Assembly (NCBI GenBank): GCA_021807085.1 | Contig: JAKAPM010000004.1 | Coordinates: 1-60,745 of the forward strand | DNA length: 60,745 nucleotides | Direction of reading: 5' to 3' | Origin: Nanobdellota archaeon | Lineage (GTDB): Archaea; Nanobdellota; Nanobdellia; Parvarchaeales; Parvarchaeaceae | Shown: positions 1 to 60,745 of the stretch, in pieces | How positions within the stretch are numbered: the first letter of the stretch is position 1 | Layout: each line of letters opens with the position of its first letter | Position numbers and translations under genes: made by a program | The notes under the pieces: model-generated | What the model was told of the DNA's origin: nothing | What the model saw: only the letters and a program-made list of their open reading frames with translations | The model's database searches: none

Positions 1-1
1 A

Positions 2-325
2 TCTGACCTCGAGAAAACCGCGCAGAGATTTTTCCAGGAATCAAAACGTTACAGAGAACTGTACGAGGAGTCAGAGGCGGAAAGGATTAGAGCCATCGCC
101 TGGCAGCAGAAGGGAAACGAGACCATCGAGATAAAGACCCACCTCGACAACCTCGGCATACTGATGAGGGCAGTCGACGGGCTCCAAAAAGACAGGAGAT
201 TAATAATAAACAGCGACAAGATGGCACTGGGCGCGCCAGCCGACGCAGACATGGCAAACGCGCTGAAAGCTAAAGGGTACAAAAACATCGTCAATAAAGG
301 CCCCTATTACTTAGCGTACGGTTGA
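2..325 (+). CDS. 3' end of a gene entering from the left edge; charged, coiled-coil-like C-terminal fragment of unknown function
   Basis: Frame open from nt 2 to TGA at 323-325 (...RLIINSDKMALGAPADADMANALKAKGYKNIVNKGPYYLAYG*). Its composition is protein-like, whereas the tracked antisense ORF 49..294 is hydrophobic low-complexity. Confidence 0.45.
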   Translation, partial: SDLEKTAQRFFQESKRYRELYEESEAERIRAIAWQQKGNETIEIKTHLDNLGILMRAVDGLQKDRRLIINSDKMALGAPADADMANALKAKGYKNIVNKGPYYLAYG

Positions 326-364
326 ATGGGTTATATTTTATATACCAACAATATATAGAATGAT

Positions 365-3300
365 ATGGCTGAATTTTACAATGCTCCTGAGGTAGAGAAG
401 AGAATCAACGACGGTTGGAAAAAGAGAAAGGTGCTTGACAAAGCGGTCAAGAAGAATGCAAAAGGCGAAAAATTCTACTTTTTGGACGGGCCGCCGTTCG
501 CCACCAACGAAGTTCATGAGGGGACAATGTTGGGGATATTCATTAAAGATGCGGTGGTCAAGTACAAGACCCTTAAAGGGTTCAACGTCAGGGCAGTTCC
601 GGGTTGGGATACGCATGGGCTCCCGATAGAAGTCATAGTCGAAAAGAAGCTCGGGATAAAAAATAAGAAGGAGATAAGGGAATTTGGTGAAGAGAGGTTC
701 ACAAAGGAGTGCAAATCCCTTGTAGACGAACTTATACGATTAAACACAGCCCTAATACTCGACTACGGCGTGCTGTACTTCAACAACAAGCCTTACAAGA
801 CCTACGATGGCCAGTATATGGAATCGGTCTGGTACGCGTTCAAGCGGGCATACGAGAAAAACCTTGTCTACAAAGGATACAAATCCACATGGTTCTGTGT
901 GCGGTGCAGCACCCCTATGGCCAACTACGAGGTCAGGGACAAATACTATGAGAAGGAGGATGAATCAGTGTACGCCCTGTTCAAGCTGGACGACGGAAGG
1001 TTCCTCCTTGCATGGACTACCACCCCATGGACCCTGCCGTCCAACGTGGCGATAGCTGTGAACGGTAAGATAAGGTACGTAGAAGTAAAAATAGGCGACA
1101 AAAACGTTATCCTTGCAAAGAATAGGGAAAGTGTGCTTTCAGAACTAAAAATAGACTACAGCACCGTGAAGGAATTCGACGGCAGCGACCTTCTAGGCCA
1201 CAGCTACTCGCCGCTGTTTCCGGACATACCCCAAGTCAAGGAAAACTCGGAGAAGTTGGGGAGGATAATAGACGGTTCCGAATACATCTCAGAAGAGGGC
1301 GAGGCGTTCGTCAACACGGAGGAGGGTACTGGCATAGTCCACATGGCTCCGGGACACGGGGAGTCTGACTACAAGATAGGTTTTGAAAAAAAGCTACCTA
1401 TACTATCTCCAATCGACGAGAACGGCAGGTTCACCTACAAGGCGGGATGGCTGGAAGGCGAGGAAGTACTGAAAGTAAACGACAAGATAATAAAGTACCT
1501 TGAAGATTCCGGTGCGCTTCTTGGAAGACAGAAGATACTTCACAAATACCCACACTGTTGGAGGTGCAAGACACCGCTAATACCGCTGGCGAGCGATCAG
1601 TGGTTCCTGAACATAAACATGATAAAGGAAGAGATAATAAGGGAATCCAGGGCGATAAAGTGGGTACCGAATATATCTCTCGAGATGTTCGAATCCTGGC
1701 TTTCGAATGCACAAGACTGGGTGATATCGAGACAGAGGTATTGGAACACGACCATACCCGTATGGGTTTGCGGTACGTGCAAGAAGGAGACTGTCATCGG
1801 CAGCAAGGCCGAATTAGTCAAACTCAGCAAGACCAAAAAGATAGACGACCTCCACAAGGCAAGCTTGGAAAAAGTGACGATAAAATGCGGCAGCTGCGGA
1901 GGCGAAGCAAAAAGGGTTCCTGACGTCCTCGACGTTTGGATAGATTCTGGGTCCGCGTCATTCGCAAGCCTAGGGTATCCAGACAACAAGAAGGAATTCG
2001 GGTACTGGTTCCCAGCGGACTTCATAACCGAGGGCAACGACCAAATAAGGGGCTGGTTTTACTCCTCGCTTGTCATGGGGTACATAGCCACTTCCAGGTT
2101 AGCGTACAAAAATGTGGTGATGCACAGGTTCGTGGTCGGGGAGGGAGGGGCGAAACTTTCGAAGAGCGAAGGAAATTACAAATCCATCGCGGACCTGCTC
2201 AAGGAGGGATACAGCAGGGACGCGCTAAGGATAACGCTACTGAAAAAGAACCTAGAAGACGACGCCGTATTCGCCATGGAAGGGCTTAAAGAGGATTCCA
2301 GGACGATCAACACTATATACAACCTAGGGAACCTGCTTGTGTCTGCGAAGGAAGTCCTACCGATGGGGACGCAAAAACAAGAGTACAGGCTTAGATTGGA
2401 AGACAAGTGGATAATCTCCAGGTGGAACTCTACCAAAAAACAGGTGCAGGAGAGCATGGAAGGGTTCAGGACCGATGCGGCGCTAAACGCACTTCTCAAG
2501 TTCATCGTGGATGATTTCAGCAGAACGTACATAAAGCTGGCTAAGGGGAGAATATTCGATGAAGAGGACGTAACGGCCTTTCACACGTTTTTGCACGTGT
2601 TCAAGGAGATGGTTACGGTTACGTCGATATTTGCCCCTTTCATAGCCGAATATTCGTTCAGACTGTTCGAGAGTAAGGGAAGCGTGCTGATGTCCGACTT
2701 CCCGGCCTATCACGAGGACTTGATAGACGCCGAGATAGAGTCCAGGATGGAAAACACCATGAAATTGGCACAGGACGTACTGTACGCGAGGGAAAAGACC
2801 TCACTTACGGTAAAAAGGCCGATAACATCGATAAAATTAGTAACAGCATCGGCCAACGAGATAATAGAGGACGTCCTTACCAGACTGACCAATGTCCTGC
2901 ACGTTGAATATGGAGCGAATGCAGACAGCGTGACACCGAGTCTGAACTTCCAGAACCTGAGACAGAGATTCAAGCGGGAGGAGCTTACGGCGATAACCAC
3001 AAAATTCCTGGAATTAACTGGCGAGACAGTACTCAGAAACCTCAAGTCCGGCGTCAAAATAAGCGTGGACGGAAAAGAGTACGTCCTCAGCCAGTTCGAC
3101 GTAGACCTTAAACCCAAATCTCCAGACATAGAAAGGGTGGATGGAAAGTACTACAAGATACTCTTAGACAAGAGCATGACCGATGAAGTGAAGCTGCTAT
3201 GGATTAAGAGAGAGACGATACGTGCCATCCAGAGCATAAGAAAGGAATTCGGACTGAACAGGACGGAAAGGATAAAAGTAAGCCTGCTTATAAACAACGA

Positions 3301-3442
3301 CCAGGACAATGACGTGAAGAAGAGCATTATAGGGGACGTGCTCGGCAAAACTAACAGCACGGAGGGAAAAAGCCAAAAACTAAGAAAAATACAAAACTTA
3401 AATATAGCTGATAATAATATCGTTATAGAGGTGTATGAATAG
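365..3442 (+). CDS. ileS: Isoleucyl-tRNA synthetase
   Basis: 1025 aa. IleRS-type motifs WTTTPWTLPSN, HMAPGHGESDY, DWVISRQRYWNTTIPVW and the KMSKS-type KLSKS are present. The HIGH position reads HEGT (see findings). Confidence 0.9.
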   Translation: MAEFYNAPEVEKRINDGWKKRKVLDKAVKKNAKGEKFYFLDGPPFATNEVHEGTMLGIFIKDAVVKYKTLKGFNVRAVPGWDTHGLPIEVIVEKKLGIKNKKEIREFGEERFTKECKSLVDELIRLNTALILDYGVLYFNNKPYKTYDGQYMESVWYAFKRAYEKNLVYKGYKSTWFCVRCSTPMANYEVRDKYYEKEDESVYALFKLDDGRFLLAWTTTPWTLPSNVAIAVNGKIRYVEVKIGDKNVILAKNRESVLSELKIDYSTVKEFDGSDLLGHSYSPLFPDIPQVKENSEKLGRIIDGSEYISEEGEAFVNTEEGTGIVHMAPGHGESDYKIGFEKKLPILSPIDENGRFTYKAGWLEGEEVLKVNDKIIKYLEDSGALLGRQKILHKYPHCWRCKTPLIPLASDQWFLNINMIKEEIIRESRAIKWVPNISLEMFESWLSNAQDWVISRQRYWNTTIPVWVCGTCKKETVIGSKAELVKLSKTKKIDDLHKASLEKVTIKCGSCGGEAKRVPDVLDVWIDSGSASFASLGYPDNKKEFGYWFPADFITEGNDQIRGWFYSSLVMGYIATSRLAYKNVVMHRFVVGEGGAKLSKSEGNYKSIADLLKEGYSRDALRITLLKKNLEDDAVFAMEGLKEDSRTINTIYNLGNLLVSAKEVLPMGTQKQEYRLRLEDKWIISRWNSTKKQVQESMEGFRTDAALNALLKFIVDDFSRTYIKLAKGRIFDEEDVTAFHTFLHVFKEMVTVTSIFAPFIAEYSFRLFESKGSVLMSDFPAYHEDLIDAEIESRMENTMKLAQDVLYAREKTSLTVKRPITSIKLVTASANEIIEDVLTRLTNVLHVEYGANADSVTPSLNFQNLRQRFKREELTAITTKFLELTGETVLRNLKSGVKISVDGKEYVLSQFDVDLKPKSPDIERVDGKYYKILLDKSMTDEVKLLWIKRETIRAIQSIRKEFGLNRTERIKVSLLINNDQDNDVKKSIIGDVLGKTNSTEGKSQKLRKIQNLNIADNNIVIEVYE

Positions 3443-3976
3443 ATGGCAAAACTGTACAAGGTGGAGAACATAGTGGCCAGTATATCGCTGAAGGTCCAGA
3501 TTCCTCTGAACAAACTGAAGAAGCTCCCAAATACACAGTACGACCCTGAGCAGTTCCCAGGACTGGTGCTAAGGCTTCCAGACATGCACGTCACGTTCCT
3601 CGTTTTCGGCAGCGGTAAGCTGGTTTGCACGGGAGGGAGGTCGCGGGAAGACATAACGATAGCGATGGGCAAACTCCTAAAAGAACTCAGGAAAGTCGGG
3701 GTTAGCGTGAAGAGCGGCTGGAAGATAGAAATCCAGAACATAGTCGCGAGCGGTAACCTCAACAGGAAGCTCGACCTAAATAAGATAGCTTATAGCATAG
3801 ACGAGACGGAGTACAATCCAGAGCAGTTCCCAGGGCTGGTTTACAAGCTAGTAAATTCCAAGATAACCTTCCTGCTTTTTGGCACTGGCAAGATAGTCTG
3901 CACGGGCGCTAAGAATATATCCGAGATAGACGATGCGATAAAAGTGCTGACGGACGCAGTAAAGAGATCAGGCTGA
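3443..3976 (+). CDS. tbp: TATA-box binding protein
   Basis: 177 aa with two internal repeats (ENIVASISL...QFPGLVLRL...LVFGSGKLVCTG / QNIVASGNL...QFPGLVYKL...LLFGTGKIVCTG). The ATG directly follows the ileS stop. Confidence 0.9.
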   Translation: MAKLYKVENIVASISLKVQIPLNKLKKLPNTQYDPEQFPGLVLRLPDMHVTFLVFGSGKLVCTGGRSREDITIAMGKLLKELRKVGVSVKSGWKIEIQNIVASGNLNRKLDLNKIAYSIDETEYNPEQFPGLVYKLVNSKITFLLFGTGKIVCTGAKNISEIDDAIKVLTDAVKRSG

Positions 3977-3984
3977 AATATTCT

Positions 3985-4461
3985 ATGCGTTACAAAGGAA
4001 AGGACGTCTCGCTGTATCTGTATGTGTTAGCGGCTTTCGCCGCCGTCGGCCTGGCGTCGATGGCATACCTGTATCTCGGATTCGGACTCGGCATAAACGC
4101 AATAAGCAACAGCTGCACGATATACAGCACGCCTTTTGACTGCGGTAACGTCGTCACGAGCCAGTACTCCACGTTCCTCGGCATAGACTGGTATTATTAC
4201 GGGATAGCGTTCTTCTCTGCCATTCTGGCTGCGACGGTTGCATTCTGGCTCAGCGATATCAAGAGAACTAAGGAAAGGATACTCTATGCGATAGTAGCTG
4301 TAAGCGGCGCAGGGGCGTTCGTAGCCGCGTATCTGATATACACCGAATTGTTCAGGATACACTATATATGCGAATTCTGCACTGTCGGACACGCATCGAT
4401 ATTCATAATTTTCGCGGCATCGCTTCTGCTTGCCGAAAAGACCAGACATCACCGAGAATAG
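3985..4461 (+). CDS. VKOR-family (vitamin K epoxide reductase-like) membrane thiol oxidoreductase
   Basis: 158 aa with about 4 TM segments, a loop cysteine pair (SCTIYSTPFDC) and a CxxC (CEFC) at the start of the last TM. Confidence 0.6.
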   Translation: MRYKGKDVSLYLYVLAAFAAVGLASMAYLYLGFGLGINAISNSCTIYSTPFDCGNVVTSQYSTFLGIDWYYYGIAFFSAILAATVAFWLSDIKRTKERILYAIVAVSGAGAFVAAYLIYTELFRIHYICEFCTVGHASIFIIFAASLLLAEKTRHHRE

Positions 4462-4503
4462 GTACGACCAGGACTGCTAAAAAACAAATAGATTGACAAA
4501 ATA

Positions 4504-7406
4504 ACTGCACGATTTGCTAGTTTTGGCTGATTAGTAATCGTACGCTGAAAATCTGGGCTTTCGCCTTGATTCTTACACGCCGATTCTATCAACAGGGTCT
4601 TTTTCCCTAGCCTATAACGATGCCTCTTTTTACGGAGGGTTTCAAGCTTAGATGCCTTCAGCTCTTATCCCTTAGCGTGTGGCTACGCGGCTTACCCTGT
4701 CGGATAACCGCTGACTAGTGACGCCGATTCGCTGTTCCTTTCGTACTAGTCGAATCTTCCATTCAAGCATCGAACACCCCCACTAGTTAACTACCGGCCT
4801 GCCTCGCGGCGGCCTAAACTCAGCTCACGGTCCCCTTTAACCAGTGAACACCTGTACCCTTGGCTGCTTGTGCACAACCAGGATGGGGAGAGCCAAAGAC
4901 TGTGGAGCAAGCTGCGAAGTCAATATGAACTATCATCCGCAACAACTCTCTTACGCCCAGGGTAGCTTTTCTGTCATACGAAGGAGTCAAAAAAACACGC
5001 ATTCGTGTTCGCTATGCCCGGCTTTCGCCTCTGTGCGCCTTGCTATGCAGCGCACAGTCAAGCCATCTTTTGCCATTGCACTTAACAGCGGATTTCTATA
5101 CCGCTTAAGATGACCTTTGGGCTCCCATGTTATCTTTTCGTGGGATTGCCACCCCAGCAAAACTGCCCGTCTCCTGCTGTCCCCGAAGGTAAGCAGTATA
5201 AATCAACAAGGGTAGTGTTACACTTTCGGCTATTCTGGCGCCTGAACGCCGGACATAACGCCTGCTACCTACTCTATGCCTGTCAATTTAATACTACAAC
5301 AAGAGATTGCAGTAAAGTTCCTGGGGTCTTTTTGACCCAGTGGAGGTCCCTGGCCTTTGCACCAGGAAGGTGGTTTCGCGGGTTTCCGGATAGGGACAGT
5401 GGGAATCTCATTACATCGTTCGCAAGCCAACAATCAATTGGCAATGGATTATGCTTGCTTAAGAAGGTCACAGTTACCTCCGCCGCTAATAGGTCCTTAT
5501 ACCCGTTGGAACAAGCTTTCGGATACCTATGCTGGGCAGATGTCGCCGACTGTACTAAAGATTGCTCTCTTGCAGTCAGCTATGTTTTTAGTAAACAGTT
5601 AGACTCCCCTAGTCACTGCGCCCTGATACAGCTTTTAAGACCTAATCAGGGATCCCTTATTGCGAGCTTACGGGACTGAATTGCCGATTTCCCTTACCCG
5701 GTTTAAACCCCCCGCCTTAGCCTTCTCAGCCAGTGCACCTGTGTCGGTCTTCGGTACGGTCACCTCGATTCGTGACACCGGTATTTTTAAGAGCGCTGGG
5801 AATCGGTGGATACATTGCTGCAATACCGGAACTTCGACGTTTTCTCGACATTACGTCCCTCGAACGTCTCGTTCCCGTATACGGTCTGACTGGACCGCTC
5901 CACACATCTCAACGCGTAACCGGAGATAAAATCGCTGTGGTTGCGTAATATTAAACGCATTTCCATTTGTCACGCACCTTTCGATGCGGAACTTAGGGCC
6001 GACTAACCCTTGTTAGATAAGCTGAAAACAAGGAACCCTTGCACATACGGCGGATGGGATTCTCACCCATTTATTTGCTACTCCTGGCAGGATTCTCAAC
6101 ACCGGTGGATCCACCATTCCTCACGGAAAGGCTTCTAGTCCACAGGTGCGCCCATCTACCATTTTCCGGCATTAACCGGAAAATCGTGAGTATCGGCGGT
6201 CTACTTAGCCCCGTCCATTTTCGAGTTACACTATCTAGGTTGGTAAGTTGTAACACACTTTTTAAAGGATGGCCGCTTCTGAGCCCACCTCCCAACTGTT
6301 TTAGAAAGTGTTTCTCTTTAATTCACTTAGTAGACACTTAAGGGCCTTAACTCACGGCTAGGTTTTTTCCTTCTCGGTGTAAAACTTTACGCCATACACC
6401 CAACTCACACAACGTAATCTGTTGGCATTCTGAGTTTGACAATGTTGTGGGACCTTTCGGTCCCTACAGAACAAAATCAGTGTCTTTACCACCAATAGAC
6501 CGATGTGCAAGCTATCCTATGGGATATTTCGATGGGAACCAGCTATCGCCGCGTACGATTGGTTTTTCGCCCCTATACGCACGTCAACAGAGGAGTTAGT
6601 TCCCCACCTGATCGGGCCTCCATGGGAAGTAATCCCCACTTCGCCCTGCGCACGTATAGATCACGCGGCTTCGGGTCTTGCAGATGTGACTCACGGCAGT
6701 TTCCTACCGGTACCCGTGAAGGTACTCGCTTTCGCTACGGCTCCCTTTTGGTTAGCCTCGCCACACCCACAAACTCCCTGCCCCTTTATGCTAAAAGGAT
6801 GCTGCAACACTCGATCCTGTTTATCTTTATTCGCAGGATCACAACGCGCCGCAACAACTATCACTATCAGATTTCAGGTTCTTTTCACCCTCTCGTCGAG
6901 AGTGCTTTTCAACTTTCGCTCACGCTACTATACTCTATCGGTTTCGGGTAGTATTTAGGGTTGGATGTTTTTGACACCCGTGTTCGCAGAAGAGTCTCGA
7001 CCTCTGCTACTCTACGTGACGACCGTGTTTCTACAGGCTACGAGGCTGTCACTCTCTATGACGCGACATTCCAGTCGACTTTGCCCGTATCCGCACAGCC
7101 GTTTACCACACCACATCTCTGCATTGCTGCAGATTCGGATCGCCCTTCTCCCTTTTCGTTCGCCATTACTAAGGGAATCTCGTTGATTTCTTTTCCTGCA
7201 GGTACTAAAATGTTTTAGTTCCCTGCGTTTCCCTCCCCGCCCGTTGGGCGGGGATCCGTGCCTACGCACGGGCTTCACGCATTCAGAAACGATGTGATCA
7301 ACAGCCGTCTGCGCCTACCACATCGTTATCGCAACTTGCTGCGTCCTTCTTCGGCTCCCGAACCAAGTCATCCATCTGATAGCTTGGAGTTAGCAAATCG
7401 TGCAGT
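4504..7406 (-). rRNA. rrl: 23S (LSU) rRNA, unlinked to 16S/5S
   Basis: The reverse complement contains LSU hallmarks: 5' GGAUGACUUGGUUCGGGAGCCGAAGAAGGACGCAGCAAG, GTPase-centre-like GGGCUCAGAAGCGGCCAUCCUUUAAA, A-loop GGUGUUCAC, an SRL-like CUAGUACGAAAGGAAC and 3' GGGAUAAGAGCUGAAGGCAUCUAAGCUUGAAACC. A 16-bp terminal helix pairs 4504-4519 with 7391-7406. The ends are approximate. Confidence 0.93.
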
Positions 7407-7577
7407 CTCATCGATACGTAAACGTACCTTGACGCTTCCTTCTTTATAGTAAATATAAAGGAGTGCATTTTTGTCAATCAATAAATATCACTTAGGTTTG
7501 TGGACTTTATAAACGTTTCTCTGTTACTCGGAAAGTTGTGTCGAGTATAATACTATAATTATTGTGTCCACTCTGTA

Positions 7578-10500
7578 TCAGCTAACGGATCCTAAACTGA
7601 CACTGGGCATCACGCCATTCGGTGGCGTATAAGAAAAGAATGCGTATTGTACAGCTATTACATTATTTCCGCCTGCACCTCCATTTGCCAAAAACGTAGT
7701 ACCATAAATACTTGAATCTTGTGAAAAAGCAGAAAATGAGGTCGTTGAACCTACTTCGACACCGTTTATGTAACTGATAAGGGTAGAACCGTACCAAGCC
7801 TCTGAAAGCAATGCTGGATAGGAATATCCACTATATGTATAAATGCTAGTCGGACCACCTGTTCCACTATTATAATAATAAGCTCCTCCCGTTGTTGTAA
7901 AAAGAGAACCTGAAAAATCTCCTCCCCATCCATTAGTAATAGACTTACCGCCTGTGGTGATAGAATTGCTATTTGATAACTGCACGGGAGCTTCCGAATT
8001 TGCTGAGAGTATGTTAGAAGAATAAATATTCCATGTTAAATCGTTGCTCACGGCATTTGTAGTATAGAAACCGACCGCATCATAGGTACCAAATGCATCC
8101 TTAACTGACCAGCCATTATTAACGGTGAAGGTACCACCATCCCCATTGGTAGCATCTGTTATCCCACTTGAACTTGTTCCAGCGAAGTTCCAGTAATATG
8201 GGAATAAAATCGCTCCACTGTCATATTCCGCATAAGTACTTGAAAGCTGTGGAGCTATACCTGTGTTTAGGATGTTCAGCACGTTCTGATTCGTGAACAG
8301 CATCTGGATACCTACATTACCATTGGCGGGTATGGTTCCAACTTTTAGCCAATATGTTGCAATCTCGTCGTAAGAGGAAGCGTTCTCTCTCCACGACGGG
8401 ATGACTGTTCCGTTCGGCCATATAAACAGTACATTACTCATTTCGGTGTTGGCATACGACTCGTAATTAGCCATGTTCACGTTAAGATACTGCTCGAACC
8501 CGGAAGGTGTCGCGCTGCTCTGCGAATTCGACAGAGTTACCGGCACGTACGTACATTCACTCAGCGAATTCGAGAACGCCACCCCGACCGTCGAACCGGC
8601 AGTTGCGCTAGACGAGGAAGGCGAGGGATTAGCCGAGGAGTTATAGCAGTTGTAATCTTCGTGCATTAAAGGAAAAGAGCCTGTCTGCTGTATGGTTATT
8701 GCAGAGGGACTGACGGGATTCGCCGTCACATCCGAGTAAGGAAGCAAATCTACGGAATTGCTGTTCGGTGTCCATGCTATGACGCTGAACGCTGACGAGA
8801 GCGATTGAGCTCCGTTGATACCTACGAAACTCATTCCGCCGCCGCATGTGTTCGTCCAATCCACCGCAACCTTGTAGAGACCGGGTGTTACTGATATCGT
8901 GGAAGTGTAAGGCGCAGTCGATGGGGAGGTTCCCTGGCCGTGCCATTGATTCCCGCCGAAAACGCTGTTCCAGGAACTGCTGCCATACGGCTGATAGAAA
9001 ATTTCCGTTCCGTCGTCGGTCCAAACCGTGAACGTGACGGACGATGAAAAGTAGACGTATGCAGTGGCGCTGAATCCTTCGGAATTATAGGGCGAACTGC
9101 AGGAAACTTGGGTGTTCAGGTCGCTTAGCGCGGATGAGAAAGCCTGTACGGGCATTCCGTACACTTGACCTTGGTATGCAGACGTCCCGTAAGACCACTC
9201 TATCTGGTATCCTGTGAGAGACGGAAGAGAGTATGAAAACGCGGGTATGGCAGAACCGCTGGAAGTGGTTACAATCTGCGTGCTTGTAGCTTGCACAAAA
9301 CCGCTTGTTATCCCGTTGTAGGTCACATTCCAGGGATAATTGCTAGACAGTCCGGATTCGTCAAAGGTTGTTGTACACTGTGTGGATGACGAAAAGACTA
9401 TCTGAGTAGTTGAGCCGGCATTAGCGTTGCCGGAACCTGGCGAAGGCGAGTAAGTGGTCGTGCAGGCGTACGATCCGCTGCTGTTTGTTTTCGTATCTAT
9501 CGTATACGCGTAACTGAAAACACTGCCAGAATATGTGTAGGTCGCGCTGTACTGTATGGAATTCGGCGCAGACGCGCTTCCACCGTTACTGTTGTAAGTC
9601 ATTGTCCAGGTATACGCCGAAGGAAGGCCGCTCTCCGAGAATGTTGTGGTGCACGACCAGACTCCGAAATTGTAGCCGACTCCCTGCTCGACGGCCGCGG
9701 AGGCGCTGCACTGTAATCCCGACACGGAAGCCGACGCTGTATAACTAGTAAAGGAAGAGCCGCTCTGGGAAGTAGAGAGGGTTATCGCATTTCCAGTGGA
9801 AGCCGAACCCTGTTTCCCGTCGTAGACAACCGACCAGGTATCTCCAGAAGGCAGCCCCTCTTCGGTGAAAGCGTTGGTGCACGCCGTATTCGCAGAGAAC
9901 GACACTACCACAGTAGAGCCGGCGGTCATGGTTCCGGAGGTAGGATTGGGGGTGTAGGTAGTAGTGCAGTCGGCTGTGGAATTCGCTAGGGTCTGGACTG
10001 TGTACGGGAAGGAACCGGGCGCGCCGAAGAACGTTATTGAACTGGGGGCATCGGCACTCTTGTTTAGGGAAGCGAGTTCAACCGCCCACAGGCGTCCTGG
10101 GGGCAGTCCGTTCTCGGAGAAGGTGGTGTTACACGTGCCGGCAAACTGTATTATCTGGTATTCTCCGACCGCCAGCGACCCAGACGAAGGGGATGGCGCG
10201 TAGGAACACCCGGTGTACGTAAGTGTCTGCACGGTGAAAGAATGCGAGCCGGAACTTACAGGTACGAAGGCTATCATGGAATTGGACGAACTCTGTCCCG
10301 TCCCGTCGTATATTACCGTCCACGTGGTGCCACTTGGGAGGTTCTTCTCTATGAAAGTCGCCTCGCATGAACTGGTGAAGTCCACGCTTTCCGTGTATCC
10401 TGCTTGTAGGCTACCGGCCGAAGGTACGGGCGTATAAGTACAGTTGCTGACCTTGGATGTGTAGAGTGTGAACGAATGCGAACCGAAAGGGGTCACGAAG

Positions 10501-11081
10501 GATATGGACGAAGCCGACGAACTCTTTGTCACGCCGTTGTACGTCACATTCCAGCTTGCGCCTATGGGAAAGCCATACTGCTGGAAAGTTGTCGTGGAAG
10601 AAGGCACGGCGAGCTTTGAAGTGGTCGTTGTGAACAGAATGGAACCGTTAGACGTGCTGTTAAGGAAGCTGCTGACGGCGTAATCTATCTGCACGTTCAC
10701 CTTCACCTTACCTGCGGCCAGGCTGGCCGGTATCATGCAGAAGGAACTCTCGCCGGGAGGAAGTGATAGATAAGTACACTCGAGTGCGCTGAAGGAACTA
10801 CCGTTGTAGAACAGCGTCAGCCTGTTCAGGCTTACGTTCACGTCCAAGTCGTTGGTAAGAAGTATGTCGAAATTGGTCTGGTTGGCGGCCACCTGGCTGA
10901 CTACAACGCTGTTGAAGCCGCTTATCACTGGTGCTGACGACACGAAGTTGGTGATGTTTATTATGCCTATCGAGAAAAGGACAGCCACAACTGCGACTAT
11001 CAGGATTATCATCCACCCGTATGTTATCAGGAATTCCAACGCCGACTGCGAACGTCGGGGCAAAAGCGGCTCAAACCACAT
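7578..11081 (-). CDS. Giant pilin-like surface protein: class III signal peptide, pilin-head domain, about 7 'GLPxGxxW' modules, PA14-like domain, DUF2341-like and lectin-like C-terminus
   Basis: 1167 aa. The N-terminus MWFEPLLPRRSQSALEFLITYGWMIILIVAVVAV fits the archaeal Q-x-[SA]-x-E class III motif. Repeats are of the type TTTFSESGLPSAYTWTMTYN. The PA14-like stretch is VTFTVWTDDGTEIFYQP...PGLYKVAVDWTNTCGGGMSF. The DUF2341-like stretch is YVPVTLSNSQSSATPSGFEQYLNVNMANY...NGTVIPSW...YWLKVGTIPANG. Confidence 0.8.
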   Translation of the reverse strand: MWFEPLLPRRSQSALEFLITYGWMIILIVAVVAVLFSIGIINITNFVSSAPVISGFNSVVVSQVAANQTNFDILLTNDLDVNVSLNRLTLFYNGSSFSALECTYLSLPPGESSFCMIPASLAAGKVKVNVQIDYAVSSFLNSTSNGSILFTTTTSKLAVPSSTTTFQQYGFPIGASWNVTYNGVTKSSSASSISFVTPFGSHSFTLYTSKVSNCTYTPVPSAGSLQAGYTESVDFTSSCEATFIEKNLPSGTTWTVIYDGTGQSSSNSMIAFVPVSSGSHSFTVQTLTYTGCSYAPSPSSGSLAVGEYQIIQFAGTCNTTFSENGLPPGRLWAVELASLNKSADAPSSITFFGAPGSFPYTVQTLANSTADCTTTYTPNPTSGTMTAGSTVVVSFSANTACTNAFTEEGLPSGDTWSVVYDGKQGSASTGNAITLSTSQSGSSFTSYTASASVSGLQCSASAAVEQGVGYNFGVWSCTTTFSESGLPSAYTWTMTYNSNGGSASAPNSIQYSATYTYSGSVFSYAYTIDTKTNSSGSYACTTTYSPSPGSGNANAGSTTQIVFSSSTQCTTTFDESGLSSNYPWNVTYNGITSGFVQATSTQIVTTSSGSAIPAFSYSLPSLTGYQIEWSYGTSAYQGQVYGMPVQAFSSALSDLNTQVSCSSPYNSEGFSATAYVYFSSSVTFTVWTDDGTEIFYQPYGSSSWNSVFGGNQWHGQGTSPSTAPYTSTISVTPGLYKVAVDWTNTCGGGMSFVGINGAQSLSSAFSVIAWTPNSNSVDLLPYSDVTANPVSPSAITIQQTGSFPLMHEDYNCYNSSANPSPSSSSATAGSTVGVAFSNSLSECTYVPVTLSNSQSSATPSGFEQYLNVNMANYESYANTEMSNVLFIWPNGTVIPSWRENASSYDEIATYWLKVGTIPANGNVGIQMLFTNQNVLNILNTGIAPQLSSTYAEYDSGAILFPYYWNFAGTSSSGITDATNGDGGTFTVNNGWSVKDAFGTYDAVGFYTTNAVSNDLTWNIYSSNILSANSEAPVQLSNSNSITTGGKSITNGWGGDFSGSLFTTTGGAYYYNSGTGGPTSIYTYSGYSYPALLSEAWYGSTLISYINGVEVGSTTSFSAFSQDSSIYGTTFLANGGAGGNNVIAVQYAFFSYTPPNGVMPSVSLGSVS

Positions 11082-11103
11082 ACATTTAATATTATTATCA
11101 ACG

Positions 11104-11113
11104 TATTTAAAAA
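11104..11113 (-). promoter_or_regulatory. TATA-like element about 27 nt upstream of the 7578..11081 start codon
   Basis: The minus strand reads TTTTTAAATA. The spacing fits a leaderless or short-leader archaeal promoter. Confidence 0.35.
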
Positions 11114-11221
11114 TGTAGTAAGGGCAAGGAGTAGTTTCCCGCAGTAGACGATATTTTGCAAAAAGCGAAGGTTTTAATATTTAGAAAGATAGTATTACTA
11201 TATAGTTAATGTAAATTGAAT

Positions 11222-11320
11222 ATGCGTAGAAGGGATTTTTCGCTAAAAGACGAAGTGGATGAAGACCCCGACGACGACTACGATATAGAGCGGGACGAGT
11301 CGCTGTTTGAGGGAGGTTAG
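11222..11320 (+). CDS. Possible 32-aa acidic micro-ORF, below the ORF-track cutoff
   Basis: ATG..TAG encodes MRRRDFSLKDEVDEDPDDDYDIERDESLFEGG. Its stop overlaps the convergent prepilin peptidase stop. No other support. Confidence 0.15.
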   Translation: MRRRDFSLKDEVDEDPDDDYDIERDESLFEGG

Positions 11321-12156
11321 GGCAGACTAGATATAAATATCGAGAAAAGCGGATTTCCGAACAACACCGTTATCAGGACTCCGAGAAAGATTCCGGGTAT
11401 GAACGGCAGTCCTGTCTTTACAAGCACTTCCTCTATCTTGTTTGATTTCAGCTTGTCTATATCATGTTTTGTAAGGCCGGTGGATTTGGGACGGAGTATG
11501 GTGCGTCCGTCCGCATCCTTGACGTCCTCCGCTATCCAGTCCCCCTCGATTAGTTTGGATGTCCCAGTCTTAACGAAAACCACCGTCGTGGATATAAGGT
11601 ACATATAACGCATGGCTATCAGGAGGAACAATATCGCTGGGACGAAAAATTCCAGCGGAAAAGGCAACAGTAGGTATGCGGATACCACGGCAACCGCACC
11701 GCCAGCTATTAGGGGAAAGTCGTAGCTCTTGAAGTACTTCTTTAGCTTACTGTATTTCAGAACACCCAGCACCAGCGTGCCGAACAGGCCGTATATCCCC
11801 CCCGCGACCATTATGTTTATGAAAAGAGATATAAAAGAAGTGTTAGACGTCAGGCTTACTGATGTGAAGACGAAACTGAGCCCGAGCATTATTTGGACGT
11901 CTCCGCCGGCCCACTGCCCCATTACATACATAAGGTAGGAAAAACCGAACAGTGCGATAAGAGACAGCGGGAAGTATTCTATGGTTGATATTGAGCCTGC
12001 GTACACCGCCCTGAACAGCATCAGCAGGACGGAGCCGAAGATTAGAGTGTACAGGAGGAATTCTGGCACTTCCCTCGTCCTTATGTCGAATAACGACGAC
12101 AGCCCGAGTACCGAGAGGACAAAGATAAATATAATATAATCTATTGGATATACCAT
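11317..12156 (-). CDS. Archaeal type IV prepilin/preflagellin peptidase (A24 family, PibD/FlaK/EppA-like)
   Basis: 279 aa, polytopic. The two catalytic Asp contexts are LFDIRTREVPE and WAGGDVQIMLGL. An extra soluble insert precedes the last TM. Confidence 0.8.
   Translation of the reverse strand: MVYPIDYIIFIFVLSVLGLSSLFDIRTREVPEFLLYTLIFGSVLLMLFRAVYAGSISTIEYFPLSLIALFGFSYLMYVMGQWAGGDVQIMLGLSFVFTSVSLTSNTSFISLFINIMVAGGIYGLFGTLVLGVLKYSKLKKYFKSYDFPLIAGGAVAVVSAYLLLPFPLEFFVPAILFLLIAMRYMYLISTTVVFVKTGTSKLIEGDWIAEDVKDADGRTILRPKSTGLTKHDIDKLKSNKIEEVLVKTGLPFIPGIFLGVLITVLFGNPLFSIFISSLP
12125..12140 (+). promoter_or_regulatory. AT-rich TATA-like element for dph5, embedded in the peptidase coding sequence
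   Basis: ataaatataatataat is centred about 28 nt upstream of the dph5 ATG at 12160. Confidence 0.3.
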
Positions 12157-12159
12157 ATT

Positions 12160-12918
12160 ATGTTGTATCTAATTGGTACTGGCTTGTACTATATAAACGA
12201 TTTGCCGCTGAGGGCCGTCGAGACGCTGAAAGCGTGCGGAGAGGTGTTCCTGGAGAGGTATACGAACCCCAACGACGTGTCCAATATCGGCGAACTTGAA
12301 AAGATTATAGGGAAGAAGATAAATGTCCTCGGGAGGGAGAGGGTCGAGAGCGACCTGCTTGTCGAAAAGGCAGCGGAAGAGGACGTCTGCCTCCTTGTGC
12401 CAGGGGATCCGCTTGCTGCTACCACGCACATGTCCCTTATAACCGAAGCCTGTGAGAAAGGGATAAAGTACAGAATAATACACTCCTCCAGTATCTTTTC
12501 CGCGATAGGGGAGACGGGACTGTCTTTGTACAAGTTCGGCGGTACTGCCAGCATACCAATATATTCGGAAGGTTACAAGCCGGAGAGCTTTTTCGACGTT
12601 ATAAAGATGAACAGGAAGGACGGCATGCACACCCTTGTGCTCCTGGAAGCAAGGGACGAAAAAAACTTTCTTGACATCGGGAAGGCAGCGGAAACACTGA
12701 AAAACATAGAGAGGAAGAGGGGAGAGAAAATCTTAGACTGGGATACCATCATGTTCGCTTCCAGACTCGGCAGCGAACAGCAGGAAATCGGGTTTGTAAA
12801 GGGTTCCGAGAACCGTGTACACAGCCCACCTGTATGTCTCGTAATACCGGGCGAAATGAGTGATTACGAGAAGGAAGCAGTAAGGGCACTTTTGGCTGAT
12901 ACGGCGGATTCTAAGTGA
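12160..12918 (+). CDS. dph5: Diphthine synthase
   Basis: 252 aa. It has the tetrapyrrole-methylase-fold N-terminus MLYLIGTGLYYINDLPLRAVETLKACGEVFLERYT and the motif LVPGDPLAATTH. Confidence 0.85.
   Translation: MLYLIGTGLYYINDLPLRAVETLKACGEVFLERYTNPNDVSNIGELEKIIGKKINVLGRERVESDLLVEKAAEEDVCLLVPGDPLAATTHMSLITEACEKGIKYRIIHSSSIFSAIGETGLSLYKFGGTASIPIYSEGYKPESFFDVIKMNRKDGMHTLVLLEARDEKNFLDIGKAAETLKNIERKRGEKILDWDTIMFASRLGSEQQEIGFVKGSENRVHSPPVCLVIPGEMSDYEKEAVRALLADTADSK
12190..12197 (-). promoter_or_regulatory. TATA-like element for the prepilin peptidase, embedded in the dph5 coding sequence
   Basis: The minus strand reads TTTATATA, about 34-41 nt upstream of the peptidase ATG at 12156. Confidence 0.25.
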
Positions 12919-13786
12919 CGCTGACCGGAAGACTGTTCGAGGATACGCAATAGGTATATGCAGTGCTGACGTTTATTGATATGTCGTTGGAATAACCGAG
13001 AGAGCCCGCGACGGGTGGTATCTCTAACTTGAACGGCATGGGAGAGAGGAGATTTCCGCTCTGGAAGGCAAGCTCGTAGTTGCTGGATGTAAGGTTTATG
13101 TTGTCAACCTTCTCCACCACACCAGTATAAAGGGTGAAATACGCGTAGTCGTTGCTGATATTCACATCGACCCATTTGAGACCGCCTGTAGTGCCGTAGC
13201 TTGAAAGCTGCTCGGAGTTGATGTACTCGGTGTCGTTGACGGTCGAAGGGGGCGCCACTATGCTGTTATTGAACCCTTCCAGATACAGCGAAATCGGCCT
13301 GCCGCTCGAGAACGATGGCGCGGAGGTTGGAGGAGTGCCGGTAAACTGGTAGTTCATCAGAGTGACCGGATAGTCGGCATAGGCAGTATCGTTGAAGCAC
13401 ACTTTGAACGTTATCGCGCAGTTGGCAGCGCTACTGCTGGAGAATGACCATGACAGCGATGCGGGGGAATCTCCTGGTATGGATATGGTCCTGGTTGCAG
13501 TGGACAGGAAGGAGCAGCCGAAAGGAACGATAGACACAGTCATCGGTGAACTCCTGCTGTTCGCCAGGCTGGTTATGACCTGGAATTGTTGGTTTGGGTA
13601 TAGGGACAGCAGGCTCTTCGGTGACGTGGAGTTGACTGATATCGGCACGAACGCGTTTGTCTTGACTGTTTGCGTATTTCCAGGGAGAAGGCTGCCAAGA
13701 TAACCGCCTTCGTATAGGAACAAAAAAGCAGCCACTACCACGACGATTACTATCAAAAACGCGATTCCGGTCTGTGATTTTACCAT
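12911..13786 (-). CDS. Secreted or N-terminally anchored protein, possible class III signal peptide (surface locus gene G)
   Basis: 291 aa. The N-terminus is MVKSQTG/IAFLIVIVVVVAAFLFL. It has many N-x-S/T sequons and ends ...INVSTAYTYCVSSNSLPVSVT. Confidence 0.65.
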   Translation of the reverse strand: MVKSQTGIAFLIVIVVVVAAFLFLYEGGYLGSLLPGNTQTVKTNAFVPISVNSTSPKSLLSLYPNQQFQVITSLANSRSSPMTVSIVPFGCSFLSTATRTISIPGDSPASLSWSFSSSSAANCAITFKVCFNDTAYADYPVTLMNYQFTGTPPTSAPSFSSGRPISLYLEGFNNSIVAPPSTVNDTEYINSEQLSSYGTTGGLKWVDVNISNDYAYFTLYTGVVEKVDNINLTSSNYELAFQSGNLLSPMPFKLEIPPVAGSLGYSNDISINVSTAYTYCVSSNSLPVSVT

Positions 13787-13790
13787 AACA

Positions 13791-14729
13791 TCATTGACAC
13801 GTTATCACCGAGGGGGTACCTGTCAGCGAAAAGAAGTAGTTGTACTTGACAGCCACTTTCACCACGCTCTGTGAGGTCCTGCCCAGGTTTAGGGCAGTGA
13901 CTTCCAGCGGAAGCCCTGATTTCACCAGCTGCATGTAGACGTTGCTCAGCGTTACGCCCAATACGCCAGGGGAAGTCTGCACCAATGGATAAGAATTGCC
14001 GTTGTAGTACACAAAAGCAGAAGCTATGCCTCCTGCGGACGATGAGTTGAGTATCGATATGGTAACCTGGCTTATGTAATCGTCCGGCGATCCGACTATC
14101 ATCTTGCTGTACGGTTCGCCGTTGTCATAAGTCGTCGGGGAAAACACTATGTTTATTGGTTCTTGGAGCGAAGCGGGCACCTGCGTCTCGATAGTGACCG
14201 GGTCCGCTGACATCGTTATGAAACCGTAGTTGTTGTTGTCGTATATTTGCTGGGGTATCAGTGAGGAGGAGGTCCCGTAAGGATAGGTCACCACGGAAGT
14301 GGTTAGGTTCTGCCAGAAATCCGGCATTTCTACCGAGAGGAGGTATGTGGACTGCTGTGCTGAACCGATACAAGTCACATTGAAGTCTATCGAAGACGGT
14401 TTGCTCATGTTCGCCTGCATGAGCACGTGTCTAGACGGGTTCGACACGGTTATGAAACTGGGTGCACCGACTGACAGGTTTACCCTGGCGTCTATAGACT
14501 GATTGTACGGGTTCAGGAAACTTAAGAAGAGGAGGGCGGAATGTCCCGTCAATATGGTGGATGAGGATATGTTAGAGGAAGCGCTGAAACCAGTGCTGGT
14601 TGAGCCGCCCGGGCCGCCTAAGTTGAATTTTCCACTGCTCAGGGCGTATACGGCTATCAGTACTATCACGACAAGTACTACGCCTATCAGCGCGACGTTG
14701 TTCGCCCCCCTTTTGCCAAAATAGCCCAT
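13791..14729 (-). CDS. Secreted or N-terminally anchored protein, possible class III signal peptide (surface locus gene F)
   Basis: 312 aa. The N-terminus is MGYFGKRG/ANNVALIGVVLVVIVLIAV. It is sequon-rich and ends ...VAVKYNYFFSLTGTPSVITCQ. It sits 4 nt upstream of gene G. Confidence 0.65.
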   Translation of the reverse strand: MGYFGKRGANNVALIGVVLVVIVLIAVYALSSGKFNLGGPGGSTSTGFSASSNISSSTILTGHSALLFLSFLNPYNQSIDARVNLSVGAPSFITVSNPSRHVLMQANMSKPSSIDFNVTCIGSAQQSTYLLSVEMPDFWQNLTTSVVTYPYGTSSSLIPQQIYDNNNYGFITMSADPVTIETQVPASLQEPINIVFSPTTYDNGEPYSKMIVGSPDDYISQVTISILNSSSAGGIASAFVYYNGNSYPLVQTSPGVLGVTLSNVYMQLVKSGLPLEVTALNLGRTSQSVVKVAVKYNYFFSLTGTPSVITCQ

Positions 14730-14774
14730 ATAAATGATAATCCTCGCTTTCTATATAAATATAAACTAGTATGA

Positions 14775-15722
14775 TTATTGCGACAATAACTTCACTTGGA
14801 AGAAACCATCCTCTTCATACGAGTATGATATGTGCATGTTTATATTCGACGTCACGTACGGCACGCCGGAATCTGAGAGCTTGGATTCTTCCGATGGGTT
14901 CAGGCTGACTGGCAGTATTATGGACAGACTACTCTGGCCGAGATACTTCTGCGCCGTGAAAACGACTGTGCCGTTCGGGTACGATACAGGCGTGAAACCG
15001 TAGTTTCTTGCGGAGCTGATGTTGATTATGGAAGAGTTCATGGACAGGGTTATTGTCATTTCCCCCACCACTATCCCCGTCCCAACGTTCTGTATGTCCA
15101 CGCTGAGCTGTGCATCCTGCCCGTACACGATCGGCTGTTGCGCCGAGCTGCTAACGGACACCGGGCCGGCAGAGCTGTCAAACGACGCTGCCTGCGGAGC
15201 GGGAACGCCGGACGAGGTGCCTTGGGATACGAACTGAAGACTCTGCACCGAACTGGAGCCGTAGGAGAAATTTATGTAGTAACCGACTATCTGGGCGTAC
15301 GGGATGTCTCCGTACGCGGATGCCGGCGGGGACTGCAGACTGTAGGATTCCGACAGTGAGCCCCCAGCGAAAAGCGACGGTACCACTACGCACCTGCCGC
15401 CAGACGTTAGCGTGAACAGCCCAAGGTTGTCCAGGCAGAGGTTGACGTTCGATGCGTCCTTTCCGTTCAGGTTGTTCAGGAGCAGAAAACTGACCCCGAA
15501 TGTGGATTGCGGCGTTATGCTGGAGGGATAGGACAGGCCGGTAGCTATGACTCCTTCGGTAGGCGGCACCGTCAGCGTCTTCACGGGGGATATCCCGAAA
15601 TATGGGGTTATGTTGGGAAGCAGAAGGGCTATTACGGCTATGAAGCCTATCACTACCACTACCGACAGCGCGCTCGCGCCCTTGTTGTTTCCGAACGGTT
15701 TTACCATATCAATCACTTGCAT
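14775..15722 (-). CDS. Secreted or N-terminally anchored protein, possible class III signal peptide (surface locus gene E)
   Basis: 315 aa from the ATG at 15722, which overlaps the upstream gene by 10 nt. An alternative ATG at 15707 gives MVKPFGNNKG/ASALSVVVVIGFIAV. It ends ...NMHISYSYEEDGFFQVKLLSQ. Confidence 0.65.
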   Translation of the reverse strand: MQVIDMVKPFGNNKGASALSVVVVIGFIAVIALLLPNITPYFGISPVKTLTVPPTEGVIATGLSYPSSITPQSTFGVSFLLLNNLNGKDASNVNLCLDNLGLFTLTSGGRCVVVPSLFAGGSLSESYSLQSPPASAYGDIPYAQIVGYYINFSYGSSSVQSLQFVSQGTSSGVPAPQAASFDSSAGPVSVSSSAQQPIVYGQDAQLSVDIQNVGTGIVVGEMTITLSMNSSIINISSARNYGFTPVSYPNGTVVFTAQKYLGQSSLSIILPVSLNPSEESKLSDSGVPYVTSNINMHISYSYEEDGFFQVKLLSQ

Positions 15723-17230
15723 TTCGCCGTCTCATTGTTCACTTGGAATGGCATGTTCAGCAATTCGCTGTAGTTGTACGTCACCGAAGCCACTATCGAC
15801 ATGGTGTTGAAATGCAGCCCGTTTAGGCTGGTAACGGCCGGCAGCGAGAATATTGACGAAGGGGAGCCCAACTGAGAAGACGATAGGGTGCAATACCAGT
15901 ATCCGCTTCCAGGGAACACAAAGCCTTCAAGGGTGTGGCTGACGGCGTCGGAGCACTGCCAGTTGCCGTTCGAAGGGTTGTTCGGATAGAACTGCTTGTT
16001 TATGAACAGCCCTAGGCTAGATATTGAATACGACCCGGAATAGGCTCCGGAGCCAGTGTTCTCTATGGTGACTGATATCGGTACGGATTCTACTTGTGTA
16101 GATACGGGCTGGTTTATGGAGACTCCCATCTTTATCTGGAGAGGCCCAGGAGTGACGAAATCGAAGGAGGGTGTGGACGGCACGAGCGCCTGCGAAGAGG
16201 CTAGGAGTTTTTGGCTGAAGCGGTACGATATGAATTCGACAGGCAGTATGGCGGCGGCGGTATAGTTCTCCACCGTGAAATTAGTCAGCATGGAAGCGCC
16301 GGTCGGATACGTGAGCGACACGGAAGGGCAGTTGAAGTAGAAGGAAGTCTGGTTCTCTATTGTCTCGCTTGGCAGCATCTCGGGGATGAGCGGTATGCCT
16401 GAAATCTGAGCCGAAGACGACTTTTTAGGCGTCACGAACGATGAAAACATTTCCTGGCACACGCGCGCAGACTGCTGGGAATTGGTGTTTCCGCACCCTA
16501 TGGATACCAGGACGTTGTTGTTAGAATCCAAACCAAGCGGAACGTTGGAATTGTCTTTTACCGAATACAAGAGCGTGCCGAGCTGCGGACTGTCCGTCAT
16601 CGTCAGCTGCTGGTTCGAAACCGACGTGGGTATGAGGAACGAACTGAACGTCTGAGTGGTGTTTATCACGTGCACGGGAGGTTTGCCGGTGCCGTAAGGA
16701 TTGTTCATGTAGGCTATTCCTCCCTGTATCGAACCCACTAGCTGGGATATCAAGCCTTTGAATGAATTGAAGTACGAGCCATAATAGGTGTTGAAGTAGT
16801 TGGCGGAGTTGCTGTTCTGTCCGTAGGCATACCAGTATATAATGACCACCACAACTATAATCAGCACAGGTACTATAAGGAGAGTATATTTCTTAGCGGA
16901 ACGCACCAGCACGTCCCTGTCTATGAGTTGCCTCGCAGAGCGCTGCCTTTCGAGCTGCCTCATCGCTGCCGCACTTTTCCTGTAAACTGGATTCAGTTCC
17001 GGATGTTTCTTAAGGTAACGCTTGTTCATGTAGGCTAGGGCCGAGACGGATCTGGTGTTACCGTGTACAGAGAGCCTGTGATCTAGTAGTTCGGTCCTGC
17101 GCCTGAAAGGCACGCCGCACTCTGGGCACACGTATTTGGCTTCCCAGAACTTCCGCTTTTTGGGCGACTCGGGGGCATTCTGTCCACCGGGCGGTGGTAC
17201 ATTTTGCCCGTCGCCGTTCGAATCAGCCAT
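15713..17230 (-). CDS. Single-pass membrane protein with an N-terminal cytoplasmic C2H2 zinc finger and a large extracellular domain (surface locus gene D)
   Basis: 505 aa. The finger YVCPECGVPFRRRTELLDHRLSVHG fits C-x2-C-x12-H-x4-H. A basic linker is followed by the TM YTLLIVPVLIIVVVVIIYWYAY and about 370 aa of sequon-rich ectodomain ending ...VASVTYNYSELLNMPFQV. Confidence 0.7.
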   Translation of the reverse strand: MADSNGDGQNVPPPGGQNAPESPKKRKFWEAKYVCPECGVPFRRRTELLDHRLSVHGNTRSVSALAYMNKRYLKKHPELNPVYRKSAAAMRQLERQRSARQLIDRDVLVRSAKKYTLLIVPVLIIVVVVIIYWYAYGQNSNSANYFNTYYGSYFNSFKGLISQLVGSIQGGIAYMNNPYGTGKPPVHVINTTQTFSSFLIPTSVSNQQLTMTDSPQLGTLLYSVKDNSNVPLGLDSNNNVLVSIGCGNTNSQQSARVCQEMFSSFVTPKKSSSAQISGIPLIPEMLPSETIENQTSFYFNCPSVSLTYPTGASMLTNFTVENYTAAAILPVEFISYRFSQKLLASSQALVPSTPSFDFVTPGPLQIKMGVSINQPVSTQVESVPISVTIENTGSGAYSGSYSISSLGLFINKQFYPNNPSNGNWQCSDAVSHTLEGFVFPGSGYWYCTLSSSQLGSPSSIFSLPAVTSLNGLHFNTMSIVASVTYNYSELLNMPFQVNNETAKCK

Positions 17231-17253
17231 AAATGATTATAATTGAAACTGGC

Positions 17254-17260
17254 TTATATA
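17254..17260 (-). promoter_or_regulatory. TATA-like element about 27 nt upstream of the gene D start codon
   Basis: The plus strand reads ttatata (minus TATATAA), centred at 17257. The ATG is at 17230. Confidence 0.35.
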
Positions 17261-17308
17261 CATTTCAGAGCCCAAAACACTGTGACTATCGTTACCGACT
17301 GCGCACCT

Positions 17309-17494
17309 CTATATAAAGGGCGACTTGGCGAAACTCATCGTCTGCAGCATCTTTGCCAGAGTGGCATTGGTGGAGGATATGAACACAGAGAAAGGCACAG
17401 CCAGATATATCGCTGGGTTGACATTCTGAGGATAAAAATGCTTAGCTTTACGATTATCAGTCAAATAGACGTGAACCTTGCTGATCGTCGGCAT
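17309..17494 (-). CDS. Possible 61-aa protein tightly following gene C
   Basis: The ATG lies 10 nt after the stop of 17505..18122. It is on the same strand as the locus, has one weakly hydrophobic stretch and no recognisable motif. Confidence 0.25.
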   Translation of the reverse strand: MPTISKVHVYLTDNRKAKHFYPQNVNPAIYLAVPFSVFISSTNATLAKMLQTMSFAKSPFI

Positions 17495-17504
17495 CTTATC
17501 GGAA

Positions 17505-18122
17505 TCATCTTGAGAAACGCAACGAACTGGTAATTTCGCTCAGGGCATAGCTGAACTCGGACGAAAACTGCCTGTTGGAGTTATGCATGGATATTATGGT
17601 GACTTTACCGGACGGGCCCATTACGACAACTAACACTATTTCTCTCCCGTCCACAGAAGTGTTCATGGAAAACGAGCTGTAACTGGAAAATGTGTAGTTT
17701 GTGATGTTGTAAGCGGGCACATTCAATGCTTCCAGTGCTTTTACCATACCTGAATAATAGAAGGAGAGGTCATTTACAGTATCGTTCTGGAAGACAAGTA
17801 TATAATTCGATATATTGACGTGTCCGCTTTTAGAATAATTATCGTAGAGGTACTTTGGCAGCATAAATGCGGAGTGGCTGTATGGAAAAGTCAGTGTAAG
17901 TTTCGTTAGGTTGGCTATAAACATTTGGTTGCTGGAATTAAATGACAGAGAAGAGCTATTGTAATAGTGGAGGGACTGTGAATAGTAGCCCACGGTATTG
18001 TTCGATTGGTTTGCCGTTGTGGATAACTGGTTAAAACCAGTATAAAACACCATCGATATAATTACTGCCGCTGCAATCACCACCCCCAACACCGCTATTC
18101 CCGCTTTTTCTGTTTTCTTCAT
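17505..18122 (-). CDS. N-terminally anchored extracellular protein, possible class III signal peptide (surface locus gene C)
   Basis: The start is revised to the ATG at 18122 (MKKTEKAG/IAVLGVVIAAAVIISMVFY), giving 205 aa. The tracked 5' extension to 18383 overlaps the upstream gene in another frame and looks non-coding. Confidence 0.6.
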   Translation of the reverse strand: MKKTEKAGIAVLGVVIAAAVIISMVFYTGFNQLSTTANQSNNTVGYYSQSLHYYNSSSLSFNSSNQMFIANLTKLTLTFPYSHSAFMLPKYLYDNYSKSGHVNISNYILVFQNDTVNDLSFYYSGMVKALEALNVPAYNITNYTFSSYSSFSMNTSVDGREIVLVVVMGPSGKVTIISMHNSNRQFSSEFSYALSEITSSLRFSR

Positions 18123-18132
18123 ACAAACACCT

Positions 18133-20877
18133 CTAAATACAACCCTGTGTGCCGACGCTGTAAGTAATGTAAGCGCCCGCACCAGAGAGTGTAGCCCCGC
18201 CAGTGGAAGGTGCAGTCCACACATACTGCGAAAGTAAGCCGGAATCACCGCAGATCCCATATATAGGATTACCGCAACCACTAGTGGTCCCTCCACTTCC
18301 GCACACGCCGCTCCAAGCAAACGTATAAGAACTAGCGCTCGTGCTATAAAAGCACGCTCCAAAAGCAAGACCTGTCTGTCCATTCGGGAGGGGGGATCTG
18401 TTATTTCCCCAGTTCAGCGTTTGGATGGCACAACCTATATTCGCTTCTTCATTGTAATTCGAATCTGGTAGGGGGGAGCCAGACGTAATAAACAAGTAAT
18501 TTACACAGGTCCAGCTGTTAAGTGATACTGAAGAACCTTGTGTCACGCTACTCCCTCCATCATTACATGGTTGACTCTGGTACGGAGCGTAACTGCCAGT
18601 TAGGTATGTTCCGTCCGGTCCGCCGAATCCACTATAACTGGGGGAGGATATGGTTCCTATGTTGGACTGTGTTACTTGGATATTATTCCCAGAACCTGTG
18701 CTGCCTGTGTCAGATCCATCGAAGTCCACAAACCAGTAATACACCCCAGCTGGGAGATTGGATGAAAAAGTGGTAGTGCAGGTCCACGTTCCGAGCGTCA
18801 CAGTGCTTTGCGTACCCTGCTCTATATTCTGGGAATTTGAATGGCAGGCTAGATTCGCGCTGTACGCAGTCGCCGAATAGGATGTCACGGAGCTTACCGT
18901 TTGCTGGACGGATATTGATGAGCCCGTATTTTGGTTGCCGGAGTTGCCGTTATAAGAAACGTACCACTGCTGGCTGGATGGAAGGCCGGTCTCGGAGAAC
19001 GTGGTAGTACAAGTCCATGTACCTAGAGTGACTGTGGAGCCTTGTTCTATGCTAGCCGACGAGGAGTGGCAGTTTATGTTGTTATCGTATGCCGTTCCCG
19101 AATAGCTGGCAACGCTGCCTATACCAGATTGCGTAATGTAAGTTGGCGAACCTGTATTTGCAGAGCCGGTAGGCGAGCCACTGTACGACGTGTACCACGA
19201 CTGTCCGGACGGAAGCCCATTTTCGTTGAATGTGGTCGTACATGTCCATGTGCTGAGGGCATCGCCCGATGTACCCGCGTTGAAGGAGGAAGTGGAGGAT
19301 GTGCACGCCAAGTTGTTGCTGTATGCAATGGCAGAAAGCGAGACTACGCTGGGTATGTTTGATAGGGTCACAGACGCAGCTGACCCTGTATTCGCAGCAG
19401 CAGAGTCGGCACCATCGTAGTTTACATGGTATTGCTGGCTCGATGGGAGTCCTGTTTCTGAAAATGTTGTTGTGCATGTCCATGCATTGAACGTGTATAC
19501 CGAGCCTTGGTACAAAGAAGGTTTATCGTATGAGTTGCAACTAAGGGACGACGGGTAACCTTCGCCGGGGTATTGCGACACCGTTGTCAGGTTTGTCTGC
19601 GTCACTGAGGTCGATGAACCTGTACTGACCGTCGGTAGCGTGCCGTCGTAAGTAGCGTACCATTGCTGGCTGGATGGAAGTCCTGTTTCTGAAAATGTTG
19701 TTGTGCATGTCCACGTTCCGAGGTCCACATATGAACCCTGCTGCATAGTCAACGGCGACGAGACACAATCAAGATTTTTACTGTAAGCCGTGTAAATATA
19801 ATTGGATATCACAGGTATATTTGACTGTGTAATTGATATGGACAAACCTGTGCTGCTGCTACTCGTTGATGAAGAATTGTAGGTAGCGTACCATTGCTGG
19901 CTGGATGGAAGTCCTGTTTCTGAAAATGTTGTTGTGCATGTCCACGAACCTAATGTGGGGGAAGTGCCCTGCTGCGGACTCTGGGGAGCGGAAGCGCAGG
20001 TAAGGTTGTTGCTGTACGCGGTCACTGTGGGGGACGTGACACTGGAAAGGCCGTTCTGAACGAACGATATCTGCGAACCTGTGTTTGCACTGGAGGAGTT
20101 TATGCCGTCGTAAGTCACGTGCCACCGCTGGCCGGATGGAAGGCCGGTCTCGGAGAACGTGGTAGTGCAGTTGGAGAGGAAAGGTATCTGGTTTATCTCG
20201 CTGGTCGGGGATACTCCCGCATTTCTTGTTGAATAGCTGGTGCAACCATAATAAGTCACTTGCGGGACGCTGAAGTTGTAGTTGCCGAAGGGCTTCTGGA
20301 AGCTGACGTTGGCGCCGCTGGTGGTGACTATGCTGTAGGCCGTGCTGCTGCCGAATGTCACGGAGAAGTTGCTGCCAACCGGAAGACCCTGCTCTATGAA
20401 GTATGTTATCTGTGTGTTTATTGCCAGGGGTCCTCTTATGGTGGAGGAAGTAACAGTCCCATTGGATGCAAGTTCAAGCTTTGAATGGAACGGGACGAAG
20501 CCTATGTCCACGGTTGAGACGAAGCTACCAGGAACGATATTAACGCCTACCCTGCACAGCGTGTTCTCGCCCTGGGCGAGTATGGAACGCTGGCAGTTGA
20601 GTGCGGTGAACGTGCTGTTGCCGACTATCACCGAGATATCGGTGAGATTTATTGTAGAGCCAAAATCGTTGCCTATCTGGAGCACGAACATCGATGAGTT
20701 GATCACAGCGTCGGACACGGCCACCCCCTGGAAACCGCTTATTATCGTAGACGGTGATCCCGTCTTGAAAACACCGAAGCCGTAAAGAATTGCAATGGAT
20801 AGAGTAACGACGACGAGCACCCAGCCCCAGCTTATCAGGTACTCCACAGCGGACTGGGCGTCATTTCCTCCGAACAC
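18133..20877 (-). CDS. Giant pilin-like surface protein: class III signal peptide, pilin-head domain, eight ~77-aa 'CTTTFSETGLPSxQxW' modules and a Cys-rich C-terminus (surface locus gene B)
   Basis: 914 aa. The N-terminus is MFGGNDAQSAVEYLISWGWVLVVVTLSIAIL. The head domain is alignable by eye with that of 7578..11081. Modules start at aa 237, 313, 391, 468, 546, 623 and 700, plus a degenerate first copy near aa 159. Confidence 0.8.
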   Translation of the reverse strand: MFGGNDAQSAVEYLISWGWVLVVVTLSIAILYGFGVFKTGSPSTIISGFQGVAVSDAVINSSMFVLQIGNDFGSTINLTDISVIVGNSTFTALNCQRSILAQGENTLCRVGVNIVPGSFVSTVDIGFVPFHSKLELASNGTVTSSTIRGPLAINTQITYFIEQGLPVGSNFSVTFGSSTAYSIVTTSGANVSFQKPFGNYNFSVPQVTYYGCTSYSTRNAGVSPTSEINQIPFLSNCTTTFSETGLPSGQRWHVTYDGINSSSANTGSQISFVQNGLSSVTSPTVTAYSNNLTCASAPQSPQQGTSPTLGSWTCTTTFSETGLPSSQQWYATYNSSSTSSSSTGLSISITQSNIPVISNYIYTAYSKNLDCVSSPLTMQQGSYVDLGTWTCTTTFSETGLPSSQQWYATYDGTLPTVSTGSSTSVTQTNLTTVSQYPGEGYPSSLSCNSYDKPSLYQGSVYTFNAWTCTTTFSETGLPSSQQYHVNYDGADSAAANTGSAASVTLSNIPSVVSLSAIAYSNNLACTSSTSSFNAGTSGDALSTWTCTTTFNENGLPSGQSWYTSYSGSPTGSANTGSPTYITQSGIGSVASYSGTAYDNNINCHSSSASIEQGSTVTLGTWTCTTTFSETGLPSSQQWYVSYNGNSGNQNTGSSISVQQTVSSVTSYSATAYSANLACHSNSQNIEQGTQSTVTLGTWTCTTTFSSNLPAGVYYWFVDFDGSDTGSTGSGNNIQVTQSNIGTISSPSYSGFGGPDGTYLTGSYAPYQSQPCNDGGSSVTQGSSVSLNSWTCVNYLFITSGSPLPDSNYNEEANIGCAIQTLNWGNNRSPLPNGQTGLAFGACFYSTSASSYTFAWSGVCGSGGTTSGCGNPIYGICGDSGLLSQYVWTAPSTGGATLSGAGAYITYSVGTQGCI
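18510..20403. repeat. Coding tandem repeat array, period about 231 bp (77 aa)
   Basis: A 64-nt stretch is identical at 19652-19715 and 19883-19946. Related copies occur near 18950, 19190, 19430 and 20110. Confidence 0.85.
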
Positions 20878-20936
20878 AATAGACCACTACAGTAACATGT
20901 TGCCAGCAGATAAAAACCTTTAAAATTGTTGGAGGA

Positions 20937-22142
20937 TTACGGAGTGACCGGCTTTATCGATATGTACTCGGGTACTATCAGACCGTTCGATGACAGAGTA
21001 ACGGTTCCAGTGTATTCGCCGTTCTTCAGGTCACCTGAGAGAAACGATGGTGTGAGTATTACTGCGTTCTGACCAACGGCCAGCTTGTCGGACGTTATAG
21101 TAGTCGATTGTCCAGACGGATAGAATGTCAGAGTGAGGTCTCCGGAGTTTATGATATTTGCGACGTCAACCACGAGGGCGTAGTTGTTTGCATTCGAATT
21201 AACATTGTAGTAAAGCGTTAGAGAGTTGGGCGCTATGCTGGGTATCTTGTAGGACAGTTCAGCGTTGGCTATCTCATACGACGAGCCTTTGCCCGGTACG
21301 AAGTCCACGCCGAACCCGAGGGGCAGCACAGTGGACGATGAGGACAGGCCAGACTCCTGTATTGCGTTGGATACCACAGAAGGCGGAAGTGTAAGTGAGA
21401 CTTGGTTGTTGTTTATGCCTATCGCAGTTGCGACGCTTATGCCGTTAACATAAGTCGTTAGGTTGCCAGACCCTATCTCCGTGTAGTTGAGGAAATAGTC
21501 GCCTATGCCGCTGAAAGTCATCACTTTCACGGAGTTGCTTACGTTGGCAGTATTGTCGACCTGTTCGATTATCTTCATGCTGTCCAGCGTGAAGGATTGC
21601 GTAAACGCAAAGCCGTTGAGGTAATCTGTTATCGAGAGAATCGCTTTCTTGCCGCTTATCTGCGGCAGCTTGACGATGATACTCTCGTTGTTGACAGGGA
21701 ACGCGGTGTAGAACTGACTGCCGTTGAGGGATAGGGCGAGTTTCGGCGACCCCGATACGCTTCCGATGTCCATGTAAAGGTAATAAGTGTCTGAAGCCGT
21801 GTTGTTGAATACCAAGTCGTACGATGACGAACCGAATATCGACGAACCTATAGTCTCGGACGCTTGGGTGAATATGGTCGAATTGCTCTGGCTGTAATAC
21901 ACGCCGAAGGTGCCTATCGGATAAGTCTTGATCTGTGGCTGTGGATAGCCTCCTATGTATGAAGATATATTCTTGAAGAAAGTGCCGGGTGGCACGGAAA
22001 ACGCATTAGTCGAGGTGTTGTTTATTCCTAATAGCTTGTAGGTCGTTGCCGGCGGCACCAACAAGAGGTATACCACTATCGATCCTATCAGCATGAGCAT
22101 GAGTACCACTACAGCCGGTATCCTCTCCCTAGTGTCCACCAT
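20937..22142 (-). CDS. N-terminally anchored, sequon-rich extracellular protein (surface locus gene A)
   Basis: 401 aa. The N-terminus is MVDTRERIPAVVVLMLMLIGSIVVYLLLV. The remainder is a beta-rich S/T/N/G composition with many N-x-S/T sequons. Confidence 0.6.
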   Translation of the reverse strand: MVDTRERIPAVVVLMLMLIGSIVVYLLLVPPATTYKLLGINNTSTNAFSVPPGTFFKNISSYIGGYPQPQIKTYPIGTFGVYYSQSNSTIFTQASETIGSSIFGSSSYDLVFNNTASDTYYLYMDIGSVSGSPKLALSLNGSQFYTAFPVNNESIIVKLPQISGKKAILSITDYLNGFAFTQSFTLDSMKIIEQVDNTANVSNSVKVMTFSGIGDYFLNYTEIGSGNLTTYVNGISVATAIGINNNQVSLTLPPSVVSNAIQESGLSSSSTVLPLGFGVDFVPGKGSSYEIANAELSYKIPSIAPNSLTLYYNVNSNANNYALVVDVANIINSGDLTLTFYPSGQSTTITSDKLAVGQNAVILTPSFLSGDLKNGEYTGTVTLSSNGLIVPEYISIKPVTP

Positions 22143-22166
22143 ATCACTATATTTACCACCTTAGAA

Positions 22167-22174
22167 TATATAAA
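22167..22174 (-). promoter_or_regulatory. TATA-like element about 28 nt upstream of the gene A start codon
   Basis: The minus strand reads TTTATATA. The ATG is at 22142. Confidence 0.35.
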
Positions 22175-22179
22175 TATTT

Positions 22180-22452
22180 CTATCGCATCGTAAAGTACCC
22201 CAAAAGGGCTTCCGGTACATCGAAAAAACCCATCTTTAGCCCGGCGTCGACATAACTCCAACTTATAACTATCGCCTCGTACGCCCGCACGAAGTCCTTC
22301 TTCTCGGAGAAGAAGCTGGAATCTTTGTAGTAGTTGAAAGCCATGTCGAAGAATCCCGCAGCCTCTTTCTCGTTGGATTTCTTCACTAGCCCCCCAAATA
22401 CCCTGTCCATCAGTTTCTTCTCGTCCAAAAACCTTTTCTGTATCTCATCCAT
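22180..22452 (-). CDS. Small conserved archaeal protein, DUF357-like
   Basis: 90 aa and helical (…AFNYYKDSSFFSEKKDFVRAYEAIVISWSYVDAGLKMG…). The assignment is from memory of the family. Confidence 0.45.
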   Translation of the reverse strand: MDEIQKRFLDEKKLMDRVFGGLVKKSNEKEAAGFFDMAFNYYKDSSFFSEKKDFVRAYEAIVISWSYVDAGLKMGFFDVPEALLGYFTMR

Positions 22453-23443
22453 ATTCGAGCAGCGACGAGTTCTTGGTGTCTATCCTGTCGAGCGACTGCG
22501 TCACTCTGTCCCTGCCGAAACCGTGCTCGTCGCACAGGAACTCCAGCAGCTTCTCCCTGTCGAATCTCGGGCGGGGAGGCGCCTCTTTGTAGACCGTCAC
22601 GTTGGGATCGATGAAATAATCGTATATGTCGTGGATGTCGTAAGCGGTTCCAAAATCATACTTGGACAGTATCTCGTCCTTCCCCTCCTCTCCGACTATC
22701 TTCAGCGCTTTTTTTGGGCCTATACCCTTTACCCCCTTGTTGTAATCGGTGCCTATAAAGAGCGCTACCAGTATCGCCCTTTCCCTGTCCAGGCCTACGC
22801 CGGACAATGCCTTCCCCACATCTATCATCTCCGGCGAAACCGCCGCGAAGACCCCCTTGCCAGCCACCCTTTTTTTGTTGGTAATGTTGAGGTTCCTCAC
22901 AATCTTATTCGCTCCAAACAGTATGGTGTCGTAGTCCTGCGAGGCGACTGCGTACGCGATGCCGTCAGAATTGAGTCTGGCCGCCTGCGCTTCCCCTTCC
23001 GCCGGCGCGCTTATCTGGCTTATCCCCATCAGGTTCAGCAGTTCGATCGAGGAATCTATTATGTAAGTGTCTATCTCGGATGTCCTTCTCAGGTACATCG
23101 CCCTCTCTTCTTCGGTACTTGCGTAAGTGGAGAGCTCCTTCGCCCTATCCTTTATCGCCTGCCTGTTACGCTGCGTTTCCTTTTTGAACTTTGGTGCTCT
23201 TCCATCGAAGACGTATATCGGCGTTATCTTGTTGGCTAGCAGGTTCACCGACCTGTAGAAAAGCCCGTTGAGGTGGGTCGTTATCCTGCCTTTGTTGTCG
23301 GTAAGGTAAGACCCGTCGGCCAGCCTTATCGTCGTTAGGAACTGGAATATCCAGTTGAAGGCGTCCACGGCTATCGTCTTACCTGCTAGGTCCCTCATTT
23401 GTACCGGTACGCCCTTCACAAGCGTGCTTAGCTTAACCCCCAT
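22445..23443 (-). CDS. fen: Flap endonuclease 1
   Basis: MGVKLSTLV...IAVDAFNWIFQFL...RITTHLNGLFYR...PIYVFDG...QDYDTILFG. The start is revised to the ATG at 23443, just after the map stop. Confidence 0.9.
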   Translation of the reverse strand: MGVKLSTLVKGVPVQMRDLAGKTIAVDAFNWIFQFLTTIRLADGSYLTDNKGRITTHLNGLFYRSVNLLANKITPIYVFDGRAPKFKKETQRNRQAIKDRAKELSTYASTEEERAMYLRRTSEIDTYIIDSSIELLNLMGISQISAPAEGEAQAARLNSDGIAYAVASQDYDTILFGANKIVRNLNITNKKRVAGKGVFAAVSPEMIDVGKALSGVGLDRERAILVALFIGTDYNKGVKGIGPKKALKIVGEEGKDEILSKYDFGTAYDIHDIYDYFIDPNVTVYKEAPPRPRFDREKLLEFLCDEHGFGRDRVTQSLDRIDTKNSSLLEYG

Positions 23444-23444
23444 A

Positions 23445-24335
23445 TCATCTCGTGGTGACAATCACTTCGTCTCCGTCTATCAGGACGGAATGCTCGAACT
23501 GTGCCACCATCCCTCCAGATTCCTCCTTGAGGACGTTGAATTCCATCAGCGAACCGCTCGCAACCAGCTGCTTGAATTCCAGTTCGGATAGCCTGCCGAA
23601 CTTCTCAACTATCCACCTCTTGGCGAACGGGAGTTCCTTGTATTCTTTCTTTACAAATTCCAGTATTTTCCTCCCCAGCCTGCTTCTTACTGGTTTGTCC
23701 TCCTTGAAAGCGTATATCTGGACTTCCGAGCTGTCCACTACGTAGCCGTTTCCAGTGGTGGAAAACGGTTCTATCGCTATCACTCCCTCCTTCCTTACGG
23801 TAGCGCCAGAATGCCCTCCTATGTTTGGTATAAACCCTGCTTCGTGCAGGTCGTACTTTCCTATGCCGTGCCCACCTAAGTTGGATATCGGCGAGAATCC
23901 CGCATCCCTTATAGTCCTTTCTATCTCTCTGCTTATGTTATCTATTGGTTTGCCGGGTACAACCTGCTTTATCCCGCTCTCGAGAGCATCCCTCGCCGCA
24001 CGGCAGAGGGCGTTCTCTTCCCCGCCAACCACGACGGTCGCTGCCGTGTCGGAAAGGAAGCCATCCACGCTGGCGCCGACGTCTATCTTGAGGATGTCGC
24101 CTTTTTTCAGCCTGGTGTCATCACCGAATCTTGGGGTGTAGTGCGCCGCCACGCTGTTGACGGAGAGATTCGGTGGGAACGCCGTCTTTGCCCCTAGGGA
24201 ATGTATTTTTTCCTCTATAGCACGAGCTATGTCCAACAATGGCGTGCCTTCCTTCGCAAGGGAAATCCCGTACTCCCTAGCTTCCTTTCCTATCCTGCCC
24301 GCTTCCAGCCATTTCTTCTTCTCCTCTGAGTCCAT
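23445..24335 (-). CDS. map: Methionine aminopeptidase, type 2 (archaeal)
   Basis: AAHYTP...GDILKIDVGASVDGF..., HGIGKY..., IAIEPF..., AQFEHSVLI. The ATG at 24335 is preferred over the tracked TTG at 24347. Confidence 0.85.
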   Translation of the reverse strand: MDSEEKKKWLEAGRIGKEAREYGISLAKEGTPLLDIARAIEEKIHSLGAKTAFPPNLSVNSVAAHYTPRFGDDTRLKKGDILKIDVGASVDGFLSDTAATVVVGGEENALCRAARDALESGIKQVVPGKPIDNISREIERTIRDAGFSPISNLGGHGIGKYDLHEAGFIPNIGGHSGATVRKEGVIAIEPFSTTGNGYVVDSSEVQIYAFKEDKPVRSRLGRKILEFVKKEYKELPFAKRWIVEKFGRLSELEFKQLVASGSLMEFNVLKEESGGMVAQFEHSVLIDGDEVIVTTR

Positions 24336-24374
24336 AGTATGACACAATAGGATGGCGATTCTACAATTTAAGCG

Positions 24375-26699
24375 TCACATGAAGTTTGACAGGGAATTTG
24401 AGCTGACTCCTGTTATGTCGTCTTCCTTGTACCCGAGAACGTTGAATATCTGAATCACTGATGGTATTATCTGGCTGTTTACATAGTAATCTGGATCATA
24501 CCTTATCCCATTCTGCTTTGCTATGTCAAACAGCACCGATCTCCCAGATATGCTCTCCCCAGGTTTTCCTTTGGATATTATGTACTTTATTGTGTCTCCG
24601 CTCGAGAAGCTTCTTCCACTCTTTTCGGCGGCAGAGACGTGCCTGCCAGCCTGTCTGTAAGACCCAATGTCCTTGTGTAGCCTAGTGTATATCGACAGCT
24701 TATCGAGGTCCATGCTCCCGCTTTTGACGTCCTTCACAACGCTCCTGACGTAACTTATCGCTCCATCGATATCCTTGTCAGCCAGGACCATCTTGAGGAC
24801 CTTTTTTTGCACCTCTTTTGCTATAACAGCCCAGTCTCTCCTCACAGATTGGAAGCCTTTTATCAGCACATTTCCGTTCGTATCGCACAGGGCGTACTTC
24901 TTCTTGAGTCCCTTTTCACCGCTCTTGGATGCGACAAATATCGCACTGCTGTACATGTCTTGGAGTTCTAGCTCCATCGGTTTGGGCAGCGACTCGTTTA
25001 TCCGCGAGAGGAAAGCATTAACAGAACCGAGAGTCATCGTGTCGCTCTGGAGGAATGTGGAATCAGTATCCCCGTAGATTACACTGAAACCTTCGGCCTC
25101 CGCCTCGTCTATAGTCTGCTTTATGTATTTCCTACCTAGTGAAGTGACTGCACCGGCGCAATCGAAACAGTACCATCTCGCGTTGTAGTATCCAAGATAG
25201 CCGTAGAAACCGTTCGCTACCAGCTTCAGCACCATAACTTTAGCAGTCAGTTCCTGGTCGCCCTTATCCAGTTTCAAGCGGTCCTTTGCTTCGAATCTTA
25301 ATCTTACGATTTCTTCGAGTACTCTCGGCACCAGCCCCACGCGCACGTCCTTGCCCAAAAACCTCGATTCGCCGTTCTCTACCGATATCGTAGACGGGCA
25401 GATATTATGGGAGATTATTATACTCGGGTAAAGGCTGCGGAAGTCGACAACCGCCACGTTGCCGTACAGCCCCGGTTTCGGCTGGAATACGAAAGCGCCG
25501 ACGTTTATCCGCCTCAGCCTTCCGCTGACCTCGAAGTCTGACGGCCTGTTCGGTATAGCCTCGTTCAGAGTTATAGCTTTCTTCATTATCAAGTGTTCCA
25601 CCATAGCGCCAGTCGTCATCCTGGACACGTCCGACAGCGTCTGGCCGACCAGCTTGTTGAATTCGACTATCAGCGGTGACAGTCGGTTGTAAAGCTTGAA
25701 GGTGATATTTGAATCCTGTATGCAGTAATTGCACAGGACTGTGGCCGTTTTCCTGCTATTGAACATATCCTCCGCCCTGTTCCAGTCGAATTCCCCCTTC
25801 GCTTCTCCTAGTACTTCCTGCGCGACTTCGCGGAGAGTTAGGACTTCCGTCTTCAGGTTGTACACGGCGTATATGTTCCTTATGAAATTCAATATGTCCA
25901 CATGAGCCATCCCGTTTATTTCCGCCACCCTCCTGCGTTCGCCCTTTATTTTCAGGTCAAAGCCCTTGAGTTGCAGTTTTACGCCGAGCAAGTCGGCGCG
26001 CGTCCTGATATACGGCATATCAAACGAATCGGAATTGTACCCTATCAGGGTGTTAACGTCGTGCTCTGTCACGAAGCGCGAGAATTCCTCCAGCAGCCCG
26101 GCTTCGTCTTTCACCTTTATGAAGTCGCCGTCATCGACATCCAGCCACGTTATGCATTTTCTGATGCTGTATCCGACGATCGATATCGCGACTATCGGGT
26201 CCGTCTTCGGATCTGAAAAATTGCGCCTGGAGAAAGTTTCTATGTCGATTGCCGCCGCCTTTATCGGGGGATTCGCCGGTTCCGACGATACAATGCTCTT
26301 TATGTTGTCACCGTCCAGTTCGAAAGTAGTCCTTGTCGACGAGCCGATCTGTTTGTCCAGCATGTAACGTTTGTAGAAAGGTATGTCAGCCTCGAACGTC
26401 CTGACACCTAGCTGTTTTATCTTCGGTACGTCCTCTGGCAGCCTAGTCACGATCTTTGACATCCTTACAGATTTTCCTAGAATAGATTTTTCAGTATCGG
26501 CCACGCCGTCGACGAAGGACAATCCTTGCGTAAGCCTCTCCATAGTCGCTTTATCGGACAGAGCGTAGCAGTACGGCTTGAACTCGTTGTCGTACAGAAC
26601 CTTCATTTCGCCGTCCTGTGTCAGTCCGAATATCCTCACGACGGGACGCCCCTCGAGCACCACATAATCGACATCGAGGGGGAATATTTCCACTCGCAT
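24375..26699 (-). CDS. polB: Family B DNA polymerase
   Basis: Exo motifs AAIDIETF and YNSDSFDMPY. Pol motifs DFRSLYPSII, KLVANGFYGY and YGDTDS. The start is revised to the ATG at 26699 (MRVEIFPLDVDY), because the tracked extension overlaps top6A. Confidence 0.92.
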   Translation of the reverse strand: MRVEIFPLDVDYVVLEGRPVVRIFGLTQDGEMKVLYDNEFKPYCYALSDKATMERLTQGLSFVDGVADTEKSILGKSVRMSKIVTRLPEDVPKIKQLGVRTFEADIPFYKRYMLDKQIGSSTRTTFELDGDNIKSIVSSEPANPPIKAAAIDIETFSRRNFSDPKTDPIVAISIVGYSIRKCITWLDVDDGDFIKVKDEAGLLEEFSRFVTEHDVNTLIGYNSDSFDMPYIRTRADLLGVKLQLKGFDLKIKGERRRVAEINGMAHVDILNFIRNIYAVYNLKTEVLTLREVAQEVLGEAKGEFDWNRAEDMFNSRKTATVLCNYCIQDSNITFKLYNRLSPLIVEFNKLVGQTLSDVSRMTTGAMVEHLIMKKAITLNEAIPNRPSDFEVSGRLRRINVGAFVFQPKPGLYGNVAVVDFRSLYPSIIISHNICPSTISVENGESRFLGKDVRVGLVPRVLEEIVRLRFEAKDRLKLDKGDQELTAKVMVLKLVANGFYGYLGYYNARWYCFDCAGAVTSLGRKYIKQTIDEAEAEGFSVIYGDTDSTFLQSDTMTLGSVNAFLSRINESLPKPMELELQDMYSSAIFVASKSGEKGLKKKYALCDTNGNVLIKGFQSVRRDWAVIAKEVQKKVLKMVLADKDIDGAISYVRSVVKDVKSGSMDLDKLSIYTRLHKDIGSYRQAGRHVSAAEKSGRSFSSGDTIKYIISKGKPGESISGRSVLFDIAKQNGIRYDPDYYVNSQIIPSVIQIFNVLGYKEDDITGVSSNSLSNFM

Positions 26700-26743
26700 A
26701 ATTACTCTAGGAAAAATGCGGTTATATAGTAATTCGGCGGATA

Positions 26744-27844
26744 TCAGTCCAGAAAGTCCTTCTCTCTCAGTTTTTCCGGGAGGTAGTGCTCGGTCATGAA
26801 GGATAGTCCCTTGGCCGTGAACGCATCCAGTTCTACCTTCGCTCCCAGCTTCTCCATCTTTCCGAGTTCTTCCATCCAGCGCTTGCTCTTCTTGAACCAC
26901 TCGTAGTTCTTTATCTGGTTGAGGCGTGAGACGTCCACATCCTTGAATTTTATAAGGTGCCTCTTAAGATCGTATTTCTCTATGTCGTCCATAGTGAGAC
27001 CCATAAACTTGGCCTCCGGCAGAGCCAGCTTGTCTGACGCGCTTGCGAGGGTTATCGATCCGAATTTTATCGTGGAATAGATGTAGACTCCCCATATATC
27101 ACCGTCGGTCAAAATGTAAACTGGTAGGTTGTGCTCCCTGCTGAGCCGCTGCAGGAGTCTTCGTATCCCACGGGTCGCCTGCCCCTGGCTTGCGATTATT
27201 ATGCAGTTTAGCTTCTTCCAAGCCTTGTCTTCGTTCATACGGTCCCAGATAGTCTGCTTCTCCATGTATATCACGAACTTTGCGTCTATCTTTTTGAACG
27301 AGAGGTCCTCGACGTTGCTGGGTATTGCCCATCCTCCACTTCCCATCTTTGACCAGTCTATCACGTCCCCTCTGTCCTCGACTATTACGTTGCCTGCAAC
27401 CGCACCAGCCTTGTTGGCGTTTATGTGGAGCTGTTCCCTGGTCAGGTCTGTTATAAGTTCCAGGTCTTCTATGGCCTTGTTCGTCTCGCTCTGGTCGTCG
27501 ACCACGTCTATCTTAGTACCTGGTATGGTCCTTCTTATCTGATAGAAAGCGGACCTCAGGCTCGTGTGCTTGCCGCTCTCTATGAGTTCTTTGCTCAGCG
27601 CCGCCATCGCAACGGTCTGCACGAATTTCCTTACGTGCCCGACGTTTAGAAAGTAGCGCCTGGACAGCCCGCTGCCCATCGTCAGGATCCTCTTCTCCTC
27701 GCTGTATTTTACGTTCGCCAGCCCCCTTGTCGGAAGGTCGAAGTACGGGTTTTCGCCACTCGATATCTGAGCGTAAAGGTTCTTTCCGAGTCCGCTTATT
27801 ATTTCTATGCTGTTCTTGCCTTTCTGTTTCTCCGCCATGCTCAC
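26744..27844 (-). CDS. top6A: DNA topoisomerase VI subunit A (Spo11-like)
   Basis: 366 aa. It has a 5Y-CAP/Toprim architecture, with TLRSAFYQIRR and the Toprim motif LTDGDIWGVYIY. Confidence 0.9.
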   Translation of the reverse strand: MSMAEKQKGKNSIEIISGLGKNLYAQISSGENPYFDLPTRGLANVKYSEEKRILTMGSGLSRRYFLNVGHVRKFVQTVAMAALSKELIESGKHTSLRSAFYQIRRTIPGTKIDVVDDQSETNKAIEDLELITDLTREQLHINANKAGAVAGNVIVEDRGDVIDWSKMGSGGWAIPSNVEDLSFKKIDAKFVIYMEKQTIWDRMNEDKAWKKLNCIIIASQGQATRGIRRLLQRLSREHNLPVYILTDGDIWGVYIYSTIKFGSITLASASDKLALPEAKFMGLTMDDIEKYDLKRHLIKFKDVDVSRLNQIKNYEWFKKSKRWMEELGKMEKLGAKVELDAFTAKGLSFMTEHYLPEKLREKDFLD

Positions 27845-29712
27845 TGCTCTCCCTCGTCCGAATTCCCGTTGTCGGATTCCATTTTGCTCGATATAACATC
27901 GGTGGTGCTGAGGGTCTCATTTACGTGCTCCTCTACTTCTTCCCTCTTCTTGTTAAGCAGCGCCTCTATTTTTTTCTGCACGGTCTTCTCATCAGTGCCG
28001 ATCAGTTTTGACAAGGAAAAGGCGAGCTCTATACCGTACTTGTCGAAGAGATTTATCCTCTCTTCGAAAAGGTGGCTTCTGTGTTTCTTACTCAGGAACT
28101 TCGACATATCCCTCACCAGTTCCTGCAGAGCCAGTTTTATCTCCTTGGTTATTATTGGATAACTTGCAACGGCGTTCTTGCTCTCGCTTGTATACGGTAC
28201 CCACACCGATGCTATGTGCACCAGGAACACGAGCGGGCCCGTCGGCACCTTGTTCTCCACTTTCATGCCGTATCTAGAGTAATCAACGCCAAGAAAGCTC
28301 TGTGTCAGGGCACACGATGCAGAATCGAACAGGAGCGGTATCTTGTTGGCGAACCTCAGGAGCGCGGCCTTCTCGCCCTTTATTTCCCCACCGTACGCAA
28401 CCGCCGTTTCTATCTGGAAGGGCATCCCCCTGTAGACTTCAGGTTTTCTGCTTATCGCCTTTACATACTCCGGTTTGAACTCCTGCCTCATTCTTTTCTC
28501 GAGCTCTTCGACTCCTATCGGTGACAAACAGTCCGTCTGTGGGCGCATGAGATCCATGGACTGCAGGGCCTTCAGTATCGAGTTGGCCTGCGCCCTGTCT
28601 ACATCCGCCGGCTTTATCTTCGGGTCAAGGCCAACGCTCTTAACTGTGGTCTCTGCCACGGAACGGCTGACTCTCGACAACTCGTTTACTAGTACGGATA
28701 CAAGGCTCCTCTCTGTTGAATTCTTCAGTATTCGCACGAATATCCCTATCTCCAGTCCCTGAGGGTGCGGTTTTATAGCGGAAGGTTCCTTCGGAAGCTG
28801 GGTAGTAACCCTCTTGAAAGTAACCTTCTCCTCGTCCGGGCCGATATAGTATATGGTGGCGGCGGGGTTGACTATCGACGTCCTTTTTATGTACTCGTCT
28901 ATTCCTTTCGAACCGCTGACGTAAATACCCTCTATCTCCAACTCTATCTGCGTGCCGTGTTCGTAGGGAAAGTCCTCCTCTCCCTTTTCCAAGACCTCCG
29001 GCTCGTTCTTCAGTATATTTATCTGTACCCGCATCATCGTTGCTCTCTTGGCCGATGCTATCTTTGACAAGACTTTTGCAGATTTGCCAGTGGTCAGCTG
29101 GGAGTACAGCACGGCCGAGTGTATACCTATGCCTTGCTGCCCCCTGCCCTGTTTCATCGCCTGGAACTTGCTTCCGTACAACATCCTGCCGAATATGTCC
29201 GGTATTTTGGACGGCAGTATACCGGGACCGTTGTCGCGTATCCTTATCAGGAATGTTGGCGCGTTCTTCTTGAGGGTAAGCTGCGAGCCGTTGAGCATCG
29301 CGGCCAGCTTTCCGTTGTTATCTGTGAACGAGAAAGCCGCGTCGTCAAATTTGAAGGAGACTTTCCCCCCCTTCATCTGCTTGCTATCGCTCTTTCCCCT
29401 GTACATAACAGTATAATCGTTCTTCCTTACGAGCATCTGCGCGACGTTCGTCTTTCCGTCTACTATCTGGTAGTTGTCGCTCATCGGCTTGACCTCAACG
29501 GTTATCTCTGGCAGAGAAACTTCCTGCTTGCGCTTCTCCTGCATATGTCCCAGCTCTTCGCACGCGTCGAGAGAGTTATCCACTGCTTCTTTGACGCAGG
29601 TTAGGAGCGCTTTCTGCTTGTTGTCGAAACCCAACAGGTGCCTGTTCTTCTCGAAGAACTCCGTCACGCTTATCGCGCGCTGGTTCTTTGCGAGTTCTTC
29701 AGCGATTTCCAT
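27841..29712 (-). CDS. top6B: DNA topoisomerase VI subunit B (GHKL ATPase)
   Basis: 623 aa. It has the Bergerat-fold motifs VKEAVDNSLDA, DNGPGI and GQQGIG. It overlaps top6A by 4 nt. Confidence 0.9.
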   Translation of the reverse strand: MEIAEELAKNQRAISVTEFFEKNRHLLGFDNKQKALLTCVKEAVDNSLDACEELGHMQEKRKQEVSLPEITVEVKPMSDNYQIVDGKTNVAQMLVRKNDYTVMYRGKSDSKQMKGGKVSFKFDDAAFSFTDNNGKLAAMLNGSQLTLKKNAPTFLIRIRDNGPGILPSKIPDIFGRMLYGSKFQAMKQGRGQQGIGIHSAVLYSQLTTGKSAKVLSKIASAKRATMMRVQINILKNEPEVLEKGEEDFPYEHGTQIELEIEGIYVSGSKGIDEYIKRTSIVNPAATIYYIGPDEEKVTFKRVTTQLPKEPSAIKPHPQGLEIGIFVRILKNSTERSLVSVLVNELSRVSRSVAETTVKSVGLDPKIKPADVDRAQANSILKALQSMDLMRPQTDCLSPIGVEELEKRMRQEFKPEYVKAISRKPEVYRGMPFQIETAVAYGGEIKGEKAALLRFANKIPLLFDSASCALTQSFLGVDYSRYGMKVENKVPTGPLVFLVHIASVWVPYTSESKNAVASYPIITKEIKLALQELVRDMSKFLSKKHRSHLFEERINLFDKYGIELAFSLSKLIGTDEKTVQKKIEALLNKKREEVEEHVNETLSTTDVISSKMESDNGNSDEGEQ

Positions 29713-30214
29713 TCCTGTATACCTCTACTTTCTTCTTGTTTATCATCGAAAACACATTATCATGTTTCGCGCCATTTAAAATCATTTCTATGGCGGCCTC
29801 TGCCAGCGGTATGTTGTCCACGGGACCGAGTATACTTACGTTCTTGCCGTACACCTTTATATAACAGCCAGTCTCTCTCATGAGCTTCTCCTTTATCATG
29901 CCGCGGCTGCCTATTACTCTGCCCTTAAGCTGTTCCTGCCTCTTCTTCGAAGACGTGTAGTCTCTCAGGCTTATAACGGACAGATCGTAGTCGTCTTTCA
30001 GGAGAAGTATGGCTTGGGCGTATTCGAAGCCCCTGTTGAAGGCGGTTATAACGCTTTTTGCCAGCACGAGACTGAAAGCGTCATCGGAACTCAAGGATAC
30101 CTGGTTGTCGCCGATATCTACAGTAACCCCCGTCCCAGAAATCTTATCCAGCATCTTCCTGTTCCTTGACAGCTCTTTCGCCCTCGACGCTGTTATCGTA
30201 ATCTGCTCTTCCAT
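29699..30214 (-). CDS. KH-domain RNA-binding protein (Dim2/Pno1-like)
   Basis: 171 aa with two KH-like units and RVIGSRGMIKEKL (GxxG). Confidence 0.7.
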   Translation of the reverse strand: MEEQITITASRAKELSRNRKMLDKISGTGVTVDIGDNQVSLSSDDAFSLVLAKSVITAFNRGFEYAQAILLLKDDYDLSVISLRDYTSSKKRQEQLKGRVIGSRGMIKEKLMRETGCYIKVYGKNVSILGPVDNIPLAEAAIEMILNGAKHDNVFSMINKKKVEVYRNGNR

Positions 30215-31786
30215 TCAAACCTGCTTTGCCATATACCCCTTTTCAAGGCTGTAGCCGAACTTTCTGTAGTACTCCCTTACTCCTACGCCGGATATAACCT
30301 TGACTTTTGTCAGGGAGTATTCGTGCCTTGCGATCCTTTCTGCTTCGGCTAGAAGCTCCCTGCCAAGACCTTTGTGCTGCTGCGCTGTCTTATCGGTATT
30401 TCCTATATTTATAGCCTCACCATATATATGAAGTTCCCGCACCAGGCCTTCTTTCCCTCCATCGGGTATTCTGAGCCTTATGAAACCAAGAAGCGCGTCG
30501 TTCGCGCTGTCCTCGAATGATAGGAAGCTTACGTCCCCGCTGACGGAACGGTAATCTTCCCGCATCATGCCGACGTCGCGCATTTTCATCGATGTGACGT
30601 GCCCGACCTCCCGACTGCGTATGTCAGCGGCCTTTCTTCCAGTCCTGTCCAACCTTTCCTGGACCAGCTGCCGAAGATTGGTAACTTTCACGCCGTCCTC
30701 TATCAGATTGGAGGGGATATCCCTCTCTACCCTCATTATCCTGAGCCACCTCGGCGCGTTAGCCTCTGCCTCGGCTATTATGTCCACTACGTCATCAATT
30801 GGATACACTGTGTGTTCTCCGCGTTTCCACAGCGAATACAACCCGGTTCCTTTTATTACGAGGGTAGGATATATCTTTATTGCGTCGGGCCTGAACTCAT
30901 CGCTGTGGTATATGTTACGTATTGTCTCCCTATCCCTGTCAACATCAGACCCAGGTAGGTTCAACATCACATGATAATCTACCTTGTATGCGTTGTCCTT
31001 CAGTCTTCTGGTGGTGTCCACGACGTCCTTTATTGTGTGTCCTCTGTTATTTCTCAGGAGTACATCATCGAATGTGCTCTGGACACCCATTTCGACGCGC
31101 GTAGCGCCTATCTCCATAAGTTGCCTTACATCCTCTTCTCCGCAGCGCTCTGGCTTCGTCTCAACCGCCAGCGCAACGCACCTTACGGCGGCGGTCTCGT
31201 TAACGGCTTTTTGCACTTCTAGGTCTCCTATGGTCTTCATCCCGTAGAACTCATTCATTGCCCTGTAAACTTCGGATGCAAACGAATAACGGTAATCCTT
31301 AGGCAGAGTAGTAAAGGTGCCGCCTATGAATATGACCTCTAGTTTCTGCGGCCTGTAACCCATGAACAAGTAGTGATCCAGTCTGGCCACGGTCTGCCTG
31401 TACGGATCGTACGCATTCGCGGCGGCCCTCCTCGCCGCCGGCTCGAAACCTGTATAGCTCTGCGGCGTACCGAAGCTAGTCCCGCCGGGGCAGAACAGGC
31501 AAATTCCGTGCGGACAGTTGTACGGCTTTGTCATCAGCGCTACCACGTTGACTCCGGAAAGAACCCTAACCGGTTTTGACCTGAATATCCTGTAAAATTT
31601 TTCCCTGTCTGGTCCGTCCAGCATGGCGAGCGCCTCACCGTTCTTTGGTATGTCATCCATTCCGAGGCGCTGGCACAGTTTCCTCTTCACTTGCGCTAGA
31701 TCCTTCGCATCCTTCACCGAACCGCTGTGCAGCAGCCTCAAGAGACTTTCTGCGAAATCTGCGGACGCAGTTTCTGTCGTTTCCAT
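30215..31786 (-). CDS. elp3: Elp3-type radical SAM / GNAT tRNA-modifying acetyltransferase
   Basis: 523 aa. It has the radical SAM cluster CPHGICLFCPGG and a C-terminal GNAT with QHKGLGRELLAEAE. Confidence 0.88.
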   Translation of the reverse strand: METTETASADFAESLLRLLHSGSVKDAKDLAQVKRKLCQRLGMDDIPKNGEALAMLDGPDREKFYRIFRSKPVRVLSGVNVVALMTKPYNCPHGICLFCPGGTSFGTPQSYTGFEPAARRAAANAYDPYRQTVARLDHYLFMGYRPQKLEVIFIGGTFTTLPKDYRYSFASEVYRAMNEFYGMKTIGDLEVQKAVNETAAVRCVALAVETKPERCGEEDVRQLMEIGATRVEMGVQSTFDDVLLRNNRGHTIKDVVDTTRRLKDNAYKVDYHVMLNLPGSDVDRDRETIRNIYHSDEFRPDAIKIYPTLVIKGTGLYSLWKRGEHTVYPIDDVVDIIAEAEANAPRWLRIMRVERDIPSNLIEDGVKVTNLRQLVQERLDRTGRKAADIRSREVGHVTSMKMRDVGMMREDYRSVSGDVSFLSFEDSANDALLGFIRLRIPDGGKEGLVRELHIYGEAINIGNTDKTAQQHKGLGRELLAEAERIARHEYSLTKVKVISGVGVREYYRKFGYSLEKGYMAKQV

Positions 31787-31843
31787 CCTACTTAAATTTA
31801 AGTCCAGCTATATTGTTAAATATTTAGCGTTTGTATACAGTCT

Positions 31844-34800
31844 ATGAACGGAAGAGGACAACTCATCACCATGTTTTTCTTAGTAATGCTTGTTATAACC
31901 ATACTCGTAGTAATGAACGTGGAATACCTAAACCTAAGCAGCAACAAGAACTCGGCGTTCCTAACGACCTCGTTCACTGTTCTGAGGAACGGATATTCTA
32001 GCATAATCGCCATAGAGAGCACGCTAGGGTCGCTGAACCTGAATTCTTCAGACGCTGCGCTGTTAAATTCTAGCATACTCGGTGCAATAAAACACTATCT
32101 TGTAAACTACAATACGAGCTATCCTTCGTTTTCCAACAGGCTAAACACTATCAACAAAACGATAGGCGCCAGTGAGGAATTCCAACTGACGATAATGAAT
32201 AACCAGTCTATAGCAACGCCGAATCCCTACCAACAGGAGGTGGTTTTAAACGGCCAATTCACGGTCTACGAAGCCAGCAATTTTCAGAACGTGGAGTTTC
32301 TATACACGAACGGCACTGTGATACCGTCCTGGCTGGAGATATACAACGCCAGCGACGGCTTCGCGATTTATTGGCTCAAGATGGAGGGGATAGCCGCTTA
32401 CTCGCCGGTTACGATAGATATAAAATTTGAACCGGCGAGCTTAAACCTGTTCAACGGTGTCACCGTAGGCGAAGCTCCGCAGTTGTCGCCCACTTATGGA
32501 CAATATGATAATGGAGCAGATGTTTTTAATTTCTACGATAACTTCGTCGGGACCAGTCTGAATACCAGCAAGTGGAGCGTCGGTTCGATAACTAAATATT
32601 CCGTAGACAACGGACTCGTCCTAAATCCTGCTACAGCTCAATCCACCCCGGGCGGTTACATACAGTCTATATCCACCTTCTCGCCTCCCGCTATCTTTGA
32701 TATGTATGGTGAACCGATGGAATCCAATGTCAACAGCTACAGCGCGGCAGCGATAGGTTTCAATCCTACAGGAATCGGTGGCAATGGCCCATCAGGTCAG
32801 ACTAGGTGCGCGGCGGCTATAGGTGACGCTTCCAACACTGAGGACCTATATATGATTGTCGACAATTGCGCTGGGATTAATTATGCGACCGCCACAGGGT
32901 ATTCCAGGACTGTCGCCGTGTGGACTGTGGGATATACTTCGAACACTGCGTGGGCGATGAAGAATTACGGTACACGGTATTACCAGACTAGCGGCTTAAG
33001 CAGCACACCTCTCGTGGTAGGCTTCTCTGGCCAGCAAAACGCTCTTGGTCCTGCGACGGTAACCTGGGTACGTGTCCGTGCCTATCCTCCGAACGGCGTG
33101 ATGCCGAGCGTCCAGATTCATACATTGCCGCTGCCGCCGTCAAACAAACCGTTGTATATAGGATATTACGCGCCTATAACCATTACAAACTATCAATCTA
33201 CTTCAACACCAGCACCTTTCCAGCAGACAGTTACGGTGGATTCGGCCAACTATGCCAACATAGAGGCGTCTAACCTCCAGAACGTGGAATTCTTCTATTC
33301 CAACGGCACTGTTATACCATCGTGGCTGGAGTCCGGAACATCCTCTTCAAATGCAATTTATTGGCTAAGATTAGGTAGAAGTATACCTGCAAATACAACC
33401 ATAACAGTGTATATTGGCTTCGCCGACCCCTCTGTAAACTTATTCAACGGAATAAACGTAGGGGAAGCGCCACAGCTGTCGCCAACCTACGGACAGTACG
33501 ACGATGGAAGCAGGGTATTCACGTTTTACGACAATTTTGAGGGATCGTCACTCGGTTCGGAATGGAATGGGATAGCCAACCAAGGAAACCCTGCTTGCAA
33601 CGATGGAAATACTTATCCTCTCTCGACAGCGCTTACGATAAACGATGGTCTTACTCTAACAACAAATTCTACCATGTCGGATGCTGGTATAACTCTCAAT
33701 AGCGGCTTCACACCCCCTGTTATAACGGAGGCTGATATACTGTATGCGAACGGTCCTGACGGCCCATCCGGTATAGGCCTATCGACAGGCAACGCAATGA
33801 ACGCCGGCCAGTATGCATATTCATTCGGAGTCGTTCCAGGGACAGGCTGGCTGTACAATTTCGGGGTGGGAAGTATTACTGGAGGTTACAGCGGTTACAA
33901 TTACGGGCCACAGAAGTTGGTCAGCGGCATAGCCGGTATAACCTGGCTTTCAAACTCATCACAGATACTGTATTATAACTACACGAGCGTGCCAGCAAGC
34001 CAGACAAACTATGCACTGCCTTCAGAGGTATATCCCAGCTTGATGTTGGGAGAATGTGACCCGTCCGCGACACTAAGGGTGCAATGGACTAGGGTAAGGG
34101 CATATCCTCCAAACGGCGTGATGCCTTCCACAAATATAGGACCTGTCTCTGGCGAATCGTTTTCTGGGAGTTATGGATACCAGTATTCGGTAGCTAACTT
34201 TACAAACTCAAGCGAAATTGCAGTACCCGGCACTACCAGTACGGCTAAGATATGGAATGGCGGTAATAGTTACACTATCAGCGTATGGGTGAACTTACAG
34301 CACTCGTATGGAGGTGACGGTGGTTATCCGGGCGCTGATTTGCTTCAAGATAATCAAGGATGTACTTCAGGATTGCAGCAAGGTCCCGTCAATTCTAGTG
34401 GCTATTTCATAAACTTAATACAATGGAACCAATCGTGTGGTACGGGTGCGTCAGCTAGATCAACGGCAGATATTTACGTCCCGTACAACAAATGGGTACT
34501 TGTTACAGGTATATTCAAATACAATTCGCCCGGAAATGCATGGATAGCCTCATGTGCAGATTTGACGTGCAGTAATTCTACCTGGACACTCAGCCCGCCC
34601 GCATTATATTCTACTCCTGCAACCGACCTCGGGGCTGGCCAAATAAACGGACAGGCAGCAGGTGTGCAAATGTATGATACAGCATTATCGCCGGCAGAAA
34701 TTAATTCTCTTTACAACGATGGAATTGGTGGTAGTCCGGTCGACTTCCAAAACCTAATAGCATGGCTTCCACTGGATGGCAATACTTATGACTACAGCGG

Positions 34801-34855
34801 TAATGGAAACACAGGTACGACTCTTTCCGTAACTTTTCAGTCGATTAGTCCTTGA
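31844..34855 (+). CDS. Large surface protein with 2x (DUF2341-like + lectin-like domain) and a C-terminal LamG-like domain
   Basis: 1003 aa. The N-terminus MNGRGQ/LITMFFLVMLVITILVV is a possible class III signal or anchor. The duplicated unit is ...NVEF(L/F)Y(T/S)NGTVIPSWLE...IYWL...GEAPQLSPTYGQYD(N/D)G..., and each copy ends in VRAYPPNGVMPS. The C-terminus carries a LamG-like region (ISVWVNL...MYDTALSPAEINSLYNDG). Confidence 0.75.
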   Translation: MNGRGQLITMFFLVMLVITILVVMNVEYLNLSSNKNSAFLTTSFTVLRNGYSSIIAIESTLGSLNLNSSDAALLNSSILGAIKHYLVNYNTSYPSFSNRLNTINKTIGASEEFQLTIMNNQSIATPNPYQQEVVLNGQFTVYEASNFQNVEFLYTNGTVIPSWLEIYNASDGFAIYWLKMEGIAAYSPVTIDIKFEPASLNLFNGVTVGEAPQLSPTYGQYDNGADVFNFYDNFVGTSLNTSKWSVGSITKYSVDNGLVLNPATAQSTPGGYIQSISTFSPPAIFDMYGEPMESNVNSYSAAAIGFNPTGIGGNGPSGQTRCAAAIGDASNTEDLYMIVDNCAGINYATATGYSRTVAVWTVGYTSNTAWAMKNYGTRYYQTSGLSSTPLVVGFSGQQNALGPATVTWVRVRAYPPNGVMPSVQIHTLPLPPSNKPLYIGYYAPITITNYQSTSTPAPFQQTVTVDSANYANIEASNLQNVEFFYSNGTVIPSWLESGTSSSNAIYWLRLGRSIPANTTITVYIGFADPSVNLFNGINVGEAPQLSPTYGQYDDGSRVFTFYDNFEGSSLGSEWNGIANQGNPACNDGNTYPLSTALTINDGLTLTTNSTMSDAGITLNSGFTPPVITEADILYANGPDGPSGIGLSTGNAMNAGQYAYSFGVVPGTGWLYNFGVGSITGGYSGYNYGPQKLVSGIAGITWLSNSSQILYYNYTSVPASQTNYALPSEVYPSLMLGECDPSATLRVQWTRVRAYPPNGVMPSTNIGPVSGESFSGSYGYQYSVANFTNSSEIAVPGTTSTAKIWNGGNSYTISVWVNLQHSYGGDGGYPGADLLQDNQGCTSGLQQGPVNSSGYFINLIQWNQSCGTGASARSTADIYVPYNKWVLVTGIFKYNSPGNAWIASCADLTCSNSTWTLSPPALYSTPATDLGAGQINGQAAGVQMYDTALSPAEINSLYNDGIGGSPVDFQNLIAWLPLDGNTYDYSGNGNTGTTLSVTFQSISP

Positions 34856-35987
34856 GTAAAAACTCTGCTGTACGCTTCCGATTAAAAGGTACAAGATCGG
34901 GATAATCCTGGCCCGTGCCCAGGAACATTATCGGTTTCTTGGTTATGTACGAGATAGACAGCACCGCCCCGCCTTTTTTGTCCACATCGGCTTTCGATAT
35001 AACGCTTGCGTCTATACCTACTTCCCTGTCGAAGATCTCCGCCTGCTTGACTACGTCGTTTCCGGTAAGAGCGTCACCTACAAAAACAGTAAGGTTGGGT
35101 TTGCTGACTTTCTTCACTTTCTTCAGCTCCTCTATTAAGTTCTTGTTGATATCGCTTCTTCCCGCGGTGTCTATCAGCACAATGTCGGCTCCGACGGTCC
35201 CTGCGTGTTTTATCGCATCGAAAGCCACGGCAGCTGGGTCAGCACCGTAAGAATGCTTAACAAGATCTACGCCGAGTTTGTCCATGTGTATCTGCAATTG
35301 CTCTATAGATGCAGCCCTGAAGGTGTCACTCGCCGATGCAACTACTTTTAGGTTCTTTCCAATGAAGAACTGCGACATTTTCGCCAGAGTAGTCGTCTTG
35401 CCTGCGCCGTTAACGCCTATCAGCAGAATTACGAACGGTTTTGTCGACTTTATCCTATCTAGCATCGCATCGATTGGATACTCTATGAGTATGTCACTTA
35501 TACTCTCCTTAATAGATGATTCGACCTCTTTCTTGATGGAAAGCATAGAAACGGTTTTCCCAAGCAAGTTCTTCTCAAGATCCGCGTGTATTGATCCCAA
35601 CACGGATAAAGCAACGTTGTTCTCCAAGAGATCCGACTTTATTTCCTGATAGATTCCCTCTATATCGCCCTCGTTTATCCTATGCGACAAGAGTCTACTT
35701 GATTGTTTCTTCCCTGGTTTTTTCTCAGTTGCGGTTTCACGCTCTTCGGTCGCTACAATCTTTTCTACTCTCGGTTCAGCTATATGTACGGCAGCGGGCT
35801 CGTTCCTGTTAGCGATTTTTTGGGGTAGTGTTTCCTCGCGCGTATTCTGCTGTTCTTCTGTTCCGACAGATGGCTCTTCTGCGACTACAGGCTTTTCCTG
35901 TTTTGGTTGAGCTGTCTCTTCCTTTTCTAATTTCTTCTGTATCCTATTTACAGACTCCTTTATCTTTTTCTTCAGAAAATCGAACAT
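34845..35987 (-). CDS. ftsY: Signal recognition particle receptor FtsY
   Basis: GVNGAGKTTT, DTFRAA, DTAGR and the NG-domain layout, with a charged N-terminal region. Confidence 0.9.
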   Translation of the reverse strand: MFDFLKKKIKESVNRIQKKLEKEETAQPKQEKPVVAEEPSVGTEEQQNTREETLPQKIANRNEPAAVHIAEPRVEKIVATEERETATEKKPGKKQSSRLLSHRINEGDIEGIYQEIKSDLLENNVALSVLGSIHADLEKNLLGKTVSMLSIKKEVESSIKESISDILIEYPIDAMLDRIKSTKPFVILLIGVNGAGKTTTLAKMSQFFIGKNLKVVASASDTFRAASIEQLQIHMDKLGVDLVKHSYGADPAAVAFDAIKHAGTVGADIVLIDTAGRSDINKNLIEELKKVKKVSKPNLTVFVGDALTGNDVVKQAEIFDREVGIDASVISKADVDKKGGAVLSISYITKKPIMFLGTGQDYPDLVPFNRKRTAEFLLKD

Positions 35988-35989
35988 AC

Positions 35990-36421
35990 TCAGCTTTTTT
36001 GGAGGCTGGTCCTGTACTCCTCGTACATCCTGTTTGCTTCCTGCTCGAGCCTGGAACCTTCCTGCTGCAGGCTCTGAACCATCTGCGCGAGCTTGTTTAT
36101 GTTGTCGCCTACTTCCTTTAGGTCGGCCTCGAGCTTATCGCGTATCTTGTCTTTGGTCAGGCTCTTGAATATGTTGCTGCCAATGTTGACGAGTCCCTTG
36201 TCGGTATCCTCTATCCTGCCCTTGAAGAGGATGTCCTGGCTGTATGGTATGAACGCTTCCGCCCCGTTCTTCAGGCTGGTTAAACCTTCAAGTGACTTGT
36301 TGATGGATTCCTGCGTGAGCTGCAGGCTGTTGATTGCAGTGAGATACTCCTCCAGCTCTCTCCTGACGTACTCTATCTCCAAAAGGCGCTGGCTCAGGGC
36401 GTCCTCATTTGCTGCTGCCAT
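35990..36421 (-). CDS. pfdA: Prefoldin alpha subunit
   Basis: 143 aa: coiled coil, then two beta-hairpins (IPYSQDILFKGRIEDTDKGLVNIGSNIF), then coiled coil. It is in the conserved position upstream of ftsY. Confidence 0.7.
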   Translation of the reverse strand: MAAANEDALSQRLLEIEYVRRELEEYLTAINSLQLTQESINKSLEGLTSLKNGAEAFIPYSQDILFKGRIEDTDKGLVNIGSNIFKSLTKDKIRDKLEADLKEVGDNINKLAQMVQSLQQEGSRLEQEANRMYEEYRTSLQKS

Positions 36422-36701
36422 CCTTAGCTGTGCCGGTCTCGGCCGCCGCTTTTACTAGGCTAACCGTGACCACTTTCTTATCGTCCCTGGAGCACAGAAC
36501 CCTCATCCTGACCGGTGGGTTCTTCACTCCGCTCCTGAACACTTCGTCGTTGACGGAAACGTCTATCTTGACCTTGTCAGCCTTCATGTGCCGCTTGACG
36601 AACGACCCTATGAACTTTACGGCCGCTGCCGCCCTGCGGTAGACTGGCACCGCCTCCATCGCTTTCCTAAGGTGTATTGTCATTATTCTCTGTTCTGCCA
36701 T
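36405..36701 (-). CDS. rpl31e: Ribosomal protein L31e
   Basis: MAEQRIMTIHLRKA...VKIDVSVNDEVFRSGVKNPPVRMRV. The ATG at 36701 is preferred over the tracked TTG at 36707. Confidence 0.8.
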   Translation of the reverse strand: MAEQRIMTIHLRKAMEAVPVYRRAAAAVKFIGSFVKRHMKADKVKIDVSVNDEVFRSGVKNPPVRMRVLCSRDDKKVVTVSLVKAAAETGTAKDGSSK

Positions 36702-36703
36702 AA

Positions 36704-36850
36704 TCAATTACCCACATTCTTGTTCATCCTGGACCTATCTATTCTCCTGGTCCCGAATTTTCTCAGCTGCGCGAACACGGGCGGCCTGCTGACCTTCCTT
36801 GCGTGCTTTATCATCGCCCTCTTCTTGACTGCAGATTTGTTCCTTGACAT
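36704..36850 (-). CDS. rpl39e: Ribosomal protein L39e, below the ORF-track cutoff
   Basis: Hand translation gives MSRNKSAVKKRAMIKHARKVSRPPVFAQLRKFGTRRIDRSRMNKNVGN*. It is basic, 48 aa, and in the conserved position between the PDCD5-like gene and rpl31e. Confidence 0.6.
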   Translation of the reverse strand: MSRNKSAVKKRAMIKHARKVSRPPVFAQLRKFGTRRIDRSRMNKNVGN

Positions 36851-36858
36851 GCGACCAC

Positions 36859-37149
36859 CTACTTCCTGTCTATGTTTATCTTCTGCTCCTTCTTCGGCTG
36901 TGATACTGATTGGAGGAGCTCCTTCAGTTTCTGATCGTCTATAACCGATTTTATGTGGTTGGAAAGGGCGGACTGGACTATCAGGTTTTCTACTTCTTCC
37001 GCGACCTCGGGCCTGGAATACCTTATGTTGCCGAGCCTCTCCCTCGCCTCCTTTGTCAGAAACTTCGATAGGACCTCTCTTTTCATTATCTCGAGCTGCC
37101 TTCTCTGTTCAGCATTCTGAAAGTTCTGGTCCATAGCCGTATTTACCAC
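36859..37149 (-). CDS. PDCD5/TFAR19-like dsDNA-binding protein
   Basis: 96 aa with ...EQRRQLEIMKREVLSKFLTKEARERLGNIRYSRPEVAEEVENLIVQ.... Its position next to rps19e is the conserved one. Confidence 0.7.
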   Translation of the reverse strand: MVNTAMDQNFQNAEQRRQLEIMKREVLSKFLTKEARERLGNIRYSRPEVAEEVENLIVQSALSNHIKSVIDDQKLKELLQSVSQPKKEQKINIDRK

Positions 37150-37578
37150 TCACTTAGACACGGTCTTTGCGACCCTGTCCACCAGCGATACCCCCTTGTC
37201 AGTTATTCTCCTCCCGTAATAGTTGTCTATCTTCACTTTCTTTATGAGCTCGGCTTTTTCCAGCTGCTGCAGGAGTTTCCTTATTATGGCACCGCCGGCT
37301 GGCTTGAAATGCTTGCCGCTGTACCTGTTCCTCTCGGTGGTCCCGTAGACTTTTCTCAGTCGATTCACCCCGACAGGTCTGTGGTCTGTGTACAGCCTTC
37401 TGAGTATGCTGGCACCTCTCATGTACCACCAGTTTGCCTGCTGGGGAACCCTATCCTTCGAAACGCCGGTCTTTACGAATTCGGACCACATCGGAGGCTG
37501 TAGCAGCTTCTTCTCCTCGAGCTCCCTGGATATCCCCTTGACCAGTTCAATCTGACTTACGTCGTATCCTCTTATCAT
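37150..37578 (-). CDS. rps19e: Ribosomal protein S19e
   Basis: 142 aa with ...WSEFVKTGVSKDRVPQQANWWYMRGASILRRLY...GGAIIRKLLQQLEKA. Confidence 0.88.
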   Translation of the reverse strand: MIRGYDVSQIELVKGISRELEEKKLLQPPMWSEFVKTGVSKDRVPQQANWWYMRGASILRRLYTDHRPVGVNRLRKVYGTTERNRYSGKHFKPAGGAIIRKLLQQLEKAELIKKVKIDNYYGRRITDKGVSLVDRVAKTVSK

Positions 37579-37876
37579 AGCGTGTTTTCCTCACTCTTCC
37601 GCAGTTCATGCACCTGTAGACAAGAAAGCCCCTTTCGAGTCTAACCACTGCGGTCTTGTTCGGTATAAGTATTTTAGTACAATCTTTACATATTAAAACT
37701 TTTTTGTCGTGCCCGAGCCTAGCCCTCTTCGACTTTAATATGCTGTATGCTATCTCCGAATACCTGTCCGACAGCGCCCTGTCTGAATCGTAGAGTGACA
37801 CTGCAGATAAAACCAGCCAGTCGAAGTCCCTCTCAAACCTTTTCGAGTCCTTCTTGTATATCATACACAACGTCAA
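37547..37876 (-). CDS. rnp4: RNase P protein component 4 (Rpp21/Rnp4)
   Basis: 109 aa with a zinc ribbon (CKDCTKILIPNKTAVVRLERGFLVYRCMNCGRVR). Confidence 0.75.
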   Translation of the reverse strand: MTLCMIYKKDSKRFERDFDWLVLSAVSLYDSDRALSDRYSEIAYSILKSKRARLGHDKKVLICKDCTKILIPNKTAVVRLERGFLVYRCMNCGRVRKTRYDKRIRRKSD

Positions 37877-38063
37877 TCTATAGCTGGGATTCTCAAAATA
37901 AATGCATGCGCGAAAAGCGGAATACTTTTATACTATAAAAATATAACGGTGTTATAAAACTGGATTTTCGGGCGAAAGGCGGGAACGCAAGGTGAAAAGA
38001 TTTATAAAGACATTCAATCTGATAATAGTAAGAAACACGAAAGTCGTGTACAAGTAAAAAACC

Positions 38064-38201
38064 ATGGAGGGGAAAATGGCAAAAAAATCGAAAACCGACG
38101 TAGCTGACGACGACGAGATAATCGAAGAGAGTGATGTTGGAATTGACGACGAGGACTTGGAAGAAGACGACTACGATGATGAAGAAGGTGACGATTTCTA
38201 A
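38064..38201 (+). CDS. Possible 45-aa highly acidic protein, below the ORF-track cutoff
   Basis: MEGKMAKKSKTDVADDDEIIEESDVGIDDEDLEEDDYDDEEGDDF*. It lies in a 390-nt gap that is otherwise non-coding, with AT-rich promoter-like sequence upstream. Confidence 0.3.
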   Translation: MEGKMAKKSKTDVADDDEIIEESDVGIDDEDLEEDDYDDEEGDDF

Positions 38202-38270
38202 GTCTAACCGATAGAAATTTGCTTTTTTATTTTTTATAGGTTTCTGCGGGCCAGGTTTTCTCCTACCGCT

Positions 38271-38777
38271 TTACGTTTTCTTGAGCACCAGCACAAGGCT
38301 CTCGTTCACGAACTCTTGGGACACTAATCCCTGGCCTTTCTCCCTCTTTATTATCTTCAGGTACATCCTGTCACCCGACAGCGCACGTACCTCTATCGAG
38401 TTCTCCATCTTGTTTATGTCTATGTCCGATCTATCCATCACGCCGGGAAGCGCTATGGAATGCACCACGGTGTCGCCGTAGTTGGACACTATATCCTCTG
38501 GTTCGAGCACCTTGCTCACGTTGCCCATCCTGCTGGCCGTCTCGCCTTTCTTAGAATAGCGGCTCTTGTTTTTCTGCTGGTTATCGGTTCCGGCGAAATT
38601 GCTGTTCATAACGCCGTTGAGTATCTGCGGCATTATCTGGCCGATCATCTTAGTCACGTCTATGTTTATCCCGCTTATGTTGAGACCTTGCGTATGCAGC
38701 GGCCTGCCGCATTGCGGGCAGAATTTCCATTCTTTCTGCACGGATTCGCCGCAGAACTGACATTTTTTTCTGAACAT
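38271..38777 (-). CDS. Zinc-ribbon protein with a C-terminal Hsp20/alpha-crystallin-like domain
   Basis: The N-terminus has CQFCGESVQKEWKFCPQCG. The C-terminus reads VVHSIALPGVMDRSDIDINKMENSIEVRA...YLKIIK...FVNESLVLVLKK. The ATG at 38777 is preferred over the tracked GTG. Confidence 0.55.
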   Translation of the reverse strand: MFRKKCQFCGESVQKEWKFCPQCGRPLHTQGLNISGINIDVTKMIGQIMPQILNGVMNSNFAGTDNQQKNKSRYSKKGETASRMGNVSKVLEPEDIVSNYGDTVVHSIALPGVMDRSDIDINKMENSIEVRALSGDRMYLKIIKREKGQGLVSQEFVNESLVLVLKKT

Positions 38778-38870
38778 AGTATAACAGCCTATCACCTGTT
38801 ATAACATATAAATATATATAAACCTACCAGATGCGAAAAGGATTAATTATGGAAAAATCAGGTTAATAGT

Positions 38871-39092
38871 ATGCTGAAGTCTCTGTTTGTACTGGGCTTG
38901 ATACTACTGGTAGTCGGGGGCGCCCTCTTCATAGGGGTCAGTTTTCCGTACTCGAGCCAGCTCAAAACGTATCTTTCATCATCACCGGTCAACATGACCT
39001 ACACTACACTAATAGTAGCGGTCGTGGGGCTGATATTGATAGGTGTCAGCTTCAGAGTCTCGAAAATGGGCAAGTATTACAAATTCTATTAG
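38871..39092 (+). CDS. Small two-TM membrane protein
   Basis: 73 aa with two hydrophobic helices. No motif recognised. Confidence 0.4.
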   Translation: MLKSLFVLGLILLVVGGALFIGVSFPYSSQLKTYLSSSPVNMTYTTLIVAVVGLILIGVSFRVSKMGKYYKFY

Positions 39093-39093
39093 T

Positions 39094-39309
39094 ATGGGCT
39101 TCGTAGGGACCGAGATAACCGATGAGGACGCAGAAGCGATACTGACTTCGCTTGTAAGGGCCTATTCCGTCATACCATCCGGCCTGAAAGGATATATCCC
39201 CAGCCTTGAGAGGATACTGGAGGCGATACCGGACGAGGCAAGAAAATACTCCCTCGAGGATATAATAAAACTGCTGGCGTGGGCCGCGAAGAACGAGATA
39301 GTCATCTGA
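39094..39309 (+). CDS. Small hypothetical protein
   Basis: The in-frame ATG at 39094 gives a 71-aa helical protein (MGFVGTEITDEDAEAILTSLV...). The tracked 5' extension overlaps the previous gene. Confidence 0.4.
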   Translation: MGFVGTEITDEDAEAILTSLVRAYSVIPSGLKGYIPSLERILEAIPDEARKYSLEDIIKLLAWAAKNEIVI

Positions 39310-39341
39310 TGCAGCTTGGTGCCGATGGGCATTTCACAGGC

Positions 39342-39737
39342 TCATCTGTACGAAGTCTGTCTTCTCGCCCTTGCCGCGCTCCTGTAGGGCTTCTGCGGCT
39401 CTGTCTGCCTCTTGTCATCCACGAGCAGCGTCCTGTCGTATTCGAGGAACGGTTTCTTCAGCGACTTTTCCTTCTTTACGAGCGCTTTAGCTATCGCCGC
39501 GCGCACTGCCTGCGCCCTGGAGGTGTTTCCGCCCCCAATCACCGTAACCGCCACGTCGTATTTCCTGTACATGCCGTTGGACAGTTCCAACGGCTCAGAA
39601 ACCAGGAGCCTGAAAATCGCGTCGCTGTACGCGGAGATATCCTTGTTGTTTATCGATATCCTGCCATTCCCATCTGATGCTATAGCGCTGGCTATCGCAG
39701 TCTTCCTCTTTGCTATCACGACGTTGTTCTTCTTCAT
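39342..39737 (-). CDS. rps9: Ribosomal protein S9 (uS9)
   Basis: 131 aa with ...VTVIGGGNTSRAQAVRAAIAKAL...DDKRQTEPQKPYRSAARARRQTSYR. Confidence 0.9.
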   Translation of the reverse strand: MKKNNVVIAKRKTAIASAIASDGNGRISINNKDISAYSDAIFRLLVSEPLELSNGMYRKYDVAVTVIGGGNTSRAQAVRAAIAKALVKKEKSLKKPFLEYDRTLLVDDKRQTEPQKPYRSAARARRQTSYR

Positions 39738-40144
39738 ATTCTCTGCTTGAGCACGTTGGCCAGTTCTCCCACGGTTATCTTGTGGACGGGCCTGTCTGTG
39801 CGGACCTTGGCAATATCTACGAGCTCCCTGTTCTTATATTCTTCGGGCAGCCCTTCGTACACCCTTATCCTCCTGAAGGCGTCCATGCCGTGCGCCCTCT
39901 TCCTCCTTACCATTCCCCTTATAGTCCTCTTGATTATACCGGTGACTGTTCTGGGGAAGAAAGGCCCTTTTGACATAGTTCCTATCCTTCTGAGTTCGCT
40001 GTACTTGTGGACTATGGCGTTCTTGTCGCCGACTATGACTATTCCGTCAGCGTTGACTATCACGACGTCTTCCCCTTCAAGGGCCGCCTTCGCTGCGTAG
40101 GTGGCGAGCCTGCCAAGAACCGAATCCTTCCCGTTAAATATCAT
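39734..40144 (-). CDS. rpl13: Ribosomal protein L13 (uL13)
   Basis: 136 aa with ...GKDSVLGRLATYAAK...IIKRTIRGMVRRKRAHG.... It overlaps rps9 by 4 nt. Confidence 0.88.
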   Translation of the reverse strand: MIFNGKDSVLGRLATYAAKAALEGEDVVIVNADGIVIVGDKNAIVHKYSELRRIGTMSKGPFFPRTVTGIIKRTIRGMVRRKRAHGMDAFRRIRVYEGLPEEYKNRELVDIAKVRTDRPVHKITVGELANVLKQRI

Positions 40145-40212
40145 ATATGGTATTTATTAAAGATTCGTTCAAATTTAAATCTATCTAACAATTAGCGGTG
40201 TTGAAAGGCGGT

Positions 40213-40677
40213 ATGAAAGAGGATACGGAGAAACTCGTGGAATCGCTCAAAATGGCGAACGTGGGCATCAGCGTGCTCGAACTGCCTGAGCCAGCCGCGA
40301 GATCGTCAGACGCAGCCAGACTTGTCGGTTGTGACATACACCAGATAGCCAAATCGATAGTGTTCATGGCAGAGGACGGTTCTGCCGTACTCGTGGTTGC
40401 GAACGGTGGGGACAGGATAAATGAGGAAGCGGTCGGCAGACTGGTCGGCGGGAAGGTAAGAAAGGCCGAACCTTCGTTCGTCGAGGAAACTACTGGTTTT
40501 GAGATAGGGGGCGTGCCACCGCTAAGGACGGCGAAGATTGGGAGGGTTATTTTCGACAGAAAGCTCTTGAGCTATGGGAGGATTTGGGCGGCTTGCGGAG
40601 ATCCGTCCATCGTCTTCTCTACAGACCCGAGAAAACTCGTGGATTATGACGCTGCGGAAATCGCGACGGTGTCCTGA
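40213..40677 (+). CDS. YbaK/ProX-type aminoacyl-tRNA deacylase domain protein
   Basis: ...IAKSIVFMAEDGSAVLVVANGGDRINEEAV...TGFEIGGVPPL...IWAACGDPSIVF. The ATG at 40213 is preferred over the tracked GTG at 40198. Confidence 0.65.
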   Translation: MKEDTEKLVESLKMANVGISVLELPEPAARSSDAARLVGCDIHQIAKSIVFMAEDGSAVLVVANGGDRINEEAVGRLVGGKVRKAEPSFVEETTGFEIGGVPPLRTAKIGRVIFDRKLLSYGRIWAACGDPSIVFSTDPRKLVDYDAAEIATVS

Positions 40678-40680
40678 GGG

Positions 40681-41112
40681 TTATTTGGGCCTGCTTCTGA
40701 CAAGGCCGACAAGGAATATCGCCGCCACTGCGACCAGCACCGTTATCTCGACGAGAGTGTTGTAGACGCTGTAGTATTTGATAAGACTGTATGTCTCGCC
40801 GGTGCTTATCAGGAAGTTGGCTTCGTCTATTATCAGTCCGGTGCCGAAACCGAACAGCATGGCCATCAAGTTCATGCCTTTGTAGTGGCGGGACAGGCTC
40901 TTGTAGAACGGGAAGAATATGAGGCCGCTTACCAGCACTATCACTATCCCTATGAAGAAATGGTGTATCACTATACCACCTATCTTGTAGTTCAGGTTCC
41001 CTCCCAACGCGACGTAGGAACGAGCCACTAGCACCGCCAGGACGATACCTACGAATATGAAGAACGTCGGATTACGCAATACGGCTCTGGCGAGCAGGCT
41101 GTCGTCTTTCAT
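40681..41112 (-). CDS. Four-TM membrane protein, unknown function
   Basis: 143 aa and hydrophobic throughout. Confidence 0.45.
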   Translation of the reverse strand: MKDDSLLARAVLRNPTFFIFVGIVLAVLVARSYVALGGNLNYKIGGIVIHHFFIGIVIVLVSGLIFFPFYKSLSRHYKGMNLMAMLFGFGTGLIIDEANFLISTGETYSLIKYYSVYNTLVEITVLVAVAAIFLVGLVRSRPK

Positions 41113-41154
41113 ACCAACCTATTTATTGGGCATTCTTTTTATATTAATAAAAAC

Positions 41155-41226
41155 GGGCCGGTGGTCTAATGGCATGACACCGCTTTCGCATGGCGGAGGC
41201 TGAGGGTTCGAGCCCCTCCCGGTCCA
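41155..41226 (+). tRNA. tRNA-Ala (anticodon CGC)
   Basis: The cloverleaf was folded by hand. The acceptor is GGGCCGG/CCGGTCC with the G3:U70 Ala identity pair. The anticodon loop is TTCGCAT and the T-loop is GGGTTCGAGCCCC. No encoded CCA. Confidence 0.85.
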
Positions 41227-41232
41227 GTGTGT

Positions 41233-42249
41233 CTAATCCTCCAGGTACACTCTTCTGTGGTTCTCCTTGGACCAGACGAACTTGTTCATGAGGAACAGCG
41301 ATACGGTAGAGACGGTTACTATTGAAAGCAGGGATATGGTGGTGAAAAGCCCCTTCCCCAAGTTGTATGAATACCTGGCTATAACGCTCACGATCGCTAT
41401 GTCTGCCGTCAGGGCCCCGAGCAGGAGGGCATTGAACCTGCCGAGGCGGTAAGCAGAGCTTAGGAAGCCGCGGTTCTTGAAGTTCAGCTTCTCGTTCATC
41501 ATGAAGTTGGACAGCCCGCTTATCTCGCCAGCGACCAGTATCGCCACGGGGTATAGCATCCCAAAACTCAGGCTAACGTATACGGCTATGAGGTTTATTA
41601 TGTAAGCAAGTGAGGAAAAGATACTGTAAAAACCGGAAGACTTGTTGAAGCTCTTTATTATGGATTCGATGCCTTCCCTTATTTTGAATGTGTTCTTGCG
41701 CCCTTCATAGCCGTCCTTTATCAGCTCTGTGGTGGGTATATTGCGGGAATTCAGCAGGTTGACGGACTCCACTAGGAACGCTCTGTTGTTCAGGCGGGTC
41801 TCTTTCAGTATCTCTGCGGCCTCCCTCGTATATATCCTGTTCAGCGAGAAGCCGTTGTAGGCGTTGCCGAAGGAGAGGAGGTTAGAGACTTCTGTAACGA
41901 CCATCTCTTTGAAGCCCCTTTTCCTGGACATTATCAGGTTGCCGCCGTTCACGTACTGGAGGAACCACGTAGCGTTGTCCACAGAATAGCTGTCAAAAGT
42001 CGCTATCTTCTCGGCGCCGAGATTTATCGCAGCCGAGAGCCCCAGCCTCATAGTGTCGCCGATGTTCGGGCTGTGCGAGAACTGGACGAGCCTGAGGTGG
42101 CCGTACTCCGTCTCGGGATAGCTGGAATCCACTATAATTATAGCGGTATCCGTCAGCGAACTGTCAAGCTTTTCGAGAAAGGCAGCCTTTTCCTCGTCTT
42201 TTACCGCATTGAAGTTGAAAATTAGGAATGCAAGTCTCGGACCTGTCAT
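41233..42249 (-). CDS. Membrane protein with a glycosyltransferase-like N-terminal domain and a GtrA-like 4-TM C-terminal domain
   Basis: 338 aa. The N-terminal alpha/beta region carries IIIVDSSYPE. The C-terminal 4 TM ends in ...LFLMNKFVWS, typical of GtrA-like proteins. The call is weak. Confidence 0.35.
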   Translation of the reverse strand: MTGPRLAFLIFNFNAVKDEEKAAFLEKLDSSLTDTAIIIVDSSYPETEYGHLRLVQFSHSPNIGDTMRLGLSAAINLGAEKIATFDSYSVDNATWFLQYVNGGNLIMSRKRGFKEMVVTEVSNLLSFGNAYNGFSLNRIYTREAAEILKETRLNNRAFLVESVNLLNSRNIPTTELIKDGYEGRKNTFKIREGIESIIKSFNKSSGFYSIFSSLAYIINLIAVYVSLSFGMLYPVAILVAGEISGLSNFMMNEKLNFKNRGFLSSAYRLGRFNALLLGALTADIAIVSVIARYSYNLGKGLFTTISLLSIVTVSTVSLFLMNKFVWSKENHRRVYLED

Positions 42250-42325
42250 TACCTATTAATGCTATTCATGAGTATTTAAATTTACATTTTACCTTGAAAA
42301 GGTAACTAGAATTTTGCGGCGAGCA

Positions 42326-42718
42326 CTATTTGACGGATTTTATGACTTTCTGCCCCATCATGTCAGAATATACCACCTGGGCACCCTCAGAGAGCTTGTC
42401 TCTGAGCTCTTCCGGCACAGTAGTCTCGAACACATCGTATGATTCCAGGTCCATTAGCTGCACGGTGTCGCCGGTGACGCTTATGACCTGGGCGTTCTTC
42501 TTCTCTATTATCGGTATCTTGGCCCTGTCGTCGGCGGACATCACGAACACCCTCTTCTTACCGTCGAGTATCCCAACGGCCTCCACCCTCGCCTTCGCGT
42601 GGCCGTGCTTGCCGGGAGCACTGAGGGTGATTTCGGTTATCTTGCAAAGGAACTGGTCCTCGACGAGTATGGAGTCGCCTTTCCTGAGTTCGTTTATTCC
42701 CGCGACTTTGAATTCCAT
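42326..42718 (-). CDS. eif5a: Translation initiation factor 5A
   Basis: 130 aa with the hypusine loop SAPGKHGHAKARVEAVG. Confidence 0.9.
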   Translation of the reverse strand: MEFKVAGINELRKGDSILVEDQFLCKITEITLSAPGKHGHAKARVEAVGILDGKKRVFVMSADDRAKIPIIEKKNAQVISVTGDTVQLMDLESYDVFETTVPEELRDKLSEGAQVVYSDMMGQKVIKSVK

Positions 42719-42876
42719 GATTTAGTTTAATCTTGGATATATAAATATGTTTGGCTTTTCGCTGAGTTTCCGCTGCGGAACTGCCATGGAAAACTAATTA
42801 AACGGCGGTGCCTAATGTGTAGTGTTGGTTCCGGAGTTCGCACGGGCCACAAACCATCAATACGAATGTAGGCAGA

Positions 42877-44136
42877 ATGGAAAACAAAGATGATCTCTCT
42901 GCGGAAGCACTCAAGATATCCAGGAGATACGGCGGGAAGATAGAACTCAAGCCCACGGTTGAAATAAAGTCGCTGAAGGATTTCTCCTACGTGTACACTC
43001 CCGGGGTCGCCGCAGTGTCGTCCGCCATAGGGGAAGACGCGTCCGCTTCGTGGGACCTCACGTGGAGATGGAACACCGTTTTCATAGTTACGAACGGCAC
43101 GAGGGTCCTTGGGCTGGGAGATGTAGGCCCCCTGGCGTCGCTGCCGGTCATGGAGGGAAAATCCCTCATATACAAGGAACTGGGGGGCGTAAACGCTGTG
43201 CCCATCCCTATAGAAGCCAGGGAAATCGACGAATTCGTCGACGTGGTGAAGAATATATCGGTAACTGCCGGAGGCATACACCTTGAGGATATAGAGTCCC
43301 CGTTCTGCTTCGAAGTTCTTGAGAGGCTTCAGGATGAACTAAAGGTGCCTGTGTGGCACGACGACCAGCAGGGGACGGCTGCGGCGACGCTGGCTGGCCT
43401 GATAAACTCTACCAGACTGGCCGACAAAGACCTGAGGAAGGCAAAGATAGTCATGATAGGCGCGGGCTCTGCAAACATAGCGCTGTTCAGGGTCCTAGAA
43501 AGATACGGGGTAGACGTAGGCAATGTGATAGTCGGCGACAGCAGGGGGCCGCTGCATGGGGGCAGGGACGACGCAGAGATACTGAAGATGGAGAATAGGT
43601 GGAAATACGAGATAATGAAAAAATCTAATAAGGAGAACGTGTCCGACGCTTCGAAATCGTTCGACGGTGCCGACATAGTGGTGGGGTTCAGCCGCGAAGG
43701 CGCCATAAAGCCAGAATGGATAGGTAAAATGGCGGACAAGCCCATAGTATTCGCCAATGCCAATCCCGTGCCGGAGATAACACCGGAAGTCGCGTACAAA
43801 GCGGGGGCGTACATAGTTTCCACCGGCAGGTCAGATTATCCCAACCAAATAAACAACAGCCTAGTGTTCCCCGGTCTTTTTAGAGGGATACTCGATTCCA
43901 GGGCGAAGAAGATAGATGACCTGACGGCTATAGTGGCTGCGGAAGAGCTTGCTCTATTCTCTTCCGAGAAAGGATTGGATAGGGAGCACATAGTGCCGAC
44001 CATGGAGGACAGGGGGGTCTACCTTAGAGTGGCCTCCGCTGTCGCGTATGACGCGGTGAAGAGGGGGCTAGCCGAAATAAAGGGGGACAAGGAGTATTTC
44101 TACGGCAGAGCCAAAGAAATCATAGGGAGAAAGTAG
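42877..44136 (+). CDS. NAD(P)-dependent malic enzyme, short form
   Basis: 419 aa with YTPGVA, VTNGTRVLGLGDVG, EGKSLIYKELGGV, HLEDI, FHDDQQGTAA-like WHDDQQGTAA and GAGSANIA. Confidence 0.85.
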   Translation: MENKDDLSAEALKISRRYGGKIELKPTVEIKSLKDFSYVYTPGVAAVSSAIGEDASASWDLTWRWNTVFIVTNGTRVLGLGDVGPLASLPVMEGKSLIYKELGGVNAVPIPIEAREIDEFVDVVKNISVTAGGIHLEDIESPFCFEVLERLQDELKVPVWHDDQQGTAAATLAGLINSTRLADKDLRKAKIVMIGAGSANIALFRVLERYGVDVGNVIVGDSRGPLHGGRDDAEILKMENRWKYEIMKKSNKENVSDASKSFDGADIVVGFSREGAIKPEWIGKMADKPIVFANANPVPEITPEVAYKAGAYIVSTGRSDYPNQINNSLVFPGLFRGILDSRAKKIDDLTAIVAAEELALFSSEKGLDREHIVPTMEDRGVYLRVASAVAYDAVKRGLAEIKGDKEYFYGRAKEIIGRK

Positions 44137-44203
44137 CCTACTGGGTGCGATAGCGGTGCTCACCTTTCCAGCCTCTCCGAAAGCTGTGATTCTGCTGGAT
44201 GCA

Positions 44204-45388
44204 CTACCTGTACTTGTACCCTATGTTCTCGTACGAAAGCAGTTTGACCGACTGGCTGCTACCGAAAACCTTGCTACCTATTACGTACTCTATTCCGCTC
44301 TCTTCAGCAGACCTGGCTATCTCGTCAGTTATGGTCCCGTCGAGTACTAGCATGAATATATTCTCTATATTCAAGATGGAGGCTTCCACCTCTTTGTACG
44401 GTATCTTACCCATTATCTCGTAGCCCTTGTTTATCAGGAAAGCCCCTCTCGTGCCGACTATTTCGTTAACGAAGCTTATAGCCTTATCCTTGAGCTCCTG
44501 TGGTACCTCTATCGGAGCCTGGGGGTGCCGCGCCTTCTTCTCCGGCGCCTCCCGCCTCGAAGCGGAAGGGTCGTATTCGTCTATCGGCACCTTGAGTCTG
44601 AGGGACTGGTTTATTTCCTTCTTTGAGAGCTCTTCGACTTCCATGCCGCTGGGCGCTTTAGCTACGAAATCCACGTGCCCTTGTTGTAGGAACGAGCTTA
44701 TTATCATATCCCCACCGCGGTCTCCGTCCACGAACAGCGTTATCGTCTTCTTTCTGCTCAGGTCTATGACCGTCTTGGGTATGTTCGTCCCGTTCATTCC
44801 GATGACATTGGCAAATCCATGCCTGAGCATATTCATGACATCCGCTCTGCCTTCTACCACTATCAGTTCCTCTGAATCGGCTATTTCGGGTCCGGCGGGC
44901 AGCTTCTCAGGTCCGAATTCTGAGAACTCCTTCTGTCTTACGTCCTCGTAGAGCTTCTGGAGCAGTTCAGTGGTGTCTACCTGCGAAGTCTTCAGAGCCT
45001 CGTCGAGCAGTTTCTGCGCCTTGTTCATTATGTAATCGCGCTTGGACGCCCTCACATCCTCTATTTTGTCCACGGTCACCGTTGCCTTTGACGGCCCTAT
45101 CCTATCTATCGTCTCTATCGCCGCGCCTATGAGTGCGGTCTCAGCCACGCCGAGGGATGTGGGTATAGTTATCACGCCTGTCGTCCTTCCGCCGGACGAT
45201 GAGCTCTCCACGTTTATCCTGCCTATCTTGCCGTTCTTCTGGGCTTCTCTTAGGTCCAATTCCTCGCCGAGCAGACCTTCTGTCTGCCCGAAAACGGCGC
45301 CTATGACGTCTGGTTTGTCCACTAGACTGTCCGCCGTAAACTTTGCGTGAAGGACGTACTTGAAAGAAGCCGGTCCTATTTTTGCCAT
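44204..45388 (-). CDS. dnaG: Archaeal DnaG-type primase (Toprim)
   Basis: MAKIGPASFKYVLHAKF...DVIGAVFGQTEGLLG..., with Toprim LIVVEGRADV and FVDGDRGG. The ATG at 45388 is preferred over the tracked TTG at 45463. Confidence 0.85.
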   Translation of the reverse strand: MAKIGPASFKYVLHAKFTADSLVDKPDVIGAVFGQTEGLLGEELDLREAQKNGKIGRINVESSSSGGRTTGVITIPTSLGVAETALIGAAIETIDRIGPSKATVTVDKIEDVRASKRDYIMNKAQKLLDEALKTSQVDTTELLQKLYEDVRQKEFSEFGPEKLPAGPEIADSEELIVVEGRADVMNMLRHGFANVIGMNGTNIPKTVIDLSRKKTITLFVDGDRGGDMIISSFLQQGHVDFVAKAPSGMEVEELSKKEINQSLRLKVPIDEYDPSASRREAPEKKARHPQAPIEVPQELKDKAISFVNEIVGTRGAFLINKGYEIMGKIPYKEVEASILNIENIFMLVLDGTITDEIARSAEESGIEYVIGSKVFGSSQSVKLLSYENIGYKYR

Positions 45389-45552
45389 GTTCAACACCTC
45401 CAAATTTAAAAAGACCTTCGCCAGGTCTAGTTGTAATCGTAAACCGAAAGACCAAACGGCCAATCCGGCTGTACACCAAACTATATTACTTTTCTATTCT
45501 ATTATTATCTAACCTTCCCACTATATATAGTTGTCTAATAAGGATTTTTCTT

Positions 45553-45592
45553 GATGATACCGGAGCGTAGGATATTAATATCCGGTGTCATC
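45553..45592. promoter_or_regulatory. Palindromic AT-rich element at the predicted TATA position of the 45604 gene
   Basis: A perfect 14-nt palindrome ggatattaatatcc lies at 45570-45583. It is nested in the imperfect inverted repeat gatgataccgg...ccggtgtcatc. Confidence 0.3.
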
Positions 45593-45603
45593 ATAAAGTT
45601 TTT

Positions 45604-46200
45604 GTGGTGTCCGTACCGATGAAAACGGCTATGTACGGGCTGCGGGAGTTGGAAGCGGCCCTCCCCGACTCGTTCGACTCCAAGACCATTCTCTGCCAGT
45701 CTCCGCTCATGAAAGCCACCGATCCCGAATGCGAAAAACTAGCGTATTTCTGCGACACCGGCAGGGCGCTGGAGCTGTATTACCAGGACGCGCACAACCT
45801 ATACCACTTCAGGACTCCGCCGGCAGATGTGGTCGTGACGCGCCTCTACCGTCTTCTGGATATGGATGACGCAAAAGCGGCGTTCCATTCTGTCGACAGG
45901 CTTTTCCATTCCAAGCTTCCGGTCTCGCTCTACGAGACGAGAAAACCGAGCGGGGAGGAAGTCAGGAAGATACTGAGGAAATCTTACGAGTCGCTCGGGG
46001 ACGACCTTGACGACGACCGCACGCACCTGGACGCGGTAGAAGTTGAACCGTACCGCGGCTTTGTCATAAACCGCGAGAAGGGGAAAATAATGAGAAGGCT
46101 TGAGTCTGGTGAGCCCACTGATATAATGATAGAAGTCTGTCTGGACAACACCAACTACAGCCTGTACGACATCGTGCGGGTTGTAGAGGCCCTCTCTTAG
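45604..46200 (+). CDS. Hypothetical protein
   Basis: 198 aa from the GTG at 45604, with an alternative ATG at 45619. No motif recognised. Confidence 0.5.
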   Translation: MVSVPMKTAMYGLRELEAALPDSFDSKTILCQSPLMKATDPECEKLAYFCDTGRALELYYQDAHNLYHFRTPPADVVVTRLYRLLDMDDAKAAFHSVDRLFHSKLPVSLYETRKPSGEEVRKILRKSYESLGDDLDDDRTHLDAVEVEPYRGFVINREKGKIMRRLESGEPTDIMIEVCLDNTNYSLYDIVRVVEALS

Positions 46201-46256
46201 CTGCAGCCGGATGCCGGCGAAAGGATTTATAGGCCGCCCACGCACTAATAATAAGT

Positions 46257-47153
46257 ATGTCTGAGACCGCTGGAAGGCTGAAAATGGGGATTCTGTTCGC
46301 GGTACTATCACTCATGCTCGTAGGGTTCGGCGGACTAATAGGCTATTTCACAGGCTACATAGTTGTGTGGATGTCGTTTTTCCTCGCCATAGCTGTGGTG
46401 ATGAACGTAGTCTCTTACCTCAAGAGCGATTCTATAGCGCTCAGAATGACCAAGTCAAAACTGGTCAGCAGGAACGACAATCCCAGGCTGTACGAGACGG
46501 TAGAAAAGGTGGCTAGTGACGCTGGGATACCCATGCCAAGAGTGGGCATCATGCGTACGCCGATACCGAACGCCTTCGCCACGGGGAGAGACAGGAACCA
46601 TTCCGTCGTGGTCGCCACCACGGGCATACTGGACATGCTCAACGACAACGAGCTGGAGGCGGTTCTCGGGCATGAGATAAGCCACATAACTCACAAAGAC
46701 ATCCTCATAACGACCATCGCGGCCACAATTGCAACGATAATTTCATACATAGGCAACATGATAATGTTTTCCATGTTCTTCGGAGAAGGGGAGAGGGGGA
46801 ACAACGGGATAATTCTTCTGGTAGCCGCAATACTCATACCGCTCGGCGCTATGTTCGTGCAGCTCGGGATATCCAGAGCCAGGGAAACGGAGGCGGACTC
46901 AGGCAGTGTCAGGCTCGTCAGGAAGCCGGACGCCCTGATATCGGCTCTAGAGAAGATAAGCAAACCCAGCCGGGCGCAGTTCTCTGCGAGCAGAAACCCA
47001 CAGGGAAACAGCCCGCAGCCTGGCGCCTATTCGTCGCTTTTCCTAGTCAATAATTTCGGGGGACATTCCCTGCTCAACCTTTTCTCTACGCATCCTCCTC
47101 TTGAAAAAAGGATAGCGAACATAAACAAGGTCAGGAAAGAATTGGGTATATAA
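46257..47153 (+). CDS. htpX: HtpX-type M48 zinc metalloprotease
   Basis: 298 aa with TM helices, HEISHITHKD (HExxH) and a downstream ETEAD. Confidence 0.85.
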   Translation: MSETAGRLKMGILFAVLSLMLVGFGGLIGYFTGYIVVWMSFFLAIAVVMNVVSYLKSDSIALRMTKSKLVSRNDNPRLYETVEKVASDAGIPMPRVGIMRTPIPNAFATGRDRNHSVVVATTGILDMLNDNELEAVLGHEISHITHKDILITTIAATIATIISYIGNMIMFSMFFGEGERGNNGIILLVAAILIPLGAMFVQLGISRARETEADSGSVRLVRKPDALISALEKISKPSRAQFSASRNPQGNSPQPGAYSSLFLVNNFGGHSLLNLFSTHPPLEKRIANINKVRKELGI

Positions 47154-47542
47154 CCGCTCACTGCGCCGGCTATTGTTCGTTATCTTCAGTTGCCACGTGC
47201 CAAAATGTCCGGTTTTACTGTACGATATTCCAAGATTTCCTTTTCTGAACTTGTATTGCTTGTCCGTATAGGACGCATATACGTTTGAATCGTACTCCCC
47301 CCTGTTTTTCGCAAGCCATGGCAATGGAGGATATGGAGAGTGGTTCAAACGTTGCCTGTTGCCTTTGGAACACCGAACGAATGGGTCTCGCTGGGCGTAA
47401 ATTTGTGCTGAAAGCGGCTAACCGCGTGTAGTACCAGAATGTACGCTGTCCGAGCCACTGAAAAGATTTAAGCCGTAGAAGCATTGATTCTTAGCTCTAG
47501 TGGAAAAACATTATTTAAGTCGCGAATTGGTAATTATTGGAT

Positions 47543-47616
47543 GCTCCCGTAGTCTAGCTTGGACAGAACGCTGGTTTGCGGAACCGGTGACCCAGGTTCA
47601 AATCCTGGCGGGGGCA
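47543..47616 (+). tRNA. tRNA-Arg (anticodon GCG)
   Basis: The acceptor is GCTCCCG/CGGGGGC. The anticodon stem-loop is CTGGT-TTGCGGA-ACCGG and the T-arm is CCAGGTTCAAATCCTGG. No encoded CCA. Confidence 0.8.
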
Positions 47617-47871
47617 CTGTTGTTTTGGGTAGCCAGGCAATTCGCAACTAATTTCGGTGCTTCTGGAGACGGTTGGAAGATGGGGGAGACATAGACAGAA
47701 TCAGATACTGTTAGGTACTAGCAAACTACAAAAGTCTTGTGGATTCTTTTAGGGATATCGGCCCTAGTAATGATAATTTATGCTTTTGGTATAAAGACTA
47801 ACTCCCTGATGGTATAGGCTTAAAAAGTCTGCCGTTTTCTAATACCTATAGAGAGACGCATTTATAGAGTT

Positions 47872-49299
47872 ATGAACAAAGGTAAAAAAAACGCTCCCTC
47901 CAACCTAGTCGACGCTATAAACGACTCCGCAGCTTCCGGATTCCACTACAAGACTTGGCTGATATCCGGTCTTGGTTTTTTCACCGACGCCTACGACCTT
48001 TTCATAATAGGGATAGTAGTAAGTCTCCTGCCGATAGCCGGATGGAACAGCATACCTGCCTTCCAAATAGCGCTGGTGAGCTCGACGTCCCTGGTCGCCG
48101 CCATAATCGGCGCGACCGTCTTCGGAAGGCTTCTTGACCGTTTAGGCAGGAAGGCTGTATACGGGATAGAACTCATACTGATGGTCGCCGGTGCGCTGGG
48201 CAGTGCACTGCTTACGCCGGTGAACGGCGTTTACTTTCTAATAGCCTGGAGATTCGTGCTTGGTGTGGGAATAGGCGGGGATTATGCCACGAGCTCGGTC
48301 ATAATGAGCGAATATTCGAACACGAGGAATCGCGGCCGTTTCATAGGCATGGTGTTTTCGATGCAGAGCATAGGTCTTTTGGCAGGTCCCCTGATCGCGC
48401 TTGCTTTCATGACGGGAGGAGTGTCTCCGGCGATGACGTGGAGGGCGTTGCTTGCGATAGGTGCGATACCTGCCGCGGTTGTCGTATACTACAGAAGGAA
48501 GATGCCGGAGACCCCTAAATACAGCGCTCTGGTCCGCGGCGAACATTCCGCCGCGTTGTCGAATCTCAGGAAGTATACTGGAATAGCGCTAAAATCCTCT
48601 AAGAGAAAAGTTATGACTGTAAGGAGACTGTCCCTGTACCAGATACTGTCCAATCGCAGGCTGGTGGTGTTGATAATAGCGACAGCAGGCACTTGGTTCT
48701 TCATGGACTGGGCGCTCTACGGAAACTCGATTATGTCAAGCACGATGCTGGGTTTTTTAGTCCCATCTACCGTAACCGGCATAAGTCATCTTATAAGGAC
48801 CACCGAATATTCGGCGTTGATATTCGGGATAGCCGCTTTTCCAGGCTACTGGATAGCGACGTTCACTATAGACAGGATAGGGAGAAAGACGATACAGACC
48901 GTCGGTTTTATGATGATGGCCGTGTCCTTCGGGATACTCGGATTGATACCATCGCTCAACAGTGCTGCGTACGTTGTACAGTTCCTGATACTCTACGGGA
49001 TAAGTTATTTCTTCATAGAGTTCGGACCTAACGTCACGACGTTTGTGTACCCTACAGAAGTGTTTCCGATCTCTGCTAGAGGCACTGGCGCGGGGATGGC
49101 TGCGGCTGGCGGCAAACTCGGCGCGTTCATAGGGACTTTCCTCAGCATATTCATAATAGGCGCGCTGCACGAATCCGGCCTGTTTCTCATACTGTCGGCG
49201 TTCGCAATCGCCGGTCTGGTGCTGACGCTGCTGCTGCTTCCCGAGACGAAAAGGAAATCCATAGAGGAAGTGTCCCGGGAATCGGATTTCTACAAGTGA
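47872..49299 (+). CDS. MFS transporter, Pho84-like inorganic phosphate:H+ symporter family
   Basis: 475 aa with about 12 TM segments. Motifs include GRLLDRLGRKAVYG and GIGGDYATSSVIMSEYSNTRNRGRFIG. Confidence 0.75.
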   Translation: MNKGKKNAPSNLVDAINDSAASGFHYKTWLISGLGFFTDAYDLFIIGIVVSLLPIAGWNSIPAFQIALVSSTSLVAAIIGATVFGRLLDRLGRKAVYGIELILMVAGALGSALLTPVNGVYFLIAWRFVLGVGIGGDYATSSVIMSEYSNTRNRGRFIGMVFSMQSIGLLAGPLIALAFMTGGVSPAMTWRALLAIGAIPAAVVVYYRRKMPETPKYSALVRGEHSAALSNLRKYTGIALKSSKRKVMTVRRLSLYQILSNRRLVVLIIATAGTWFFMDWALYGNSIMSSTMLGFLVPSTVTGISHLIRTTEYSALIFGIAAFPGYWIATFTIDRIGRKTIQTVGFMMMAVSFGILGLIPSLNSAAYVVQFLILYGISYFFIEFGPNVTTFVYPTEVFPISARGTGAGMAAAGGKLGAFIGTFLSIFIIGALHESGLFLILSAFAIAGLVLTLLLLPETKRKSIEEVSRESDFYK

Positions 49300-49464
49300 A
49301 CTGTGTAAGTTAACCGGCAGTGTATCGAAGCACGTAATACAGAGAGGACTATAAGAATAGCGCAAGAACGGATTCCAGCGTGCACGCTTATGCAGCTGGC
49401 GTAGGATATATCACACAGTTATAATCTCATTTATATACCGAGAGCATAATAACTTTTAGAGATT

Positions 49465-49857
49465 ATGACTACTTCGGTGTGCAAATGCTACAAGTGTGGA
49501 TATAAGTTCAACTACGAATTCATCGTAGGTGCCTCGATTTACACCATAAGAATTGGTACAAAGAGGATATTCCGCTGTCCTAGGTGCCATACGCTTCAGA
49601 AGTTTGACCTCATGACGAAAGGTCCTGACGGCTCCCTGAAGACTTACGGTGATTCCGCTGAGATAGGAATCGGCGCGAAAGTGTTTGCTCTCATCCTTGT
49701 GCCCACACTTGCACTGCTGCTCGGAGGGGCCTTCTCGTTCAGTATTTTCATATACCCGATATACCTGCATATAGCGCTTATAATCGCGGGGGTGGCATGG
49801 ATGGCCATTTACCTCACATACCTGATAATATCGGTAGGGCCAAAGAAGGAGAAATGA
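49465..49857 (+). CDS. Zinc-ribbon membrane protein
   Basis: 130 aa with CKCYKCG...RCPRCH followed by 2-3 TM helices. Confidence 0.5.
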   Translation: MTTSVCKCYKCGYKFNYEFIVGASIYTIRIGTKRIFRCPRCHTLQKFDLMTKGPDGSLKTYGDSAEIGIGAKVFALILVPTLALLLGGAFSFSIFIYPIYLHIALIIAGVAWMAIYLTYLIISVGPKKEK

Positions 49858-49861
49858 CTTT

Positions 49862-50419
49862 ATGGTATACACATTCCTGCTGTCCATCGGAACCGGTCTG
49901 AACCTTATCCTGCTCGTAATGCCTGCGATGGGCGTATTTGTCATAGCGATGGCTCTGATAAGCAAAAAGAAGAACGAGAACACGCGCGGCATAAAAACCA
50001 TATTTTACACGATGCTCGGTATAGGTGTGTTTATGATCGCGCTGGGCATATTCTTGATGTTCCAGATAGATATGCCGGCCAGCATAAGCATAGGAAACGG
50101 CTGGGTTTCGACCAATACGAATTCCCTTTTCGGCACCGGCAACATCAACATAACGGCGACGCAAATATCTGGGGCTTACATCGCTAACATAAAAACTGGA
50201 AACATCACACTATCGTTCAGAAAGGACGGCACAAGCAACGGCTACGGCTTCAATACGGGCTTGTTCCTGCTCAGCAACGGCGCCACCGCAAATGTAGCAT
50301 CCTCCAATAGCACAGACATAATAATAAAACTCAACGACGGAGGATATGTCATACTCGGGGACAACGACACATCACTGCTGGCTTCCGTTTTCTCCAAAAA
50401 CGTATACAATATAAGTTAG
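49862..50419 (+). CDS. Membrane protein with a C-terminal extracytoplasmic domain
   Basis: 185 aa with three N-terminal TM helices, then an N/G/S/T-rich domain. It starts 5 nt after the previous gene. Confidence 0.5.
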   Translation: MVYTFLLSIGTGLNLILLVMPAMGVFVIAMALISKKKNENTRGIKTIFYTMLGIGVFMIALGIFLMFQIDMPASISIGNGWVSTNTNSLFGTGNINITATQISGAYIANIKTGNITLSFRKDGTSNGYGFNTGLFLLSNGATANVASSNSTDIIIKLNDGGYVILGDNDTSLLASVFSKNVYNIS

Positions 50420-50443
50420 CTAAGAGTTAAGTTAGCTAAGAGT
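50413..50443. repeat. Tandem duplication of a 16-nt unit (aagttagctaagagt[t])
   Basis: The 15-nt core is identical at 50413-50427 and 50429-50443. The first copy contains the stop codon of 49862..50419. Confidence 0.9.
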
Positions 50444-50453
50444 CTATCTTTCT

Positions 50454-50921
50454 ATGGGCAGACGACTCAGATGGCTGAAGACCAGAGTATTGGATAATGC
50501 GGCGATAGGCCAGGCTCTGGCTGTGCCGCTGGGGCTGTCGATAGGCATAGCGAACTGGACGAAAGACTTCGCACAGAACAGCTATATAGTGGCGCCGTCC
50601 TTCTACTCCAATATTTACACGACGGGGGAGACATGGTACGCGATAGCACTGGCTACAGAGCTGCTCGCCGTGCTCGGATTCGTCCTATTCTCCAGAAGAA
50701 GGCGACAGACTGCTTACCTAGCACTAGTCTACGGGGCGTTCAGCGGCCTAAATACCTACTTCTACATACTTAGGGTAAGCAACAGGCTGTCCGTCTTTTG
50801 GTATGGCATACTCTGGAACGATGTTTTCAACTACGCACAGATACCACTCCTTATACTGATAGGATTCTCGTATTTCGGAATAATGGGCAAAGTATGGAGA
50901 TTTCTCAAAAGAAAAATTTAA
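50454..50921 (+). CDS. Four-TM membrane protein
   Basis: 155 aa and hydrophobic. No motif recognised. Confidence 0.45.
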   Translation: MGRRLRWLKTRVLDNAAIGQALAVPLGLSIGIANWTKDFAQNSYIVAPSFYSNIYTTGETWYAIALATELLAVLGFVLFSRRRRQTAYLALVYGAFSGLNTYFYILRVSNRLSVFWYGILWNDVFNYAQIPLLILIGFSYFGIMGKVWRFLKRKI

Positions 50922-50982
50922 ATGTGAGCCACTGGGGATTTCGGTTAGTCCTCTTTCATATTGTATATATAGTATCACAAAA

Positions 50983-51972
50983 TCAGCTGAGTTTGAGGAT
51001 TATCCCACCCAAACCCTGCAACTGGTCCAATGAATCGTCCTTCTCGTCGAAAAACACTATGTCGACGTTCCCGGCATCCAGCTGGTTTATCGCATCCTTG
51101 TTGAAAAGAACGTACTCCTTCGTAACTATCGCCTGCACGACGGCAGTTTCGCCCGTTGCAGCCCTGACCGCATCCTTTCCGTAAACGTATTTCTCATCCC
51201 CTTTCGATATCCCCCCGACGTATTCTCCTATAAGGTTCCTCTGCGTCGCAATTTTGGTCCTGCTTATAAGCTCGTTTATCCTATCCTTGCCCACAAGCTC
51301 TTTGAGCCCGGTGTCGGCGTACGAAACGGTTTCGTAGACGATATCTAGGTCCTTCAAGACACCGCGTCTTAGATCCTCATTGTCGATGGCAGTGCCGGCG
51401 ACTATGAAAACATTCCATTTTCTCCTGCTGTACTCTTCGACCAGTGCCTTTCCGAGCTTATCGAGGAAAACTAACCTGCTGTCATTTTTGAACCGCTTCC
51501 CCTGCACGTTGTGCTTAACCTCGTACATTCGCCTAAGGGAATAGTTTGATATTGAATACATGATGGCATATCCTGGTTCGTAAACGCACACGAAAACCTT
51601 CGGGGATCTTTCCTGTGCATTCTTTATCAAACGGACCTGAAAGCCGAGTATCTTATCTTTCCTGACGGTGAAGGCCGTCTTTACGCGCAGGTCGAGCGTG
51701 TGGTATTTGTGGAGGGGGATATCCTCATCGGATGTATAGAATATCTTCCCCCCTACACGCAGCGAGCCGCTCTCCAGTCCTATCGTCTCGACCTCTATCC
51801 CTATCTTCACGACCTTTATCACCTGCTCGTCGCCTATCGCGACTTTTCTCTTTGAGTAGGAAACTAGCCTATCCCCCCTCTCAATGATGTATTGCAGTAC
51901 GACTAGGTCATCGTAAGAGTTTATCAGTCCGCGGATGATGTTCTTTTTTGTATCAATTTTCAGTAGTTTCAT
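50983..51972 (-). CDS. pelA: Pelota (Dom34-like mRNA surveillance factor)
   Basis: 329 aa. It has a typical pelota N-terminus (MKLLKIDTKKNIIRGLINSYDDLVVLQYIIERGDRL) and an eRF1-like central and C-terminal layout. Confidence 0.75.
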   Translation of the reverse strand: MKLLKIDTKKNIIRGLINSYDDLVVLQYIIERGDRLVSYSKRKVAIGDEQVIKVVKIGIEVETIGLESGSLRVGGKIFYTSDEDIPLHKYHTLDLRVKTAFTVRKDKILGFQVRLIKNAQERSPKVFVCVYEPGYAIMYSISNYSLRRMYEVKHNVQGKRFKNDSRLVFLDKLGKALVEEYSRRKWNVFIVAGTAIDNEDLRRGVLKDLDIVYETVSYADTGLKELVGKDRINELISRTKIATQRNLIGEYVGGISKGDEKYVYGKDAVRAATGETAVVQAIVTKEYVLFNKDAINQLDAGNVDIVFFDEKDDSLDQLQGLGGIILKLS

Positions 51973-53075
51973 AGCAGTTCGGCAACAGTGTACGCCATAC
52001 CTAGAAGCATCACTACGGCAGTGAACAGTATGAGGTAGTCGTTACCGGGTACCTTGTACTCCACATGCCTACTGCCCCTCTTACGGGCTAGATATACAGC
52101 AGCAAGCACTATCAGCGACAGAAGGGAAATGAATATTCCACCCGTCAGCTCCAGAACGTAAACGAAATTCAGGTCAAAAAGAGCGAATATCAGAGGGACC
52201 AGCAGCGCTGGCAGTAGCGAAAGCCTGCGATCCAGCTTGAAATCGTACGAGAAGGAGTCCATTAGCACCAGACTAAGCGCCAGATACGGCGTTATCAGCA
52301 GGAATATTGTGGTGAAAGAGAAGAGGACGTTGTAGTACACGGAGTGTATGGAGTTCGTAGCTACCTCTGCCACCGAACTGCCGAACGCACCAAGGAAGGC
52401 GAAAGTGAAAAAAAGGTATATTGCTATGGCTATCACGAACGAAACAAGTATCACGCTAGTCAGTTTTTTAGTGCCGCCGAGCTCTGCCTTTATCTCAGGT
52501 ATGACTGTGTAGCCGGTCATGGCGAAGAGCACGATTCCGAAAGGACCCAAAAAGCCACCGAAATTCGAGCGCACGATATTACCCAGATTAACCAGTGTAA
52601 GGACTGAGATGGACGAAGCCAGTATGAGCCCTATCTTTATGAACAGCAGAGGCACCTCCGCTTCTTCGACCTGCCTGTATCCCTTGTATATCAAAGGGAG
52701 TGACAGCAGGAATATTAGAATGACGGAAACATCGAAAGGCAAGCCAAATATAAATACTAGGACCAGCGCTATGCCGGAAAGGTAAGCTATCTGCGCGCCG
52801 TATATGGTGAGTACCTGGACCACCAGCACCAAGAACCTGAACTTCTTCCCAACGTATTCGCTCACCATGACAGGCAATTGGTGGAAGCGCCTGAACCTGC
52901 TGGACAGTTCTCCTGTGTACATAGTTATCAAGATAGATGCGAATCCAAGGAGCGCAAAAATACCTATGGCTGGTATGAAGCCGCTTTTCGACACGGCGTA
53001 AGGAAGCCCGAGTATGCCTCCACCAACTATCGTCCCGACCGTCGTACTGACAGCAGCTAAGTATCTTTGATCCAT
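51969..53075 (-). CDS. Amino acid permease-like transporter
   Basis: 368 aa with about 10-11 TM segments. The N-terminal motif TTVGTIVGGGILGLPYAV is typical of amino-acid/auxin-type and Trp/Tyr permeases. Confidence 0.5.
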   Translation of the reverse strand: MDQRYLAAVSTTVGTIVGGGILGLPYAVSKSGFIPAIGIFALLGFASILITMYTGELSSRFRRFHQLPVMVSEYVGKKFRFLVLVVQVLTIYGAQIAYLSGIALVLVFIFGLPFDVSVILIFLLSLPLIYKGYRQVEEAEVPLLFIKIGLILASSISVLTLVNLGNIVRSNFGGFLGPFGIVLFAMTGYTVIPEIKAELGGTKKLTSVILVSFVIAIAIYLFFTFAFLGAFGSSVAEVATNSIHSVYYNVLFSFTTIFLLITPYLALSLVLMDSFSYDFKLDRRLSLLPALLVPLIFALFDLNFVYVLELTGGIFISLLSLIVLAAVYLARKRGSRHVEYKVPGNDYLILFTAVVMLLGMAYTVAELL

Positions 53076-53120
53076 ACAATTAATATTATATTTAAACGGC
53101 TGTATTACTAATATGCTTAA

Positions 53121-53193
53121 GCCCCTGTAGTCTAGAGGCCAAGGACAGCGGCCTCTCGAGTCGCAGACCCGGGTTCAAATCCCGGCAGGGGCA
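53121..53193 (+). tRNA. tRNA-Glu (anticodon CUC)
   Basis: The acceptor is GCCCCTG/CAGGGGC. The anticodon stem-loop is GCGGC-CTCTCGA-GTCGC and the T-arm is CCGGGTTCAAATCCCGG. No encoded CCA. Confidence 0.85.
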
Positions 53194-53639
53194 ATGGGAG
53201 AAAACGGGGAAAGAAGCAAGAGAGACTAACTCTCTTAAGAATTACTAGTTTTATACTTATTGCGACTAGCTATTTTTGGTTTTCTTTGATTTTACTTTCA
53301 AAAACTATAGAGATGACGTATACCATACTTTTTACCGGCTTTTTAATCAACTTAACCGCATTCGGAATGATTATTTATTCAGAAGTAAAACGCCAAGAGG
53401 TCCACCGACTATGATAATCGCCGCTACAAACACCGCAGATTCACTCGAGATAACTGCACCAACTATGCCAATAATTGCCTGGATCCGGACTTAAAACTGT
53501 CCCGTTACCGATTCCAAACAAAAGAGAAACGTATGCTGCCACACGAAACGCTGTCTTTGGACTCGATCAGTTTTCTGAGGTTTTTAGTTGTATATCCATT
53601 TTTTATTACATCAGTCTAACAATGAAATGCATCGTAAAT

Positions 53640-54182
53640 TTATATTATTTTAATTAATTTTGGACTAATCTTTAGCATATTTCTAACATAGCTTATTGAG
53701 CGCATCAAATCTTTAGTTTTCATTATAATTTTTCTACCTGACCAAGGATCAAATATTGTTGCTTTTTCACTATCGATAGCGCTTAGAATTACAAAGTGTG
53801 AATAATGGTATATTTTTTCCAAAGTAAACATATCTATGTAAATAATCACTGGCCCTCCTTGTGTTATTTCTTTTAAAAATTTAAAATTGATTTTCTTAGA
53901 ATATAATTTAACATTTCTAGGCAGTCTCAATTTATTCAATACTTTATAAAAGACAGCGAAATCTATATACTGTTCAAAAGTCAACTTTGGGAATTTTTTG
54001 GCTAAATATACCAAATGCCCAGTTGAAAAATCTAAGCGCGTAAATTTTAAACCCTCGAAAAGTATATTAAATTCTTCCTTAACATTTAATTTTATCCCAT
54101 TTTGGTAGTATAAAAGACTAAGCAAACAAACCGAGAGACAACTTTCTGACGTCCTTTGTCTACGAATAATGATGATGCTCAT
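53640..54182 (-). CDS. Stand-alone peptidase C39-like (papain-fold) cysteine peptidase
   Basis: 180 aa. A Q-x5-C context (RQRTSESCLSVCLL) and an H...DP context (YHYSHFVILSAIDSEKATIFDPWSG) match the C39 catalytic layout. The gene is very AT-rich. Confidence 0.6.
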   Translation of the reverse strand: MSIIIIRRQRTSESCLSVCLLSLLYYQNGIKLNVKEEFNILFEGLKFTRLDFSTGHLVYLAKKFPKLTFEQYIDFAVFYKVLNKLRLPRNVKLYSKKINFKFLKEITQGGPVIIYIDMFTLEKIYHYSHFVILSAIDSEKATIFDPWSGRKIIMKTKDLMRSISYVRNMLKISPKLIKII

Positions 54183-54347
54183 AGAGCTATTTGGCTATTA
54201 GCATTAAAAAGCATATCATCCAAACTAATTTTGAAACACCCTTCCAACTATCACAAGCATACCTATGGCAGGCCGAAGCAAAACAGTAGAAACGCACAAC
54301 GAGATATCTGATTTTTAGAGAATTCCGCTATAAATACAAACCATAAC

Positions 54348-57300
54348 CTATTTTTTAGATTTATACAACCTCCGGGTCTGGAGAACTCTAATAAGCATGT
54401 AAACTATAACCGAAACTACAACGATGGCCGCAATGCCATACATAATATAAGATCTATTAGATGTTGGCGAAGGCAAAACACGCGAGCATTGTATATTTTT
54501 GTTGTAATTTATTTGCATCGAGGAACCAGCACTCACATTCTGAGGCGTACCTGCTGAAAAATTAACAGGAGAGTAAGTGGTGGTACAAACAGTAGTAAGA
54601 TTACTCGAAACATTGGACAAGTGATAGACGGTAAGAGGATACAAGCCCGGGGTCGTATTAAAGGTTATATAATTGGGTGCGTTTGCCGATTGTGTAAACC
54701 CACCATATGTGGCGTTCCATCTGTACGCAGACGGCAAGCCAGACTCCGATATTTTTGTAGTAACTGTGCCAGACGCTCCTATCGCATAATCCGAAAGAGA
54801 ATCAGAGAGAGCGGTATATGTCACGGTAGTCTTACCGACGGAATAAGACGTGGATAATCTTGTCCAGCGTGAATTCTGCACATTGCACTTGTATAACGCC
54901 ACATCGCCAGGAGGTAGATTATAGTTTGAAACCCTTCCCTCTCCATTCAGTCCTAGAACAAAATTGAATACGGCCCCATTTATCACATTGCTCTCGTTTA
55001 TTGACGGTTGCAGTTTTATCCCGCCCAGATAGTCCGGTACATTTGATAGATTACACGAGGTCACATTCGGATTGTCTTCTACATCTAAGAGAAATGTAAG
55101 ATTATTGGTTCCGGTCGCAAAAGAGATGTTTATGCTGCTGAAAACCGATGAAGCCAGATAAAGTTTTGGTATTAGATTTAGATAGGTTGTTTTGGCATTT
55201 ATCCTGGTCACGTCTATACTAGTCTGTGTAATGGGGGTAAATATTGGAATTACGCTCCCTATCGAATTTATTCTTCTCGAACGAGTTGTCGAGTAAGACG
55301 TATAATTCTGATTTCCACTGGTGTTGTAAACTGCGACATAGTTACCCGCTGAAGCATTCGAATAAGGATTGGATACCGAAATTCCATTGATGTAGAGCTC
55401 CGCCGTAAGCTGGTTATTGACGGTGGTTATCGAGCCGGTGAGCTTCTCTGCTGTGCCATTGTAAGTGAAGTTGGCTAATGACGCTGCGAGAGTCAGTGTC
55501 GGCGTAGCCTTATCTATCGTGACGGAGAGAGTAGGTGAGGTCGTGACAGTGTAGTTACTGTTCCCACCACTTGTCGATGTGAAACTGTAAGAACCAGCTG
55601 CCGCATACTTACCTGCCGGGACCAAGAAGGTGAAACCACTCGAAGAGAGTGTTGACGAGCCAGTCGATCCGGTGCTGACGCTGTTGTTATCAAGGGTGAA
55701 GCTGAGGCCAGACTGCCCAGACACTAGTTCACCGGTCAATGCTGTCAACGTATCAGTTATTGTCGGGACGCTGCCACTGTATGTAAAAGAGGAGGGCGGA
55801 TTAGATGTAAGTACCTGAATTATCGTCGCCTTGGAGATTGCGAAACTCTTCGAACTTGTGGCTGAAGTGTAGTTCTGGTTGCCACTCGTGTTCTCGACTA
55901 GGTTGTAGGTGTTTGCAGTGTACTCGCTGAATGTGTACGAATTAGTGTTTATGACGGAAACAGTATTGTTGTTATAATTAGCGATATAAGCGAACTTGCC
56001 GTTGGGAGTTATTGAGATACTGTACGGCTCGCTTCCAACATGGGTTGGGGAGCCTATTACCGTGTTCGAAGTGGTGTTGATGACGGAAACGGTATTACCG
56101 CCATTATTGGTGACGTAAGCGAACTTGCCGTTGGGAGTTATTGAGATACTGTACGGCTCGCTTCCAACATGGGTTGGGGAGCCTATTACCGTGTTCGAAG
56201 TGGTGTTGATGACGGAAACGTTGTTGGCGAAATAGTCAGCAATATAAGCGAACTTGCCGTTGGGAGTTATGGCGATACCTAGCGGGCCACCCGCTACAGA
56301 TATTGTAGTTATGACTGTGTTTGAAGTGGTGTTGATGACGGAAACGGTATTACCGCCATTATTGGTGACGTAAGCGAACTTGCCGTTGGGAGTTATGGCG
56401 ATACCTAGCGGACTGTCTCCTACAGAAATCGCGGAGCCTATGACTGTGTTTGAAGTGGTGTTGATGACGGAAACGGTGTTATTGTTACCATTAACAACAT
56501 AGGCGAACTTACCATTTGGAGTTATGGCGATACCGTATGGCATGCTTCTCACAGGGATTGGGGAGCCTATTACCGTGTTCGAAGTGGTGTTGATGACGGA
56601 AACGTTGTTGCCACCGTTATTAACAACATAAGCGAACTTGCCGTTGGGAGTTATGGCGATACCTATCGGGCCACTCCCTACGGAGATTGCGGAACTAATG
56701 ACTGTGTTTGAAGTGGTGTTGATGACGGAAACGGTATTACCGCCATTATTGGTGACGTAAGCGAACTTGCCGTTGGGAGTTATGGCGACACCCATCGGCT
56801 GGTTTCCAACACTGATTGGGGAGTCTATGACTGTGTTCGAGAAAAGCGTTGCCTTCACGCCGTTGACGTAAAGGCTTGCAGTGAGCTGGTTGTTTATGGT
56901 CGAGACTTCGAAGGTCGAGGCAAATGCACTGCCGTTGTATGTGCTGTTCGATGCTGGCGTGAGCGTTATGGTAGGTGTCGCGGGTGTCACCTTGAAGAAA
57001 CAATGTATAGTGCCGCTACAAGGCGTTGTAAGGTTGTACTTGACGGTAGTGCCGGCCAGCGTACTATTGGATATGTTCATGGTAAGATTATACCCACCTC
57101 CTGCCGCAATGAGTGCGGTTATGTTTATATGCGTCAGGGTGTCATTGCTTATGGTCGTCCTATTTATAAAAGAAGTCCCATCGAAAGACGTCTTATTAAA
57201 ATTATATATCGCCACATTGTAGCCGGTCTGATTCCCGATAACTTTCAGGGTTATCATATTGTACTGCCCGTAGGTGGAATTCGTGACGTTGAACGTTATG

Positions 57301-57392
57301 CCGGTTATCTTCAAAGCGTGCACCGCAGGCATAAAAAACAGGCTTATCAACAGGAGAAGACCAAAAAAAGATACTGCTAACTTGTTTTTCAT
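54348..57392 (-). CDS. Giant surface protein: Sec signal peptide, Ig-like region, seven YVTN beta-propeller blades, Ig-like repeats, one GLPxxxxW module and a C-terminal TM anchor
   Basis: 1014 aa. The signal peptide is MKNKLAVSFFGLLLLISLFFMPAVHA/L. There are seven copies of G(I/V)AITPNGKFAYVxNxGxNTVSVINTTSNTVI. The C-terminus is YIMYGIAAIVVVSVIVYMLIRVL followed by the basic tail QTRRLYKSKK. Confidence 0.85.
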   Translation of the reverse strand: MKNKLAVSFFGLLLLISLFFMPAVHALKITGITFNVTNSTYGQYNMITLKVIGNQTGYNVAIYNFNKTSFDGTSFINRTTISNDTLTHINITALIAAGGGYNLTMNISNSTLAGTTVKYNLTTPCSGTIHCFFKVTPATPTITLTPASNSTYNGSAFASTFEVSTINNQLTASLYVNGVKATLFSNTVIDSPISVGNQPMGVAITPNGKFAYVTNNGGNTVSVINTTSNTVISSAISVGSGPIGIAITPNGKFAYVVNNGGNNVSVINTTSNTVIGSPIPVRSMPYGIAITPNGKFAYVVNGNNNTVSVINTTSNTVIGSAISVGDSPLGIAITPNGKFAYVTNNGGNTVSVINTTSNTVITTISVAGGPLGIAITPNGKFAYIADYFANNVSVINTTSNTVIGSPTHVGSEPYSISITPNGKFAYVTNNGGNTVSVINTTSNTVIGSPTHVGSEPYSISITPNGKFAYIANYNNNTVSVINTNSYTFSEYTANTYNLVENTSGNQNYTSATSSKSFAISKATIIQVLTSNPPSSFTYSGSVPTITDTLTALTGELVSGQSGLSFTLDNNSVSTGSTGSSTLSSSGFTFLVPAGKYAAAGSYSFTSTSGGNSNYTVTTSPTLSVTIDKATPTLTLAASLANFTYNGTAEKLTGSITTVNNQLTAELYINGISVSNPYSNASAGNYVAVYNTSGNQNYTSYSTTRSRRINSIGSVIPIFTPITQTSIDVTRINAKTTYLNLIPKLYLASSVFSSINISFATGTNNLTFLLDVEDNPNVTSCNLSNVPDYLGGIKLQPSINESNVINGAVFNFVLGLNGEGRVSNYNLPPGDVALYKCNVQNSRWTRLSTSYSVGKTTVTYTALSDSLSDYAIGASGTVTTKISESGLPSAYRWNATYGGFTQSANAPNYITFNTTPGLYPLTVYHLSNVSSNLTTVCTTTYSPVNFSAGTPQNVSAGSSMQINYNKNIQCSRVLPSPTSNRSYIMYGIAAIVVVSVIVYMLIRVLQTRRLYKSKK
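55935..56835. repeat. Coding tandem repeat, period 129 bp (43 aa), 7 copies
   Basis: A 104-nt block is identical at 55988-56091 and 56117-56220. The other copies are highly similar. Confidence 0.9.
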
Positions 57393-57520
57393 ATTATAGC
57401 ATTACTCAAAAATAAGATATACTCCACATTTAAATGTCTTTAGCAGGAAATTGCACCGTAGCCCACGATGCACTCAATGCAGATAGCAGGATATAGAGGT
57501 TAGATTAGTCTCGTTTCTAA

Positions 57521-57652
57521 AGATGCCATTATCCCGGCGATATAATGTGGGATATAGGTATACTAATAGAAAGAAAGGACATCACGGATAATTTCAGAAA
57601 GTATTTCGAGGCGTTTTGGACAGTAAGGCCCAAAGTCGAAAAACGCCGATGA
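57521..57652 (+). pseudogene. Possible gene remnant: short open frame resembling the C-terminal end of a larger protein
   Basis: ...RCHYPGDIMWDIGILIERKDITDNFRKYFEAFWTVRPKVEKRR*. The frame has no credible N-terminal part. A resemblance to PLD-family C-termini is only an impression. Confidence 0.2.
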
Positions 57653-57715
57653 CGACCTTTATGTAGGTTTTAATCGAATGAGGACTTAGTATTATTAACT
57701 CTGCACATAAAGAGC

Positions 57716-57758
57716 ATAAAAAGAGGTTGATTTTTATTCGAACCAGTACGCTGACTAC
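57716..57758. repeat. Direct repeat, copy 1 (26-nt perfect core at 57733-57758)
   Basis: The core is tttattcgaaccagtacgctgactac. It is preceded by ataaaaagagg (57716-57726), which also precedes copy 2. Confidence 0.9.
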
Positions 57759-57886
57759 CATTAGAACTTGAATCCAAAAAGATAAAGGATGAGGCAGAAC
57801 GTGTTAAAGCTAAGAATTTAGGTAGAGAAACCGTAAAGACTTTTACTGAAACTTTAGAGCAAATTAAAAAATTAGACTCTCCAAAA

Positions 57887-58351
57887 GTGGACATCGTAAA
57901 TAAAAACCTATGCGATTCGCTGTCAAATTTGTTAAAAACTGGCGAAAATACTAAAATTTCTGTAGAAGCAAAATTTGATAGCATTAATGCACCTCCGGTC
58001 AATACCCTGTCAAAGGCGGTTATAGATTCTTCTGAACTTATAAAATTAAGGAGTTTCTCTAGCGAGCTTAATAAAATGCCAGAAGAGCCAGATTCAATAA
58101 TAGTTGGTATAATAAACATAGAAACAAAAGTAACAAAAGATAAAGTTCCACAAAAAGAGAGTATAATTTCGTTATTTGATGAGAACAGAGAAAAAAATAT
58201 CAAGTTTAGTCTATCCGACAAAAATTATGAACTGGCTTGCGATGCTTATAAAGATAATAAAAAAATAGAACTGACAGGTATTTTAGCTAAAAGGGATAAT
58301 GCTTGGTGGCTAGACAAACCACATAATTTAAAAATAAAAAGTAAAACTTAA
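57887..58351 (+). CDS. Hypothetical protein, probably 5'-truncated
   Basis: 154 aa from the GTG. The same frame is open and protein-like back to 57755, immediately after repeat copy 1. The K/E/N-rich composition fits the AT-rich island. Confidence 0.5.
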   Translation: MDIVNKNLCDSLSNLLKTGENTKISVEAKFDSINAPPVNTLSKAVIDSSELIKLRSFSSELNKMPEEPDSIIVGIINIETKVTKDKVPQKESIISLFDENREKNIKFSLSDKNYELACDAYKDNKKIELTGILAKRDNAWWLDKPHNLKIKSKT

Positions 58352-58476
58352 ATATGAGAACAAACACTAAATATCATTCTAAAGTTATGATCGGCAGGGG
58401 CATTCATATCCGTAAAAATATTATCGTCTGGGGGTTATAGAAAGATTTATATATGTTGGATATTCATAATTACTAA

Positions 58477-59004
58477 ATGGTAAATAAAATCAGCAAGGAA
58501 TTCGATTTGAGTTTTATACTCAATCAGATAGAGATACCGATGACAGCGTCGGAAAAGTCAAGCATCAGCGCGAACCTTAACAACGTTCTGGAAAGTGCGT
58601 ACAAGAGAATTGACGCGAGCAGAGGCCGTTCTGACTATTCATCAGACGAGGTCAGGGCGCACAAAGTGCCCTATGCGAGTCTTCTCAAAACGGATGCAAA
58701 CCTGGCTATGGGTGACGTGATGCAAGACTTATCTGACGAAGATGGTGATTTTGCACACGCGTTTGAACAGTCCTTCAACAAGTTTGCTTCTTACAGGCGT
58801 TTGAACTCATACTATCATCTGTATTCCGATTTGGCGTTCGGTGAATGCGACAAGATACTGGATGATGTGAAGGGAGGGATTGTATCCAAGTATAAACTGA
58901 CTCCGGATCAGTCAAAAAGCATCGTTCCCGCCATAAAGAAAGTGGCCCTCGGCTTCTTTAAAAGCGATATATACACAGATATGAAAGGGATGGGTCTGAT
59001 CTGA
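58477..59004 (+). CDS. Hypothetical protein
   Basis: 175 aa with an ATG start and helical-looking sequence. No motif recognised. Confidence 0.5.
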   Translation: MVNKISKEFDLSFILNQIEIPMTASEKSSISANLNNVLESAYKRIDASRGRSDYSSDEVRAHKVPYASLLKTDANLAMGDVMQDLSDEDGDFAHAFEQSFNKFASYRRLNSYYHLYSDLAFGECDKILDDVKGGIVSKYKLTPDQSKSIVPAIKKVALGFFKSDIYTDMKGMGLI

Positions 59005-59201
59005 TTGATTAGATGCACTGTCAGCAAATCTTTGAACGACGTAAGAGTGTTTCTGACCAGATTCGACCCGCTTGGCTCATAAGTATAATTTTGAAAAGAT
59101 AATTTTTTACCTATGCAGATAAACGTTAGCAGTGGCGCACCTGTGTTTAAGTTTTAATTGAACGAGAACTTAGGATTAGTTTATGCGCGCGAGCTATCTA
59201 T

Positions 59202-59286
59202 ATAAAAAGAGGCTAATATTCATGTGTATAATCGCAGCAACGACCCCATCAAAACATACATTTATTCGAACCAGTACGCTGACTAC
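59202..59286. repeat. Direct repeat, copy 2 (26-nt perfect core at 59261-59286)
   Basis: It has the same 26-nt core and the upstream ataaaaagagg (59202-59212), separated by an extra ~40 nt relative to copy 1. The core overlaps the stop codon of 59283..59600. Confidence 0.9.
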
Positions 59287-59600
59287 TTGCTATAATGAGA
59301 ATATTGCGAAGCGTAGTCTCCTATCACTGGAACTTTTATGTCCTTCCCCCCGTACGCCTTTACAGCTATGTACATGCCGTAAACCCATATAAGAAAGGCC
59401 AAAAATGAGCCAAGAAACGGAACAAAAAACAGGACTAGGTCTAAAATCACTGCCACCACCCCTAAAAATATGGCCTGCAATGAATGAAACTTTAAGCGAT
59501 TATCGTCTTTAGCGATAAAAAATACGATTATCCCGCTAAGCCAAGTAAAAAAGTATACAAATAGATATATCCCGCTCTTTTTAGGGTTCTCTTTTACCAT
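59283..59600 (-). CDS. Small 3-TM membrane protein, DUF4870-like
   Basis: 105 aa with ...FFIAKDDNRLKFHSLQAIFLG...VKAYGGKDIKVPVIGD.... The pattern matches my memory of that family. Confidence 0.5.
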   Translation of the reverse strand: MVKENPKKSGIYLFVYFFTWLSGIIVFFIAKDDNRLKFHSLQAIFLGVVAVILDLVLFFVPFLGSFLAFLIWVYGMYIAVKAYGGKDIKVPVIGDYASQYSHYSK

Positions 59601-59981
59601 GATAGTATTTAGAAATAATAGCTACATTTAAACTTTACGGTATGACAGAAGATTTAAAGTTATAGATCTTTAATTAGGCATATGCATTATGAAATCAGAA
59701 CGGCACACCCGGATAAAGGAGTTGAGATAGTCCAACAGGATATTATAGCGGGAAGCGTGCCGTCCTATCAAACCACTCAAAGAAGCGAATCTTGCAATCA
59801 CCCAACACTTAAAGGCAGATTAGGTATTCACCAGCGTATTGTAAAACAGTCGGTTTCGGCATACACAACCTAACCAACTGTTGCATCTTACGTAAATGCT
59901 GGCTGACTTATTAAAAAAGGTTCAAAAAAACTATTCCCGGGAAAAATAAAAGTAGAAATACTCAAACGGCGTGATTAAGGT

Positions 59982-60344
59982 ATGGCCAAACTTGAGATAG
60001 AAAATCTTCCTAAGATGAATGGAGGGGAATGGATCAAATATCTGGAGAAAGCCGGTGAAAGTTCCGGTCTGAAGGTCATAAGCGCCGATCGGAGTTATAT
60101 TCGGTCTAAAGAGGGAAGTTGGAAAATTGGCAAAAGAGTATATTTCTGCACAGCAAAAAGATTTTCTAGGTCGTATTACATGGTAAGATTATCAATAAAC
60201 TTATTGGAGGATGAATTCTACAAGTCTTTGCAATTTTACGGTTCGGGACTAAGCAAAAGGAAGTCAGATGACGCTTTTTACACCCTGCAGGATAACCTGG
60301 AAAAAATTCTAAAACCTAGTACATTAGATGGTTATAAAGAGTAA
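59982..60344 (+). CDS. Hypothetical protein
   Basis: 120 aa with an ATG start and basic composition. No motif recognised. Confidence 0.45.
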   Translation: MAKLEIENLPKMNGGEWIKYLEKAGESSGLKVISADRSYIRSKEGSWKIGKRVYFCTAKRFSRSYYMVRLSINLLEDEFYKSLQFYGSGLSKRKSDDAFYTLQDNLEKILKPSTLDGYKE

Positions 60345-60399
60345 TCACGTATAGAGCTTTTGAGAAATCTTATCTTTCAACCGTCTGACCGCAAGGAAG

Positions 60400-60745
60400 T
60401 CACATCTTGACGACCTTGTCGACTATAGAACTGACCAAGTCTATTATGGTCTTGTTTGTGTCGTCCTCAAGAGTCAGTATCGCCATTTCGCAGTCCATGA
60501 GGGACATCTTGTTTATTATGTACTGGGAGAATTTCTCGAGCACTTTGACGTCGTTGAACAACGCGAGCGTGCTGAGGGAATCCATGAACAACGCTTTTTT
60601 GCCCTCTATCTTGTTTATGCTTTCGGTTATGGCTATGCTTAGGCTGGTCAGGTTCTCCGGCGATTCGAGCATTACCACGTTGTTGATGCCCTCATCGGGG
60701 GGCTCCCCTACTCTCTTGGATATGCAGTCTATGAAGAACATATTG
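60400..60745 (-). CDS. C-terminal part of a RecA-superfamily (KaiC/RadA-like) ATPase; the 5' end lies beyond the right edge
   Basis: The frame is open to the window edge. ...ALFMDSLSTLALFNDVKVLEKFSQYIINKMSLMDCEMAILTLEDD... resembles the post-Walker-B region of KaiC-like archaeal ATPases. Confidence 0.35.
   Translation of the reverse strand, partial: NMFFIDCISKRVGEPPDEGINNVVMLESPENLTSLSIAITESINKIEGKKALFMDSLSTLALFNDVKVLEKFSQYIINKMSLMDCEMAILTLEDDTNKTIIDLVSSIVDKVVKM

Follow-up and report, generated by a model that had tools for sequence, protein, structure and literature searches.

Does the run of genes at 12,911–22,142 of this DNA encode a single surface apparatus? The stretch analysed (the window) is 60,745 nucleotides of a Nanobdellota archaeon, and a first-pass annotation had read the run as one block of seven or eight co-directional genes forming a candidate novel apparatus for contact with a surface or host. 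The block is instead a composite, consisting of an old five-gene surface set (A, D, E, F and G) found in many of the tiny symbiotic archaea known as DPANN, and a giant pilus-adhesin pair (B and C) inserted in this organism alone. The earlier reading is partly supported: its conserved, anchored surface proteins stand, but its single unit and its two-unit transcription do not.

Anatomy of the block

An ORF check of the window gives seven protein genes, A to G, all on the minus strand (Table 1), and independent gene calls on three metagenome contigs with identical sequence give the same seven genes with the same lengths. The gaps from A to G are, in order, 59, 10, 274, −10, 45 and 4 nt. Each protein has one strongly hydrophobic helix close to the N-terminus, with a 19-residue Kyte–Doolittle maximum of 2.9–3.25 in A, D, E, F and G and 2.3 in B; the helix of C was judged from its sequence only. 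The density of N-x-S/T sequons is 1.2–5.4 per 100 residues in the block proteins and 0–0.9 in the identified cytoplasmic housekeeping proteins of the window. An N-terminal helix of this kind is found in about 8 of the 53 non-overlapping ORFs of the window, most of them within the A–G run, and the arrangement exceeds chance, since the helix ORFs are clustered in one run and their order is kept in other genomes. The genes, strand, spacing, helices and sequon richness described by the first-pass annotation are all borne out by these data.

Neither Pfam nor NCBIfam gives a match meeting curated cut-offs for six of the proteins (A, B, C, E, F and G), the proteins of the conserved five-gene cassette have no Pfam, NCBIfam, PHROG or PDB family match, and the block proteins carry no enzyme signature. 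They had been described as extracellular, membrane-anchored proteins lacking such a signature, which is confirmed, and they are conserved as well. In the libraries searched, the gene set has no match among described operons for archaeal pili, archaella, bindosomes or S-layers. The flanks are also as claimed, an A24 prepilin peptidase on one side and a second giant pilin, paralogous to B, on the other.

Table 1. Features of the block and its flanks, in the direction of transcription of A–G (a slash marks the presumed processing site)
Feature	Position	Strand	Description	Basis
TATA-like box of A	22167..22174	-	TTTATATA, 25–32 nt upstream of the A start codon	read from sequence
Gene A	20937..22142	-	401 aa; first gene of the conserved cassette	ORF and gene call
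Gene B	18133..20877	-	914 aa; giant type IV pilin-like adhesin	ORF and gene call
Gene C	17505..18122	-	205 aa	ORF and gene call
C–D spacer	17231..17504	-	274 nt; holds conserved putative D promoter TATATAAG at 17253–17260	
Gene D	15713..17230	-	505 aa; bitopic	ORF and gene call
Gene E	14775..15722	-	315 aa	ORF and gene call
TATA-like box of F	14752..14759	-	TTTATATA, 23–30 nt upstream of the F start codon, within the 45-nt E–F gap	
Gene F	13791..14729	-	312 aa; predicted paralogue of E and G; class III-like N-terminus MGYFGKRG/ANNVALIG	gene call
Gene G	12911..13786	-	291 aa; predicted paralogue of E and F; N-terminus MVKSQTG/IAFLIVIV	gene call
Diphthine synthase	12160..12918	+	between G and the peptidase; 8-nt overlap with G	
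A24 (FlaK/PibD/EppA-type) prepilin peptidase	11317..12156	-	weak FlaK_Arch match	PF01478 at 1.9e-8, above cut-off
Second giant pilin-like adhesin	7578..11081	-	1167 aa; N-terminus ..RRS/QSALEFLITYGW	ORF

Conservation of five genes across DPANN archaea

Parvarchaeota relatives have A, D, E, F and G in the same order, at 38–70% amino-acid identity (55–70% in locus L004 and 38–50% in L041), and the flanking housekeeping genes are 57–65% identical. At the profile level the five are colinear in Nanoarchaeota/Woesearchaeales-like and other DPANN contigs, and distant contigs share the order, four of them exactly (L043, L047, L051 and L052) and L050 with additions. The HMM matches follow position, at 2e-41 to 2.5e-10 for A, 4e-9 to 3e-4 for D, 8e-37 to 4e-20 for E, 3e-14 to 2e-3 for F and 1e-19 to 6e-4 for G, position having partly guided the alignments that tie F and G to their distant counterparts. 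All relatives with a source name are DPANN (Parvarchaeota, Micrarchaeota, Aenigmarchaeota, Nanoarchaeota and Ca. Tiddalikarchaeum). The housekeeping context is PolB–MetAP–FEN1–DUF357 on one side here and SecDF–Hel308 ... PAC2–eIF2alpha elsewhere.

The comparison of synteny is strongly positive for A–D–E–F–G, but it does not bear out one apparatus of seven or eight genes. B and C are missing from every relative examined, in which only 34–52 nt separate A from D; in L004, L037, L039 and L041/L042, specifically, no B lies between the two. Therefore, B and C are a lineage-specific insertion into an older A–D–E–F–G cassette. C has no orthologue in any fetched locus. The conserved gene order hints at a complex of the five proteins, although the five may form no complex.

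TATA-like boxes before A, D and F, 23–32 nt ahead of the ATG, are putative promoters. The same A box, equally far from the start codon, is present in L004, L041 and L037, and L004 and L041 each have a similar box as far from the F start. As a conserved box precedes F too, the two transcription units that had been proposed, A–C and D–G, are an oversimplification. The D box is kept in L004, inside the short A–D gap, and only the last, promoter-proximal ~31 nt of the C–D spacer match that locus; the putative D promoter is older than the B/C insertion. The spacer region also holds the 61-aa ORF (17,309–17,494) offered as a possible eighth gene, which is rejected: gene callers do not call it, and no related locus has a counterpart.

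Domain structure of the cassette proteins

Gene A encodes an N-in signal-anchor helix (residues ~10–28) followed by three tandem jelly-roll/CBM-like beta-sandwich domains, and its N-terminus, RERIPA/VVV, is not a typical class III site. The A family comprises 42 clusters, nearly all named Candidatus Parvarchaeota, and includes ARMAN-5 BJBARM5_0095. The AF2 model of A has a pLDDT of 82.5, and Foldseek returned only multi-domain jelly-roll matches (Cry protoxin, BcsB, reelin and glycosidase sugar-binding domains). D has a basic cytoplasmic N-terminus with a C2H2 zinc finger (residues 33–56), a transmembrane helix at ~117–136 and an ectodomain that includes an E-like beta-sandwich domain, as indicated by D–E profile similarity. 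The zf-C2H2 match is weak (E 4.9e-4, under the Pfam cut-off); the Cys and His residues of the finger are kept in L004, L039 and L041, and the finger is missing in L037 and L044. Positional orthologues of both A and D are found in the distant loci L044, L047, L043, L051 and L052.

E has a class III-like N-terminus (..NNKG/ASALSVVVV), a flexible linker and two Ig-like/MG-like beta-sandwich domains; its AF2 model has a pLDDT of 78 and only generic Ig-like Foldseek matches. An HMM search of 1.84 billion representatives found 103 relatives of E. There is no pairwise BLAST similarity among A, D, E, F and G of the window. The hhalign probability is 45% for F–G and 70% for E–G, and the proteins at the F and G positions of distant cassettes show clear homology to one another as well as to E; judged by such profile comparisons, F, G and the D ectodomain are paralogues of E. 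Positional orthologues of G are found in L043, L047, L051 and L052. The modelled folds of A and E consist only of a membrane helix and beta-sandwich domains, and the Foldseek matches are generic, with whole-chain TM-scores of 0.12–0.25.

A probable change of anchor in E, F and G

All of the ~30 distant E relatives with a sequence read begin with a lipobox signal. Distant homologues of E, F and G carry L-x-G-C lipoboxes; in the alignment with the window E, the Cys of the lipobox falls on residue 37, at the end of the helix. Close homologues have K/R-G followed by A or Q, with the Gly invariant. Among the close homologues of E (n = 16), Gly is at −1 in 16/16, K or R at −2 in 12/16, and A, Q, V or S at +1; Lys-14 and Gly-15 of E are invariant in seven orthologues. 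Orthologues of F retain Gly/Ala in L004 and L041, and those of G retain the Gly before the helix in L004, L041 and L037.

The prepilin peptidase adjoins the cassette in L004 and L041/L042 and lies more distantly in L044. It is adjacent in four of the five class III-type lineages with readable context versus none of the four lipobox-type loci with readable flanks; the lineages with this adjacency are related and therefore do not represent independent events. The peptidase is the predicted processing enzyme for B and the 1167-aa pilin. E, F, G and C are putative further substrates, a reading that for E, F and G draws on the motif and gene adjacency.

Euryarchaeal homologues of the sugar-binding proteins of Sulfolobus are lipoproteins. 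The Sulfolobus proteins have class III signal peptides and depend on a type IV filament machinery, and binding proteins with class III signals reportedly occur widely among archaea (bioRxiv 10.64898/2026.04.22.720090). In DPANN, lipoproteins are common, yet the lipidation enzyme AliA is missing in some lineages (PMC12462473).

Giant pilins and the possibility of a pilus system

B has a class III-type N-terminus (..NDA/QSAVEYLISWGW) with Glu at +5 and six tandem ~77-aa repeats (FSETGLPSxQxW). It is paralogous to the 1167-aa pilin (31% identity, E 1e-57), and these two are the only Glu+5 pilin-type N-termini in the window. The 1167-aa protein has orthologues of 977–1436 aa that come after the peptidase in L004 and L041/L042, and it has a weak DUF2341 match at residues 882–936; a strong DUF2341 match is found in a 1003-aa protein at 31,844–34,855. 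C begins with a short leader followed by Gly and a hydrophobic helix (MKKTEKAG/IAVLGVV), and its sequon density, 5.4 per 100 residues, is the maximum of the block. Similarity between C and F is marginal (HMM score 5.5, where the best of 500 shuffles scored 4.4).

In the clade 1 model of archaeal type IV pili, a pair of large DUF2341 proteins goes with five or more non-major class III proteins and with a dedicated peptidase, and the major pilins, of ~70 aa, are stand-alone (Makarova et al. 2016; PMC4858521). Such a system has also been reported in DPANN. The earlier claim that the locus is unlike any described system holds, in the libraries searched, for the whole gene set but not for the part of the neighbourhood that resembles this clade 1/Epd-type model. 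Could the region be the accessory half of such a system? E, F, G, C and perhaps A would then be minor pilins priming or decorating the filament, while B and the 1167-aa protein would act as PilY-like adhesins at its tip and the A24 enzyme as an EppA-like dedicated peptidase, with the ATPase, TadC platform and small major pilin encoded elsewhere. The A24 peptidase, the giant Glu+5 pilin-like proteins, the DUF2341 matches and the K/R-x-G leaders on E, F, G and C agree with this, but no T2SSE/FlaI ATPase or TadC/FlaJ platform is present among ORFs of at least 329 aa in the 60 kb, and no small Glu+5 pilin within the window. E, F and G, unlike the clear pilins B and the 1167-aa protein, have no Glu+5, and the AF2 model helix is only ~19–25 residues long and runs into a low-confidence linker, which would suit an anchor more than a filament subunit, although an uncleaved signal anchor would look alike. 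In other DPANN the cassette encodes lipobox lipoproteins and lies amid housekeeping genes, away from any pilus gene, and therefore its original role was not piliation. Taken as a whole, a clade 1 accessory locus is unlikely.

Model for the locus and remaining alternatives

The explanation that we prefer, and hold with about even confidence, is an ancient DPANN envelope or adhesion cassette that changed its anchor and received a lineage-specific B/C pilus-adhesin insertion. A–D–E–F–G would be a vertically inherited cassette for a membrane-anchored, N-glycosylated extracellular protein complex, in which A would be a signal-anchored protein with three jelly-roll (carbohydrate-binding-module-like) domains, E, F and G paralogous two-domain Ig-like proteins, and D, whose ectodomain has the same domain, a bitopic protein forming the sole link to the cytoplasm, with a zinc finger on its small cytoplasmic tail in this lineage. 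In most DPANN a lipobox lipid anchor would tether E, F and G. In the Parvarchaeota-like clade the lipobox Cys would have been lost, and the former signal-peptide core would persist as the N-terminal helix behind a short basic leader and an invariant Gly; the neighbouring A24 peptidase would trim the leader, leaving the helix as anchor in the bindosome-like manner of the Sulfolobus sugar-binding proteins. E, F and G may even build a short pseudopilus-like stalk. In this genome alone, the giant repeat-rich pilin-type adhesin B and its small partner C would have been inserted between A and the pre-existing D promoter, adding to the class III-signal surface proteins that cluster locally around the peptidase. 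The Ig-like subunits would here have become linked to a pilus-adhesin locus. The most likely function would be envelope organisation together with glycan-mediated adhesion to a surface or host cell, with glycan binding a guess at the level of the modelled folds; an enzymatic or secretion function is less likely.

It is quite unlikely that the cassette encodes S-layer-associated proteins, either a lattice or, more plausibly, SlaB-like membrane stalks that fix the spacing between S-layer and membrane. No match to Pfam PF05123/PF05124 or any solved S-layer protein was found, relatives have, a few kb upstream, a further gene of their own that weakly matches S_layer_C, and five different subunits would be unusual. 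DPANN S-layer components are, however, largely unidentified and expected to be Ig-rich (bioRxiv 10.1101/2023.10.27.564410), and an anchor partner has been postulated for the Micrarchaeum S-layer protein (bioRxiv 10.1101/2021.04.28.441871); membrane anchoring, heavy sequon content, tandem Ig-like or jelly-roll domains and conservation across DPANN in a housekeeping context would all fit such proteins.

Very unlikely, too, is a DPANN form of the putative arCOG01314 secretion/membrane-remodelling system or of the cls.004306 (NEQ255) neighbourhood. Several membrane/secreted families with Ig-like domains are predicted in the former as here (Makarova 2015; PMC5898192), and the latter, a DPANN-only secreted family present in 43/67 genomes beside S-layer-like arCOG02487 genes (Makarova 2019; PMC6393860), has a phyletic pattern resembling that of the cassette, but no arCOG01314/DUF4350, MoxR-type AAA+ ATPase or vWA protein is present in the neighbourhoods read. 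That unrelated surface proteins lie together by chance appears most improbable and is already disfavoured by synteny: for all their generic folds and lack of pairwise BLAST similarity, the same five families share one gene order across eight or more separately assembled lineages, from close relatives to profile-only similarity, while the flanking genes vary, and short intergenic gaps and gene overlaps also speak against it.

Comparison with known systems

The composite of cassette and insertion shares features with several known systems. Compared by description only, cls.004306 beside arCOG02487 (Makarova, Wolf and Koonin 2019) is similar in its DPANN-restricted secreted proteins, conserved neighbourhood and Ig-like surface proteins; its annotation is one line long, with no five-gene structure, anchor switch or peptidase link described. 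SlaB anchors and the Ig-rich DPANN S-layer candidates (NEQ300, Micr_00292 and MJ1_0160) are likewise glycosylated, membrane-anchored, tandem beta-sandwich envelope proteins, but the cassette differs from them in its five subunits, its lack of an S-layer family match and the separate S_layer_C-like gene of its relatives.

The bacterial minor-pilin and pseudopilin sets, GspH-I-J-K of type II secretion and FimU-PilV-W-X-E with PilY1 of type IV pili, offer an architectural analogy only: four or five co-transcribed, helix-anchored, related proteins beside a large adhesin, processed by a prepilin peptidase. They have no sequence or fold relationship to the cassette proteins, and E, F and G are much larger (290–315 aa with two Ig-like domains), lack Glu+5 and would have lipoprotein ancestors. 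The clade 1/Epd-type pilus loci, such as epd of Methanococcus maripaludis, resemble the region in clustering an A24 peptidase with giant class III-signal and further class III-like proteins, and the Q-x-A-x-E N-terminus (Glu+5) of B and the 1167-aa protein is near the Epd Q-x-S-x-E. Unlike those loci, the 60 kb shows no ATPase, TadC or small major pilin, and A, D, E, F and G have no homology to Epd proteins detectable with Pfam and NCBIfam and occur without pilus genes in other DPANN.

The Sulfolobales bindosome, which is processed by PibD and assembled by Bas, differs in that the cassette locus has no solute-binding domain, ABC transporter or BasEF-type ATPase/platform, its ectodomains are Ig-like or jelly-roll tandems, and it is a fixed five-gene cassette including two non-paralogous partners, A and D. 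In other archaea the homologues of bindosome proteins are lipobox lipoproteins, as with E, F and G. Both consist of non-pilin extracellular proteins in which a basic leader and Gly/Ala precede a hydrophobic helix, with a prepilin peptidase as the probable processing enzyme of the cassette and the helix as its likely anchor.

Organization of the surface-protein block

The seven surface-protein genes A to G form a co-directional block on the minus strand, and the ORF map agrees with independent gene calls from three metagenome contigs whose sequence is identical to the window, as the first-pass annotation had described. The intergenic gaps from A to G are, in order, 59, 10, 274, -10, 45 and 4 nt. 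Each product has a single strongly hydrophobic N-terminal helix, which in D comes after a cytoplasmic stretch of about 115 residues, where a C2H2 zinc finger matches below the threshold. Glycosylation sequons reach 1.2–5.4 per 100 residues in the block versus 0–0.9 in the identified cytoplasmic housekeeping proteins of the window, in agreement with the sequon richness noted earlier. The prepilin peptidase and the second giant pilin named as flanking genes are likewise present. A possible 61-aa ORF between C and D has been discarded as a gene, since no gene caller lists it and the C–D spacer is conserved only in its promoter-proximal ~31 nt.

Features of the window and of related loci
Feature	Locus	Position	Strand	Length	Remark
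A	Window	20937-22142	minus	401 aa	ORF map and independent gene calls
B	Window	18133-20877	minus	914 aa	ORF map and independent gene calls
C	Window	17505-18122	minus	205 aa	ORF map and independent gene calls
D	Window	15713-17230	minus	505 aa	ORF map and independent gene calls
E	Window	14775-15722	minus	315 aa	ORF map and independent gene calls
F	Window	13791-14729	minus	312 aa	ORF map and independent gene calls
G	Window	12911-13786	minus	291 aa	ORF map and independent gene calls
TATA-like box before A	Window	22167-22174			Within 23-32 nt upstream of ATG
TATA-like box before D	Window	17253-17260			Within 23-32 nt upstream of ATG
TATA-like box before F	Window	14752-14759			Within 23-32 nt upstream of ATG
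A24 prepilin peptidase	Window	11317-12156			PF01478, E 1.9e-8, 35.1 bits (cut-off 26.5); weak FlaK_Arch match
Second giant pilin	Window	7578-11081		1167 aa	B paralogue, 31% identity, E 1e-57
23S rRNA gene	Window	4511-7399	minus		Complete, archaeal
VKOR-family protein	Window	3985-4461	plus		Disulfide-bond formation
Third giant protein	Window	31844-34855	plus	1003 aa	DUF2341, E 1.3e-16; phrog_7548, E 1.5e-44
Low-GC region	Window	52000-60745			GC 0.38-0.44
C39-peptidase-like ORF	Window	53640-54182			In low-GC region
Secreted beta-propeller protein	Window	54348-57392		1014 aa	Lactonase/NHL/YncE-like
KaiC/RecA-like ATPase	L043	86-799		237 aa	PF06745, DUF7125
Toxin-antitoxin cluster	L050	4398-7430			Nucleotidyltransferase/HEPN and HicB-like
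Stand-alone lipobox-type E homologue and AliA_AliB gene	L049	273-1992			Divergent neighbours; AliA_AliB is PF01889
S_layer_C-like protein	L037	1-886		~306 aa	Weak PF05124 match
S_layer_C-like protein	L039	1-150		~306 aa	Weak PF05124 match
S_layer_C-like protein	L041	1-153		~306 aa	Weak PF05124 match

The block had been read as one unit of seven or eight genes, and comparison with related loci does not bear this out. In the closest genome, a MAG labelled Nanoarchaeota (L004) whose diphthine synthase is 65% identical to that of the window, tblastn recovers the peptidase, the giant pilin and all five of A, D, E, F and G at 55–71% identity, with no match to B or C, and only 38 nt separate A from D. 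A is likewise next to D, with B and C missing, in the Parvarchaeota-like loci L039, L041/L042 and L037, the last of which also lacks F. The order kept in these relatives is PolB-MetAP-FEN1-DUF357-A-D-E-F-G-(dph5)-peptidase-giant pilin. Since B and C are absent from the A–D junction of the relatives, they represent an insertion specific to this genome into an older cassette consisting of A, D, E, F and G. A mobile or viral origin is argued against by the lack of any PHROG match among the block proteins and by the stable housekeeping context. In the more distant DPANN locus L050, an inserted toxin-antitoxin cluster separates the A-like gene from the D-like one, so two lineages or more have the A–D junction as an insertion site.

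B carries a pilin-type N-terminus, ..DA|QSAVEYLISWGW, and the 1167-aa protein reads ..RS|QSALEFLITYGW; by direct reading of the motif these are the sole N-termini within the window with Glu at +5, and the Pfam class III signal model matches neither of them. B contains six tandem repeats of about 77 residues each, and its paralogy with the 1167-aa protein is the only similarity detected by BLAST among the window's own proteins. C is at most a marginal candidate for a fragment of F. For annotation, this marks the giant "mega-pilins" as recent add-ons outside the conserved unit.

TATA-like boxes lie upstream of A, D and F at positions kept in L004 and L041, and the peptidase and giant-pilin start codons have similar boxes somewhat further upstream. 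This arrangement suggests leaderless units A, D-E and F-G, with B-C added after A, and is a misfit with the two units A-C and D-G that had been proposed.

The window also contains genes for archaeal 23S rRNA, TBP, PolB, Top6A/B and FEN1. The plus-strand diphthine synthase gene (dph5) lies between G and the peptidase, and the stop-proximal end of G overlaps its convergent 3' end by 8 nt (12911-12918); the two genes are 2 nt apart, that is abutting, in L041/L042 and touch in L004, so that in three lineages one housekeeping gene parts the cassette from the peptidase. No 16S or 5S rRNA accompanies the 23S rRNA gene anywhere in the 60 kb; it lies immediately downstream of the gene for the 1167-aa pilin, and in L004 and L041 a conserved N-terminally anchored protein of 284–299 aa follows the giant pilin in its place. 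Near the locus is a VKOR-family protein, with which the cysteines spaced regularly along the repeats of B and of the 1167-aa pilin may be connected. A third giant protein, with the class III-like N-terminus MNGRG|QLITMFFLV, strongly matches DUF2341 and phrog_7548 (function unknown) and is probably another PilY-like pilus adhesin, distant from the peptidase. The end of the window, where GC is lower than elsewhere (about 0.50), may be an acquired island; it encodes a beta-propeller protein with 4.3 sequons per 100 aa, second in the window to gene C (5.4).

Conservation of the cassette in DPANN archaea

A word-indexed search of 5.8 billion proteins has returned only 7 clusters of E homologues, and an HMM search of 1.84 billion representatives has returned 13 close relatives and about 90 distant ones. 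The named sources are all DPANN (Parvarchaeota, Micrarchaeota, Aenigmarchaeota, Nanoarchaeota and Tiddalikarchaeum), and A homologues are labelled almost entirely Candidatus Parvarchaeota, ARMAN-5 BJBARM5_0095 being among them. The window itself comes from a Parvarchaeota-like DPANN archaeon. The distant loci are colinear with the window, and HMMs of the Parvarchaeota families match the protein at the corresponding position each time. The gene lengths, in order, are 461-550-338-325-349 aa in L043, 396-628-368-296-347 aa in L047, 403-687-363-318-383 aa in L051 and 391-(114)-600-870-303-362 aa in L052 (Ca. Tiddalikarchaeum), while L050 has the same gene set with insertions and L044 has A-D-E only. 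Synteny is thus conserved across related genomes, being colinear in L004, L039, L041/L042, L043, L047, L051 and L052, and in L037 apart from F. These comparisons suggest that the cassette is an ancient, DPANN-wide set of five surface-protein genes whose anchor type has changed in one lineage.

The cassette is flanked by housekeeping genes; in several loci SecDF and Hel308 border it at one end, and PAC2 and eIF2alpha at the opposite end. Among the dph5 neighbourhoods of 33 archaeal genomes, the cassette is found only in L004, the closest relative, and so the dph5 linkage appears to be clade-specific. L043 has a KaiC/RecA-like ATPase immediately upstream of the cassette, which was rejected as a candidate motor because L047, L051, L052 and the window lack it. 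An MJ0043_C protein adjoins the cassette in L047 and L050; its PHP-type N-terminus suggests that it is probably a housekeeping enzyme of DNA repair (EndoQ-like). L037, L039 and L041 encode a protein with a weak S_layer_C match beside GlmS and PolB, at a distance of a few kb upstream from the cassette.

The genomes of DPANN archaea are very small, and these organisms live attached to other cells; very few of their envelope-building and host-holding proteins have been described. An order kept from Parvarchaeota to Woesearchaeales-like lineages, amid replication and translation genes, makes the cassette a strong candidate for a core envelope function and a defined target set for experimenters, including BJBARM5_0095 and its neighbours.

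Protein families and predicted folds

The block proteins show no enzyme signature, in agreement with the first-pass annotation. Pfam, NCBIfam and PHROG scans of all of them give nothing over the cut-offs, with no Pfam or NCBIfam match for A, B, C, E, F or G. A Pfam scan of 28 diverse members of the E family returns 0 families, and the alignments of E, of A and of the lipoprotein group, used as profiles against PDB sequences, return chance-level matches only.

The AF2 model of E (7-sequence alignment, pLDDT 78) shows a helix at residues 18–42, a low-confidence linker and two beta-sandwich domains, and that of A (32 sequences, pLDDT 82.5) a helix at residues 10–28, a linker and three beta-sandwich domains. 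These two monomer models agree with the beta-rich ectodomains expected from the sequence, and their generic fold matches point to no characterised system. Foldseek matches of E are confined to generic Ig-like, MG, integrin, AglB-C-terminal and MSCRAMM folds with low whole-chain TM-scores, and the best matches of A are jelly-roll or carbohydrate-binding-type modules (Cry protoxin, BcsB, reelin and glycosidase sugar-binding domains). E, F, G and the ectodomain of D belong to one domain family, a paralogy seen only with profile comparisons and the distant cassettes and not by BLAST within the window, and A is a separate family of its own. The zinc finger of D is present in four Parvarchaeota lineages and missing in L037, L044 and the distant loci.

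Membrane anchor and prepilin peptidase

Among 16 close E homologues the leader is 5–18 residues long, with Gly at -1 in all 16, Lys or Arg at -2 in 12 and Ala, Gln, Val or Ser at +1. This appears to be the class III (prepilin) pattern. The Gly is retained in the F and G orthologues, and none of the E, F and G N-termini has Glu at +5. In the distant E relatives, a lipobox signal (L-x-G-C) is found in every one of the ~30 sequences read; the lipobox [L/V/I][A/S/T/V/I][G/A/S]C is not found in E, F and G of the window, which have no Cys at the helix end. When the window's E is aligned with distant members, their lipobox Cys stands opposite its Asn37, at the C-terminal end of the helix, suggesting that the former signal-peptide core is now the retained helix.

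The peptidase gene adjoins the cassette in the window, L004, L041/L042 and the more distant L044, whose 244-aa protein matches the window peptidase by tblastn (E 2.7e-11 over 257 residues) and by BLASTP (E 1e-14, a 60-residue C-terminal stretch). This adjacency is found neither in L037 nor in any lipobox-type locus with readable flanks, and since the lineages showing it are related, the correlation with anchor type is descriptive and not a statistical test. On an Aenigmarchaeota contig (L049), a stand-alone lipobox-type E homologue adjoins a gene of the AliA_AliB family, the family shown to lipidate archaeal lipoproteins, and this mirrors the class III-type E genes beside the prepilin peptidase.

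Euryarchaeal homologues of the Sulfolobus sugar-binding proteins are lipoproteins. The Sulfolobus proteins have class III signals, and binding proteins with signals of this class have been reported widely (bioRxiv 10.64898/2026.04.22.720090). The apparent switch from lipobox to prepilin-type anchor, together with the move beside the peptidase, would be a second, independent case of the route proposed for the Sulfolobus binding proteins. In DPANN, lipoproteins are common and the lipidation enzyme AliA is missing in some lineages (PMC12462473), and the switch bears on how surface proteins are tethered in archaea without lipoprotein machinery.

Possible function of the cassette

The best-supported reading is that the cassette products may form a membrane-anchored, glycosylated extracellular complex, in which A would be a jelly-roll "head", E, F and G three Ig-like subunits and D the member with a cytoplasmic tail. 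E, F and G would in this clade be trimmed by the neighbouring prepilin peptidase and then held by their N-terminal helix, and the locus would additionally have gathered giant pilin adhesins. The modelled helices are short and the linkers flexible, which favours anchoring over filament formation. A role of such an anchored complex in envelope organisation and glycan-mediated adhesion seems likely. The interpretation of the whole block as a novel surface or host-contact apparatus is partly supported, and the conserved object appears to be narrower and older than first described.

A far-reaching extension, which we consider improbable, is that A-D-E-F-G is a DPANN-specific, near-universal envelope machine for host-cell contact, with A as a glycan-recognising head, E, F and G as a stalk and D as a transmembrane link to the cytoplasm. 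The lipid anchors would then have been rewired to prepilin-type helices as Parvarchaeota adapted to acid habitats, so that the machine, together with giant pilin adhesins, came to be controlled by the type IV filament machinery.

Comparison with known systems

Two features of archaeal type IV pili are present in the window, namely an A24 class III signal peptidase and, by motif reading, the pilin-type Glu+5 N-termini of B and the 1167-aa protein. Every ORF of at least 329 aa in the 60-kb window has an assignment, either from Pfam directly or from a precomputed Pfam annotation of an identical contig, and none of them is an assembly ATPase (PilB/FlaI, T2SSE), which the rest of the genome may have. 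The scanned ORFs of the window include no T2SSF/FlaJ match for a polytopic platform protein (PilC/TadC/FlaJ), and no small major pilin is found in the 60 kb.

The arCOG01314-associated putative secretion system (Makarova 2015, PMC5898192) differs in that its defining partners are missing: no arCOG01314/DUF4350, MoxR-type AAA+ ATPase or vWA protein is found around the cassette in the window and 10 related neighbourhoods. Concerning S-layers, Pfam gives no match to PF05123/PF05124 or SlaA/SlaB in the window proteins or the 28 family members, and PDB sequence and fold searches give generic beta-sandwich matches only, none of them to a solved S-layer protein. The cassette may correspond to the DPANN "dark matter" family cls.004306/NEQ255 and its arCOG02487 neighbourhood (PMC6393860).

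As for the clade 1/Epd-type pilus model (PMC4858521), the peptidase and the giant class III-signal proteins of the window fit its accessory part, and the 1167-aa protein has a DUF2341 match. The cassette also occurs elsewhere without pilus genes. The bindosome differs in its domains, with no Pfam or NCBIfam match to SBP or ABC domains in A to G or their neighbours, but its anchoring logic is common to the cassette.
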